Part shown: positions 1-64,000 of the stretch, one piece after another
Position numbering within the stretch: position 1 is the first letter of the stretch
Layout: every line of letters starts with the position of its first letter
Assembly (NCBI RefSeq): GCF_036365525.1
Contig: NW_027140807.1
Span: 1,426,001-1,490,000 of the forward strand
Reading direction: 5' to 3'
From: Heterodontus francisci
Taxonomy: Eukaryota
DNA: 64,000 bases
Position numbers and translations under genes: made by a program
The notes under the pieces: generated by a model
Databases searched by the model: none
The model's input: the letters and a program-made list of their open reading frames with translations, nothing else
Told to the model about the DNA's origin: nothing

Positions 1-110
1 TCTGCCACTCGAACGGGCACTGAACAGATGCAGATCCGCATCCGATCAGCCAGGGCTGCTCTTCACGGAATGCTGGGTTAAATGCACCCGTTTGAAGGGA
101 GACGTGTGAG

Positions 111-149
111 GGTTTTTGTCAAGGCGGCCAATGACTCTGAACCGCTGTG
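111..149 (-). other. 23-RSS of V1
   Basis: CACAGCG (143-149), 23-nt spacer, ACAAAAACC (111-119). Confidence 0.95.
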
Positions 150-883
150 TCCCATCACCAGCTGCACAGAAATACACCGCCTCGTCCGTGGCGTTCACAC
201 TCTCGATCGTCAGAGTGGATTTCTTATTGTTCAGAGTCCTGGTAATAACAAACCCGCTCTTAAATCCATCTTCATACTGAGGTTCACCTGCTGTATAGGT
301 AAACCCGATTAACAGGAATCCTCCGCCGGGGGACTGACGATACCAGTACATGTAGTTGCGAACTGTTCCTTTCTGCAGACAGTTAATTTCCACGGGTCCT
401 GGTTGTTTAACAGCCAGTGACTGAGGCCATTGATGTATCACATCACCCCGGCAAACACCTAGAAAGAGAAATTAGAGTGAATGAACTAGTATCGATGGAG
501 TTACAATTGAGACGATGGACGTCGGTGTTGCACCAAATTAACGACGGAAATTCGGTCTGTGTCCTAATTTCCTGCAAGCACCTGGATCTTTACAACTGTA
601 AAATAGAATCGTGGAATCCACAAGTTTGCAAGTGGGTGCAAACATTAAAGAGTTAACATCATATTAATAACACTTGTCTTCCCGAACTAGGGGACAGATG
701 AATGAGTTCACTGTCTGATATGAAATAATCGATTACTGATTTCACAAGTCACCGCCGCTCAGTTTTATAGAGATTATTAATCATCCCTTTCAGTTAAACA
801 AATGTAGAAGATTGATTGGGACAGAATTTTAACCTACTCAGCGCCAGAAGGGAAATAGCAAAGACGATGAAACTGAAAGACAT
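150..883 (-). CDS. TRBV: TCR beta V gene segment V1 (leader exon 838-883, V exon 150-458)
   Basis: Leader MSFSFIVFAISLLAL with phase-1 GTAGGT donor; TTTCTAG acceptor; V exon VCRGDVIHQWPQ..C..WYRQ..DEAVYFCAAGDG, open frame, followed by a 23-RSS. Confidence 0.92.
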
Positions 884-1639
884 GTTTGCTGTGGATCTGA
901 GAGACTTTCTGCTGGTTACTCTGGGTTTTAAGGGAGGGAGAGAGATGAGGTGTAGGCAGAGCGGATCGTCATCAAAGGAAGTTATCTCAAGGCAATGATC
1001 CCCGCCCCTACCTTTAAGTTGTCCCCCATTCTTTTGTTTGCTTCCTTCCGCCCCTTTCCACTTGTTTCTTCTCTCCATTTCCCTCCTTCCTCCCCACTTT
1101 CTACTCTGCTGCCAATATCTTCACTCTCTTCCCTTTGTGAGCTTGCTTTCATGCTGAATCGAGGGAAATTTTGAAGGTAGCGAGGTGTTGGAGAGGGTAG
1201 GTGAAAAAAGCAAGGAGCGGTGCAACAATAGCTGCTTTGGGTGACTCCAGAGCTTATGGCGCACAACAGGGGATTATTAACATCCTTTTGCAAATTAAAA
1301 TCAGTAGTGGAGGAAGAGAAGGTGGATAGTTCGATGGCAGTGGCGGCGGCTCATATAACATCACTGTAAAGTGGAAATCTAACTGCATTTAGCCTTTAAA
1401 GTGAAAAGATTGCGGAAGCAGAGGAATTGACTCATTGATCAGCGGCGCCAAAGCCTGTGGTGGCGCGAAATATAGTGGAGCCACTGCGCCGACCAGTGGC
1501 AGCATGGTGCAACTGCAACAAGCTGTGTTTGTTACTTTCCCAGTGAAACCCATGCTGTGGGCTTCTTCAAGTCAATTCCCGAAATTCATCCTCCTTCTCA
1601 GTGTTTCATCCTCTCCTGCAGAGGATTATTACCCGCAGA

Positions 1640-2030
1640 ATTAACGATACAAATTCAGTCTTTGTCCTAATTTCCTGCCAGTATCTGTACAGATGTAAAG
1701 CAGAAGAGTGAAATCTACATGAGCAAAAGTGGGTGTAGATGTTATATGGTTAACAGTATATTCTTCACACTTTTGTTGCCAAAAAAGGGGGAACAGATTA
1801 ATGAGTTCACTGTCTTATATTCAATAATTGATTGCTGATTTCACAAGTCACCGCCGCACAGTCTTGTTGAGATCATTAATCAGTTGATCAAATGTAGAGC
1901 AGTGATTGTGACAGAATTTAAACATACTCAGCGACAGAAGGAAAATAGCAAACGTCGATGAAATTGAATGGCATGTTTGCGGCGGAATTAAGACACTTTC
2001 TGCTGGTTGCTCTGGGTTTAAGGGAGCGAA
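1640..2030 (-). pseudogene. Orphan V1-family leader and intron relic (frameshifted leader about 1928-1975, no V exon)
   Basis: Aligns by eye to 538-930; leader ATGCCATTCAATTTCATCGACGTTTGC has one extra base; no V exon or RSS at the expected position. Confidence 0.75.
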
Positions 2031-2034
2031 GCTG

Positions 2035-3635
2035 AGGGAGGAAACATTATTTGGATTAGCATCCTTGAAAGTTGATAAATCACCAGGGCCGGATGAAATG
2101 AATCCGAAGCTGCAAAAAGAAGCAAGAGAAGAAATAGCAGAGGGTCTGACCATCTTTTTGCAGTCCTCACAGGTGTGGTGCCGGAGGATTGGAGAATTGT
2201 TAATGTTGTGCCTCCGTTTAAAAAGGGAGAGAAGGATAGACTGACTAATTACAGGCCAGTCAGTCTGACCTCAGTAGTGAGAAAATTATTGCAATCTATT
2301 CTGGGAGACAGGAAAAACTGTCACTTAGAAAGGCATGGGTTAATCAAGGATAGACAGCATAGATTTGTTAAGGGACGATCTTGTTTTATCAACTTGATCT
2401 AATTTTTTGAAGAAGTAACAAGGAAGATAGATGAGGGTAGTGCAGTTGACGTGGTCTACATGGATTTTAGCAAGGCTTTTGAAAAGGCTGCACATGGCAG
2501 ACTGGTTCAAAAAAAACAAAATCCCATGGGATCAAGGGAAATGCAGCAAGGTGGATACAAAATTGGCTTAGTGGCAGGAAACAAAGGGTAATTGTTGATG
2601 GGTGTTTTAGCGACTGGAGGGCTGTTCCCAGTGGCGTTCCACAGGGCTCAGCACTGGATTCCCTGCTTTTTGTGGTATGTATTAACGATTTGGATGTAAA
2701 TGTAGGGGGGCATTTTCAAGATGTATGCAGACAACACAAGGATTAGCCGTGTGGTAGATCGCGAGGTGGATAGCTGTAGGCTGCAGGAAGATATTGATGG
2801 TCTTGTCAGATGGGCAGAAGAGTGGCAAATGGAATCCAACTTGGAGAGGTGTGAGGTGATGCATTTGGGGAGGTCAAACAAGGCAAAGGAACATACGATT
2901 AATGGGAAAATACTGAGAAGTGTAGAGGAAGTGAGGGAACTTGGAGTGAATGTCTCCAGATTACTGAAGGTAGCAGGACAGGTCGATAAGTTGGTTAAGA
3001 AGGCATATGGAATCCGTTCCTTTATTAGCTGAGGTATGGAATACACGAACAGGGAGGTTATGCTGGAACTGTATACATCATTGGTTAGGCCACAACTTGA
3101 GTACTGTGTGCAGTACTGGTCACCTCAATGCAGAAAGAATGTAATTGCACTGGAGAGGGTACAGAGGGGATTTACGAGGATGTTGCCAGAACTGGAAAAT
3201 GCAGCTGTGCGGAAAGATTGGATAGGCTGGGGTTGTTCTCCTTGGAACAGAGAAAGCTGAGGGGAGGTCTGTTAGAAATGTAAAAAATATTGAAGGGGCC
3301 TGGATAGAGTGGAGGTGAAAGGTCTATTCATCTTGGCAGAGAGATCAGTGACGAGGGGGAAGAGATTTTATGTGATTGTTAGAAGAATTGGAGGGGAGAA
3401 AAGGAAAACCTTAGAAGTGGTGGGGGTCAGGTACTCGCTGCCTGAAAGGGTAGTTGAGGCAGACACTCTCAACTCATTCAAAGGAGTCTGGATATGCACC
3501 TCAAGTGCCGTAATCTGCAGGGCTATGGACCAAATGCTGGAAGGTGTGATTTGAATAGGTGGATTGTTTTTCAGCCGCCACAGACACGATGGGCCAATTG
3601 GCCTCTTGCTGTGCCTTAAACTTTCTACGATTCTA
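2035..3635 (+). mobile_element. CR1-clade LINE, 5'-truncated and degenerate (RT and 3' tail)
   Basis: Fragments VPEDWRIVNVVP..NYRPVSLTS, YADNT, LVRPQLEYCVQYWSP; multiple stops and frameshifts. Confidence 0.92.
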
Positions 3636-3779
3636 TTGGAGTGATAGAGTGTATGTGAAAGTGCCAAGGAATGAGAGAGAGACATAGTGCGAGACAGAGT
3701 CAGAGAGGATGATATGGTGAAAAACAGTTAGAGTAAAAGAGAGGCAGTGATAGAGATAGATGGAGAAAGGGAGAAAAAG

Positions 3780-4200
3780 ATCTCTGTCTATTTATCTATA
3801 CAGCTATCTATCTATCTCTGTAGCTATCTGTCTATCTTTCTCTCTATCTATATATCTGCATGGCTGTGTGTCTGTCTGTCTATCTGTGTCAATTTGTCTC
3901 TCTATCTGTATGAATCCGTCTGTCTGTCTTCATATCTACCTATCTGCATATCTGTCTGTCTATCTAACAATCTATTTGACTATTTGTCTATCTATCTGTC
4001 TGCCTATCTGTCTGTCTATCTATCAATCTGTCTACCCATCTGTCTTTNNNNNNNNNNNNNNNNNNNNNNNNNNNNNNNNNNNNNNNNNNNNNNNNNNNNN
4101 NNNNNNNNNNNNNNNNNNNNNNNNNNNNNNNNNNNNNNNNNNNNNNNNNNNNNNNNNNNNNNNNNNNNNNNNNNNNNNNNNNNNNNCTATCTGCCTGTCT
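3780..4200. repeat. (TATC/TGTC)n microsatellite with internal N run
   Basis: Direct inspection. Confidence 0.9.
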
Positions 4201-4499
4201 CTGCTGCCTATGGCATGGTGCTGTACACCAATTGGCTTCCGTGTTTTAAGTACACTGCTCTCTGAAATGACCTAGCAAACTCTTCAGTTATCTACAAGGC
4301 AGCACACACCTTCTCCAGGGCAATTAGCGATGTTGAATAACTACTGGCCTTCTCAGAGGGACCCAGGTCCCCAGAATGAATAAAAAAAAATCAAAGCAAG
4401 AGAAGAAGTAGCAGAGGATCTGACTATCATTTTCCAGTTCTTAATTGGCTGTTAACTGTCTTGGGGCGTCTTGAAGTCGTGAAAGACCTGATATAACTT

Positions 4500-5030
4500 T
4501 TTTTCTTATTCCTTCATGGGACGTGAGTTTCTTTCACAAGGCCAGCAATTATTTCACAACACTGATTACCCTTGAGAAGGTGGTGGTGAGCTGCCTTCTT
4601 GAGCCATGGGGGGTAGGTACACCCACAGTGCTGTTGGGAAGGGAGTTCCCGGATTTTGACCCAGTGTCAGTGAAGAAACGGTGATATAGTTCCAAGTCAG
4701 GATGGTGTGTGACTTGGAGGGGAACTTGCAGGTGGTGGTGCCCCCATGTATTTGCTGCCCTTGTCCTTCTAGTTGGTACAGTTGGTTGGTTTGGAAGGTG
4801 CTGTCTAAGGACACTCGATGCTTTGCTGCAGTGCATCTTGTCGATGGTACACACTTCTGCCATGTGATAAAGGGAGTGAGTGTTGAAGGTAGTAGATGGG
4901 TTGCTGATCAAGAGGGCTGCTTTTTCCTGGATGGTGTTGAGCTTCCTGAGTGCAGTTGGAGCTGCACCCATCCAGGCAAGTGGAGAGTATTCCATCACAC
5001 TCCTGACTTGTACCTTGTAGATGATTGATA
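4500..5030 (-). mobile_element. L2/CR1-group LINE 3' fragment
   Basis: YKVQVRSVMEYSPLAWMGAAPTALRKLNTIQEKAA resembles the LINE RT C-terminus; a related tail also occurs at about 9450-9630. Confidence 0.7.
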
Positions 5031-5064
5031 CTCTATCGATCACTTCACAATGGTGATGTTAACT

Positions 5065-5210
5065 TTCTGTCTTATTTAGATCATTAATTAACCTATTATT
5101 TAATCAAGTCTGAGACAGCGACAGTGATTTAGTTTTAACATACACAGTGCCAGAAATTAAACAGTGTAGACGAGGACTTTGAAATTTTGCAGGGGATCTG
5201 AGGCACATCT
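5065..5210 (-). pseudogene. Second degenerate V1-family leader relic (about 5144-5186)
   Basis: Homology to 770-910 and 1860-2000; GTATGT donor retained, in-frame TAA, no ATG, no V exon. Confidence 0.55.
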
Positions 5211-5376
5211 CTTTCTTTCCTTCTCTCTCTTCCTCGTACCTTCTGCTATTCCCTGTCATTCAGCCCTTGATGAAGGTTCAGGAATCCGGGAATCACCAGC
5301 TTGGAAAATGGCTGGTGTGGCAGGGAACCATTGTCACTGCTCCTGTCTGTCAGTCAGTTGTGTTGTTCACCCTGTT

Positions 5377-5415
5377 GGTTTTTGCACTGGCACTAAGGCA
5401 GTCTGCAGCGCTGTG
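5377..5415 (-). other. 23-RSS of V2
   Basis: CACAGCG (5409-5415), 23 nt, GCAAAAACC (5377-5385). Confidence 0.93.
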
Positions 5416-6231
5416 CTCACTGGCTGCACAGTAATACACTGCCGCATCCGCAGCCTTAACCTTGAGGACCCTCAGGCTGCATCGTCTCTCCTTGGGCCTT
5501 AAAATCTTCACCTCCTCCTCAAATTTTCCTTCGTATGTGACTGGGATTCCATTAATAAAATGACCCATTAGGGTGAGCCCCTGCCCGGCATACTGCCGAT
5601 ACCACAGCATAACGCTCTTACTACTGTCATTCTGGTAACACTTTAATTCTGCTGGTTCACCTCTCTTCCCCACCACCAGAGTTGGCCACTGGTGTATCAC
5701 CTCTGCTAGAGTTTTGCCTTGAGAAATAAGGAGAATAGTTTAAAAAGTTTAGAACATATTGTGACATATGATAACCAACTATAACTATCCAAATAGATAA
5801 GTAGATAATACTAGATAACTATATAGGCAGACAATATATCGTTAAATGATATATTTGTAGATATATAGATAATACACAGATAGATATAGAGATTGTAAAA
5901 TAATGTAGCAAGTGATATGAGACAGACAAATTAATCCAGAATTAGGGAAAACTTATCGGTTAAAGATAGGTATAGTAGCGTCACGAATATATAAGTAATT
6001 TTTATTCAGTCATAAATTTCATTAAGTAAATATTATTGACAGTGAAAGTAAAGTAAGTAGTTTAAGAAATGACAGAAAATCGACTGCAATGATGTTTTAT
6101 CAATCTAGTTTGATAGAAGTTAGTAGTGAATGAAAACACAGCATGTATTTTAGCACAGGTATCTTTATGAACGATGAATACCTACATGGAAGAAGAGAAC
6201 AGACGATTAGGAAGAGTTTGACTAACTGCAT
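5416..6231 (-). CDS. TRBV: TCR beta V gene segment V2 (leader 6186-6231, V exon 5416-5717)
   Basis: MQLVKLFLIVCSLLP, phase-1 GTAGGT donor, TTTCTCAAG acceptor; KTLAEVIHQWP..C..WYRQ..DAAVYYCAASE; 23-RSS. Confidence 0.92.
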
Positions 6232-7350
6232 CCTGCAGACTGAGGGCTGAATCTGTTCATGAACCAATATCAGGCGGCTGAAGATAAAGCAGAGAGTGGA
6301 AATGACAGCACTGGAAGCAGGGTTTCCTTCTGACCCCTCACTTCTGGGTATGACAGAATAATAACACCCACTGGTCGGAAGGAGCTTGAATAAGGAAATG
6401 CTTCCCGTCTGTATCTGGCTCTCGTTGCTTGTGTCTGATTGGTGTTGCATTGGGTAGCTCTTTTCCCTGTGCTAAACGACAATTCAAGGGTTATGTTTTA
6501 CATTGGGGTGAAATCTTAGATACTTTGAAAAGCGACAGTGTCATGAAGAAGTGGGTTAACTGTTTTGAACAGATGCTCAAACCGCCGTCAGGAGGCAGGT
6601 CTTCCAGTGAGAGACCTCTCTGGGGAGGTGTCTCACTTTTGCATTGTATGAATCATCGTGGACATGTACAATAGGGAGCTATGTGTAACTCTTGTCACAT
6701 ACCACCGACAGCTCATTCAACAGGACCATAAACCCATTTACCCCACCTCGGAATCTGTTCTTTACAGGTAGAGGCTGCCTGAACGAGAAGGATCTGAGCA
6801 CATTGCTGCAGCATTTTTAATAATTCATAATGTATTGATGTACTCTGAGTCGAAGGAGAGCAAGAAGGTGAAACTATCAGTAAAATACAAATCATGATGC
6901 ATCAATAATTAAACTGGTATGGTGTAAATAATGGTGTTAGATAGATGATAAACGTCAGATGTATGGTGGATGCATATTTAGAGAGGTGAGAGACGGAGAG
7001 ATAAATCGATGACAAATATATATATAATCAAGGTAAATAGATAGATAAATAGTGCAAATAACCNNNNNNNNNNNNNNNNNNNNNNNNNNNNNNNNNNNNN
7101 NNNNNNNNNNNNNNNNNNNNNNNNNNNNNNNNNNNNNNNNNNNNNNNNNNNNNNNNNNNNNNNNNNNNNNNNNNNNNNNNNNNNNNNNNNNNNNNNNNNN
7201 NNNNNNNNNNNNNNNNNNNNNNNNNNNNNNNNNNNNNNNNNNNNNNNNNNNNNNNNNNNNNACAGAAACCTGCAGATAGTCAGAGAGACAGAAAGACACT
7301 GAGATAGACAGACGGGTTCATCTCCCACAAGTGCTTTCCTCCCCCTTTAG

Positions 7351-7389
7351 AGTTTTTGCTGAAATCTGGCACCTTTCTGAGTCACTGTG
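7351..7389 (-). other. 23-RSS of V3
   Basis: CACAGTG (7383-7389), 23 nt, GCAAAAACT (7351-7359). Confidence 0.92.
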
Positions 7390-8283
7390 CAGACTCCAGG
7401 CACAGTAATACACGGCTGATTGATTCACCCACAGGCTGGTGGACTCCAGGGAAAAATGGGTGTTGCTGGGTCTCCTGGCGGTGAAACCGCCAACCTCTCT
7501 GGAGGGAATGACTGTTCCGGCAGAGGTGGAATAGAAAAGGTTCTCGGGCTCACGGTCCGGATGCCACGGGTACCAGTGGATATCGGAGCCAGCATCTGCC
7601 TTTGTGTAAATACACTGGATACTGACTGGAGAGCCTGGGGAATAGGATATGGAAGCGGGAATCTGTTGCATCAACACGGCCCCCACATCTGTAAAACAGA
7701 GAGAGAGAGAGAGAGAGATAAACCCAGGGACAATGTTTAAATTGACATCGGCCACGAAGAGGGGAGAGGCACGATGGGCTGAATGACCTGCTGTGTGCCC
7801 TAAATGTCCCGTGTTTCTTCGTAAGAAGGGAGAGGTGGGAGACGGGGAGCTGCAAAGAGAGAGAGAGACATAGAGTGAAAAAGAGTGAGAGAAAAGGAGA
7901 GAAGCAGAGACAGAGAGAGAGAGAGAGAGGGAAGCACAGACAGAGAGAGAAAAACAGCAACATTCTAGACATCGGCAACAGACATGAAGGAGCTAAGAGG
8001 ACAGGGAGAGAGAGTAAGAGAGACAGAGAGACAGGGAGACTGGGAGGGACAGACATAGAGGAACATTTATTGTTAGACAGAGAGAAAGAGAGATAGAGAA
8101 AGGGATACAAAAAGAGAAAGAGAGCAGCTAAATTAACAATCACAGTGACGGTGCCTTGTAAGGGGGTAAACTCCCAATGGGGTCACACAGGGAAAGAGCA
8201 GTGAAGATGACTGACATCTCCCAGTCGAGGTCCACCTTACCCCTTAACACCAGCAACACAACGCAGAGGTGAGACACAGTCAT
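7390..8283 (-). CDS. TRBV: TCR beta V gene segment V3, CAWS family (leader 8241-8283, V exon 7390-7688)
   Basis: MTVSHLCVVLLVLR with GTAAGG donor; TTTTACAG acceptor; DVGAVLMQQIP..C..WYPW..NQSAVYYCAWSL; 23-RSS. Confidence 0.88.
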
Positions 8284-8700
8284 CTCTGGAGGGAGACAGA
8301 TCCATGTGTTCATTGTGTGAAATCACTGAGCTGGTTTATTGCAGAAAATCTCAATGTTCTGAGTGACATTTACTGTCTCCTCCTCCCCACTGTTTCATGT
8401 TCCCATTGGGGGGAGGGAGGGGGTGCAAATTCCTGATGGTTCATTGGCTCCCACATGTTGACATGTTGACAGGTCATTTCATGGGCTGAGCTAAGGAGGC
8501 CTCAGGCGAATCCGGGGTGCTCTGGTCACTATTAAAGACCAAACATGATGAAGTCCAACTGCGTTTTTTTTTTTTGTGTGTCTGTGAAATAGTTGAGAAG
8601 TGAAACATTTCAGAAGCAGCCAAGTTGACCTGTGGAGCTGCTGTGGGTAAAGCTCACTCTGTCTGAGCATGTTCTGGGCAGCGGCTACAGTGGAGTAACA

Positions 8701-8716
8701 CTGGCACCTAGTGGCT
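8701..8716 (-). promoter_or_regulatory. CTCF-like motif upstream of V3
   Basis: Minus strand CCACTAGGTGCCAG, close to the CTCF core consensus. Confidence 0.4.
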
Positions 8717-9029
8717 CCAGGTGCAACTGCAAGCACTGATTCTGCAGGCGTTTCATTGTCAGATACTGAACCTGTTTCAGTCATTAGTTATATTCTCCTA
8801 CTCGACTCGTGTTGGCGCTTGTGGCACAGAACTAGATGGAAGTTAATGCAAAGATCCGCGCCATTCGGCCCGACAGTTCTCTGCTTCACTCAAGCCTCAA
8901 CCAGTCAAATACATTTTGACGTGCAGTCACTGTTGTAATGGTAGGAAGGAGGCAGACAAGCTGCAAGATCAAGTGCAGGGTTATTCAGAAAGAACAGGGA
9001 GTGGGAGCAATTGGACAGGGAAGATGAAA

Positions 9030-9320
9030 ATAAGGGATCATAAATGTAAGGTAGTCCTTAATAAATCCAATTGGGAATTCAGGAGGAGGTTCTTTAACCC
9101 AGGGAGCGGTGAGAATGTGGAATTACAGACCAAATGGAATGGGTTGAGGTCGAATAGAGACGATGCAGTTAAAGGGGAGCTGAATAAATACATGAGTGAG
9201 AAAGGAATAGAAGAATCTGTTGATAGGGTAAGATGAAGAAAGATGGGAGGAGGTCGCTCTTTCGAGCTGCCAGGCCAGGATCGATGGGCTGAATGGCCTG
9301 GATTTGACCTGCATGATACG
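9030..9320 (+). mobile_element. CR1 3'-end fragment
   Basis: FRRRFFNPGSGENVE-type degenerate ORF end and GATGGGCTGAATGGCCT tail. Confidence 0.7.
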
Positions 9321-9639
9321 ATGACCCAATAAGACCCGTCAGCCTGCTGCCTTGTTTCGGGGCCAAGACAGTTTTATTTCACCCCCTTCTGCTAAACGGG
9401 AGTTATAGGGTTAAGTTCTTCACCGCACTGAACTCCAGTCATTGTGAAAATTCTTCACTGTCACTGGGTCAAAATCCTGAAACTCCCTTCCTAACAGCAC
9501 TGTGGGTTTACCGACCCTACATGACTGCAGTGGTTCAAGAAGGCAGCTCAGCACCACCTTCTCAATTAGACGATTAGGGATGGACAATAAATGCTGACCA
9601 CAACCAAAATCTCATGAATGAATTAAAAAAGAGAAAATA

Positions 9640-9980
9640 ACCTCAGCAGGGGGGAAAAAACTCCAAAAAATACAACAACATGAAAAACCAAATTGAACAA
9701 CAACTGAAGCAGGGAAGGAAACAAGTACAACAAAAACCTCAGCAGGGAAAACACCAACAAACACAACAACGACCTCAAAAGGAAAACAACGCCAACAAAT
9801 TCAACAACATATCAGCAGGAGATTCAAACACCAACAAATTCAACAACAGATCAGCAGAAGATTCAAGCACTAACAAATTCAACAACCTCAGTCGGAGAAA
9901 AGCACCAGCAAATACAACAACAAATACAACAACAACTTCAGCAGCAGATCTATACCAACAAATGCAACAGCAACTACTGG
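9640..9980 (+). repeat. CAACAA-rich minisatellite (about 35-bp unit, CAACAACTTCAGCAGG..AAACACCAACAAATT)
   Basis: Direct inspection; same family as 11780-12470 (inverted) and 13670-14110. Confidence 0.85.
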
Positions 9981-10132
9981 CAGCCAATGGTAGAGAGCGG
10001 GGCGTGGTAGGAAGGTAGGAAGGTGTTGGACAAACCTGAATCACTTGCTTGAGTCTTCATGTGGCTTCTCACAAGACTCAACTCTCTTCTTTCCACTGAT
10101 TTCCCAATTGCAGGATAAGCTTCCAGTGGAAG

Positions 10133-10625
10133 ATGTATCTGTTACTGAGTCTCATGGTCTTATTTCAAAGTAAGGGATCTTTCTCACCTCCACCCCACAC
10201 CCCCATTGTTTGTGTTAACAGCTCTCTTTCTTATTTTCTTTCTCTCTATCTTTCTCTCCTTCCTTCATTCTTCACATCCCAGATTGTCCCTGTTCACTGA
10301 CCTTCTTCTCTCCCGGTCTCTTCCTTCAGGCGCGATCTCAGCGAGGGTCCGCCAGACTCCCACCGCCGTCTCCAGATTTCCTGGGGAGGGAGTGGGACTG
10401 GAGTGCCGTGTGGAGGGCCAGAGTAGCGGTTACATGTTCTGGTACAGACAGGACCTGGGGAAGGAGCTGCGGCTGATGTTTTACTCCGCAGTTACACCAA
10501 GTGTGAACTCAGAAGGGACGGTGGAGGGTTTCACTGCCAAACGACCGACTGGTTCCCAGTTCAACCTGGAGTCCTCCAGCCTGCAGGAGAATCGCTCGGC
10601 GCTGTATTTCTGTGCCTGGAGTCTG
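10133..10625 (+). CDS. TRBV: TCR beta V gene segment V4, CAWS family, inverted orientation (leader 10133-10169, V exon 10330-10625)
   Basis: MYLLLSLMVLFQ with GTAAGG donor; TTCCTTCAG acceptor; AISARVRQTP..CRVEG..WYRQ..NRSALYFCAWSL; 23-RSS. Confidence 0.93.
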
Positions 10626-10664
10626 CACAGTGACTCAGAGAGATGGAGCAGTTCAACAAAAACA
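10626..10664 (+). other. 23-RSS of V4
   Basis: CACAGTG (10626-10632), 23 nt, ACAAAAACA (10656-10664). Confidence 0.95.
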
Positions 10665-10759
10665 CCAACAGAAACACCTGTTTCAGATAAAAGCCTGCAG
10701 CTCTGTATCCTGTTGGGTTTATCTACTGCAGTGTGAACATGTCTTCGACATGAAGAAGA

Positions 10760-11250
10760 CACAGAAAGATGTTCAAGGATGATATCAGAACTGAGAGGTT
10801 ATAATGATCAGGAAAAGACTGAATAGACTGGGGCTCTTTTCTCCAGAAAAGAGAAGGCTGAGGAGTGACCTGATAGAGCTCTTTAAGATTATGAAACGGG
10901 TTTTGATCACATTATTGTGGAGAAGATTTTTTCCATTTGCAGGTGAGACCAGAAAAAGGGGGAGGGGTCATCAATATAAGACAGTCACCAAAAGATCCAA
11001 TTTGGAATTCGGGAGAAACATCTTCACCCAGAGAGTGGGGAGAATGTGGAACTCATTACCACAGGCTGAGAGGAATAGGCAAGATGTATTTAAGCTTGGG
11101 GGGATGGGGAAGCTGCATCGGACATGAGGGAGAGAGGAACAGAAGGAGATGCGGCTGGGGGCGAGATGAAGAGGGCGTGGAACGATGTTCGTGTGGACCA
11201 AAAAGGCCTACATGGACGTGTCTGGCCGAATGGTCTGTTTCTGTGCTGTA
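10760..11250 (+). mobile_element. CR1 3' fragment
   Basis: RLNRLGLFSPEKRRLRSDLIELFKIM; FTQRVGRMWNSLP; tail motif. Confidence 0.85.
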
Positions 11251-11329
11251 AATTCCCTGCAGCTGGAGCGAGGAGCAGGAACACCAACACTGTGGGACTA
11301 GTCAGTGGAGCTGGGGAACTGACTCCTGG

Positions 11330-11640
11330 GTGAGGAGCAGCTTTTCTTTGTGATCCTCATCTAAACCTGTCACAATCTTGCACACCTCTATCAGGTCTCC
11401 ACTCAATCTCATTTTCTCCAGGTTTTCCAACCTAACCTTGTAACTAAAATCCCCCATCCCTGGAACCATTCTGGTAAATCTCCTCTGCACCCTCTCAAGG
11501 AAACTCACCTCCTTCCTAAAGTGTGGTGACCAGAACTGGATGCAATTGTCCAGTTGTGGCCTAACTAGAGCTTTATAAAGATTCAGCATAACTTCCCATA
11601 TTTTGTAGGCTCTGCCGCTATTTATGAAGCCCAAGATCTC
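11330..11640 (-). mobile_element. CR1 RT C-terminal fragment
   Basis: LYKALVRPQLDNCIQFWSPHFRKEVSFLERVQRRFTRMVPG. Confidence 0.85.
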
Positions 11641-11779
11641 ACAGTTTTGCTAATCTCATATGTTTTGCTATTCCCATATTCTTTGCGACTGTTTCGAAGT
11701 ACAGCCACTGCTGTAATGCAGGAAGTGTGGCAGCCAGTTTCTACAAGGCAAGATCCCACGAACAGACAACGTGCAGAGC

Positions 11780-12470
11780 CTGCTGAGGTTGTTGTTGAAT
11801 TTGTTGTTTTTTTCTCCAGCTGAAGTTGTTGTTGACTTTGTTGGTGTTTTTCCTGTTGAAGTTGTTGTTGCATTTGTTGCTTTTTTTCCTGTTGAGGTTG
11901 TTGTTGAATTTTTTGGTGTTTTTCCTGTTGAGGTTGTTATTGAAATTGTTGGTGTTTTTCTCCTGCTGAAGTTGTTGTTGAATTTGTTGATGTTTTTCCT
12001 GTTGAAGTTGTTGTTGAATTTGATGGTGTTTTCCCTGTTGAGGTTGTTGTTTTGAATTTGTTGTTGTTTTCTCCTGCTGAAGTTATTGTTGAATTTGTTG
12101 GTGTTTTTCTTGTTGTTGAATTTGTTGGTGCTTTTCCTCTTGAGGTTGTTGTTGAATTTGTTGGTGTTTTTCTCCTGCTAAAGTTGTTGTTGACTTTGTT
12201 GGTGTTTTTCTCCTGTTGAAGTTGTTGTTGATTTTATTCGTACTTTATTTTTCTCCTGTTAAAGTTATTGCTGAGCTTGTTCGTGGGTTATTTTTCTGGT
12301 GCAGTTGTTTTTGTATTTTTTCCTGTTTGTCTCCTGCTAAATTTGATGTTGAATCTATTGGTGTTTTTTCTCGATGTTGTTGTTTTTCTCCTGAAGTTAT
12401 TGTTGAATTTGTTGGTGTTTTTCCTGTTGAGGTTGTTGCTGAATGTTTTGGTGTTTTTCCGTGTTTAACG
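11780..12470 (-). repeat. CAACAA-rich minisatellite, inverted copy
   Basis: Plus strand TTGTTGTTGAATTTGTTGGTGTTTTTCTCCTGCTGAAG units, reverse complement of the 9640-9980 unit. Confidence 0.88.
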
Positions 12471-12849
12471 TGTTTTTAACGTGTTTGACTCCCTGACCAC
12501 CCGGTGTGATTGTAAATCTGATTGTAAACTGTGTCTTTAAAGTTTTATTGCAGTCTCTGTCTGCTCAACACATCTATGAACGCTGAACATGACCGTCTCA
12601 AGAAGGTTTTGATTTTGCTGGAATGACTTTCCCATCTGATCATGGAAATCCAGTGTTTTTGTTCTGGGAGGGAACACTCACTCTTAAATGATTGCTGAGG
12701 GATGGTATCAGAAGGGATGTGACTGTGCATGGTGGGTCTGCCCAGCATTCCCCAAACCTCGTGCTGCTCCATTCTTTTCTGGTCAGTGCTTCCACCCTGG
12801 ATAATCCAGCTCACTCAAATCCTGACAGAGGAAAATGAGAAATCCTGGC

Positions 12850-13440
12850 AGCAGGAATGGGCCATTCGGCCCATTCAAGCTTGTTCCGCCATTCAGGGAG
12901 ATCATGGATCATCTACAACTTATTTCCATTTGCCCATCTGGGTTCCATATCATTTAATACCCTCACCTAACATCAATCTAGCAAGCTCTGCTTTGTAATG
13001 TCTGATTAACCCCCCTCACACCCCCATCTGTCGAGCTTTTGAGGGAGAAAATTCCAGATTTCCACTACCAGCTGTGTGAACCAGCGTTTCCTGACATCAC
13101 TCCTGAACAGCCCCACCCCACCTTGCCCTGGACTCCCCCAGCAGAGGAAATTGTTTCTGTCCATTAACACCATCGAATCCTTTAATCATCCTAAATATTT
13201 CAATGAGATCACCCTTTAATCTCCTACACTTAAGAGAATATAACATTAGGCCATGCAAACTGTGAAGCTAATTTAACCCTTTTAGACCTGGTGTCATTAC
13301 CTCCAAGGCTGAGACATCCTTCCTGAGTTTTGATGCACAGAACTGAACATGGTTTCTCCAGAAGGGGTCTAATCCGAGCTGCATACAACAGTAACACAAC
13401 ATCCAGCGCTTTCTATTCCAGCCCCCTTGAGGGAAAAGGG
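12850..13440 (-). mobile_element. Old CR1 3' fragment
   Basis: GGCCATTCGGCCCA tail and degenerate RT end on the minus strand. Confidence 0.6.
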
Positions 13441-13669
13441 ACAATACTCTTTGTTGTAATAGTTACTTAATGTTTTAATTATTTGACCTGGAAACGAACC
13501 TGCAGAAAGGTTATTTCAATGAGCAGGAGGTCGCTCTGTGGAACAGGGTCCCAGGGAGACGCTGGAAGCAGATATTACCTGCACATTAGAGAGATTTCAC
13601 TCAGGGATACAGTTACAGTGTAAGCTGAGTCATGAGGGGTGGTGAGTGTAACATGTTCAGGAGGAACAG

Positions 13670-14110
13670 GGGAATTCAACAACTACTTCAGGATGGGGGA
13701 AAAGAACAACAAATACAACAACTTCAGGAGCAGAACGACACCAACAAATTCAACAACTTCTTCAGGAGAATTAAAAACAAACATCACAACAACTTCAACA
13801 GGAAGATTACACCAACAAATCCAACAACAACTTCAGGAAGCAATCACCAACAAATCCAGCAACATTAGGGGAAGCGGGGAGGAAAAAAACAACTACTATT
13901 CTCACAACGTCAGCAGGGGAAACACCTACAACTTCACCAACAACTTTAGGGAAGTACATCAAGCAATGCAGCAGCAACTTCAGCTGGGCAAAGACACCAA
14001 CAGGTTCAACAACAACTTCAGTGAAAAAAACAACAAATACAGCAACAACTTCAGCAGGGGAAAAACACTAACAAATTGAACAACATCAGAAGGGGGTAAA
14101 ACACTGACAA
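13670..14110 (+). repeat. CAACAA-rich minisatellite, third copy
   Basis: Direct inspection. Confidence 0.8.
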
Positions 14111-14299
14111 ATGGGGAAATTGCACAACTTGTTGAGGTTGATGGGAATTCGTTCACAAAAGCTCCGAGTATCTGATCAGACCTGGATGATGTAATTGTTG
14201 CAAACAAAGCCCATTTCAGCCTCAATGTGGAAAGGGGAGAGGGAGATTCATAAAAGGGGCTCAAAGATCTTCTACCAGCACGTAAATAGTAAGTGAGTA

Positions 14300-15810
14300 G
14301 TAAGAGGTAAAGAGGGGTCAAGTAAGGACGGAGAGAGTAATATGTGCTTTGAGGCACAGGGCAAAGCTAATATACTTAATGAGAACTTTGTATCAGTGTT
14401 CCCGAAGGAACTGGAGGCTGAAAATTATCTATAGAAGCAGAGAGAGTAGAGGCAATGGATAGGATAACAATTGAGAGCTGGTACTAAAAGGGCTGGCTAT
14501 GCTTTGGGTGGATAAGTCACCTGGTTCAGATAACTTGCATCACAGGTTGTGAAAGGAAGTGGAGGGTAGAGATAGAAGAAGGGCTTGCCGTCATCTTCAA
14601 ATCTTCCCTGGTTATGGGGGAGGTGCCAGAGACGACAGAGTGGCAAACCCTTATTGAAGAAAGGGTGTAAGGACAGTCCGAGCAACTACAGGCCACTTAG
14701 TTTAACATCAGTGATGGGTTTGGTTCTAGAAACAATAATCAGAGAAAAATCAATAGACGGTTGGAGAGGTTCGAGTTTAATTAAGGGTAGCCAGCATGGA
14801 TTTTCAAAAGGCTGAACATTATTGACTAATCTAATTGAATTCTTTGATGAAGCAACAGAGAAGGTCGATGGAGTGAATGTGGTGGATGTTGTTTATGTGG
14901 ATTTTAAGAAAGCGTTTGACAAGGTACCCCATAAAATGCTGGTTAACACAACTGAGGCTCATGGATGAGAGGGTCAGTGTTCATTTGGGTGAAAAAGTGC
15001 CGTCAGGACAGGAAACAGCGAATCGTAGTAAATGGTTGCTTTTTTGACTGAGGGATGGTAGTCACTGGTGTTCCCCCATGGGTCAGTGCTGGGACCACTG
15101 CTTTTTCTGCAACATATAAATGACTTGGATCTTGAAATACAGAGCAGAATCTCAAAATTTGCTCTCCACACCAAACCTGGAGGTGCAGCAAACAGTGAAG
15201 ATGATATGAACTGCCTGGATCAGGTCATAGATAGACGAGCAGAATGGGCAGAAAGGTGACCAATGGAATTTCATTCTGACAAGTGTGAGGTGATGCATTT
15301 TAGCAGAAGGAATAGGGAGAGACAATATATACTTAATGGCACAGTTGTAAAGAGTGTGCAGGGACAGAGGGACCTGGGGGTGTATGTGCACACATCTTTG
15401 AAAATGGCAGGACATAGTGAGAGCTTGGTTAGGAAAGCATGTGGGATCTTGGGCTTCATAAATAAAGGCATTGGGTACAGATAACTCAGACAAGGAAAAC
15501 TGGTTCCCATTAACTAATGGTACAATAAGGAGGTTGAAGGTTTGGGTTAGAGATGCAGGGAATATAAGGAAGAATTTTATTTGCACTAAGGGTGTTAATG
15601 ACCTGGAACTCACTGCCCACAGGATGGTGGAAGCGAAGATGATCAATGACTTCAAGAGATAGTCGGATAGCCACCTGAGAGAAATAGACTTACAGGGCTA
15701 CAGGGATCGAGCCAGGGGAGTGCACTGATTGCACAGCACCGTGGAGAGCCAGCATGGACCCGATGTTCCGAATGGCCTTCTTCAGTGCCGTAAATGACTC
15801 GATGACTCCT
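14300..15810 (+). mobile_element. Degenerate CR1 LINE
   Basis: NYRPLSLTSVMG, PHGSVLGPLLF, MEFHSDKCEVMHF; 3' tail. Confidence 0.88.
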
Positions 15811-16674
15811 TCAAAAGAAGCAACCCTTGACTCCTCTGTCCTTACAAAATACTGACCCATCTCCAACCTCCCTTTCCTCTCCGAAATCCTGGAACAAGCT
15901 GTGCCCAGCTTTCCCAGAATTCCATGTTTGAATCCATCAGCCCCTAGCTATGGTTCTGATATTAATCCCAGCCATATCAGTAATGGGTCAGTATTTGACA
16001 ATAGCCTATCAATAACTCCCTCAGATATACAGATTAATGCTTCGAGAAATACACCCTTGGCAATGTTTGACTTGAAATTTAAATACAGAGCCCATCGCAG
16101 TCCCATCATTGTCCCAATGTTAGGGTGTGACCAGCAGTCAGTCTCTGGTCCATTGATAGCTGGGCAGAGGCTTCACAATGTCACATTTCCTGGTTACACA
16201 GCGACTCTCACAGCTCTCTCCCTCTCTCTCTCTCTCCCTCTCTGGCTGTCTTCACTCTTGTTTGCCTATGTACCTGAATATGTACCGGTGCCTTTTCGGG
16301 AGATCCTATCTGTGCCTCTGATCTAAACAGTCCATTGTCCTCAGTCTGTGAGACTCATCTGACTGGCACGACATCAGTACTGGGTCATATTGTGGCAATG
16401 TGCTCTGTATCCTCTCAGATTAATGGACACTGAGTATCCGACAGAAAATATTCACAGGATAAATACCTCCCATATCAGTAATGTGTCAGTTTTGAGCAAT
16501 AGGCTGTGTATATTAGAACATAAATGGACACTGAGTGTCCCAGACAGATCATTCTCATGATAAAGTGCTTCAATATGTCAGCAACCGTCCAGGACCCCAA
16601 ACTCTCCTTCCAGGTGAAACAGCGATTCACTTGGACTTTCAATATCAAATAGAAAGAGGGAGTTATTGACAGGC

Positions 16675-17180
16675 TATTTTATATCGTCCCTCACGACCAC
16701 CTGCCAAAGTGTGTCACAGCCAATGAAATGCTTGTTTTGCTGCAGTGTAGTCACTGTTGTAATGTAAGAATCATGGCAGCTGATTTGTGCACAGCAAGCT
16801 CCCACAAACAGCAATGTGAGAATGACCAGGTAATCTGTTTTAATGACGTTGATGGAGGGATAATTATTGGCCAGGACACCAGGGAGAACTCCCCTGTGTT
16901 TCTTCAAAATAGTCCAATGGGACTGTTTATATCCACGGGAGTAAGAGGATGGAGTCTCTGTTTAATGTGACATCTGAAAGAGGGCATCCTGACAGTGCAG
17001 CACTCACTCAGTACTGCCGCTCTGACAGTGCAGCACTCACTCAGTACAGACCCTCTGACAGTGCAGCACTCCCTCAGTACTGCCCCTCTGAAAGTGCAGC
17101 GCTCCCTCAGTACTGACGCTCCGACAATGTAACATTCCCTCAGTACTGACCTTCCAACAGTGCAGCACTCCCTCAGTACT
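16675..17180 (-). mobile_element. Deu-domain SINE (SacSINE/AmnSINE-like) with an internal 32-bp tandem array (16985-17180)
   Basis: Recognisable motifs GCACAGCAAGCTCCCACAAACAGC, GGAGAACTCCCCTG and (CTGACAGTGCAGCACTCCCTCAGTACTG)n; family recalled from memory, not searched. Confidence 0.65.
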
Positions 17181-17181
17181 G

Positions 17182-20100
17182 AAAATAACTTTCCTTTCAG
17201 TGCAGCAGCTTTTTCGGGAGCAGAGTGTGAGCGAGTGAGCAGCTGGGAAAGTCAGTTTGAAAGTAAATTTAAAATCCTTTTGTTTTTCGGCGGAGGCCGG
17301 GGGCTGCTGGGTAAGTAAAACACTATATATTTGGGCGGTTTAAAATAACTTTCCTTTCAGTGCAGCAGCTTTTTCGGGAGCAGAGTGTGAGCGAGTGAGC
17401 AGCTGGGAAAGTCAGTTTGAAAGTAAATTTAATTTCCTTTTGTTTTTCGGCGGAGGCCAGGGGGCTGCTGGGTAAGTAAAACACTATATATTTGGGCGGT
17501 TTCTGAACCCGAGATACCACACTTGTAGTGTCTCCCACCCGCCCTCCTCCTCTAACCAAAAAAAAAGGACTCGGTGGGGTGTTTATAAGGTAAGGCTTTT
17601 TCGATTTCTCTGGTTTTATTGTGATTGGTAAAAACTTTTCGTTCCTTTTTCATTTAACTAAGTTTAAACTTTAGATTAAAAATGGCAGGAGATCTCAGAC
17701 CCGTATCATGCTCCTCTTGCTCAATGTGGGAGCTCAGGGACACGGCTGATGACCCTGACTCCTTCACGTGCAGGAAGTGTGTCCAGCTGCAGCTCTTGTT
17801 AGACCGCATGACGGCTCTCGAGCTGCGGATGGACTCACTTTGGAGCATGCGCGATGCTGAGGAGGTCGTGGATAGCACGTTTAGTGAATTGGTCACACCG
17901 CAGATTAGGATTGCTGAGGGAGAAAGGGAATGGGTGACCAAAAGGCAGAGAAAGAGCAGGAAGGCAGCTCAGGAGTCCCCTGCGGTCATCTCCCTCCAAA
18001 ACAAGTATACCGTTTTGGATACTGTTGAGGGAGATGGCTCACCAGGGGAAGGCAGCAGTAGCCAGGTCCATGGCACCGTGGCTGGCTCTGCTATTCAGAA
18101 GGGCGGGAAAAAGAGTGGAAGGGCTATAGTCGTAGGGGATTCGATTGTAAGGGGAGTAGATAGGCGGTTCTGTGGTCGAAAACGAGGCTCCCGAATGGTA
18201 TGTTGCCTCCCAGGTGCACGGGTCAGGGACGTCTCAGATCGGCTGCAGAACATTCTAAAGGGGGAGGGTGAACAGCCAGTTGTCATTGTGCACATAGGCA
18301 CTAATGATATAGGTAAAAAACGGGATGAGGTCCTATAAGCAGAGTTTAGGGAGTTAGGAGCCAAGTTAAAAAGTAGGACCTCAGAGGTAGTAATCTCAGG
18401 ATTACTACCAGTGCCACGTGATCGTCAGAGTAAAAATGAAAGAATAGTCAGGATGAATGCGTGGCTTGAGAGATGGTGCAGGAAGGAGGGGTTCAGATTT
18501 TTGGGACATTGGGACCAGTTCTGGGGGAGGTGGGACTATTACAAATTGGACGGTCTACACCTGGGCCGGACTGGAACCAATGTCCTTGGAGGTGCTTTTG
18601 CTAACGCTGTTGGGGAGGGTTTAAACTAATGTGGCAGGGGGATGGGAACCAATTGAGGTCAGTTGACAGTAAGGAGGTAGTAACAAAAGCCTGTAAGGAA
18701 CTAGATAATGAAGTCAGTGTGACTAAGGGGAAGAGCAGGCAGGGAGCAGATGATGAATATAAAGGGACTGGTGGTCTGAGGTGCATTTGTTTTAATGCAA
18801 GAAGTGTAGTAGGTAAGGCAGATGAACTTAGGGCTTGGATTAGTACCTGGGAGTATGATGTTATTGCTATTACTGAGACTTGGTTGAGGGAAGGGCATGA
18901 TTGGCAACTAAATATCCCAGGATATCGATGCTTCAGGCGGGATAGAGAGGGAGGTAAAAGGGGTGGAGGAGTTGCATTACTGGTCAAAGAGGATATCACA
19001 GCTGTGCTGAAGGAGGGCACTATGGAGGACTCGAGCAGTGAGGCAATATGGACAGAACTCAGAAATAGGAAGGGTGCGGTAACAATGTTGGGGCTGTACT
19101 ACAGGCCTCCCAACAGCGAGCGTGAGATAGAGGTACAAATATGTAAACAGATTATGGAAAGATGTAGGAGCAACAGGGTGGTGGTGATAGGAGATTTTAA
19201 TTTTCCCAACATTGACTGGGATTCGCTTAGTGTTAGAGGTCCAGATGGAGCAGAATTTGTAAGGAGCATCCAGGAGGGTTTTCTAGAGCAGTATGTAAAT
19301 AGTCCAACTCGGGAAGGGGCCATACTGGACCTGGTGTTGGGGAATGAGCCCGGCCAGGTTGTTGAAGTTTCAGTAGGGGACTACTTTGGGAATAGTGATC
19401 ACAATTCCGTAAGCTTTAAAATACTCATGGACAAAGACGAGAGTGGTCCTAAAGGAAGAGTGCTAAATTGGGGGAAGGCCAACTATACCAAAATTCGGCA
19501 GGAGCTGGGAAATGTAGATTGGGAGCAGCTGTTTGAAGGTAAATCCACATGTGATATGTGGGAGGCTTTTAAAGAGAGGTTGATTAGCGTGCAGGAGAGA
19601 CATGTTCCTGTGAAAATGAGGGATAGAAATGGCAAGATTAGGGAACCATGGATGACAGGTGAAATTGTGAGACTAGCTAAGAGGAAAAGGAAGCATACAT
19701 AAGGTCTCGGCGGCTGATGAAAGACGAAGCTTTGAAAGAATATCGGGAATGTAGGACCAATCTGAAACGAGGAATTAAGAGGGCTAAAAGGGGTCATGAA
19801 ATATCTTTAGCAAACAGGGTTAAGGAAAATCCCAAAGCCTTTTATTCATATATAAGGAGAAAGAGGGTAACTAGAGAAAGGATTGGCCCACTAAAGGACA
19901 AAGGAGGAATGTTATGCTTGGACTCAGAGAAAATGGGTGAGATTCTAAACGAGTACTTTGCATCGGTATTCACCGAGGAGAGGGACATGACGGATGTTGA
20001 GGTTAGGAACAGATGTTTGATTACTCTAGGTCAAGTCGGCATAAGGAGGGAGGAAGTGTTGGGTATTCTAAAGGGCATTAAGGTGGACAAGTCCCCAGGT

Positions 20101-20535
20101 CCGGATGGGATCTATCCCAGGTTACTGAGGGAAGCGAGCGAGGAAATAGCTGGGGCCTTAACAGATATCTTTGCAGCATCCTTAAACACGGGTGAGGTCC
20201 CGGAGGACTGGAGAATTGCTAATGTTGTCCCCTTGTTTAAGAAGGGTAGCAGGGATAATCCAGGTAATTATAGACCGGTGAGCCTGACGTCAGTGGTAGG
20301 GAAGATGCTGGAGAAGATACTGAGGGATAGGATCTATTCCCATTTGGAAGAAAATGGGCTCATCAGTGATAGGCAACATGGTTTTGTGCAGGGAAGGTCA
20401 TGTCTTACCAACTTAATAGAATTCTTTGAGGAAGTGACAAAGTTGATTGATGAGGGAAGGGCTGTCGATGTCATATACATGGACTTCAGTAAGGCGTTTG
20501 ATAAGGTTCCCCATGGCAGGCTGATGGAGAAAGTG
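17182..20535 (+). mobile_element. 5'-intact, 3'-truncated young CR1 LINE (5' UTR, ORF1, ORF2 endonuclease and partial RT)
   Basis: ORF1 17682-18629 with CxxC..CxxC and SGNH esterase motif IVVGDSIVRG, one premature TAA at 18336; ORF2 from 18629 with APE motifs (ITETW, YRPP, GDFN, SDH), frameshift near 19690, RT ends at 20535. Confidence 0.95.
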
Positions 20536-21619
20536 ATAGCTGATGGAGAAAGTGATGGAGAAAGTGAAAGAGAAAGGAATAGCTTGATGGATGTTTAAAA
20601 TAGAGGCTATTGCCTCTGGATCTCTCCTGATGTTTCCATCTCCATACCTATCTCCTATATGTTTGTGCACACAGCAGTGAAGGATTACATCAAATTCATA
20701 TATCTTACATTCTCCCTTTCAATCCACCCCAACAATCTCTCTCTCTCTCTCCAACCCTGTCCCTCTCTACTGCCCGCTCTCTGTCTGCATATCTAACCCT
20801 CTCTCCCTCTGTCTCACTCCTAGTGTCAGAGAGAGCAGGAGGAAGAGACGGAGAGAGGAAGACAGAGAGAGAATTTAGAAGGAACTGTACTCTCTTCCTA
20901 AGCTGAACCTGCACTCGGAGTGTTTGAGGGGCTACATTAATCGGCCGTGTACAGTCCTTTATCTGGCTGTGAAGAAGCAGAGCATGTTCAGGACTCAACG
21001 GGTCAAAGGGAACGATTCACTCCTGTCTGCTACGGGAAAGAGAGACTGACCTTAACATCAATGCCGCGTTTGACCGAGTGTGACAGCGAGGAGACCGAGT
21101 AAAACTGAAGTCAGTGGGAATCTGCTGGTTGGAATTATACTGAGCACAAAGGAAGATGGTTGTGGTTGTTGGAGGTCAATCATCTCAGTTCCAGGACATC
21201 ACTGCAGAATAATAGAGACAAGGTAGATGAAAACTTCCTGTCTGCCATAAAAAGTGAAATGGTCAAACAATGTTGTTATTGGAGAGGTCTGGCCTCTATC
21301 TGATTCCATTCAGACAGACAGACAGATATCAATATAAATGAAGACATATATTTGCCTGGGTTAGAGATGGAAGACTGAACATTCCCTTCGGTCTTGTTAC
21401 TACCTATCAGCAGCTGTGTACAATTTCTAATTGCACTGGTTTGATGTGGGTAATATTTATGTTTGTAAGGATGGGGTGAATCTTATAACAATCTCCCCGA
21501 GATGAAGTGGGATTGAGGGATTGGAGTAAAGGTCAGTAACAGTGCAATGCACTTTACACGACTGAGTAACAAACATTGTTGTGTTAAAGTTTAATAAATC
21601 ACACTTGTGTTGCAAAGAA

Positions 21620-22550
21620 CAAATAAAGAACAAAGAACAAAGAACAGTACAGCACAGGAACAGGCCATTCGGCCCTCCAAGCCTGCGCCGAACTAGATGC
21701 CTGCCGAAACTAACATCTTCTGCACTTCCGGGGCCCATATCCCTCGATTCCCTTCCTATTCATATATTTGTCAAGATTTCTCTTAAACGTCGCTATCGTA
21801 TCTGCTTCCACCACCTCCCCTGGCAGCAAGTTCCAGGCACTCACCACCCTCTGTGCAAAAAATTTGCCTCGCACATCCCCTCTAAACTTTGCCCCTCGCA
21901 CCTTAAACCTATGTCCCCTAGTAACTGACTCTTCCACCCTGGGAAAAAGCTTCTGACTACCACTCTGTCCATGACACTCATAACTTTGTAAACCTCTATC
22001 ATGTCGCCCCTCCACCTCCATCGTTCCAGTGAAAATAATCCGAGTTTTTCCAACCTGTCCTCTAGCTAATGCCCTCCAGACCAGGCAACATCCTGGTAAA
22101 CCTTCTCTGTACCTTCTCCAAAGCCTCCACGTCGTTCTGGTAGTGTGGCGACCAGAATTTCATTCAGTATTCTCAGTGTGGCCTAACTAAGGTTCTATAC
22201 AGCTGCAACATGACTTGCCAATTTTTATGCTCTATGCCCCGACTGATGAAGGCAAGCATGCCGTCTGCCTTCTTGACTACCTTATCCACCTGCGTTGCCA
22301 CTTTCAGTGACCTGTGGACCTGTACGCCCAGATCTCTCTGCCTGTCAATACTCCAAAGGGTTCTGCCATTTACTGTATACCTCCCACCTGCATTAGACCT
22401 TCCAAAATACATTACCTCACATTTGTCCGGATTAAACTCCATCTGCTATTTCTCCACCCATGTCTGCAACCGATCTATGTCCTGCTGTATCCTTTGACAA
22501 TCCTCATTATTATCCGCAACTCCACCAACCTTTGTGTCGTCCGCAATTGC
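21620..22550 (-). mobile_element. 5'-truncated CR1 with (TTCTTTG)n tail
   Basis: ADDTKVGG..MEFNPDKCEVMYFG..LYRTLVRPH; CAAAGAA repeats at 21620-21645. Confidence 0.9.
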
Positions 22551-22619
22551 TGATATATATTTTTTAATGATATGGATTGTTTTTCTCACAGGATTTTCGA
22601 TTGTAATTTCCTTTATTTT

Positions 22620-22920
22620 GGCTGATGTATAGAATATAAGGGCAGGGAGGTTATGCTGGAACTGCATAAAACACTAGTTAGACCACAGCTAGAGAACTGT
22701 GTACAGTTCGGGTCAGCACATTACAGGAAGGATGTGATCACACTAGCGAGGGTACAGAGTAGATTTACAAGGGATGTTGTCAGGAATGGAGAATTTTAGC
22801 TATGAGGAAAGATTGGACAGGCTGGTGTTGTTTTCTTTGAAACAGAGGAGGCTGAGGGGAGATTTAATGGAGGTGTGTAAAATGATGATGGGCCCAGATT
22901 GAGTGGATCGGAAGGACCGA
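22620..22920 (+). mobile_element. CR1 RT C-terminal fragment
   Basis: GAGGTTATGCTGGAACTG..AGGAGGCTGAGGGGAGATTTA. Confidence 0.75.
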
Positions 22921-22974
22921 TGGAGAATAACCCAAGCTCTCCAATACATCCATATACCTGAAGGAACTGAAATA

Positions 22975-25900
22975 AAGACAGAGAGAACGAGGGACAGAGA
23001 GAGATAGAGGGGGAGAGATATAGAGAGTCTCAGCGACAGAGAGATAGGGCAAGGAGTGATAGGGGGGTAAAGAGAGAGAGAGAAGGAGAGAGAGAAGGAG
23101 AGAGAGGGACAGACAAAGAGAAGGAGAGAGGGAGTGACAGAGAGGGAATGATAGCTGGAGGGACAGAGAGAGACACAGAGAGAGAGGCAGAGACAGAGAT
23201 AGCAGGAGAGAGACGGAAAGACAGAAAGGGAATGACAGATGGAGGGCCATACAGAGAGACAGAGAGAGTGGCAGAGACAAAGATAGAAGGAGAGCGAGCG
23301 AGTATCAGGAAGGGAAAGACAAATTGAGGGACAGAGAGAGAGACAGAGAGAGAAGGAGAGAGATGGAGTGACAGGGAGGGAAGGATAGATGGAGGGATAG
23401 AGAGACGGAGAGACAGAGAGGGAAAGACAGATGGAGGGACAGAGAGAGAGACAGAGAGAGTGGCAGAGACAGAAATAGAAGGAAAGAGAGGGATTGCCAG
23501 GAAGGAAAGGACAGATGGAGAGACAGAGTGAGAGACAGAGAGAGAAGGAGAGAGATGGAGTGACAGGGAGGGAAGGACAGATGGAGGGATAGAGAGAGAG
23601 ACAGAGAGCGAGACAGAGACAGAGTTAGAAGGAGACAGAGGGAGTGACGGGGTGGTGGAGGGAGACAGATGAAGAGACAGAGAGAGAGAGAAGGAGAGAG
23701 ATGGAGAGACAGGGAGGCAAAGACAGATGGAGAGACAGAGAATGAGAGGCAGAGATGGAAGGAGAGAGATGGCGTGACAGGCAGGGAAAGACAGATGGAG
23801 AGACAGAGAGGAAGACAGAGAGAGAAGGAGAGAGAGGGAGTGTCAGGGAGAGAAAGACAGATGGAGGGACAGAATGTGAGGGAGAGAGATAGAAGGAGAG
23901 GGTGGGAGTGACACAGAGGGTAATACAGATGGAGGGACAGAGAGAGAGACAGATATAGAGATAAAAGGAGTGAGAGTGAGTGACAGGGGGTGGGGAAGAC
24001 AGATGGAGAGACAGAGAGAGAGAGACGGAGAGAAGGAGAGAGATGGAGTGACTGGCAGGGAAAGATAGATGGAGCGACAGATAGAAAGACAGAGAGAGAA
24101 GGAGAGAGAGGGAGTGTCAGGGAGGGAAGGACATATGGAGGGATAGAGTGAGAGACAGAGAGACAAGGAGAGAGAGGGAGTGTCAAAGAGGGAAGGGCAG
24201 ATGGAGAGACAGAGAGATAGAGACAGTGATGGAAGGAGAGAGAGGGAGGGACAGAGAGGGAAAGACAGATGGAGGGTAAGAGAGAGAGTGAGAGAAATAG
24301 AAGGAGAGAGATGGAGTGACAATGAGGGAAGGACAGATGGAGGGACAGAGGGAGAGAGACAGAGATAGAAGGAGAGAGATGGAGTGACGGAGGGGGGGAG
24401 AAGACAGATGGAGGGACAGAGAGAGAGAGAGACAGAGACAGAAGGAGAGATATGGAGAGACAGAGAGGGAAAGAGAGATGGAGAGACAGAGAGTGAGAGG
24501 CCGTGATGGAAGGTGAGAGATGGAGTGACAGGCAGGGAAAGACAGATGGAGAGACAGAGAGAAAGACAGAGAGAGAAGGACAGAGAGGGTGTGACAGGGA
24601 GGGAAGGACAGATGGAGGGATAGAGAGAGAGAGACAGAGACAGAGTTAGAAGGAGAAAGAGGGAGTGACGAGGTGGGGGGGGGGGAGACAGATGGTGAGA
24701 CAGTGAGAGAGAGAGAAGGAGAGAGATGGAGAGACAGAGAGGGAAATACAGATGGAGAGACAGAGAGAAAGACAGAGAGAGAAGTACAGAGAGGGAGTGT
24801 CAGGGAGAGAAAGACAGATGGAGGGCCAGTGTGTGAGGGAGAGAGATAGAAGGAGAGGGTGGGAGTGACAGAGAGGGTAATACAGATGGAGGGACAGAGA
24901 GAGAGACAGAGATAGAGATAAAAGGAGAGAGAGTGAGTGACAGGGGGTGGGAAAGACAGATGGAGAGACAGAGAGAGAGAGACGGAGAGAAGGAGAGAGA
25001 TGGAGTGAGGGGGAGGGAAGGACAGATGGAGGGACAGAGAGTGAGAGGCAGAGATGGAAGGAGAGAGAGGGAGTGTCAGGGAGAGAAAGACAGATGTAGG
25101 GACAGAGTGAGAGAGACGGAGAGAAGGAGAGAGATGGAGTGAGAGGGAGGGAAGGACAGATGGAGGGGCAGAGAGAGAGATACAGAGATAGAAGGAGAGA
25201 GAGGGTGGGACTGAGAGGGAAGACAGATGGAGGGACAGAGAGAGAGAGAGAGAGATAGATAGAAGGAGAGAGATGGAGTGACAGGGAAGGAAGGACAGAT
25301 GGAGGGACAGAGAGAGAGAGAGAGAGAGACAGCGATAGAAGGAGAGAGATGGAGTGACAGTGTGGGAAGGACGATGGAGGGATAGAGTGAGAGACAGAGA
25401 GGCAAGGAAAGAGAGGGAGTTTCAGGGAGGGAATGGCAGATGGAGGGATAGAGAGAGAGACAGAGATAGAAGGAGAGAGAGGGAGGGACAGAGAGGGAAA
25501 GACAGATGGAGGGAAAGAGAGAGAGATAGAAGGAGAGAGATGGAGTGACAATGAGGGAAGGACAGATGGAGGGACAGAGGGAGAGAGACAGAGATAGAAG
25601 GAAAGATATGCAGAGATAGAGAGGGAAAGAGAGTTGGAGAGACAGAGAGTGAGAGGCCGTGATGGAAGGTGAGAGAGGGAGTGACAGGCAGGGAAAGACA
25701 GATGGAGAGCCAGAGAGAGAGACAGAGCGAGAAGCAGAGAGTGGGTGTGACAGGGAGGGAAAGAGAAGTGGAGGGACAGAGAGATAGACAGGGATAGAGA
25801 TAGAAGGAGAGAGAGGGTGTGACGCGGAGGGGAAGACAGATGGAGGGATAGAGTAAGAGGCAGAGAGAGAAAGAGAGAGATGGAGTGACAGGGAGGGAAG

Positions 25901-28900
25901 GACAGATGGAGGGATAGAGAGAGAGACAGAGAGCGAGGCAGAGACAGAGTTAGAAAGAGAAAGAGGGAGTGACGGGGTGGGGGGGGAGACAGATGAAGAG
26001 ACAGAGAGAGAGAGAAGGAGAGAGATGGAGAGACAGAGAGGGAAAGACAGATGGAGAGACAGAGAGTGAGAGGCAGAGATGGAAGGAGAGAGAGGGAGTG
26101 TCAGGGAGAGAAAGACAGATGGAGGGACAGAGTGTGAGGGAGAGAGATAGAAGAAGAGGGTGGGAGTGACAGAGAGGGTAATATAGATGGAGGGACAGAG
26201 AGAGAGACAGAGATAGAGATAAAAGGAGTGAGAGTGAGTGACGGGGGTGGGGAAGACAGATGGAGAGACAGAGAGAGAGAGACGGAGAGAAGGAGAGAGA
26301 TGGAGTGACTGGGAGGGAAGGACAGATGGAGCGACAGATAGAAAGACAGAGAGAGAAGGAGAGAGAGGGAGTGTCAAAGAGGGAAGGGCAGATGGAGAGA
26401 CAGAGAGATAGAGACAGTGATAGAAGGAGAGAGAGGGAGGGACAGAGAGGGAAAGACAGATGGAGGGTAAGAGAGGGAGTGAGAGAGATAGAAGGAGAGA
26501 GATGTAGTGACAATGAGGGAAGGACAGATGGAGGGACAGAGGGAGAGAGACAGAGATAGAAGCAGAGAGATGGCGTGACGGAGGGGGGGAGAAGACAGAT
26601 GGAGGGACAGAGAGAGAGAGACAGAGATAGAAGGAGAGATATGGAGAGACAGAGAGTGAGAGGCAGTGATGGAAGGTGAGAGATGGAGTTACAGGCAGGG
26701 AAAGACAGATGGAGAGACAGAGAGAAAGACAGAGAGAGAAGGACAGAGAGGGTGTGACAGGGAGGGAAGGGCAGATGGAGGGATTGAGAGAGAGAGACAG
26801 AGATAGAAGCAGACAGTGGGAGTGACAGGGCGGGAAAGAGAAGTGGAGGGACAGAGAGAGAGACAGAGATAGAGATAGAAGGAGAGAGAGGGTGTGACGG
26901 GGAGGGGAAGACAGATGGAGAGACAGAGAGAGAGAGACAGAGAGAGAAGGAGAGAGGGGGAGTGACAGGGAGGGAAGGACAGATGGTGGGATAGAGAGAC
27001 GGAGAGACAGAGAGGGAAAGACAGATGGAGGGACAGAGAGAGAGAGACAGAGAGAGTGGCAGAGACAGAGATAGAAGGAAAGAGAGGGATTGCCAGGAAG
27101 GAAAGGACAGATGGAGGGACAGAGTGAGAGACAGAGAGAGAAGGAGAGAGATGGAGTGACTGGGAGGGAAGGACAGATGGAGGGACAGAGAGTGAGAGGC
27201 AGAGATGAAATGAGAGAGAGGGAGTGACAGGCAGGGAAAGATAGATGGAGCGACAGATAGAAAGACAGAGAGAGAAGGAGAGAGAGGGAGTCACAGAGAG
27301 GGAAAGACTGTTGGAGGGACAGAGAGTGAGAGGCAGAGATGGAAGGAGAGAGAGGGAGTGTCAGGGAGAGAAAGACAGATGTAGGGACAGAGTGAGAGAG
27401 ACGGAGAGAAGGAGAGAGATGGAGTGACAGGGAGGGAAGGACAGATGGAGGGGCAGAGAGAGAGAGATACAGAGATAGAAGGAGAGAGAGGGAGGGACTG
27501 AAAGGGAAAGACAGATGGAGGGACAGAGAGAGAGAGAGAGATAGATAGAAGGAGAGAGATGGAGTGACAGGGAGGGAAGGACAGATGGAGGGACAGAGAG
27601 AGAGAGAGACAGCGATAGAAGGAGAGAGATGGAGTAACAGGGAGGGAAGGACAGATGGAGGGATGGAGTGAGAGACAGAGATAGATGAGAGAGAGGGTGT
27701 GTCTGGGTGGGAAAGACAGATGGAGGGACAGAGTGAGAGACAGAGAGAGAAGGAGAGAGGTGGTGTGTCAGGAAGGGAAAGGCAGATGGAGCGACAGAGT
27801 GGGAGACAGAGCGAGAAGGAGAGAGATGGAGTGACAGGGAGGGAAGGACTGATGGAGGGATAGAGAGAGAGAGAGAGATAGAAGGAGAGAGAGGTAGTGT
27901 CAGGGAGGGAAAGGCAGGTGGAGAGACAGAGAGAGAGAAAGACACATGGAAGGAGAGAGAGCGAGTCACAGAGAGGGGAAGACTGTTGGAGGGATAGAGA
28001 GAGACAGAGATAGAAGGAGAGAGAGGGAGTGTCAGGGAGGGAAAGACAGATGGAGGGACAGAGAGAGAGGCAGAGAGAGAAGGAGAGAGATGGAGTGACA
28101 GGGAGGGAAGGACAGATGGAGGGACAGAGAGAGAGGCAGAGAGAGAAGGAGAGAGATCGGGTGATGGTGGGGGCGGGAGCGGCGAGACTGATGGAGTGAC
28201 AGAGAGAGAAGGAGAGAGTGGGAGAGACAGAGTGAAAGACAGATGGAGAGAAAGAGAGAGAGAGGCAGAGATGCAAGCAGTGAGGGAGTCACAGGTAGGG
28301 AAAGACAGATGGACAGACAGAGAGAGACAAAGATAGAAGGAGAGAGAGGGAGTGTCAGGGAGGGAAAGACAGATGCAGGGACAGAGAGAGAGAGACAGAG
28401 AAAAAAGGGAGAGAGAGGGAGTGTCAGGGAGGGAAAGACAGATGGCGGGACAGAGAGAGAGGGAGAGATAGAAGGAGAGAGAGTGAGAGACAGAGAGGGA
28501 AAGACAGATGGAGGGATAGAGAGAGACAGAGATAGAAGGAGAGAGAGGGAGTGTCAGGGAGGGAAAGACAGATGGAGGGACAGAGAGAGAGACAGAGAGA
28601 GAAGAAGAGAGAGGGAGTGTCAGGGAGGGAAAGACAGATGCAGGGACAGAGAGAGAGAGACAGAGAAAAAAGTGAGAGAGAGGGAGTGTCAGGGAGGGAA
28701 AGACACATGGCGGGACAGAGAGAGAGGGAGAGATAGAAGGAGAGAGAGGGAGAGACAGAGAGGGAAAGACAGATGGAGGGATAGAGAGAGACAGAGATAG
28801 AAGGAGAGAGAGAGGGAGTGTCAGGGAGGGAAAGACAGATGGAGGGACAGAGAGAGAGACAGAGAGAGAAGGAGAGAGATGGAGTGACAGGGAGGGAAGG

Positions 28901-30890
28901 ACAGATGGAGGGATAGAGAGAGAGACAGAGTGCGAGGCAGAGACAGAGTTAGAAGGAGAAAGAGGGAGTGACGATGTGGGGGGGGGGGGAGACAGATGAA
29001 GAGACAGAGAGAGAGAGAAGGAGAGAGATGGAGAGACAGAGATGGAAAGACAGATGGAGAGACCGAGAGTGAGAGGCAGAGATGGAATGAGAGAGGGGGT
29101 GAGACAGAGAGGGAAATACAGATGGAGGGACAGAGAGAGAGCGATAGATAGAAGGAGAGAGGGGGTGAGACAGAGAGGGAAATACAGATGGAGGGACAGA
29201 GAGAGAGCGATAGATAGAAGGAGAGAGTGGGAGAGACAGAGAGGGAAAGACAGATGGAGGGACAGAGAGAGACAGAGATAGAAGGAGAGAGACGGAGTGA
29301 CAGGGAGGGAAGGACAGATGGAGGGACAGAGAGAGAGAGACAGAGAGAGAAGGAGTGAGGGAGATTGACAGGAATGGAAGGGCAGATGGAGGGATAGAAA
29401 GAGAGAGAGACAGAGATATAGATAGAAGGAGAGAGAGTGAGTGACGGGGATGGGAAGACAGATGGTGAGACAGAGAGAGAGACAGAGAGAGAAGGAGAGA
29501 GAGGGAGAGATGGAGAGGGAAAGATAGATGGAGGGACAGAGAGAGAGAGACACAGAGATAGAAGGAGAGAGATGGAGTGACAGGGAGAGAAGGACAGATG
29601 GAGGGATAGAGTGCGAGATAGAGAGACAAGGAGAGAGATGGTGTGACAGGGAGGGAAAGGCAGATGGAGGGATAGAGTGAGAGACAGAGATAGAAGGAGA
29701 GAAATGGAGTGTCAGGGAGGGAAGGACAGATGGCGGGACAGAGAGAGAGGGAGAGATAGAAGGAGAGAGGGGGTGAGACAGAGAGGGAAAGACAGATGGA
29801 GGGACAGAGAGAGAGCGATAGATAGAAGGAGAGAGTGGGAGAGACAGAGAGGGAAAGACAGATGGAGGGACAGAGAGAGGCAGAGATAGAAAGAGAGAGA
29901 GGGAGTGTCAGGGAGGGAAAGACAGATGGAGGGACAGAGAGAGACAGAGATAGAAGGAGAGAGAGGGAGTGTCAGGGAGGGAAAGACAGATGGAGGGACA
30001 GAGAGAGAGACAGAGATAGAAGGAGAGAGACGGAGTGACAGGGAGGGAAGGACAGATGGAGGGACAGAGAGAGAGAGTCAGAGAGAGAAGGAGTGAGGGG
30101 GATTGACAGGAATGGAAGGGCAGATGGAGGGATAGAAAGAGAGTGAGGCAGAGATAGAAGGAGAGATGGGAGTGACAGAGAGGTAAAGACAGATGGAGGG
30201 ACTGAGGGATACAGAGAGAGAGGCAGAGGCAGAGATAGAAGGAGAGAGAGGGACAGAGAGGGAGGGGTAAAGAAAGAAGGAAATATGGTTGAAACCATTG
30301 CTCTATTGGGAGCGAGGGAGGAAGGGAGAGATGAAAAGAAAGAGAGACGGGGAAACAGAAAGGGAGAAATGGTGTCATAGAGACACAGACAGAGTTATGG
30401 ACAGAGGCAGTGAAAGAGAGGGAGAGAGGGAGAGACAGAGAGAGAGGGAGAGACAGAAACAGAAGGAAAGGGAGTGACAGGGAGGGAAAGACAGATGGAG
30501 GGACAGAGAGAGAAGGAGAGAGATGGAGTGACAGGGAGGGAAAGACAGATGGAGGGACAGAGAGAGAGAGACTGAGAGGAAGCGGTAGAAATAGAGAGGG
30601 AGACAGAGATACTGAGAGGAAGATACAGAGACAGTGAGAGAGAGAGATACAGAGAGAGAATGGCAGAGATGGTGCGAGAGAGACACAAATAGAGTCATGG
30701 ACAGAAGCAAAGAGCGAAAGAGTAACAGAGAATGAAAGAGAGAGAGAGAGAGAGAGAGTCAGAGAGAGAGAGAAAGACAGAAAGAGAGAGATAGAGACAC
30801 AGAAAGAAACAGAGAGAAAGGGAACGTCAGTGAGAGAGAGAGACAGAGACAGTGATAGCGAAAGACAACGAGAGAGAGAGATGGGGAGAA
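22975..30890 (+). repeat. Purine-rich complex satellite (about 60-bp core GGGAGGGAAGGACAGATGGAGGGACAGAGAGAGAGACAGAGATAGAAGGAGAGAGATGGAGTGACA)
   Basis: About 8 kb of diverged units with higher-order duplications; the ORFs here are low-complexity artefacts. Confidence 0.93.
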
Positions 30891-31795
30891 AGAGTTGTAG
30901 GGGAAGAGAGAGAGATAGAGGGGGAAGAGAGATATAGAGGGGGCAGAGAGAGATAGAGGGGGAAGAGAGTGATGGGGGAGAGAGAGAGGGGGGAGAGAGA
31001 GAGGGGGAGAGAGAGAGGGGAGAGAGAGAGGGGGAGGGGATGAAAGAGAGGGGAGAGGGAGAGAGAGGGGGTGAGAGGGAGTGAGAGGGGGTGAGAGAGG
31101 GGTGAGAAGGGGTGAGAGGGGGAGAGGGCGAGAGAGGGGGAGAGGGCGAGAGAGGGGGAGAGGGCGGGAGAGGGGGCGAGGGAGAGAAAGGGGAGAGAGA
31201 GAGAAAGGGGGAGAGAGAGAGAAAGGGGAGAGAGAGGGGGGAGTGGGAGAGAGAGGGGGAGGGAGAGAGGGGGAGGGAGAAAGAGGGGAGAGGGAGAGAG
31301 AGTGGGGAGAAAGAGCTAGAGGGGGAGAGGGAGATAGTGGGGTAGATAGAGGGGGGAGAGGGAGAGAAAGGGGGAGAGGGAGAAATGGGGAGAGAGAGAG
31401 AAAGGGGAGAGAGAGGGGGGAGTTGGAGAGAGAGGGGGAGGGAGAGAGAGGGGGAGGGAGAAAGAGGGGGAGAGGGAGAGAGAGTGGGGAGAAAGAGTTA
31501 GAGGGGGAGAGGGAGATAGAGGGGTAGATAGAGGGGGAGAGGCAGAGAGAGCGGGAGAGGGAGATAGAGGGGGAGAGTGAGATGGATGGGCCGAGGGAGA
31601 TCGAGGGGGAAGAGGGAGATCGAGGGGGGAGAGGGAAATCGAGGGGGGAGAGGGAGATTGAGGGGAGAGAGGGAGATCAAGGGGGAGAGGGAGATCAAGA
31701 GGGAGAGGGAGATAGAGGGGAGAGGGAGATAGAGGGGGGCGAGGGAGATAGAGGGGGAGAGGGAGATAGAGGGGGAGAGAGAGATGGGGAAGGGG
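30890..31795 (+). repeat. G/A-rich low-complexity tract (GAGGGGGAGAGGGAGAT-like)
   Basis: Direct inspection. Confidence 0.9.
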
Positions 31796-32030
31796 GTGGT
31801 GAACCTGTGGAATTCTCTGCCGCAGAAGGCAGTGGAGGCCAAGTCATTAAAGATATTCAAGGAGGGAAGAGATATATTTCTTAGTGTCAAAGGGATCAAG
31901 GGCTATGGGGAGAAAGTAGGAACAGGGTACTGAATTAGCCCATTGGTCATGATCTTTATTGAATGGAAGAGCAGACCCGAGGGGCCGAATGGCCTGCTCC
32001 TGCTCCTATTTTCTATGTTTCTATGAGAAG
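31795..32030 (+). mobile_element. CR1 3' end
   Basis: GTGGTGAACCTGTGGAATTCTCTGCC..GGCCGAATGGCCTGCTCCTGCTCCTATTTTCTATGTTTCTATG. Confidence 0.8.
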
Positions 32031-33453
32031 GGCAGACTGAGAGAGGGAGAGATCGAGAGAGAAGGAGAAACGGAGAGAGAAGGAGAGATAGAGATGCAGA
32101 GAGGTGACCCTGAGATTCTCTCTCTCACACACACAAACATGTAGACACACACAGAGACTGACAGACACACACACACACACACACACAAATTTTACAATCC
32201 ACACTGATGACAGTAACAATGGCCAACAGAACCTCTGTAACAATCCCCTGTGTCTGCCCAGTCCTGTGAGAGACACAGAGAGAGATAGGGAGTGACGGTA
32301 AGTGACAGTGGAAGAAGGAGGACAAAACAGCTTGTAGGAGAAACCTTACATTTATTTGTGTTCAACAGATTTTATTAAAAGTTGAAGGGACTGGACACTG
32401 AAAAAGGTTTCAGCACACAAAAAAACCCTGAGGGTCCCATTTGCACTTGTTCCATCCAGCCCTGTCTGTGAGGTTTGCTGATGTTTTGGGCAATGCTTCG
32501 TGAACTTAGAGAAAAAAGATGCACGATGCCCATTTTAATTCATTTTACTGTAGTTCTGAAGTTAGCTTTCTCTCTGTCTCCACATTCTTTCCCTGTGTCT
32601 CTATCTCCCGCCATGCTTTCTCTTCTCTGACTCTGTTTCACACTCGCCTTCTCCATTTAAAGCTTTAACAAATAAAAAAACATGCCACACACAGCAATGC
32701 GATTTGTCGTGATTTGAAATAGTGAGACGGAATCAGCAGCTTGTTCCCAGTTTCAGGAGGGATTCGCTCTTTCTGGGGACTGAAATCTGGCTAATATCAC
32801 ATTGCTGCTTGTGGGATCGTGCTGTGCATCTAGTGGCCTGCAGCATTTCTTCCATGACAACAGTTTCAAATTCAGCTTCCTGAGGGTCTGAGTGTGGATT
32901 TATCTGTGTTTTTAGAAGAATTTTACAATAATTGCAAGAGCTGAACGTGAAGCTGTATAAAGACTTGGCATTAGTTTAACGATGGAGTTTAGCATTTTCT
33001 GAGGACTGTGATGGGATATTTGGCTATGATCACATTGTGGGATCCTGCTGTGCATACATTCCCTGAATCAATTCCTGCATCCAACACTGAGGCAGAAACA
33101 GATGGAGAGAAAAAGAGAGAGAGTGAGAAACAGCTGGAGGTGGCAGGTTAAACAGAGAGAGAGAGAGAGACAGGCAGAGTGTGGGTGAGGGAGGGAAGGC
33201 AGAGAAAGATGGAGAAAGACAGAGAGAGGGCGAGAGAGAGAGAAATCCACACTCAAAAGCTTGGTACACTGAATATTGAAGTGTCAACATTGCTGGGATC
33301 TTGCTGTGCACTAAAAACAGATTATCTGCATATTTGCATTATCTGAAGGCCTGGAATTAAAGTCCTGAGCTTGAAGCCAGTACAATTCCGGAGTAATGAT
33401 GGTGTTTTGGGCAGTGCCCTGAATTTGAGGGTGAAATGAAATTGTGGGATCTT

Positions 33454-35462
33454 GGTGAAATTGTGAGACTAGCTAAGAGGAAAAAGGAAGCACACATAAG
33501 GTCTAGGCGGCTGAAGAAAGACGAAGCTTTGAAAGAATATCGGGATTGTAGGCGCAATCTGAAACGAGGAATTAAGAGGGCTGAAAGGGGTCATGAAATA
33601 GCTTTAGCAAACAGGGTTAAGGAAAATCCCAAAGCCTTTTATTCATATATAAGGAGCAAGAGGGTAACTAGAGAAAGGATTGGCCCACTCAAGGACAAAG
33701 GAGGAAAGTTATGCGTGGAGTCAGAGAAAATGGGTGAGATTCTAAACGAGTACTTTGCATTGGTATTCACCGAGGAGAGGGACATGAGGGATGTTGAGGT
33801 TAGGGACAAATGTTTGATTACTCTAGGTCAAGTCGGCATAAGGAGGTAGGAAGTGTTGGGTATTCTGAAAGGCATTAAGGTGGACAAGTCCCCAGGTCCG
33901 GATGGGATCTATCCCAGGTTACTGTGGGAAGCCAGAGAGGAAATAGTTGGGGCCTTAACAGATATCTTTGCAGCATCCTTAAACACGGGTGAGGTCCCGG
34001 AGGACTGGAGAATTGCTAATGTTGTCCCCTTGCTTAAGAAGGGTAGCAGGGATAATCCAGGTAATTATAGACCGGTGAGCCTGACGTCAGTGGTAGGGAA
34101 GCTGCTGGAGAAGATACTGAGGGATAGGATCTATTCCCATTTGGAAGAAAATGGGCTTATCAGTGATAGGCAACATGGTTTTGTGCAGGGAAGGTCATGT
34201 CTTACCAACTTAATAGAATTCTTTGAGGAAGTGGCAAAGTTGATTGATGAGGGAAGGGCTGTAGATGTCATATACATGGACTTCAGTAAGGCGTTTGATA
34301 AGGTTCCCCATGGTAGGCTGATGGAGAAAGTGAAGGCGCATGGGGTCCAAGGTGTGCTAGCTAGATGGATAAAGAACTGGCTGGGCAACAGGAGACAGAG
34401 AGTCGCAGTGGAAGGGAGTTTCTCAAAATGGAGACGTGTGACCAGTGGTGTTCCACAGGGATCCGTGCTGGGACCACTGTTGTTTGTGATATACATAAAT
34501 GATTTGGAGGAAAGTATAGGTGGTCTGATTAGCAAGTTTGCAGACGACACTAAGATTGGTGGAGTAGCAGATACTGAAGGGGACTGTCAGAGAATACAGC
34601 AGAATATAGATAGACTGGAGAGTTGGGCAGAGAAATGGCAGATGGAGTTCAATCAGGGCAAATGCGAGGTGATGCATTTTGGAAGATCCAATTCAAGAGT
34701 GAACTATACAGTAAATGGAAATGTCCTGGGGAAAATTGATGTCCAGAGAGATTTGGGTGTTCAGGTCCATTGTTCCCTGAAGGTGGCAACGCAGGTCAAT
34801 AGAGTGGTCAAGAAGGCATACGGCATGCTTTCCTTCATCGGACGGGGTATTGAGTACAAGAGTTGGCAGGTCATGTTACAGTTGTATAGGACTTTGGTTC
34901 GGCCACATTTGGAATACTGCGTGCAGTTCTGGTCGCCACATTACCAAAAGGATGTGGATGCTTTGGAGAGGGTGCAGAGGAGGTTCACCAGGATGTTGCC
35001 TGGTATGGAGGGCGCTAGCTATGAAGAGAGGTTGAGTAGATTAGGATTATTTTCATTAGAAAGACGGAGGTTGAGGGGGGACCTGATTGAGGTGTACAAA
35101 ATCATGAGAGATATAGACAGAGTGGATAGCAAGAAGCTTTTTCCCAGAGTGGGGGATTCAATTACAAGGGGACATGAGTTCAAAGTGAAAGGGGAAAAGT
35201 TTAGGGGGGATATGCGTGGAAAGTTATTTACGCAGAGGGTGGTGGGTGCATGGAACGCATTACCAGCGGAGGTGGTAGACGCAGGCACGATAGCATCTTT
35301 TAAGATGTATCTAGACAGATACATGAATGGGCAGGAAGTAAAGAGATACAGACCCTTAGAAAATAGGCGACAGGTTTAGATAGAGGATTTGTATCGGCGT
35401 AGGCTTGGAGGGCCGAAGGGCCTGTTCCTGTGCTGTAATTTTCTTTGTTCTTTGTTCTTTGT
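33454..35462 (+). mobile_element. Young 5'-truncated CR1 with near-intact RT (508-aa ORF 33853-35379) and (TTCTTTG)n tail, inserted into a SINE
   Basis: VPQGSVLGP, FADDTK; flanks rejoin as TGTGGGATCTTG|CTGTG with a short TCTTG duplication; nearly identical to 19655-20535. Confidence 0.95.
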
Positions 35463-35857
35463 TCTTGCTGTGACCAAATGGCATGCAGTGTTTCCAACAT
35501 TGCAACAGTGACGACCACTTTAACAATCAATTCACTGAGTGTCAAATGTTCCCGATTCATTTCAGTTCATTTTACTGAAGTTCTGAGTTTCGATTTGTCT
35601 CTCTGTCTCACTCCAACTTTCTTTCCCTCTGTCTCTCTAATTAAACCTTTAATAGTTAAAAACACACACAGCAGGGTGATTTGTTGTTGGTTTAAATGGT
35701 GAGACAGAAGTATTTCATAACTATTTTCAGTCAACACTACATATGAGATAGAGGGACAAAAACAGATATGGACAGAGAAAGAGAAGGAGAGACAGGGGAC
35801 GAATGGGATAGAAACAGAGAGAGATACAGAGACAGTGGAGATAGAGATAATGAGACA

Positions 35858-35919
<62 letters not shown>
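35858..35919. repeat. (CA)n microsatellite
   Basis: About 30 CA units. Confidence 0.95.
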
Positions 35920-35923
<4 letters not shown>

Positions 35924-36780
35924 GAAGTTGCTGTCACAATCCTTTTATCCTTTGGTTTATTAACTGTGATTTGTTTGTATTTGGGTGTTGCTGAGAGAGT
36001 GTCTGTGTAACCGAGGGCAATTCCTGGGCTCTTGCTGTGCTATTTTGTTTAACAATGTATTTTAATCAATTTTCTCTCTCTCCGTCTTGCCTTAGGAATT
36101 TTCATTCTGAAAACTGCATGGTGAAGATGAAAAGAGGGAAAGTTTGGGACGAGGAATCCTTGGACAGGAGCTTCCTCCTGAGGGGACGGACTGAGGCCTT
36201 GTCCACAGGCTGCACCCAAAGGGCCCACGTGAGTTGTGTCTGTTTATTAGGCCGTGGTTTAATTTCATGTCTGGGGTCCTGGGCTAACCAGTTCCTGTCG
36301 GATTGGGGCCCTGCTGTTTTAAATAGGTTGAAAGCCTGGGGTTAAAGGAGCAGCCTTGGTGCAAAACCTTGGTTGAAGTGGCACCATTGCTGGGATCTTG
36401 CTGTGCACAGCTTGCCGGCTGTTATCACACTGCTGCTTGTGGGATCTTGCTGTGTACCAATGGCCTGCAGCATTTCCAACATTGCAACAGTGACGAGCAC
36501 TTTAAAAATTAATTCATTGAGTGTCAAATACTTCTGTGAATCAGCAATGAAATGGCTGAAATGTGAAGGTTTGGAAAGGCTTGTTCTCATTCCCGAATAA
36601 TACTGGTGTCTTAGGCTGTGGGCTGAATTTGACAGTGAAATGAATCACCTGGCAGAGTTTCAGGGATGGGAATGTGGATTTCTCTCTCTATCCTTCTATG
36701 GGAGAGAGGATGGGGGTCACCAGTGTTTGTGTGTTTTTACAATGAGGCAGAAACAGATGTAGAGAGACACACAGAGAAAT

Positions 36781-36812
<32 letters not shown>

Positions 36813-38784
36813 AGAGACAGCAGGAAATGACAGTGTAAACACATCCACACTTCCCAGTCTCTGGCTCTGTGTCGGGGATGTGTTGGTAAGATGGGGAGTC
36901 ACTGGGAGATTGTTTTCTGTCAGTGAGTGAGAGAAAGAGCCCTGGGCTCTCGCTGTGTTTTATTTCTGTTCAAAAATGCTTTGCTTTATTTGAATCTAAT
37001 TTATTTCTTATTCCCAAGGAGAATCTTTTTGGAAGCTGCAGCTGTGATGATGCAAAGGTAGAATCTTTAGGCCACGTGGAATTCTCAGACAAGAGCTTTA
37101 ACCAGGGAGGGAAAATAATAATAAATATATATTTGTCATTGTCAAGTTCATTTCTAAATACAAAAAAGAAGACTGTGTGTGATTTCGGGGCTGATAGAAA
37201 AACAAAGTGCTGGAAATGCTCAGTATTTCCAGCACGGTTTTTATTTCAAATTGCCAGCATCTGCAGTATTTTGATTTTGTGTTTTCGGGGGTCTGTGGCT
37301 TTTCTCCCAATAGGGAGGGGGCTGGAGGGCGCTCCCGAAGGGAATAGTTTGGGAAGCGCTGCTCCAGAACAGTCAATGTAATCCCGTAGATTTCCCTCTC
37401 TCCATCTCTTGCTGCAACTTGTTCCCTGCACCTTCCTCCTTGTTCCTAGTTCTTTTTCTTCACATCTTTAAATCTCTATCTCTATCTCTCAACATCCTTT
37501 CTTTCTCTGCCCCTCGCTAGAGTCTCACAGGTTTCCATTGTCACTCTCTTTCTGCGATTCTCTGCATCTTTATCTGTCTCTCTCTCTCTTCTCCCACTCA
37601 CTTCCAAATCCCTGAATCTTTCCATCTCTGCTCCTCCTTTCCTGCAAGATTATCTCTGCATTTCCCCCATCCCGGGACACCCCTCTCTTATCTGGAAACG
37701 CGTCTTACTTTGTATCTCTGCCCCTCCACTTCTTTCTGTCTCTGCATCTCTCTTTGTCTGCGATCTTTCTCAATATCTACATCTCTGTGTATGTCTCCAT
37801 TTCTCTCTCTCTCTGCCCTTCTCGGTATTTCTGTCCCTCTGTTCTCAGTTTCTCTCACTGGTTTCGGACTCCAGCTCCATTTCCATTTATTTCTCTCTCT
37901 TTCTGTTCTGTCCTAATCCTGGAATCTGTTTTCTGTGTCACTCTCCCTCTGTCTGGGGGTGGATTTGAACTAGCTGCCTTGGTGTTGTACAGGGTGATTG
38001 TGAAGTGGGATCCTGCTTTCCATCTCTGCCCAGTTTTGCTCCCATTGATGTAAAAACAGGGGGGAGGAGCTGAACGGACAGCCGATTCACAACCACCCTC
38101 CTCCCCTCCATCCTGGTTTGCACCATTGGCACCAAGTCCGAGTCCAGCCCAGTGTTTCTTTGACTCTCTGTGTATCTGCTCCCTGACTGTCTCTGCCTGT
38201 CTCCTTGTGGCTCAATGGGGGAAGGGACAGATCAGCCATGATCTAACATGGGTGGGTCAGGCTCAAAAGGCTGAATGGCCTCCTCCCGTCCCTGTGCCAG
38301 TCAGTGTGTGAGTGTTTGTGTGTGTCTCCCTCTGTTTGATTCCCTGAAGCCGATGGGGAGAACAGGTGAAACACCTTTCTGCAGAGAGGGATGTGTCTGG
38401 AGCTGGGATCTTCCTGTGCATTAAAGGCTCAGAATGCCAGTTAGCCTCTGAAGGTCCTTGCTCTATGCCCGGCCCAGTGTTTGGCCTGACATGAGTTAAA
38501 GGTGCCGGTGCTCTGGGAGCCTGTTGATGGAATTCCACTGGCTTATCCAGATCAGGAATTAAAGTGAACGAAGGGTTGTCGGGAGACGGAGCCAAACCGA
38601 GGTAAGTGATGGAGGTGGGAATAACACGGGGGGGGGGGGGGTGCGGGGAGTGGGCTGTTCACGGGGGAGATGATACAGTGTGGGATTAAATAAAGGGGTT
38701 GCTTTTACACGACAGGGAGGGTATTCAGAAAGGGGAAGTGTTCACAGTGGAGGGTAGGGGGCAGAATTAGATTACGGTCAGTTA

Positions 38785-39450
38785 ATGGGGGGTATTTGGA
38801 TGGGAGTCTGCTCCTGGGGGTATTTAGATGGGGGTCTGTTCACAGAAGGGGGCAGTATTTAGATGGGGGTCTGTTGCGGACGGGTATAGAGATGGGAGTT
38901 TGTTCCCGGGAGGTATTTAGATGGGTGTTTGTTCCGGGGGCTATTCAGATGGGAAATTTTTCCCGGGGTGTATTCAGATAGGGGTTTGTTCCTGGTGGGG
39001 GTTAGATGGGAGTTTGTTCCTGGGGGGGTATTTAGATGGGGGTCTGGTCCTGAGGGGGGGTTTATTCAGATGGAAGCAAGTTACTGGGGGGTATTTAGAT
39101 GGGAGTATGTTCACGGGTGGGAGGTATTGAAATGGGAGCTTGTTCTCGGGGTGTATTTAGATGGGAGTCTGTTCCTGGGGGGTACTTAGATGGGAGTCTG
39201 TTCCCGGGGGGTATTTCGATGGGAGTCTGTCTGGGGGGGGGGGTGGTATTTTGATGGGGGTCTGTTCGCGGGGGGATATTTAGATGGGAGTCTGTTGCCG
39301 GGGGTATTTCGATGGGTTGTCTTGTAACATAGGGAAGGGGATAATTAGATGGGTTCTGTTGATAATGAGGGTATTAGATGGGGGTCAGTTAACAGGAGAT
39401 ATCAGATCGGGGTCTGCAGACGAGGATTATTTAGATTGGGGGGGGTCTGT
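38785..39450 (+). repeat. About 28-bp G-rich minisatellite (GGGGGTATTTAGATGGGAGTCTGTTCCT)
   Basis: About 20 diverged copies. Confidence 0.88.
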
Positions 39451-39569
39451 GCAAGGGGGAGATGTTTTCTGGGGGGGGAAATATTGCAGGGAAAAAGATT
39501 TGCTTGGTGCACAAAAATTGCAGGGGGTGGATAAATTGAGGGGTGGATAAATTGATGGGGTGGATAGGG

Positions 39570-40900
39570 TCAGAAAAAGACAGAAAAAGTCAGAAAGAGA
39601 GAGAGAAATGATAGAAAGAGAAATAGAGAAGACAGAAAGATACAAAGAAAGAGAGAGAAAAAGAAGGAGAGAAAAGATAGAAAGAGACAGAGAAAAGATA
39701 GAAGTAGACAAGAAAGAGAGAGACAAGGTGAGAGTAAAAGAAAGAGAGAAAAGATAGAAAGAGAAAGAGAGAAGATAGAAATAGAAAGAGAGAAGATAGA
39801 AAAGAAAGAAAGAGACAGAAACAGAAAAGAGAGAGAAACTCAGAGAAATAGAGAAAAGACAGAGAGACAGAAATAGAGAAAAGACAGAAAAAGTCAGAAA
39901 TAGAGAATTGAAGGAAAGTCAGAATAAGAAAAAGGACAGAAAGAGAGAGAAAAAGAGGAGGGGAAAAAGTGGAGGGAAAGAACAAAGACTCAAAGAAATT
40001 GCAGGCACCAAAGAGACAGACAGAAAGCCAATGAGAAAGACACAGAGAATCACAGAGAGATTGAAAGAGATGACAGAGAAAGCCATTGAGACAGAAAGAC
40101 GCACAATCACTCAGAGAGAGAGAGAAACACAAAGTGAGGGAGAGAGAGAGAGATGGAGGAACACAGAGAGGGAGAAATACAGAGAGCAGAGATTGAGGAA
40201 CAGAGAGAGAGAGAGAGTAACAGAGTCAGAAATACAAAGTGAGGGAGAGATTGAGAAATAGAGAGAATGAGAGAGAGATTTAGTGCGAGAGAGAGAGTGA
40301 TTGAGTGCGAGAGAGAGAGAGACATTGAGTGCGAGAGAGAGAGAGGGAGAGATTGAGTGCGAGAGAGAGAGAGACTTCAGTGCGAGAGAGAGAGAGATTC
40401 CAGTGCGAGAGAGAGAGAGATTTCAGTGCGAGAGAGAGATTTCAGTGCGAGACAGAGATTTCAGTGTGAGAGAGAGAGATTTCAGTGAGAGAGAATTCAG
40501 TGAGAGACAGAATTCAGTGAGAGACAGAATTCAGTGAGATTCAGAGAGAGAGATTCAGTGAGAGAGATATTGAGTGAGAGAGAGATTGAGTGAGAGAGAG
40601 ATTGAGAGAGCGAGAGATTGAGTGAGAGAGATTGAGTGAGAGAGAGATTGAGTGAGAGAGAGATTGAGTGAGAGGGAGATTCAGTGAGAGAGAGATTCAG
40701 TGAGAGAGAGATTGAGTGACAGAGAGAATTCAGTGAGAGAGAGAATTCAGTGAGAGAGAGAAATCAGTGAGAGGGAGATTGACTGAGGGAGACTGAGTGA
40801 GAGAGAGAATTCAGTGAGAGGGAGATTCAGTGAGAGGGAGATTCAGTGAGAGAGACTGAGTGAAAGAAACTGAGTCAGAAGGAGGGAGAAAGGGAGAGAG
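39570..40900 (+). repeat. GA-rich low complexity sequence plus (GAGAGAGATTCAGT)n minisatellite (40270-40865)
   Basis: Direct inspection. Confidence 0.88.
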
Positions 40901-42684
40901 AGACAATAAAGATGTGATACACACCATCCCACACCGTCTGCGTTCCATCGTTGGACTCTAACACCATCTCTCCATCAACTCATCCATGGGGAAAAGATCC
41001 TGGAGAGGGGCATTGGGGTGGGATTTGGAGATAAGCGTCAGGACTGGGACAGAGAGAGCAGGGGAATCAGACTGGACATTCACACACACACATACACTGT
41101 AATCAGCTTGCAATTCACCTGGGCACAGAGACACAGAGACTGAAACACAGAAACTCACCTTCAGAAACCAGCCGCATGGAAAGAAAGAATGGAGGCTGAT
41201 GTTGTCCTAATATATCCCAGAACCTGTCACTCAAAACAGCCAGTCCACCCAAAATACAGCTTATCCAACCAGCTACAAGCTTCCTCCATCTGGACACTCC
41301 CTCCCAGGTATGAGACAGTCCAAGGTGAGTTTCTGTGCAAACAGGGAATGGTAGAGAGAGGGATATTCCAGCCATATCCCAAATGGACCATTCCAGACAG
41401 AAACCTGTCTGTCTGTTTGTCTCTCTCTCCCTCCCCCAAAAACCTCATGAACAGAGCAGAAAAGCTGCTGTCATTTAAAACCTGGAGGGGCCGGTTTGGA
41501 TAATGGCCATTTAACACTGATTGTATTAAATGTCTTTCACTATTCACATCCAGTTAACAGAAAGTTCAGAAAATGACTCACTGCAATTACCTTGAAATTG
41601 TGACAAAGTGTTATTGCTGGAGAGGCCGGTTTGACTGCAGTATAAACAGGCAGTTTTTATTCGGTTTTTCAATTTCACTGTATGACAAAGAGTGAAACTG
41701 GAGCCAGGTTAATGCGGCAGCCAAGAGAACTTTTATAACCAGTGACATTTCACACAACAATTCGTACCCAAATTTACTGTTATATTTGTCAATGATTCTT
41801 TGTAGTTTATTTGCTGCTGCTGTATTTATGCATTAGCCTGTAATCAATCGAAAAAACCTCCTGAACATTCGCCAGTTTAATGTTACAAGGGTTCACAAAG
41901 CTGGGAAATGGACATTTATCTTAAATGATATTTAAGATCTTCCACTTTTCACCTCCAGTTTATATAAAGTTCAGCGATAAAGACCTCTACATTCTGACAA
42001 AGAGTTTTTACTGCTGCAATAAAGTGTCACTTGTTTCCATTTGCTTCCTGACTGTTTCTTTCCTCTGTTCTCCTGGGGGATTCAGAGGGATTTTTGTTCA
42101 TTGTTTGTCCAAATTCCTCTGCAGCTGCTGTCCTGGAGAAATTAATTATATTGTATTCAAAATCTTTCCCTCAGTTTGGAGATATGAGGAGAGACTGTTT
42201 TCACTAGCAGAGGGGAGAAACAAATAGGCAGGGAGTTGCTCTGGTCTGGAATTCACTGTCTGACAGGTTTCTGAAAGCAGATTCAATATTAACTTTCAAA
42301 ATACAATCGGATCAAAACTTCAATTTCTCTGAATTATAGTAGAGAAGATACCAGCAGAGAGAAGTGAGAGCGAGACAGAGATGCCATAACCATAGTGATG
42401 AAGAATTGAACACCACTTATATAGAGAGTTTTTATTTGAAAATGATTGAGTTTAATTTGATGCTGTTAATTTATTTATCCATTACCTTTAATCATTTAAA
42501 ATAATTTTCCAAACAGTAACGAGTTTAATGTTACAAGTGTTTACATCGTAGTAAAATAGCCACTTTACACAAACTGTATTGAAATTATTTTATTGAGCAT
42601 CTCAAGTTTACAGAAAGAAAATTCCGCAAACTTGTAAAAACTTTCAAACATTCAGCAACACAGAATCTCGATCAGCAACGGCTC

Positions 42685-43010
42685 AGCATCTCCATCTCCT
42701 GGTGCCCCTCTCTCACTGCAGTTACAGTCTCCCTCTCACCATCTCCATCTGCTGGTGTCCCTCTCTCACTGCAGTTGCTGCCCCCTCTCACCATCTCCAT
42801 CTGCTGGTGTCCCTGCCTCACTGCAGTTACTGCCCCTCTCCCCACCTCACAATCACTGCCATTTGCAGCTTTGTCCACTGGCGGCGGTTGTTGACAAGGC
42901 AACCACTAGGTGGCGCTGTACTAGCACATGCGCAAATGTACACTGTTCCAATTAAACGTCATGGTCTGCCACGTGCAGGCAGCTGCCAGGACTAAAGATG
43001 GCGCCGGTCA
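42685..43010. promoter_or_regulatory. CTCF/YY1/E-box motif cluster
   Basis: CCACTAGGTGGCGC 42903-42916; 52-bp repeats with minus-strand CCAGCAGATGGAGA; CATGCGCA 42927; CACGTG 42970; AAGATGGCG 42995. Confidence 0.6.
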
Positions 43011-43115
43011 AATAATCACAAAGGTGGGTGGAGGGTGGGAGGTGGAGCTGGGGGTCTGGGGGGGGGGGAGGGGGAATGGGATTTAGTTACAGTGTTTGAA
43101 ACCCTTCAGCTCTTT

Positions 43116-46100
43116 CTATGATTTCACTAATTTAACAATGAGATTGAGAGGGTATTTCACCCCCTTCTTCAGCTCCTGTCTGAATTTAGTCTGGGTCACA
43201 ATGTAAATACATGTGTTGGTGCAGGAACTGAGAATCTGCAGCATCTTTGATGTTTGTTCTGTGATAAAGAGAGGGTCAGTGAGGGAGGAATAATATAGAA
43301 TATCTGCAATTCGACAATAAATGATAAACACAACACGGGTCACCCATAACAGGATAAAACTGCCGGATATACTGAAGAGTAAAATAACTGATTTCCTGCG
43401 ATTCTCCATCTCTGCGTCCTTGTGATTCTCTGCATTGCTGTGGCGCCGGAATCCCCTGCGGACTTTACTGGAGAATAAAATCCGTCTGACAGTCAGAACA
43501 TTGAGCAGCAACATCAGAAAGACCGGGACACAAGGGGTTAAAATGTAATTAAACAATTCAAATGCCCCCAATATGGGGGAAGTAAAGAAACTCAGTTTAT
43601 AAACACAACCCATGGGAACATTATTAATAATGTAATATTGTTCCTGTGTAAAGTACCAGGGGAGAGACTCTAAACAGCCCAGCACACTCACTGTTCCAAC
43701 AACCACAGCCGCCGTTTTCTCGCTGCAATATTTTGTTTTCAGCTTCTCACAACAAATGGCCACAAATCGATCAAAGGTGAAAGTGACTGTGAGCCAGACA
43801 GAAACAACTGTGGATGCAGAAATCAAAACAGCAAGGAGAGAACAGACAGGAGTAATGTTCAGGAATGAATATGGAAAATAAATTGATCCAATCCATCTCA
43901 ATATGGGATTAGTGATAACGACCAGGAGATCAGACACTGCCATTCCCACCAGGTAGACAGTGATACATTTGGAGAGACCGCACTTTCCTCGGGACAGGAT
44001 CACAATCGCCACCAAGTTAACTGGAAGAGAGAGAGAAAAGGAAGCAGAGAAATTACTGATCAGACCTGGAGACAAAGCAGCAGTTTGACAGGATCTGGGC
44101 TGAAATTTCCAGCTTTGTTGCTGCATCGAGCAGTGAAAACTGATTCATTGAACTGGGCAGTGCTTTGTCGAAGTGAAATGTTTGAAAACACAATTATTAA
44201 TAATGAATTGGGAAATTGATATAGAAAGTGAATAAAGTCAGCACTGGATATACTGGAAGTACTGCGTGAGGATGCAGTGTCAGTGGGGAAATGAGAAGGG
44301 GTTTTACAGAGATGGAATCCAATGTGTTAATTGAGAATGTGTCTCCAGACTGTTGGTTAGGAAGGTTTGTGGAGAGCGGGATGGTTTGTTGCTCTGGGTT
44401 TAGGGACTGTTATCAAATGGGAAAAGGCTGAAAACTGCAGCGCTGAGTTTGAGTATCAGCCATGATCTAGAATGGTGGAGCAGGCCCGAAGGGCTGAATG
44501 GCCTCCTCCTACTCATATGTTACTGTATTCCTATCAGGTTGGACGAGGCAGCAGGAGGTGGAGCCAGTGAGGGTAATTGGGAGGGAGAGAAGGAAAAGGA
44601 CATGTTGGAGCTGGAGGGGAGACTGGAGCAAATGGTTTGGGAATGTGGATAAACTGAAGCAATGGATGATGAGGAGACTGAAGATTCAATACAGTGAGAG
44701 GAGAGGCTGAGATTCACAGAGAGAGACTGCAGCAGAGTGTTAGAGGAAATCTAATATATAGATCCCAGCAATACAACTCAATTCATACATTGAAACAATA
44801 ATCCCTGTGGTAATTGGTGTTGGAGCACAGTTTGTACAATATCGTCAATATATTTAGTTTGTAGAGGCAATTAAATATAAATTTAAATATATTTCTGATA
44901 TCAGCCTCGCTCTTTATTGAATTCAGTAGTCACAGAGATTTTAAAGTGCAGTATTTAAATAAAAAATTTCCATCAGTGTAAAACTGATTCTATTCAGATC
45001 ATGCAGTCACTAAGTAAGGAACAGGAACTTTCCACAAAACAAAATGAGGCCCTGACAGAAATCAACACAGAGGAACAAGTCCAACAGGAAAATGAACACA
45101 ATCTGGAAATGACCTGGAAGAGTGTGTAGAAGGGTGGGTTAGTAAATTTGCGGATGACACTAAGGTCGGTGGAGTTGTGGATAGTGCCGAAGGATGTTGT
45201 AGGGTACAGAGGGACATAGATAGGCTGCAGAGCTGGGCTGAGAGATGGCAAATGGAGTTTAATGCGGAAAAGTGCGAGGTGATTTACTTTGAAAGGAGTA
45301 ACAGGAATGCAGAGTACTGGGCTAATGGGAAGATTCTTGGTAGTGTAGATGAACAGAGAGATCTTGGTGTCCAGGTGCATAAATCCCTGAAGGTTGCTAC
45401 CCAGGTTAATAGGGCTGTTAAGAAGGCATATGCTGTGTTAGCTTTTATTAGTAGGGGGATCGAGTTTCGGAGGCACGAGGTCATGCTGCAGCTGTACAAA
45501 ACTCTGATGAGACCGCACCAGGAGTATTGCGTGCAGTTCTGGTCACCGCATTATAGGAAGGATGTGGAAGCTATGGAAAGGGTGCAGAGGAGATTTACTA
45601 GGATGTTGCCTGGTATGGAGGGAAGGTCTTACGAGGAAAGGCTGAGGGACTTGAGGTTGTTTTCGTTTGAGAGAAGGAGGAGGAGAGGTGACTTAATAGA
45701 GACATTTAAGATAATCAGAGGGTTGGATAGGGTGGATAGTGAGAGTCTTTTTCCTCGGATGGTGATGGCAAACACGAGGGGACATAGCTTCAAGTTGAGG
45801 GGTGATAGATATAGGACAGATGTCAGAGGTAGTTTCTTTACTCAGAGAGTAGTAGGGGCGTGGAGCGCCCTGCCTGCAACAGTAGTAGACTCGCCCACTT
45901 TAAGGGCATTTAAGTGGTCATTGGATAGACATATGGATGAAAATGGAATAGTGTAGGTCAGATGGTTTCACAGGTCTGCGCAACATCGAGGGCCGAAGGG
46001 CCTGTACTGCGCTGTAATGTTCTATGTTCTATGTTCTATCAGTGTAGAACTGATTCTATTCTGTTTATTCAGTCACTAAGTAAGGAATAGGAACTTTCTA

Positions 46101-47429
46101 CAAAACAAAATGAGGACCTGACAGAAATCATCACAGATGATCAAATCCAACAGGAAAATGAACACAATCTGACAGCAGACAACTTCAACTCACAGTTTCT
46201 CTCACTAATTGTTCTGGACATTCCAGCACCTTATGATAGCGAATTATTTACACTGCTGCTTCTTTCTCTTACTTCTGCTTATCTCTTTCCATCGGTTTCG
46301 TTCCCCCTGCTCCTTTTCTCCTTCCCTATCTCTCACACCCTGTAAATTGTTACTTAATGATGCTTTTCACATAGGATTTATTTCTAACATTCTGCGTCTG
46401 TGTTCTGTTCACCAGCCCCAGGTTCAATTATTCTATTCTCAGAGTAAGTTTGTTCAACGGTGAAACCTCTGTGAATAATTTAATGCATCTACAGAACATT
46501 CAAGTCTCCACCTGTTCACCTGCACTCTTCACATCATCTACAACATATGGAATAAACAGGATCGAAAGCTACTTCCAGACAAACCTCACAGTCATTGAAA
46601 TTACTTCTCCTGGAATTATAAAGTAATCTGTTAGAATGTGGGATTGTTTAATTAATAAAACACCAACATCAGCGCTGCAGCTGATAATCTACAGAAAGAC
46701 TCTTGATTCCAACTGATCGAGTGAAAACCAATAAAACATCATATCAATACTTTCTATTTTACAATGTAGTCCAGTGACAGTGAAGGGTCCACAGTGAAGC
46801 AGAGAAGGGGAAGTGAAAGTGTCAGCAGCAAACTCAGTTCAGTAGCCAGACTTCTGAAGCAGTGTCAGACACACACAGAGTGAAATAATGTTTGATAACA
46901 GTGATAATCAATAAATACATTGAAATCCCAGTTAAACTGAGCCATGTTATTGGGGAGGGAGGATATTGTTCTGTTCCCTTGTAACACTGAGACTGTGAGA
47001 TGTCTCATTATCAATCACTAAAAAGATATCATAAAAATATTCCAGGACCGGTTAGATCCACATCATGAAAATGTTAAAAACTCCGAATGGTCTGATTATT
47101 AATCGTAACAGAGAACATGATTTGAATGCAGTCAATACACAGAATAATCCAGTAAGAATGCCACGGTTACTGAAACCAATACAATAAAAGACATGACACA
47201 TCTCCTGCAGCACTGAAAGAATAGACAATGAGGAGATTCCATCAGTAAATTGCTGGAAAAGAATAGGTGGCTGTGTAACACACACAGTGAGAAATAATAC
47301 CGAGTACAGCAGCACAGTTAACATCGATTTACACCATTAACAGCTGAGATTCTGCTTACCAGGAACTCCAATTGCTGCAAGTACTGGATAGTAAATGAAT
47401 ATGAACTGATACATTACTGGATATCCCAT
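43116..47429 (-). CDS. Class A orphan GPCR, GPR139/GPR142-like family; exon 1 47360-47429, exon 2 43116-44020; 324 aa
   Basis: Exon 1 MGYPVMYQFIFIYYPVLAAIGVP plus G|GTAAGC; acceptor CTCTTCCAG|TTAAC; spliced frame open for 975 nt; seven hydrophobic segments, AVSDLL (TM2), TFDRFVAIC, SSCTNTCIY, TAG stop. Confidence 0.9.
45106..46037 (+). mobile_element. 5'-truncated CR1 in the GPCR intron
   Basis: FADDTKVGG through the ORF end (259-aa ORF 45177-45956); (TTCTATG)n tail. Confidence 0.93.
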
Positions 47430-48087
47430 TCCTGTGAGAAGCAGAGGCTTCTATTAGCCTGGAATCCACAGCTCCACCAGGCACTCTGAGCTGATCCAAT
47501 CCATTGGGTCCTAATTTATACAGGGGATAAGTCTCCACTGACACGGTGATACTCCTAATCATTGCTATTAGTTATACTCACCTCAACAAACACATTACAT
47601 CAGCAGCTTTGATGCTGATGTAAATAATGTGGTGGATAAAACACAATCATTTCAATGTCAATGACATTTTCTTTGTAAGGCCTCTCTCGGGAATGAACCT
47701 GAAAACCGTCCTCATACTGCACGGATGCTACAATTATGAGAGGCGTCATTTATATTTGCCATATTATTGTATTGACCTTATTCACTCCTGGCATTTCTGT
47801 TGTAAATGTAACTGATCTGTCTGCAGTGGACACTGAATCCAGGGACAAAAGCAATTACGTTTCACTCTGTTCCTGTCTTTTCCCCAGTTAAAATGTGAAC
47901 TTTGTGGATCTGATTCAGGACAGTGTTCAGGGTTACAGCCCAGAAACTACTGTGGGTGATATTGGGGGTCAGACACTGTACACAGCCATTAGGGAGGCAG
48001 TCGCATATTGATAATATCACTGCTCAAGTAATCCAGAGGCCCAACCTGATGTGCTGGGGACAGGGTTCAAAACTCACCTTGGCAGCT

Positions 48088-48568
48088 GTATAAAATAGAG
48101 GGAGCTCCCTCTCTCTGCATAAAGTGGAGAGAGCTCCCTCTGTATGTATACAGTGGAGGAAGCTCCCTCTCTTTGTTTCAAGTGCAGGGAGCTCCCTCTC
48201 TATGTATAAAGTGGAGGGAGCTCATTCTCTATGTCTTAAATGGAGGGAGCTTCCTCTCTATGTATAAAGAGGAGGGAACTCCCTCTCTATGTATATAGTT
48301 TAGGGAGCACCCTCTCTATGTATAAATTGGAGCGAGCTCCCCCTCTATGAATAAAATAGTGGGAGCTCCCCCTCTACGTATAAAGTGGAGGCAGCTCCCT
48401 CTCTATGTATAAAGTGGAGGCAGCTCCCTCTCTACGTATAAACTGGAGTGAGCACCCTCTGTACGTATGCAGTAGAGCGAGCTCCCTCTCTATGTATACA
48501 GTGCAGTGAGCTCCCTCTCTACGTATAAAGTGGAGGGAGCTATCGCTCTACGTATAAAGTGGAGGGCG
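48088..48568. repeat. 29-bp minisatellite with palindromic core GAGGGAGCTCCCTC
   Basis: About 16 copies of GGAGGGAGCTCCCTCTCTATGTATAAAGT, starting directly after a tRNA-SINE head (47990-48088). Confidence 0.9.
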
Positions 48569-49344
48569 AGTCAGGACAAAGGAGAGAGGGAAATGTAAAC
48601 AAATGGAGTATTGGAGAGAAAAACGAAGTGAAAGACTGAGGGACAGTAGAGTTAGTAAAATTAGACCTTGACAGAACCCCAGAAACAATGTCAATTGTCT
48701 GACCCGTCTGGTATTGGGGATTTAGTGTGAGTGCTTTAGGGCTGAGTTTTTGCTCAAACTGAAGTGACATTCCCAACAAGCGCAAGAGTTACAGATTCAA
48801 AATTAACAACGGAATGGCTCGAAGCATTGCTGTCCATGGAGAGAGGGAAACAGAGATGGAGGGAGAGAGACACAGACAGAATGGGACAGAGACAGAGGGA
48901 GAGAGAGACAGAGAGAGTGTGACAGGGCGGGATTAAATGAGAAACTTTAGATCTAATAATGTTTGAAAAAAGAGAAAATTAAAAACTAAAACTGGCTGTG
49001 TGCAAAAACTAAATTTGAAAGGAAACATTTGGGGTTTAGTGTGAGTGTTTTGGAGGGAACTGTTGGATCAGTGTTTCATATTTTCAAACTGCAGGGACAG
49101 TTATTATTGTGGACAATATATTATCAAAAATGGACAAACTTTAGAAGTAGGGGAAAAGGGAGACAGGGTGTGAGGGGACCTTGACAGAACCTCAGTAAAA
49201 ATCCCCATTATCTGCCCAGTCCTGTATTGGGGGTTTAGTGTGAGAGTTTAGGGAGCGTGTGTTGATCAGTGTTTGATATTTTCAAACTGCAGTGACGTTC
49301 CCAGCAAGGCCAAGAATTGCAGGTTCAAAATTAACCAATAAATG

Positions 49345-49686
49345 TTTAGTTTAGAGATACAGCTCTGAAACAGGCCCTTCGGCCCACCGAGTCTGTGCCG
49401 ACCATCAACCACCATTTATATACTAATCCTACACTAATTCCATATTCCTACCACATCCCCACCTGTCCCTATATTTCCCGACCACCTACGTATACTAGGG
49501 ACAATTTATAATGGCCAATTTACCTATCAACCTGCAAGTCTTTGGCATGTCGGGGGAAACCGGAGCACCCAGAGGAAACCCACGCAGACACAGGGAAAAC
49601 TTGCAAACTCCACACAGGCAGAATTGAACCCGGGTCGCTGGAGATGTGAGGCTGCGGTGCTAACCACTGCGCCACTGTGCCACCCA
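49345..49686 (-). mobile_element. HE1-like V-SINE (tRNA head, V-domain, CR1-derived tail)
   Basis: A box TGGCGCAGTGG, B box GGTTCAATTC, V-domain GTGTGGAGTTTGCAAGTT..GCGTGGGTTTCCTC, tail GGGCCGAAGGGCCTGTTTC and (CTAAA)n. Confidence 0.88.
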
Positions 49687-50057
49687 CATATTTTCAAACT
49701 GCAGGGACGTCCCCAGCAAGGGCAAGAATTGCAGGTTCAAAATTAACCAATAAATGGACGAAACCATTTCTGTCCAAGGAGAGAGAGAGGGAGAGATGGT
49801 GTGAGAGAGGCACAGGCACAGTCATGGACTGCGGCGGGGAAAGAGGGAGAAGGAGATCGAGGGAGAGAGAGAAAGAGATGGAGAGAGACAGACATGAGAG
49901 GCAGAGACAAATAGAGGATGAGACAAGATGTAACAGTCAGTAACAATCCTCATTATCTGCCCAGTCCTGTGTTGGGAGTTTAGTGTGAATGTTTTACGCG
50001 TGAGTGTTGGATCAGTGTTTGATATTTTCACACTGCAGTGACCTTCCCAACAAGGCA

Positions 50058-50660
50058 GGTATAGAATAGAAGAGCTTGGAGGTTATGCTGAAACTGCATA
50101 ACCCATTGGTTAGACCACAACTCGAGTACTGTGTGCAGTTCTGGTCACATCGTTACAGAAAGGATGCAATTGCACTGGAGAGGGTACAGAGGAGATTTAC
50201 GAGGATGTTGCCAGAACTGGAAAATGCAGCTATGAGGGAAGATTGGATCGGCTGTGGCTGTTCTCCTTGGCACAGAGAAGGCTGACGGGAGATCTGACTG
50301 AAATGTGAAGGGCTTGGATAGAGTGGAAGTGAAGGGTCGATTCACCTTAGTAGAGAGCTCAGCGATGAAGGGGCATAGACTTAAAGTGATTGGTAGAAAG
50401 ATTAGAAGGGAGATGAGGAAAATATTTTTCACTCAGAGGGTGGTGAGGGTCTGGAACAGATGGCCTGAAAGGGGAGTTGAGGCGGAAAACCTCAAGTCAT
50501 TCAAAAGGAGTCTGGATATGCACCTCAAGTGCCTGAATCTACAGGGCTACGGAACAAAGGGTGGCAGGTGGGATTAGAGTAGGAAGATCGTTATTTGTCT
50601 GGCACAGATACGATGAGACAAGTGGCCTCTTTCTGTGCCTTAAAATTTCTGTGATTCTAA
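50058..50660 (+). mobile_element. CR1 3' fragment
   Basis: LVRPQLEYCVQFWS..FFTQRVVRVWN. Confidence 0.88.
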
Positions 50661-50719
50661 AGGAAAGAGTTACTGGTTCTAAATTAACAAAGACATGTCT
50701 GAAAGCATTGCTGTCCTGG

Positions 50720-51550
50720 GACAGAGAGAGGAAGGGAGAGATGAAAAGAGAGAGAGAGCGAGAGAGAGGCAGAGAAATAGGGGGAAGGGAGAGACAGAGA
50801 GAGAGGGAGAGACAGAGAGAGAGGGAAGAAACAGACCGAGAGACAGGGGGGAGACAGAGACAGAGCGAGAAAGAGAAACAGAGACAGAGAAGGAGGGAGA
50901 GACAGAAGCAGTGGAAATCGAGACAGGGAAGACAGAGACAGCGAGGGAGATAAAGAAAGACCGAAAGGGAGCGGCACAGAGAGAGAGGGAGGGAGAGGGG
51001 GAGGGGCAGAGGGAGAGGGAAAGACAGACGGAGGGACAGACAGAGAGGGGAGACAGAGAAGGTGGGAGAGACAGAAACAGGGGAGATAGAGACAAGGGAG
51101 ACAGAGGGGAGGGAAATTCAGACAGAGAGGGAGTGGCAGAGAGAGGGATAGAGCGGTAGAGGGAGAGAGGGAGGGACAGAGGGAGAGGGAAAGACAGACA
51201 GAGGGACAGATGCAGACGGAGAGACAGAGACAGAGAGAACGATTGGGAGAGACAGAGATTGGGGGAGACAGGGTAGAGGGAGAGACCGAGACAAAGAGAA
51301 AGATGGGAGAGATAGGGATTGGCAGAGAGAGGGAGAGTGAAAGCAGGAGAGACCAAGAGAGAGCGAGGCAGAGCGGGAGAGACAGAGGGAGGTACAGAGG
51401 GAGGGACAGAGGGAGAGACAGACAGAGAGACAGAGAGAGAGACAGAGAGAGACGGGGAGACCGAGAGAGAGAGAGACAGGGCAAAGAGAGAGAGAGAGGG
51501 AGTAAGAGAGTAAAGATAGAAAAATAGAGAGAGACAGAGATAGAGAGTGG
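50720..51550 (+). repeat. GA-rich low complexity tract
   Basis: Direct inspection. Confidence 0.9.
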
Positions 51551-51554
51551 GCAG

Positions 51555-52950
51555 ACTACCAGAGCAACTTTAGGTCAGTTATTTTAACTTTGGTGGTAGA
51601 AAATATCCAGAAAAAATAATTCGGATCACCATCAATAGTCACATGGATAAATGTGAGTTAATTCAGGAAAGGCAGTATGGATTTCATAAGGGAAAATCAT
51701 GTTTAACAAACTGGCTGGAGTTTTTTGAGGAGGTAACTGAGAGGGTTGATGAGGGCAATGTTGTTGATGTGGTGAACATGGATTTTCAAAAGGCGTTTGA
51801 TACAGTGCCACACAACAGACGTGTGAGCAAACTTGTAGCTCATAGAATAAATACTACGGTAGCAACATGGATACGGAATTGGCTGAGTGGCAGGAAACAA
51901 AGAGTTGTGATTAATGGATGTTTTTCAGGCTGAATGAAGTTTTGTAGTGGAGTTCCCCAGGGGTCAGGGTTGGGACCCTTGAGTTTCTTCATATGTATAT
52001 TAATGACCGAGACCTCGGTGTACAGGGCACAATTTCAAAGTTTGCAGATGATACGAAACTTGGAAGCATTGTGAACTGTGAGGACGATAGTGACGAATTT
52101 CAAAAAGACATAGACAAGTTGGTGGAATGGGCAGGCAGGTGGCAGATAACGTTCAATGCATAGAAATGTGAAGTGATTCATTTTGGTAGGAAGAACATGG
52201 AGTGACAATATAGAATAAAGGGAACAATTCCAAAGTGGGAGCAGGAGCAGAGGGACCTGGGTGTAAATGTACAGAAGTCATTGAAAGTGGCAGTCAGGTT
52301 GAGAGAGTGGTTAATAAAGCATACAGTATCCTGGGATTTATTAATAGGGGCACAGAGTACAAGAGCAAGGAGGTTATGTAGAACTTGTATTAGACACTAG
52401 TTCATCCTCAGCACGAGTATTGCGTCCATTTCTGAGAGCCACACTTTAGGAAAGATGTGAGGGCATTGGACAGAGTACAGAAGAGATTCACGAGAATGGT
52501 TCCAGGGATGAGGAATTTCAGTTATGAAGATAGATTGGAGAAGTTAGGACTGTTTTCCTTGGAGAAGAGAAGGCTGAGAGGTGATTTGATAGAAGTATTC
52601 AACATCATGAGGGATCTGGACAGAGCAGATAGGGAGAAACTGTTCCCACTTGTGAAAGGATCGAGAACGAGATGACACAGACAGAAAATATTTGGTCAGA
52701 GAAGCAAAAGTGACATGGGGAAAATCTTTTTCATGCAGTGTGTGGTTAATGTCTGGAATGCGCTGCCTGAGAACGTGGTGGAGGCAGGTTCAATTGAAGC
52801 ATTCAAAAGGGAATTAGACAGTGATATGAAAAGGAAGAATGTGCAGGGTTATGAAGAGAAGGCAGGGTAATGGAACTGAGAGAATTGCACTCTCGGAAAT
52901 CCAGTGCAGACAAGATGGCCCGAATGGCCTCCTTAAGCACTGCAACAACT
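51555..52950 (+). mobile_element. Degenerate CR1 LINE
   Basis: GKSCLTNWLEFFEEV, DFQKAFDTVPH, FADDTK, LEKRRLRGDLIEV; stops. Confidence 0.9.
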
Positions 52951-53399
52951 CTGATACAGAGGCAGAGAAAGAGAGAAGGGGAGAGACAGAGAGAGAGAGG
53001 CAGAGGGAGAGAGAGCATGTGAGAGAGACAGAGACAGAGAAGGTGAAACAGAGAGAGGGGCAGGCAGTGGCAAAGTNNNNNNNNNNNNNNNNNNNNNNNN
53101 NNNNNNNNNNNNNNNNNNNNNNNNNNNNNNNNNNNNNNNNNNNNNNNNNNNNNNNNNNNNNNNNNNNNNNNNNNNNNNNNNNNNNNNNNNNNNNNNNNNN
53201 NNNNNNNNNNNNNNNNNNNNNNNNAGGAGACAGCGTGGGAGGGAGAGATGATGTGAGAGAAAAACAGAGTAAAGTATTCAGACAGAATAAGAGTGACAGA
53301 GAGAGGGAGAGACAGTGACAAGGAAAGGGTCAAAGAGAGACAGAGACAGAAAGAGAGAAGGAGAGGCACAGAAAGGGAGAGCGAGAAAGAGAGAGAGAT

Positions 53400-55545
53400 A
53401 TCACACGGTGGAGATACAATAATAAGAGAACCACACAGAGACACTCCCTGCGGAGATACTATAATAACAGACCCACTCAGTCACTCTCCTTTGTGGAGAT
53501 GCTATGATAACAGACCCACTCAGTAGCTCTCCCAGTGGAGATACTATAATAACAGACACACTCACAGACTCTCTCTCTAACGATACTATAATAACAGACT
53601 CACTCGGTGACTCTCCCTGTCGAGATACTATGATTACAGACGCACTCAGTGAATCTCCCTGTGGAGATACTGCAATTTCAGATCTACTCACTGACTCTCC
53701 TTGTGGTGATAGTTTAAGAACAGACCCACTCAATGATTGTCCCAGTTGAGATACGATATTTACAGACCCACTCAGTAACTCTCCCTGTGGAGATACGATA
53801 ATAACAGACCAACTCAGTGACACTCCTTGTGGAGATACTATAATAACAGTGCAACTCAGTGACTCTCCTTGTGGATATACTATAATAACAGACCCACTCA
53901 GTGACTCTCCCTGTGGAGATAGTGTAATAACAGACCCACTCAGTGACTCTCCCTGTGGACATGCGACAGCAACAGACCCACTCAATGATTGTCCCAATTG
54001 AGATACTATAATTGCAGACCGACACAGTGACTCCCCTCGTGGAGATGCAATAATAACAGACCCACTCAGTGACTCTCCCTGTGGAGATACTATAATAACA
54101 GACCCACTCAGTGACTCTCTCTGTGGAGATACTATAATAACAGACCGACTCAGTGATTCTCCCTGTGGAGATACTATAATAACAGACCCAATCAGTGACT
54201 CTCCCTGTGGAGATACTATAATAACTGACCGACTCAGTGACTCTCCCTGTGCAGAGACTGCAATAACAGACATAATCATTAACTCTCCCTGTGGAGATAC
54301 TGTAATACCAGAGACACTCAGTGACACTCCCACTGGAGATACCATAATAACAGACACACTCAGTTTCTCTCCCTGTGGAGATACTATAATAACAGACACA
54401 CTCAGTTTCTCTCCCTGTGGAGATACTATAATAACAGACCCACTCAATGACTCTCCGTGAGGAGGTACTATAATAAGAGACACCATCATACACTCTCCCT
54501 GTGGAGATACTATAATAACAGACCCACTCAGTGACTCTCCCTGTGGAGATACTATAATAACAGACACACTCAGTTTCTCTCCCTGTGGAGATACTATAAT
54601 AACAGACCCACTCAATGACTCTCCGCGAGGAGGTACTATAATAAGAGACACAATCATACACTCTCCCTGTGGAGATACTATAATAACAGATCCACTCAGA
54701 AACACTCCCTGTGGAGATACTATAATAACAGACCAACTCAGTGACTCTCCCTGCGGAGATTCTATAATAACAGACACAATAATTCAGTCTCCCTGTGGAG
54801 ATACTATAATACCAGAGAGACTCAGTGACTCTCCCTGTGTAGATAATACAAAAACAGACCCACTCAGTGGCTCCCCCTGTGCAGATGCTAAAGAAACAGA
54901 TTCACACAGTGACTCTCCCTGTGGAGATACTACAACAACAGAGACACTTACTGACTCTCCCACTTGAGATACTATAATAACAGACATAATCATTCACCAT
55001 CCCTGCGGAGATACTATAATAACAGCCGCACTCAGAGACTCTCCCTCAGGAGATACTATAATAACAGACCAACTCAGTGACCCTCCTTGTGGAGATATTA
55101 TAATAACAGACCCACTCAGTGACTCTCACTGTGGAGACACTGTAATTTCAGATCCACTCACTGACACTGCCTGTGGTGATAGTATAAGAACAGACCCACT
55201 CAATGAATGTCCCAGTTGAGATACTATAATTACAGAGAGACACAGTGACTCTCCCTGTGGAGATGCAATAATAACAGACACAATCATTCACTCTCCCTGT
55301 GGAGATGCAATAATAACAGACCCACAAAGTGACTCTCACTGTGGAAATACTATAATAACATACCCACTCAGTGACTCTCCTTGTGGAGATACTATAACAA
55401 CAGACGCACTCAGTGACTCTCCCTTTGGAGATACACTAATAACAGACCGACTCCACTGGGAGATTCACTGAGTGGGTCTGTTATTATAATATCTCCACAG
55501 GGAGAGTCACTGAGTGGGTCTGTTATTATAGTATCTGCACGGGGT
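53400..55545. repeat. 42-bp tandem array (GACCCACTCAGTGACTCTCCCTGTGGAGATACTATAATAACA), about 50 units, last two inverted
   Basis: Direct inspection; inversion junction at about 55456. Confidence 0.95.
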
Positions 55546-55554
55546 GCAGATACT

Positions 55555-56010
55555 CTGTAAACTCCCACCCTGACCTCTCTGTCCTCGACCTCCTTCTCTG
55601 CTCCAATGAAGCTCAACAGAAACTCGAAGAACAGCACCTCATCTTTCAATTGGGCACTTTACAGCTTTCTGAACTCAACAGCTAGTTTAACAATTTCTGA
55701 TCATAACCACTGCTCCGGTTTATTTGGACAGAGGCTTGTTGGTAATGATTGTGTTTCTGCCAGTTCTGCCTCTTCTAGACCCATCTTTTGTTCTTTACTT
55801 GACCCATTAACTTCCCCTTTGTCTTGCACCAGCCTCAGTTTTGTTATTCAATCTATTTTGCATTTCTCCCATTCCCCGTCTCTCTGACTTTGTGCTGCTT
55901 AAAAGTTAATAGATCTGTAAATCCTTCCAGTTCTGCTGAAAGATCTACGACCTGATATGCTAATATTTTTTCTCCCTCCACAGAGGCTGTCTGATCTGAT
56001 TAACATTTCC
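55555..56010 (+). mobile_element. Penelope-like (GIY-YIG) element 3' fragment
   Basis: Encodes CSNEAQQKLEEQHLIFQLGTLQ, resembling the GIY-YIG C-terminus; a related N-terminal piece (QDPKLSFQVKQRFT) lies at 16585-16640. Confidence 0.6.
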
Positions 56011-56225
56011 ATCCTTATTTATTTATAACCCAGAAATGCAACGAGCACCAATATAGTGACAGAGCACCCAGAACCGAAACCATCCAGCATCTGCGGTACC
56101 TTGTGTTCAGTTCACCAGTCTGTAACAGGGATGTAGTTATTTAATTATCAGGAGCGGTTCATAGACAAGTTTCAAAGTCCCTATTGAAACATCATCAATA
56201 ATCTGATCCTTATCACGGTCCAACA

Positions 56226-56240
56226 CCGCCCTCTGCTGTC
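56226..56240 (-). promoter_or_regulatory. CTCF-like motif downstream of the V5 RSS (paralogous site at about 58777-58791)
   Basis: Minus strand GACAGCAGAGGGCGG; paralogue GACAGCAGAGGGGGA. Confidence 0.45.
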
Positions 56241-57472
56241 ACTGTGGAGAAAGACAACACTGTCAGTGAATAAACCACAACAGTGTCTGTATATCTATTT
56301 ACCTATCTATCNNNNNNNNNNNNNNNNNNNNNNNNNNNNNNNNNNNNNNNNNNNNNNNNNNNNNNNNNNNNNNNNNNNNNNNNNNNNNNNNNNNNNNNNN
56401 NNNNNNNNNNNNNNNNNNNNNNNNNNNNNNNNNNNNNNNNNNNNNNNNNNNNNNNNNNNNNNNNNNNNNNNNNNNNNNNNNNNNNNNNNNNNNNNNNNNN
56501 NNNNNNNNNNNNNNNNNNNNNNNNNNNNNNNNNNNNNNNNNNNNNNNNNNNNNNNNNNNNNNNNNNNNNNNNNNNNNNNNNNNNNNNNNNNNNNNNNNNN
56601 NNNNNNNNNNNNNNNNNNNNNNNNNNNNNNNNNNNNNNNNNNNNNNNNNNNNNNNNNNNNNNNNNNNNNNNNNNNNNNNNNNNNNNNNNNNNNNNNNNNN
56701 NNNNNNNNNNNNNNNNNNNNNNNNNNNNNNNNNNNNNNNNNNNNNNNNNNNNNNNNNNNNNNNNNNNNNNNNNNNNNNNNNNNNNNNNNNNNNNNNNNNN
56801 NNNNNNNNNNNNNNNNNNNNNNNNNNNNNNNNNNNNNNNNNNNNNNNNNNNNNNNNNNNNNNNNNNNNNNNNNNNNNNNNNNNNNNNTATCTNNNNNNNN
56901 NNNNNNNNNNNNNNNNNNNNNNNNNNNNNNNNNNNNNNNNNNNNNNNNNNNNNNNNNNNNNNNNNNNNNNNNNNNNNNNNNNNNNNNNNNNNNNNNNNNN
57001 NNNNNNNNNNNNNNNNNNNNNNNNNNNNNNNNNNNNNNNNNNNNNNNNNNNNNNNNNNNNNNNNNNNNNNNNNNNNNNNNNNNNNNNNNNNNNNNNNNNN
57101 NNNNNNNNNNNNNNNNNNNNNNNNNNNNNNNNNNNNNNNNNNNNNNNNNNNNNNNNNNNNNNNNNNNNNNNNNNNNNNNNNNNNNNNNNNNNNNNCATTA
57201 AACCCTTTCAGAATCTCTCTAAGAACACTAAAGGTTTATCCTTCAGTCTTCTCTTTTCTGGTTCAGACTACTTTGATCGCTATAACTTCTCAGTATCGGT
57301 ATCATTCCTCGAAATTCTATCTCGCAATTTTCCACTGTCTCGAAATCTAATCTCTTTCTATCTAAATCCGCCCTGTCTTCTTGTGAAAAACATGTTCCCA
57401 ATGACAAAAACACCCAGCAGGATGCAGCACCGTCTGGGTTTATCTGAAACAGGTGTTTCCTGTTGCCTTTGG

Positions 57473-57511
57473 GGTTTTTGTTGAACTGCTCCATCTCTCT
57501 GAGTCACTGTG
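57473..57511 (-). other. 23-RSS of V5
   Basis: CACAGTG (57505-57511), 23 nt, ACAAAAACC (57473-57481): consensus heptamer and nonamer. Confidence 0.96.
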
Positions 57512-57960
57512 AGGACTCCAGGCACAGAAATACACGGCCGAGTGATTCTCCCGCAGGCTGGAGGACTCAAGGTTGAACTGGGTGTCAGTTGGTCTCTCGG
57601 CGGTGAAACCGCCCACCGTCCCCTCTGGATCTACATAGTTAGCAGTACTGGAGTAAAACATCAACAGCGGCTCCTTCCCCGGGTATTGTCTGTACCAGTA
57701 CATTCTAGCAGTACTGGTGCCCTCCAATGTGCACCTCAGTTCCACTGCCTCTCCACGCAATCTGGAGACAGCGGCGGGAGTCTGGTGGATCGTCTGTGAG
57801 TTCACATCTGGGAGAGGGAGAGAAGAGCAGATCAGTAAACAGGAAACTTCTGGGAATGAAAGGGAGACAGGGAGAAGAGAGGAAAGTTATTAACGATAGT
57901 TTTTGCATTTCACACTCACTTACAATGAAACAGGATTATCAGACCCAGTAACAGATTCAT
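57512..57960 (-). CDS. TRBV: TCR beta V gene segment V5, TRBV30-like CAWS family (leader 57924-57960, V exon 57512-57807)
   Basis: MNLLLGLIILFH with GTAAGT donor; CTCCCAG acceptor; VNSQTIHQTP..CTLEGTS..WYRQ..NHSAVYFCAWSP. Confidence 0.93.
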
Positions 57961-58144
57961 CTTTCACTACAACTTGTTCTCTTAATAGACACAGGAGTGA
58001 GATCAGGAGCTTCGAGTCTTGTAACGGTCCAAATCCACTCTTTTCAAATCATTGGGAGGAACATGAAGAGCATTAGGATGTGATACAATGTTGGAGACGC
58101 CCATTCACCCAGTTCAACAAATCAGAATTGAATTGGCTGCCATT

Positions 58145-58660
58145 CTGCTTCTCTCTCTCTCTATCTATCTCTATCTCAGTTTACCTTCCGCTCTCTTGCA
58201 CTCTCTCTCTGTCTCTCTCTCTCTCTCCCCTCATGTGTCTAGGTTTATGTCTCTCACTCTCTTCCTTTCTCAGACTCTCTCTCCCTCTCTAACTCAGTCT
58301 ATCTTCACTCACTTTCTCTCTCTGACTCTCTGTCTCCTCATGTATCTAAGGTTATGTCACCCATTCCCTCCTTCTCTCTCTCTCCCTCTCTCTTACTCTT
58401 CTTATCTCTTCAGTTTTTTTCCCTCTCTCTGTCTCTCTCTAGATCTATCTCCCTATCTGTCGCAGGTTCTTTATCTCAGTCACTCTTTCTCTCTCAGTGT
58501 CTTTCTCTCTCTCATTATGTGTCTCTTGCTGTCTCACTGTCTTTGCCTCTATCTCCGTCTCCCTCTCTGTCTCAGTCTCTTTAACTCTACCTGTCGTTTT
58601 TCCTCTCTCTCACTAGATCTCTCTCTCACACACACATACACTCTCTTTCTCTCTCTAACG
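58145..58660. repeat. CT-rich low complexity tract
   Basis: Direct inspection. Confidence 0.85.
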
Positions 58661-59051
58661 AAGTGGGTGTCCTTGTCCTGTTGATGTGTATCAAGCTGGA
58701 TCTACATGATCTCCTGCTCTTTCAGTTTTCTCACTAAATCCTTCTCAAAGCCATTGTCCGGTCCATGGTGCTGGATCCCCCTCTGCTGTCCCTGTGGAGA
58801 AGGTAAACACAGGGCCAGTGCATAAAAACCCAGATTATTGTCATTGATTCCTGATAGTTACATTCTGAAATCTCGTGACATCTTTATTAATCGTTCATTG
58901 CACCCTCGGCAGTACCTGTAAATCTAGTGTGTCACTACAATCATAACTCAACTCTTTTTATTGCAATAAACACTGTCACTCTGAATAAGGGAACAGTAGG
59001 TCAAGGTACCGAGCAATTTTATCTGAAACAGGTGTTTCCTGCTGCCTTTGT

Positions 59052-59160
59052 TTTTTTTGTTGAACTGCTCCATCTCTCTGAGTCACTGTGATCTCTCCAG
59101 GCACAGAAATACACGGCCGAGTGATTCTCCCGCAGGCTGGAGGTCTCCAGTTTGAAGTTG
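59052..59160 (-). pseudogene. 5'-truncated V5-family relic retaining a 23-RSS
   Basis: NFKLETSSLRENHSAVYFCAWRD (59091-59160); CACAGTG 59084-59090, 23 nt, ACAAAAAAA; CR1 sequence follows on its 5' side. Confidence 0.88.
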
Positions 59161-59169
59161 TATTTATTT

Positions 59170-60135
59170 AGTCTTTGGGAGTAGATAGAGAGAAACTATA
59201 ACCGCTGGTTTGGGAATCTAGGACTAAGAGGCAAAGACTAAAAATTAGAGCCAGACCTTTCAGGAGTGAAATTAGGAAACACTTTTACACACAATGGGTG
59301 GAGAGGTTTGAACTCTCTTCTGCTCACGGAAATTGATGCTGAATCAATTGTTAATTTGAAATCGGAGATGAATAGGTTTTTGTGATCCAAAATATATTCA
59401 GGGATATGGGGCAAAGGCGGGAATATGGAGTTAGATCACAGATCAGCCATGATCTCATTGAATGGTGGTACAGATTTGAGGGGCTGAATGGCCTCTTCCT
59501 TTCCCTGTCTTTGTCTCAGCAGTTTCTGCTGACAGTGAATTCTGTATTTTGGGTAAAGAATTCTCGTGAATTCCCCACCAGATTTCAGTTTATCGCAGCT
59601 TTTATTCTCTGTTTTATTCCTATCCACTTCGTCCCCTAGTCTTTGTACAATCAGCTAATGGGAACAGTTTTTCTTTGTCTACTTTATCTAAACCTCTCTT
59701 CATTTTGTACACTTCTATCAAATCTCCCCTCAATCTCCTTTGCTCCAAGGAGAACAACCCCAGCTTCACCAACCTAACCATGCAGCTAAACTCTCTCATC
59801 CCTGGAACCATTCCAGTAAATCTCCTCTGCACCCTCTCAAGGACCCTACATCCTTCCTCAAGTGTGGTGACCAGAACCGGGCTCAGTACACAAGTTGGGG
59901 CCCAACCAGAACCTCATATATGTTGAGCATACCCTCCCTGCTTTTGTACTTTATACCTCTATTCATGAATCCCAAGATCCCATAAGCTTTGCGAACCTCT
60001 CTCTCAATATGTCCTGCCAACTTCAAAGATCTATGCACATTAAGCCCCAGGTCCCTCTGTCCTTGAACACTCTTCAGGCCTGTGTCATTAAGTCAGTATT
60101 TCCTCTCTGTCTCCCTTCTGCCAAAATGCATCACC
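59170..60135. mobile_element. Two CR1 fragments (plus 59170-59500; minus 59620-60135)
   Basis: QRRFTGMVPG..LEQRRLRGDLIEVYK; tail motifs. Confidence 0.8.
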
Positions 60136-60774
60136 TGATAGCAATGTAGTTCACTGTTAACTGCCTCTGAAATGGACTAGCAAGTCATTCAGTTAAGGGA
60201 AATTCAGCATAGGTAATGAATTCTTGCCTTGTCAGTGATGTGCGCATCCCTGAATATGTGTTTTTATATGAAATGTCTCCTTCTTCATTTTTCTTTCACT
60301 GTTTTCTCACTTTGCTTCCCCTCTTTACTTCCTTCAGATCATCTGTTTTTGTATATCACAAGTGTTGGTCAAACCAGTGACTATGAACGAGCAGACTTGG
60401 GGAAATCCAGTTGTCTATTTTGTGTGGAATGGTTATGATTTTAATCTGTTTCAGAGTTAGTGGAATTGACTATTAGGTAGATGGGTCAAGTCACTGCTGC
60501 ATTGCTCAGTCAGTCTTGACAGAAGCAAGTTGGACTCAGGCTGTGGTGGAGCTCCATCCCCACCTCGTGGCTGTCATGTGTAACTACAGGTACCTGTGAT
60601 TTGCAAAGTGCAATTGATAAAATAGGCATTATGAAGACATGCTTTGAAATTGCTCCGTCTTCCCATTTTTTATCCATTGCTTCGGCTGGTGACGCTGGTG
60701 ACATCGAATTAGATAGAAGATGCAGCATGGATTCAGGCTATTCGGCCCGATGGGACCATGTTCCAGACTAGCCT

Positions 60775-61048
60775 GGGGCAGATGGTGGTGTACTTGTCAT
60801 GTCACTGAGCTGGTAATCCAGAGAATGGGGCTAATCTCCAGGGGACATGCGTTCGAATCCCACCAGGTCAGATGGTGGAATTTAAATTCAATTAATGAAT
60901 AAATATAATTATTTCATCAGAAAATCTGCAATTGAAAGCTAGTCTCAGTTAAGGGGCCCTGTCACCCAGCTGGCTCACTCATGTCTTTTAGGGAAGGGAA
61001 TCCGCCTTCCTTACCTGGTCTGGTCTACATGTGACTCCAGACCCACAG
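60775..61048 (+). mobile_element. tRNA-derived SINE, 5' part
   Basis: B box GTTCGAATCCC; body TTTAGGGAAGG..CCTTACCTGGTCTGG..GACTCCAGACCCACAG. Confidence 0.65.
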
Positions 61049-62190
61049 AACACAAGAAATAGGAGCAGGTGTAGACCATATATCCCATCGAGCTTGCTCC
61101 GTCATTCAATACAATCATGGCTGATCTTGGGCTTCAATTCCACTTTCCTGCCTCCTCCCCATATCCCTTGATTTCCTGAGTGATCAGAAATCCCAGCCTT
61201 AAATGTATTCAATGAAGGAGCATCCACAACACTCTAGGGTAGAGAATTCCAAAGATTCACAACGCTTTGAGTGAAGCAATTTCTCCTCATCTCAGTTCGG
61301 AATGATTGATCCCCTGTCCTGAGATTTCTCATTACCTCCTTTTTTGAAAAGCCGTGTAACATTTGTCAGCGTTCAATCCGATGGCACCATTCCTGAATCT
61401 AAGGAATTCTGGAAAATCATAGCCAGTGCCTCCACTATCTCTGCAGCTATCTCTTTTAGAACCCTAGGATGTAATCCATCTGCTCCAGGGGACTTGTCAG
61501 ATTTTCATCCCTCAAATTTCTCGAACACTTTTTCTCAATTGATATGAAAATCCTTAATTTCCTCACTCTTTTTAGCCCCCAGATAACTTCCTATTTCTGG
61601 GATGGAACTTGTGTCTTCAACTGTGAAGACAGACACAAAATATTAGTTCAATTCCCCCATTCCCCATGATAATTTCTCCTGTCTTTACCTCTAAGGGGCC
61701 AACATCAACTTTAGCTACTCTCTTACTTTTTATGTAAAAGCTCCTACCATCTGTTTTTATATTGCTGGTTAGCTTATTCTCACATTTTATTCCCACATCC
61801 GATGAAAGAACATAAACAATGTCTTCATCCAGCCCTATCAGTATGAGGTGCTATTTCCTGCTCCCTAATGTTTTTATCCAGCATCCATTTACATATATCT
61901 GGTTATACACATCATTTATTTCTGTGTGTTAGTGAATTCCACATTCTCACCACTCTGTGTAAATTCATTTCTTGGAGTTATTAGTGAGTATGATGTATTA
62001 ATGACCTTCCCTACAAGTGCAGACATCTTCTATTCCTCTACCCTATCATATTCCTTCATAATCTTGAGCACCTCTATCAGGTCACCCCTCAGCATTGTCC
62101 TCAGCACTTCAGGTGTCGTCTAAACAAAGTATATAGAGCTGAGAATTGTGCACAGTGCTCCAGGTGTGGTCAAACCGTGGTACGGGTTGA
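61049..62190 (-). mobile_element. Degenerate CR1 fragments
   Basis: Tail AGAACACAAGAAATAGGAGCAGG..ATCGAGC on the plus strand; RT remnants. Confidence 0.7.
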
Positions 62191-62389
62191 AGAGCTGTTC
62201 GATGAACCATTATACAGGTGTGGGCAGAGACAGTGTGTGTTGTCTGTCTGGAGGTTGTGGGGAGTTAGAACATGGGCGTTCTGCCACTCGAACGGGCACT
62301 GAACAGATGCAGATCCGCATCCGATCAGCCAGGGCTGCTCTTCACCGAATGCTGGGTTAAATGCACCCGTTTGAAGGGAGACGTGTGAG

Positions 62390-62428
62390 GGTTTTTGTCA
62401 AGGCGGCCAATGACTCTGAACCGCTGTG
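62390..62428 (-). other. 23-RSS of V6
   Basis: CACAGCG (62422-62428), 23 nt, ACAAAAACC (62390-62398). Confidence 0.95.
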
Positions 62429-63162
62429 TCCCATCACCAGCTGCACAGAAATACACCGCCTCGTCCGTGGCGTTCACACTCTCCATCGTCAGAGTGGATT
62501 TCTTATTGTCCAGAGTCCTGCTAATAACAAACCCGCTCTTAAAACCCTCTTCATACTGAGGTTCATTGCTTAGAAAGTTAAACCCGATTAACAGGAATCC
62601 TCTGCCGGGGGACTGACGATACCAGTACATGTAGTCGCGAATCTTTCCTTTCTGCAGACAGTTCATTTCCACTGATCCTGGTTGTTTGACAGCCAGTGAC
62701 TGAGGCCATTGATGTATCACATCACCCCGGCAAACACCTAGAAAGAGAAATTAGAGGGAATGAACTAGTATCGATGGAGTTACAATTGCGACGATGGACG
62801 TTGGTGTTGCACCAAATTAACGACGGAAATTCGGTCTGTGTCCTAATTTCCGACAAGCACCTGGATCTTTACAAATGTAAAATAGAATTGTGGAATCCAC
62901 AAGTTTGCAAGTGGGTGCAAACATTAAAGAGTTAACATCATATTAATAACACTTGTCTTCCCAAACTAGGGGACAGATTAATGAGTTCACTGTCTTGTAT
63001 GAAATAATCGATTACTGATTTCACAAGTCACCACCGCTGAGTTTTATTAAGATCATTAATCATCCCTTTCAGTTGATCAAATGTAGAAGAGTGATTGGGA
63101 CAGAATTTTAACCTACTCAGCCCCAGAAGGGAAATAACAAAGACGATGAAACTGAAAGGCAT
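62429..63162 (-). CDS. TRBV: TCR beta V gene segment V6, paralogue of V1 (leader 63117-63162, V exon 62429-62737)
   Basis: MPFSFIVFVISLLGL, then VCRGDVIHQWPQ..DEAVYFCAAGDG; open frame. Confidence 0.92.
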
Positions 63163-64000
63163 GTTTGCGGTGGATCTGAGAGACTTTCTGCTGGTTACTC
63201 TGGGTTTTAAGGGAGGGAGAGAGATGAGGTGTCGGCAGAGCGGATCGTCATAAGAGGAAGTTATCTCAAGGCAATGAGCCCTGCCCCTAACTTTAAGTTG
63301 TCCCCCATTCTTTCGTTTGCTTCCTTCCGCCCCTTTCCACTTTTTTCTTCTCTCCATTTTCCTCCTTCCACCCCACTTTCCACTCCTCTGCAAATATCTT
63401 CACTCTCTTCCCTTTGTGAGATTGCTTTCATGCCGAGGCGAGGGGAACTGTGTTGGAGAAGGTGGGTGAAAATACAAGGGGCGGTGCAACGAGAGCTGCT
63501 TTGGGTGTCTCCAGAGGTAGCGGTGCAGAACAGGGGATTATTAACATCCTTTTGCAAATTAAAATCAGTAGTGGAGGAAGAGAAGGTGGATAGTTCGATG
63601 GCAGCGGAGGCGGTTCATGTAACATCACTGTAAAGTGGAAATCTAACTGCATTTAGCATTGAAAGTGGAAAGATTGCAGAAGCAGAGGAATTGGCTCATT
63701 GATCAGCGGCGCCAAAGGCTGTGGTGGCGCGAAATACCGTGGAGCCATAGCGCCGACCAGTGGCAGCATTGTGCAACTGCAACAAGCTGTGTTTGTTACT
63801 TTCCCAGTGAAACCCATTGCTCTTTCGGAGAGCCAGTGCAGACACGATGGGCCGAATGTCCTCCTCCTGCGCTGTAACAATTCAGCGATTATGAATGTCG
63901 ATGACAACTGGCAATATTTTGATTTCAATTGTTAACCAGATGATCAATATTGTGTAATATTTCTGATGGATTCAAATGTTACAGGATGATATTCTAAGAT

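Follow-up and report, generated by a model that had tools for sequence, protein, structure and literature searches.

A two-exon receptor gene lies among TRBV segments

The analysed window, a 64-kb stretch of the genome of Heterodontus francisci, contains seven V-type 23-spacer RSSs, six of which adjoin full V-set exons. The exons are V1 (118..447, minus strand; RSS at 149), V2 (5377..5718, minus; RSS at 5415), V3 (7351..7689, minus; RSS at 7389), the inverted V4 (10338..10664, plus; RSS at 10626), V5 (57473..57799, minus; RSS at 57511) and a duplicate of V1 (62390..62726, minus; RSS at 62428), which is 93% identical to V1 over 1.55 kb. The seventh RSS, at 59090, adjoins only a 3' V fragment (59052..59180, minus). 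A receptor type was named by 8 of the 114 V-search matches, and in all eight it was TRBV; V3 matches an unnamed rearranged V-J-C record at 74% identity. No H. francisci V protein on a named contig occurred among the V-search matches, and a search of the 64-kb window for J-like motifs was negative. Within the 47-kb V-free interval, which is full of LINEs and of satellites, among them an 8.8-kb AG-rich array (22976-31790), lies a GPCR gene on the strand common to six of the seven V/RSS units. TRBV-type matches, 23-spacer RSSs and strand agreement thus bear out the first-pass annotation, which had placed the gene amid TRBV segments, mostly on the same strand.

This GPCR gene is intact and of class A (rhodopsin), lies on the minus strand and has two exons, 324 codons plus a stop and no internal stop. 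Exon 1 (47360..47429, 70 nt) encodes the start methionine, a short N-terminus that matches those of homologues and the first part of TM1, and ends at a GT donor; exon 2 (43116..44020, 905 nt) follows an AG acceptor, is joined to exon 1 in phase 1 and encodes the rest of TM1 through TM7, helix 8 and the stop. The receptor matches Pfam 7tm_1 (E 3.8e-19, 69.6 bits versus a curated cut-off of 30.5), and the AlphaFold model of its exon-2 part (pLDDT 85) comprises six full helices as well as the end of TM1 and helix 8. All 50 matches listed by a fold search with this model were class A receptors. Gene model, domain match and predicted fold therefore agree on the intact two-exon 7TM gene originally proposed.

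D2.50, DR3.50, the C3.25/ECL2 cysteine pair, P5.50, W6.48, N7.49 and Y7.53 are all present in the window receptor; P7.50 is missing, as it is from human GPR139. The DRF and NTCIY motifs, picked out earlier together with the short N-terminus, each occur in 106 of 121 family sequences and are thus family traits. The TM1 asparagine stands at residue 25 in 55 of the 121, the same position as in the window model, which supports the modelled start codon as well as the shortness of the N-terminus. Five residues of the window receptor differ from near-invariant sites, for example leucine for the tryptophan found at 5.35 in 31/31 paralogues, and these departures may reflect relaxed constraint.

The single intron (44021..47359, minus) carries a CR1-type LINE 3' fragment (45106..46033, plus), which is presumably CR1 by its tail repeat and RT hit and is bracketed by 138-bp direct repeats of 91% identity (44968-45105 and 46034-46171). 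This fragment is absent from other copies, as indicated by skipping joints in run X1, whereas the non-CR1 parts of the intron are common to other family copies, as indicated by contig depth and by paralogue models P0004 and P0072, which contain pieces derived from the intron. Upstream, a candidate promoter TATAAA (47515..47520, minus) stands 86-91 nt before the ATG and is followed outward by a 29-bp satellite array of 16.6 copies (48087..48566). Downstream, a 52-bp minisatellite (42682..42848) lies near the left edge of a high-copy unit, where contig depth steps, and the closest candidate polyadenylation signal is AATAAA at 42589..42594 (minus). The flanking satellites showed no match to each other, and no Rfam family matched anywhere in the 64-kb window.

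GPR139 is the nearest characterised relative

By sequence, GPR139 was the best solved-structure match (E 8e-7 with the single sequence; 9.7e-30 by profile versus 1.4e-22 for the next family), although it ranked 38th of the 50 matches listed in the fold search, where the E range was narrow. The window receptor is only about 20% identical to GPR139, compared with 70% between the zebrafish orthologue and human GPR139 (PMC7318219). Furthermore, at F3x33, H5x43, W6x48 and N7x38, which PMC5430874 describes as required for GPR139 agonist action, the window receptor has S, N, W and K, keeping one of four. Orthology was therefore rejected: by sequence comparison GPR139 is the nearest characterised receptor, so that the earlier name "GPR139-like" holds as a nearest-match label but not as a statement of orthology.

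GPR139 and GPR142, class A orphans responding to L-Trp/L-Phe, resemble the shark gene in being two-exon genes (PMC7318219). They also share a TM7 motif without proline, and W6.48 and R6.51 align; human GPR139, however, aligns an aspartate at 3.25, where the window receptor keeps the cysteine. Both are single-copy with a conserved pocket, whereas the shark family is multi-copy with a variable one. Two further groups share the short N-terminus with the window receptor, at about 30-33% identity. One is a single-copy "probable GPR139" (the P0236/P0281 group) of sharks, coelacanth, teleosts, amphibians and reptiles, two models of which are named TMEM183A isoforms; the other is the salamander P0230 group, sister of the elasmobranch expansion in a quick tree (SH-aLRT 93). 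Unlike the expansion, both apparently have one gene per species and a conserved pocket, and sharks retain their own P0236/P0281-group copy separate from it. The ESM Atlas yielded nothing beyond this automatic name and clusters of FMRFamide/Srw-like type, which is no more than a lead.

The receptor belongs to a large, dispersed elasmobranch family

Among the best 120 protein matches, 119 were named elasmobranch proteins, 57-90% identical to the window receptor, which shares its start, splice site, DRF and NTCIY with this elasmobranch "probable GPR139" family. H. francisci accounted for 47 of the 120, over 31 distinguishable contigs (16 of them at least 10 Mb), and the 22 rows that reached at least 80% identity fell on 15 distinguishable contigs, both counts resting on a proxy for contig identity. 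In the quick tree, which contains no true GPR139, the window gene nests among elasmobranch paralogues in a starred clade of 21 rows, and its five neighbours lie on five different horn-shark scaffolds. One 90%-identity cluster had three members on three contigs. Of 22 paralogues with a same-contig companion, only four had their nearest relative on their own contig, a figure biased toward dispersal because clustering at 90% hides near-identical tandem copies.

Read-derived contigs gave a similar picture. In DNA run X1, summed contig depth, which is not copy number and derives from contigs shorter than 400 nt, too short to connect the GPCR with V genes, was 25,500-77,500 over exon 2, 36,400-45,700 over the non-CR1 intron and 32,400-49,900 over exon 1 and upstream. 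By comparison, the leftmost bin had 2,700 and the single contigs listed had 20-107. In DNA run X8, summed depths were 82-457 and 108-176 versus 2.8. Exons and intron being alike in both runs, the whole gene including its intron is high-copy, and the family likely numbers hundreds of copies over many chromosomes. Best matches, depth and tree accordingly uphold the earlier statement of a very large expansion of the family in cartilaginous fish.

An extra domain was present in 10 of 30 long family models (sodium channel, integrin, uromodulin-like, two Ig-type, hemopexin, TRIM, LRR, trypsin and RT); several of these are immune-type genes, and none is a TCR or Ig V segment. In skate model P0215 a family member is fused to a trypsin. 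As trypsinogens are amniote TRB residents, this fusion could hint at a TRB link of old date.

The predicted ligand pocket is hypervariable among paralogues

Amino-acid entropy, not dN/dS, was compared between 37 positions that we assume to form the pocket and 49 other outer positions. In a first set of 32 sequences, mean entropy was 1.34 bits at the pocket versus 0.72 elsewhere (p 0.005); it was 1.29 versus 0.80 in Heptranchias (30 sequences, p 0.046) and 1.20 versus 0.66 in rays (15 sequences, p 0.005). In a single-copy control of 25 sequences, which compares orthologues and not paralogues, the order was reversed (0.74 versus 1.15). The five nearest paralogues differ from the window receptor at 11-16 of 37 pocket sites versus 21-36 of 263 others. 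On these alignments, the predicted pocket is hypervariable among paralogues in three elasmobranch sets and conserved in the single-copy relative. With a pocket of its own in each copy, redundancy between copies cannot be assumed.

The ligand site is predicted to lie within the helix bundle, because there is no N-terminal domain, and each copy would bind a different small molecule or short peptide there and signal via a G protein. Odorant, trace-amine, MRGPR and formyl-peptide receptors share with the shark family lineage-specific bursts, a compact coding region, a short N-terminus and pocket-centred variation. Odorant-type repertoires differ in belonging to another class A branch, and the close shark copies are scattered over scaffolds together with intron and flanks. 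By this analogy, we lean toward the family being a working germline sensor repertoire of the odorant- or trace-amine-receptor kind. Its site of action might be the external chemical senses, at a little under an even chance; immune or microbial sensing seems a rather unlikely site, and somewhere else an unlikely one.

Sharks and rays are thought to have very few odorant receptors, and if expressed in sensory epithelia, the family would be a candidate for a missing part of shark chemoreception; if expressed in leukocytes, it would be a germline immune-sensing set. A published top-50 list for brain and olfactory epithelium contains no GPCR gene, which counts against the nose, and the main text of PMC10620051 has no GPR passage. 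Among the papers listed by literature searches on GPR139 and on receptor names with sharks, which covered mainly open-access work, no account of the family was found. In runs X5 (RNA by our guess) and X9 (of unknown kind), coverage extends over the intron and flanks in addition to the exons. The 15 of 83 joints listed did not include the junction of exon 1 with exon 2, and this coverage is neutral as to expression.

The window gene is likely a passenger copy

The proposal that the gene was co-duplicated with V cassettes found no support in the window. The seven V segments are accompanied by a single GPCR, neither another copy nor a fragment was found in the 64 kb, including beside the V1/62.4-kb pair, and only two matches, of 56-59 nt, connect the GPCR unit with the rest of the window. 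Flanking DNA is thus unshared, and the closest relatives lie on five different scaffolds.

We consider it likely that the window gene arrived as a passenger, as one copy of a duplication unit that disperses through the genome and belongs to a receptor repertoire not described before. A DNA-level unit of at least 5 kb, with promoter, both exons, intron and flanking satellites, would have been copied into the TRBV array as it likely was to many chromosomes. The mechanism would be either ectopic recombination or segmental duplication, with the satellites assisting. The likely hundreds of copies on many chromosomes, with differing predicted pockets, argue for a passenger and against T-cell machinery. 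A retrocopy was rejected, since the intron is present and common to other copies. Cut-and-paste transposon cargo was likewise rejected: no transposase occurred in the 103 frames scanned, and no inverted repeat bracketing the GPCR unit was found among the pairs listed for 40900-50100 (25 of 26). Interspersed segmental duplicons, among them the NPIP/NBPF cores of primates and KRAB zinc-finger units flanked by satellites, are comparable in copying an intron-containing unit with flanking satellites to distant sites. They differ in that the shark unit likely has a far higher copy number; no target-site duplication was identified for it. The family would thus be a case of complete, intron-bearing genes moving from chromosome to chromosome on a large scale.

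A GPCR among V genes is less surprising than first claimed. According to PMC2275272, GPCR genes of the olfactory-receptor type are scattered among the TRAV genes of human, mouse and opossum, and trypsinogens, also named earlier as TRB residents, lie between TRBV and TRBC. The TRAV1 olfactory receptors and TRB trypsinogens are thus, like the shark gene, non-TCR genes between V segments (PMC2275272). Their deletion by V(D)J joining follows from position; they are conserved across mammals, whereas the shark copy looks lineage-recent. The TRB position, for which there are mammalian precedents, is probably incidental, and the receptor family matters more than that position.

As to excision by V joining, the geometry stands: six of seven RSSs point left, so that joins of right-hand V genes would excise the GPCR gene, provided that D-J-C lies to the left. 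In some T-cell clones, V-to-DJ joins across the passenger would then remove it or turn it round, in all likelihood with no consequence.

Alternative readings and the CTCF-like site

It is unlikely that the gene is instead a functional TRB resident, opened in thymocytes together with the V genes and clonally lost by V-to-DJ joining, so that clones would differ in receptor dose. Its intact frame with a TATA promoter candidate, its strand, its pocket differing from those of the nearest paralogues and the skate relative adjoining a trypsin agree with this, but the single copy per seven V segments with unshared flanks, the nearest relatives on five scaffolds and the lineage-specific tree bursts, which suggest a young copy, do not. 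The CTCF-like motifs at 42903(+) and 56239(-), being convergent, would also tend to insulate the GPCR, and passengers are known in mammalian TRA and TRB (PMC2275272).

Very unlikely, too, is that the inserted DNA acts as an insulator rather than a receptor, its CTCF-like site splitting the V array and shifting V-beta usage between left and right. An ectopic CTCF insulator changed V-beta choice in mouse, according to PMC3439925. The only exact CTCF-core match in the 64 kb (42903..42916, plus) falls within the GPCR unit, 200 nt past the stop codon, and points opposite to two motifs near V genes; core matches with at most one mismatch number 3 versus 0.66 expected (1/100 shuffles reached 3). The site is, however, predicted from what we take to be the CTCF core consensus, as is a YY1-like motif at 42995-43003 from its presumed motif.

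We regard as highly improbable that the interval is a mis-join, or that it parts two V clusters which do not form one recombining locus. Between the GPCR and the right-hand V genes there are three N gaps (53-57 kb), the 47-kb V-free gap consists of LINEs and satellites, and a high-copy unit invites mis-joins. Yet V3, V4 and the GPCR lie within one N-gap-free stretch (7262-53076), the same V families flank the GPCR (93% and 76-78% identity), and its own intronic insertion makes the window copy distinguishable.

Least probable of all would be a repertoire of hundreds of pocket-diversified shark and ray receptors, dispersed in the form of a unit insulated by its own CTCF site, the TRB copy being T-cell-expressed, kept or lost by V choice and its insulator biasing V-beta, so that sensor content would be tied to clonotype. 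The window copy offers a natural test of how an inserted candidate CTCF site affects V usage.

An intact receptor gene of an elasmobranch family

The receptor gene inside the TRBV array is encoded on the minus strand by exon 1 (47360-47429) and exon 2 (43116-44020), which have GT and AG ends and splice in phase 1 to give 324 codons and a stop. The exon 2 part matched Pfam 7tm_1 at 69.6 bits and was predicted to fold as a class A bundle (pLDDT 85), and all 50 listed fold matches were class A receptors. The gene has a TATAAA 86-91 nt upstream and, approximately 520 nt beyond the stop, an AATAAA. Thus, splice ends, frame, Pfam and fold confirmed the first-pass annotation of an intact two-exon, 324-codon 7TM gene carrying DRF and NTCIY, and the gene is real. 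Of 121 family sequences, 106 carried DRF, 106 carried NTCIY and 55 had an identical start codon-to-TM1 asparagine distance, indicating that these are family traits and not peculiarities of this copy.

The top protein matches were from horn shark (up to 90%). The search returned 2,448 relatives; among the best 120, 119 were named elasmobranch proteins, almost all labelled probable GPR139. This name merely records the nearest hit. The best solved-structure match was human GPR139 (E 8e-7 with the single sequence, 9.7e-30 with the profile), but its identity to the window gene is about 20%; the zebrafish GPR139 orthologue is 70% identical to human (PMC7318219). Mutagenesis showed four GPR139 residues to be important (PMC5430874), only one of which is retained. 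A separate, apparently single-copy relative was found in sharks, coelacanth, teleosts, amphibians and reptiles; this group (models P0236/P0281) lies outside the expansion, and its 120 listed rows include no mammal. A salamander group (P0230), also outside the expansion, was its sister in a quick 80-row tree without true GPR139. No published description of the family turned up in searches of largely open-access literature, nor was there anything on it in passages of PMC10620051 and PMC11754216.

Pocket diversity among the copies

The signalling motifs of the window gene are intact, and since it has no N-terminal domain, the helix bundle is its predicted ligand-binding site. We compared entropy at 37 positions, which we take from class A numbering to line the pocket, with that at 49 other outer positions, bearing in mind that alignment columns are not independent and that entropy is not dN/dS. 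Mean entropy was 1.34 versus 0.72 bits in horn shark (the window gene plus 31 of the 47 horn-shark rows; p 0.005), 1.29 versus 0.80 in Heptranchias (30 rows; p 0.046), and 1.20 versus 0.66 in rays (15 rows; p 0.005), whereas the pattern was reversed in the single-copy relatives (25 of the 120 rows; 0.74 versus 1.15). Between the window gene and its five nearest paralogues, 11-16 of the 37 pocket sites differed versus 21-36 of the 263 others. Judged from sequence, this is the pattern of a repertoire whose copies would bind different ligands. Five window residues depart from near-invariant sites, which could reflect relaxed constraint on this copy.

Dispersal as whole genes

H. francisci contributed 47 of the best 120 rows, on 31 distinct contigs (16 of at least 10 Mb) told apart by size as a proxy for identity. 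The group around the window gene was star-like, with its five nearest members on five scaffolds, horn-shark and Heptranchias copies grouped largely by species in the quick tree, and one 90% cluster was spread over three contigs. The nearest relative was on the same contig for 4 of the 22 paralogues having a same-contig companion, a count that sequence clustering pushes low. Thirty long models were selected from the matches, and 10 of them carried a foreign, neighbour-derived domain (sodium channel, integrin alpha-X-like, uromodulin-like, two Ig-type proteins, hemopexin, TRIM, LRR, trypsin and RT). No antigen-receptor V segment was among these domains in the 30 models, a weak test because gene models seldom fuse V segments. 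Little skate model P0215 (828-kb scaffold), joining a family fragment to trypsin, may represent a copy close to a cluster of trypsinogens, and perhaps to TRB; it points towards a TRB link because trypsinogens mark TRB in amniotes.

Contigs of four sequencing runs (from 24 listed) were aligned onto 42500-47900 at 90% likeness. In DNA run X1, summed depth was 25,500-77,500 over exon 2, 36,400-45,700 over the non-CR1 intron at 46120-47024 (one bin 11,700), and 32,400-49,900 over exon 1 and upstream DNA, whereas the leftmost bin had 2,700 and the single contigs listed had 20-107. In run X8, depths of 82-457 and 108-176 compared with 2.8, with low bins (8-23) at 47025-47567. Intron and flanks are thus as deep as the exons, and X1 indicates hundreds of copies, as an order of magnitude only, summed depth not being copy number. 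X1 contigs skipped the intronic CR1-type LINE fragment, indicating that other copies do not have it. This fragment lies between 138-bp direct repeats (91%), far longer than the usual target-site duplication; fragment and repeats together span 44968-46171.

Parts of paralogue models resembled the intron of the window gene and DNA on both sides of the gene, and two of the models matched 36-38.5 kb, indicating a longer unit common to some copies. Exon-like plus-strand pieces with AG/GT ends occur at 36097-36228, 37020-37058 and 38349-38602; in horn-shark model P0034, two upstream exons match the first two pieces, and the tail of model P0018 matches 38422-38514 and 42790-42879 in order. These matches suggest another spliced unit, antisense to the receptor here, that travels with some copies. 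Satellites flank the gene (29-bp upstream, 52-bp downstream), and a second 29-bp satellite, unrelated to the first, occupies 38786-39316. Neither bracketing inverted repeats around the unit nor, in a Pfam scan of window frames, a transposase was found. The unit would have spread by DNA-level duplication through ectopic recombination. The weight of the finding lies in the family, a large receptor set with diversified pockets that spreads as whole genes, rather than in the TRB position of this copy. For catshark, PMC11979771 gives small odorant-receptor counts and a top-50 brain plus olfactory list with no GPCR.

Relation to the TRB locus

Seven 23-spacer RSSs follow V sequence (149, 5415, 7389, 10626 [inverted], 57511, 59090 and 62428), six of them preceded by full V-set exons. 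TRBV was named in all 8 of the 114 V-profile matches that specified a receptor type, so the reported TRBV context stands. V3 shared 74% identity with a rearranged, unnamed V-J-C record. The 3′ fragment before RSS 59090 (59052-59180), with an intact 23-RSS and 93% identical to the end of V5, could serve as a decoy for recombination. A search of the window gave no J-like motif, and a Pfam scan of 103 further frames across 10.7-57.4 kb gave LINE parts and weak matches only.

Co-duplication of the receptor with V cassettes, also proposed, found no support within the window. One V family comprises four segments, and V1 is 93% identical to the V at 62.4 kb over 1.55 kb, yet the window has one receptor gene and no remnant of another, and the receptor unit gave only two short matches to the rest of the window. 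The V duplicate includes upstream DNA (1-1553 and 62280-63817, 93% identical, 62.3 kb apart). The TRB link is most likely incidental.

That the gene is a functional resident of TRB appears improbable. Six of the seven RSSs point leftward, and the suggestion that right-hand V joins would delete the receptor if D-J-C lies on the left holds as geometry: joins of the three right-hand segments would excise it, and with D-J-C on the right, excision would come from V4 joins and inversion from V1-V3 joins. Mammalian loci provide a precedent: the TRAV genes of human, mouse and opossum have olfactory-receptor genes scattered among them, and the interval from TRBV to TRBC contains trypsinogens (PMC2275272).

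Still less probable is that the inserted DNA acts through an insulator effect. A candidate CTCF-like site at 42903-42916 is the only exact match in the window to what we take to be the CTCF core; with at most one mismatch, 3 matches were observed versus 0.66 expected, and a count of 3 was attained in 1 of 100 shuffles. The site faces another motif at 56226-56239, and the pair would enclose the receptor. In mouse, an ectopic CTCF insulator altered V-beta choice (PMC3439925). Least probable is a mis-join or split locus, for although three N gaps separate the receptor from V5, one gap-free stretch holds V3, V4 and the receptor together.

Regarding the array itself, a single inverted V of the CAWS-ending type lies at 10338-10664; amniote inverted TRBV genes form one clade located 3′ of TRBC (PMC11754216). 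An AG-rich array spans 8.8 kb (22976-31790), and 53408-55544 holds a 42-bp satellite whose short tail is inverted. A perfect 16-bp inverted repeat (41146-41161 and 41322-41337) has arms resembling splice donors on opposite strands.
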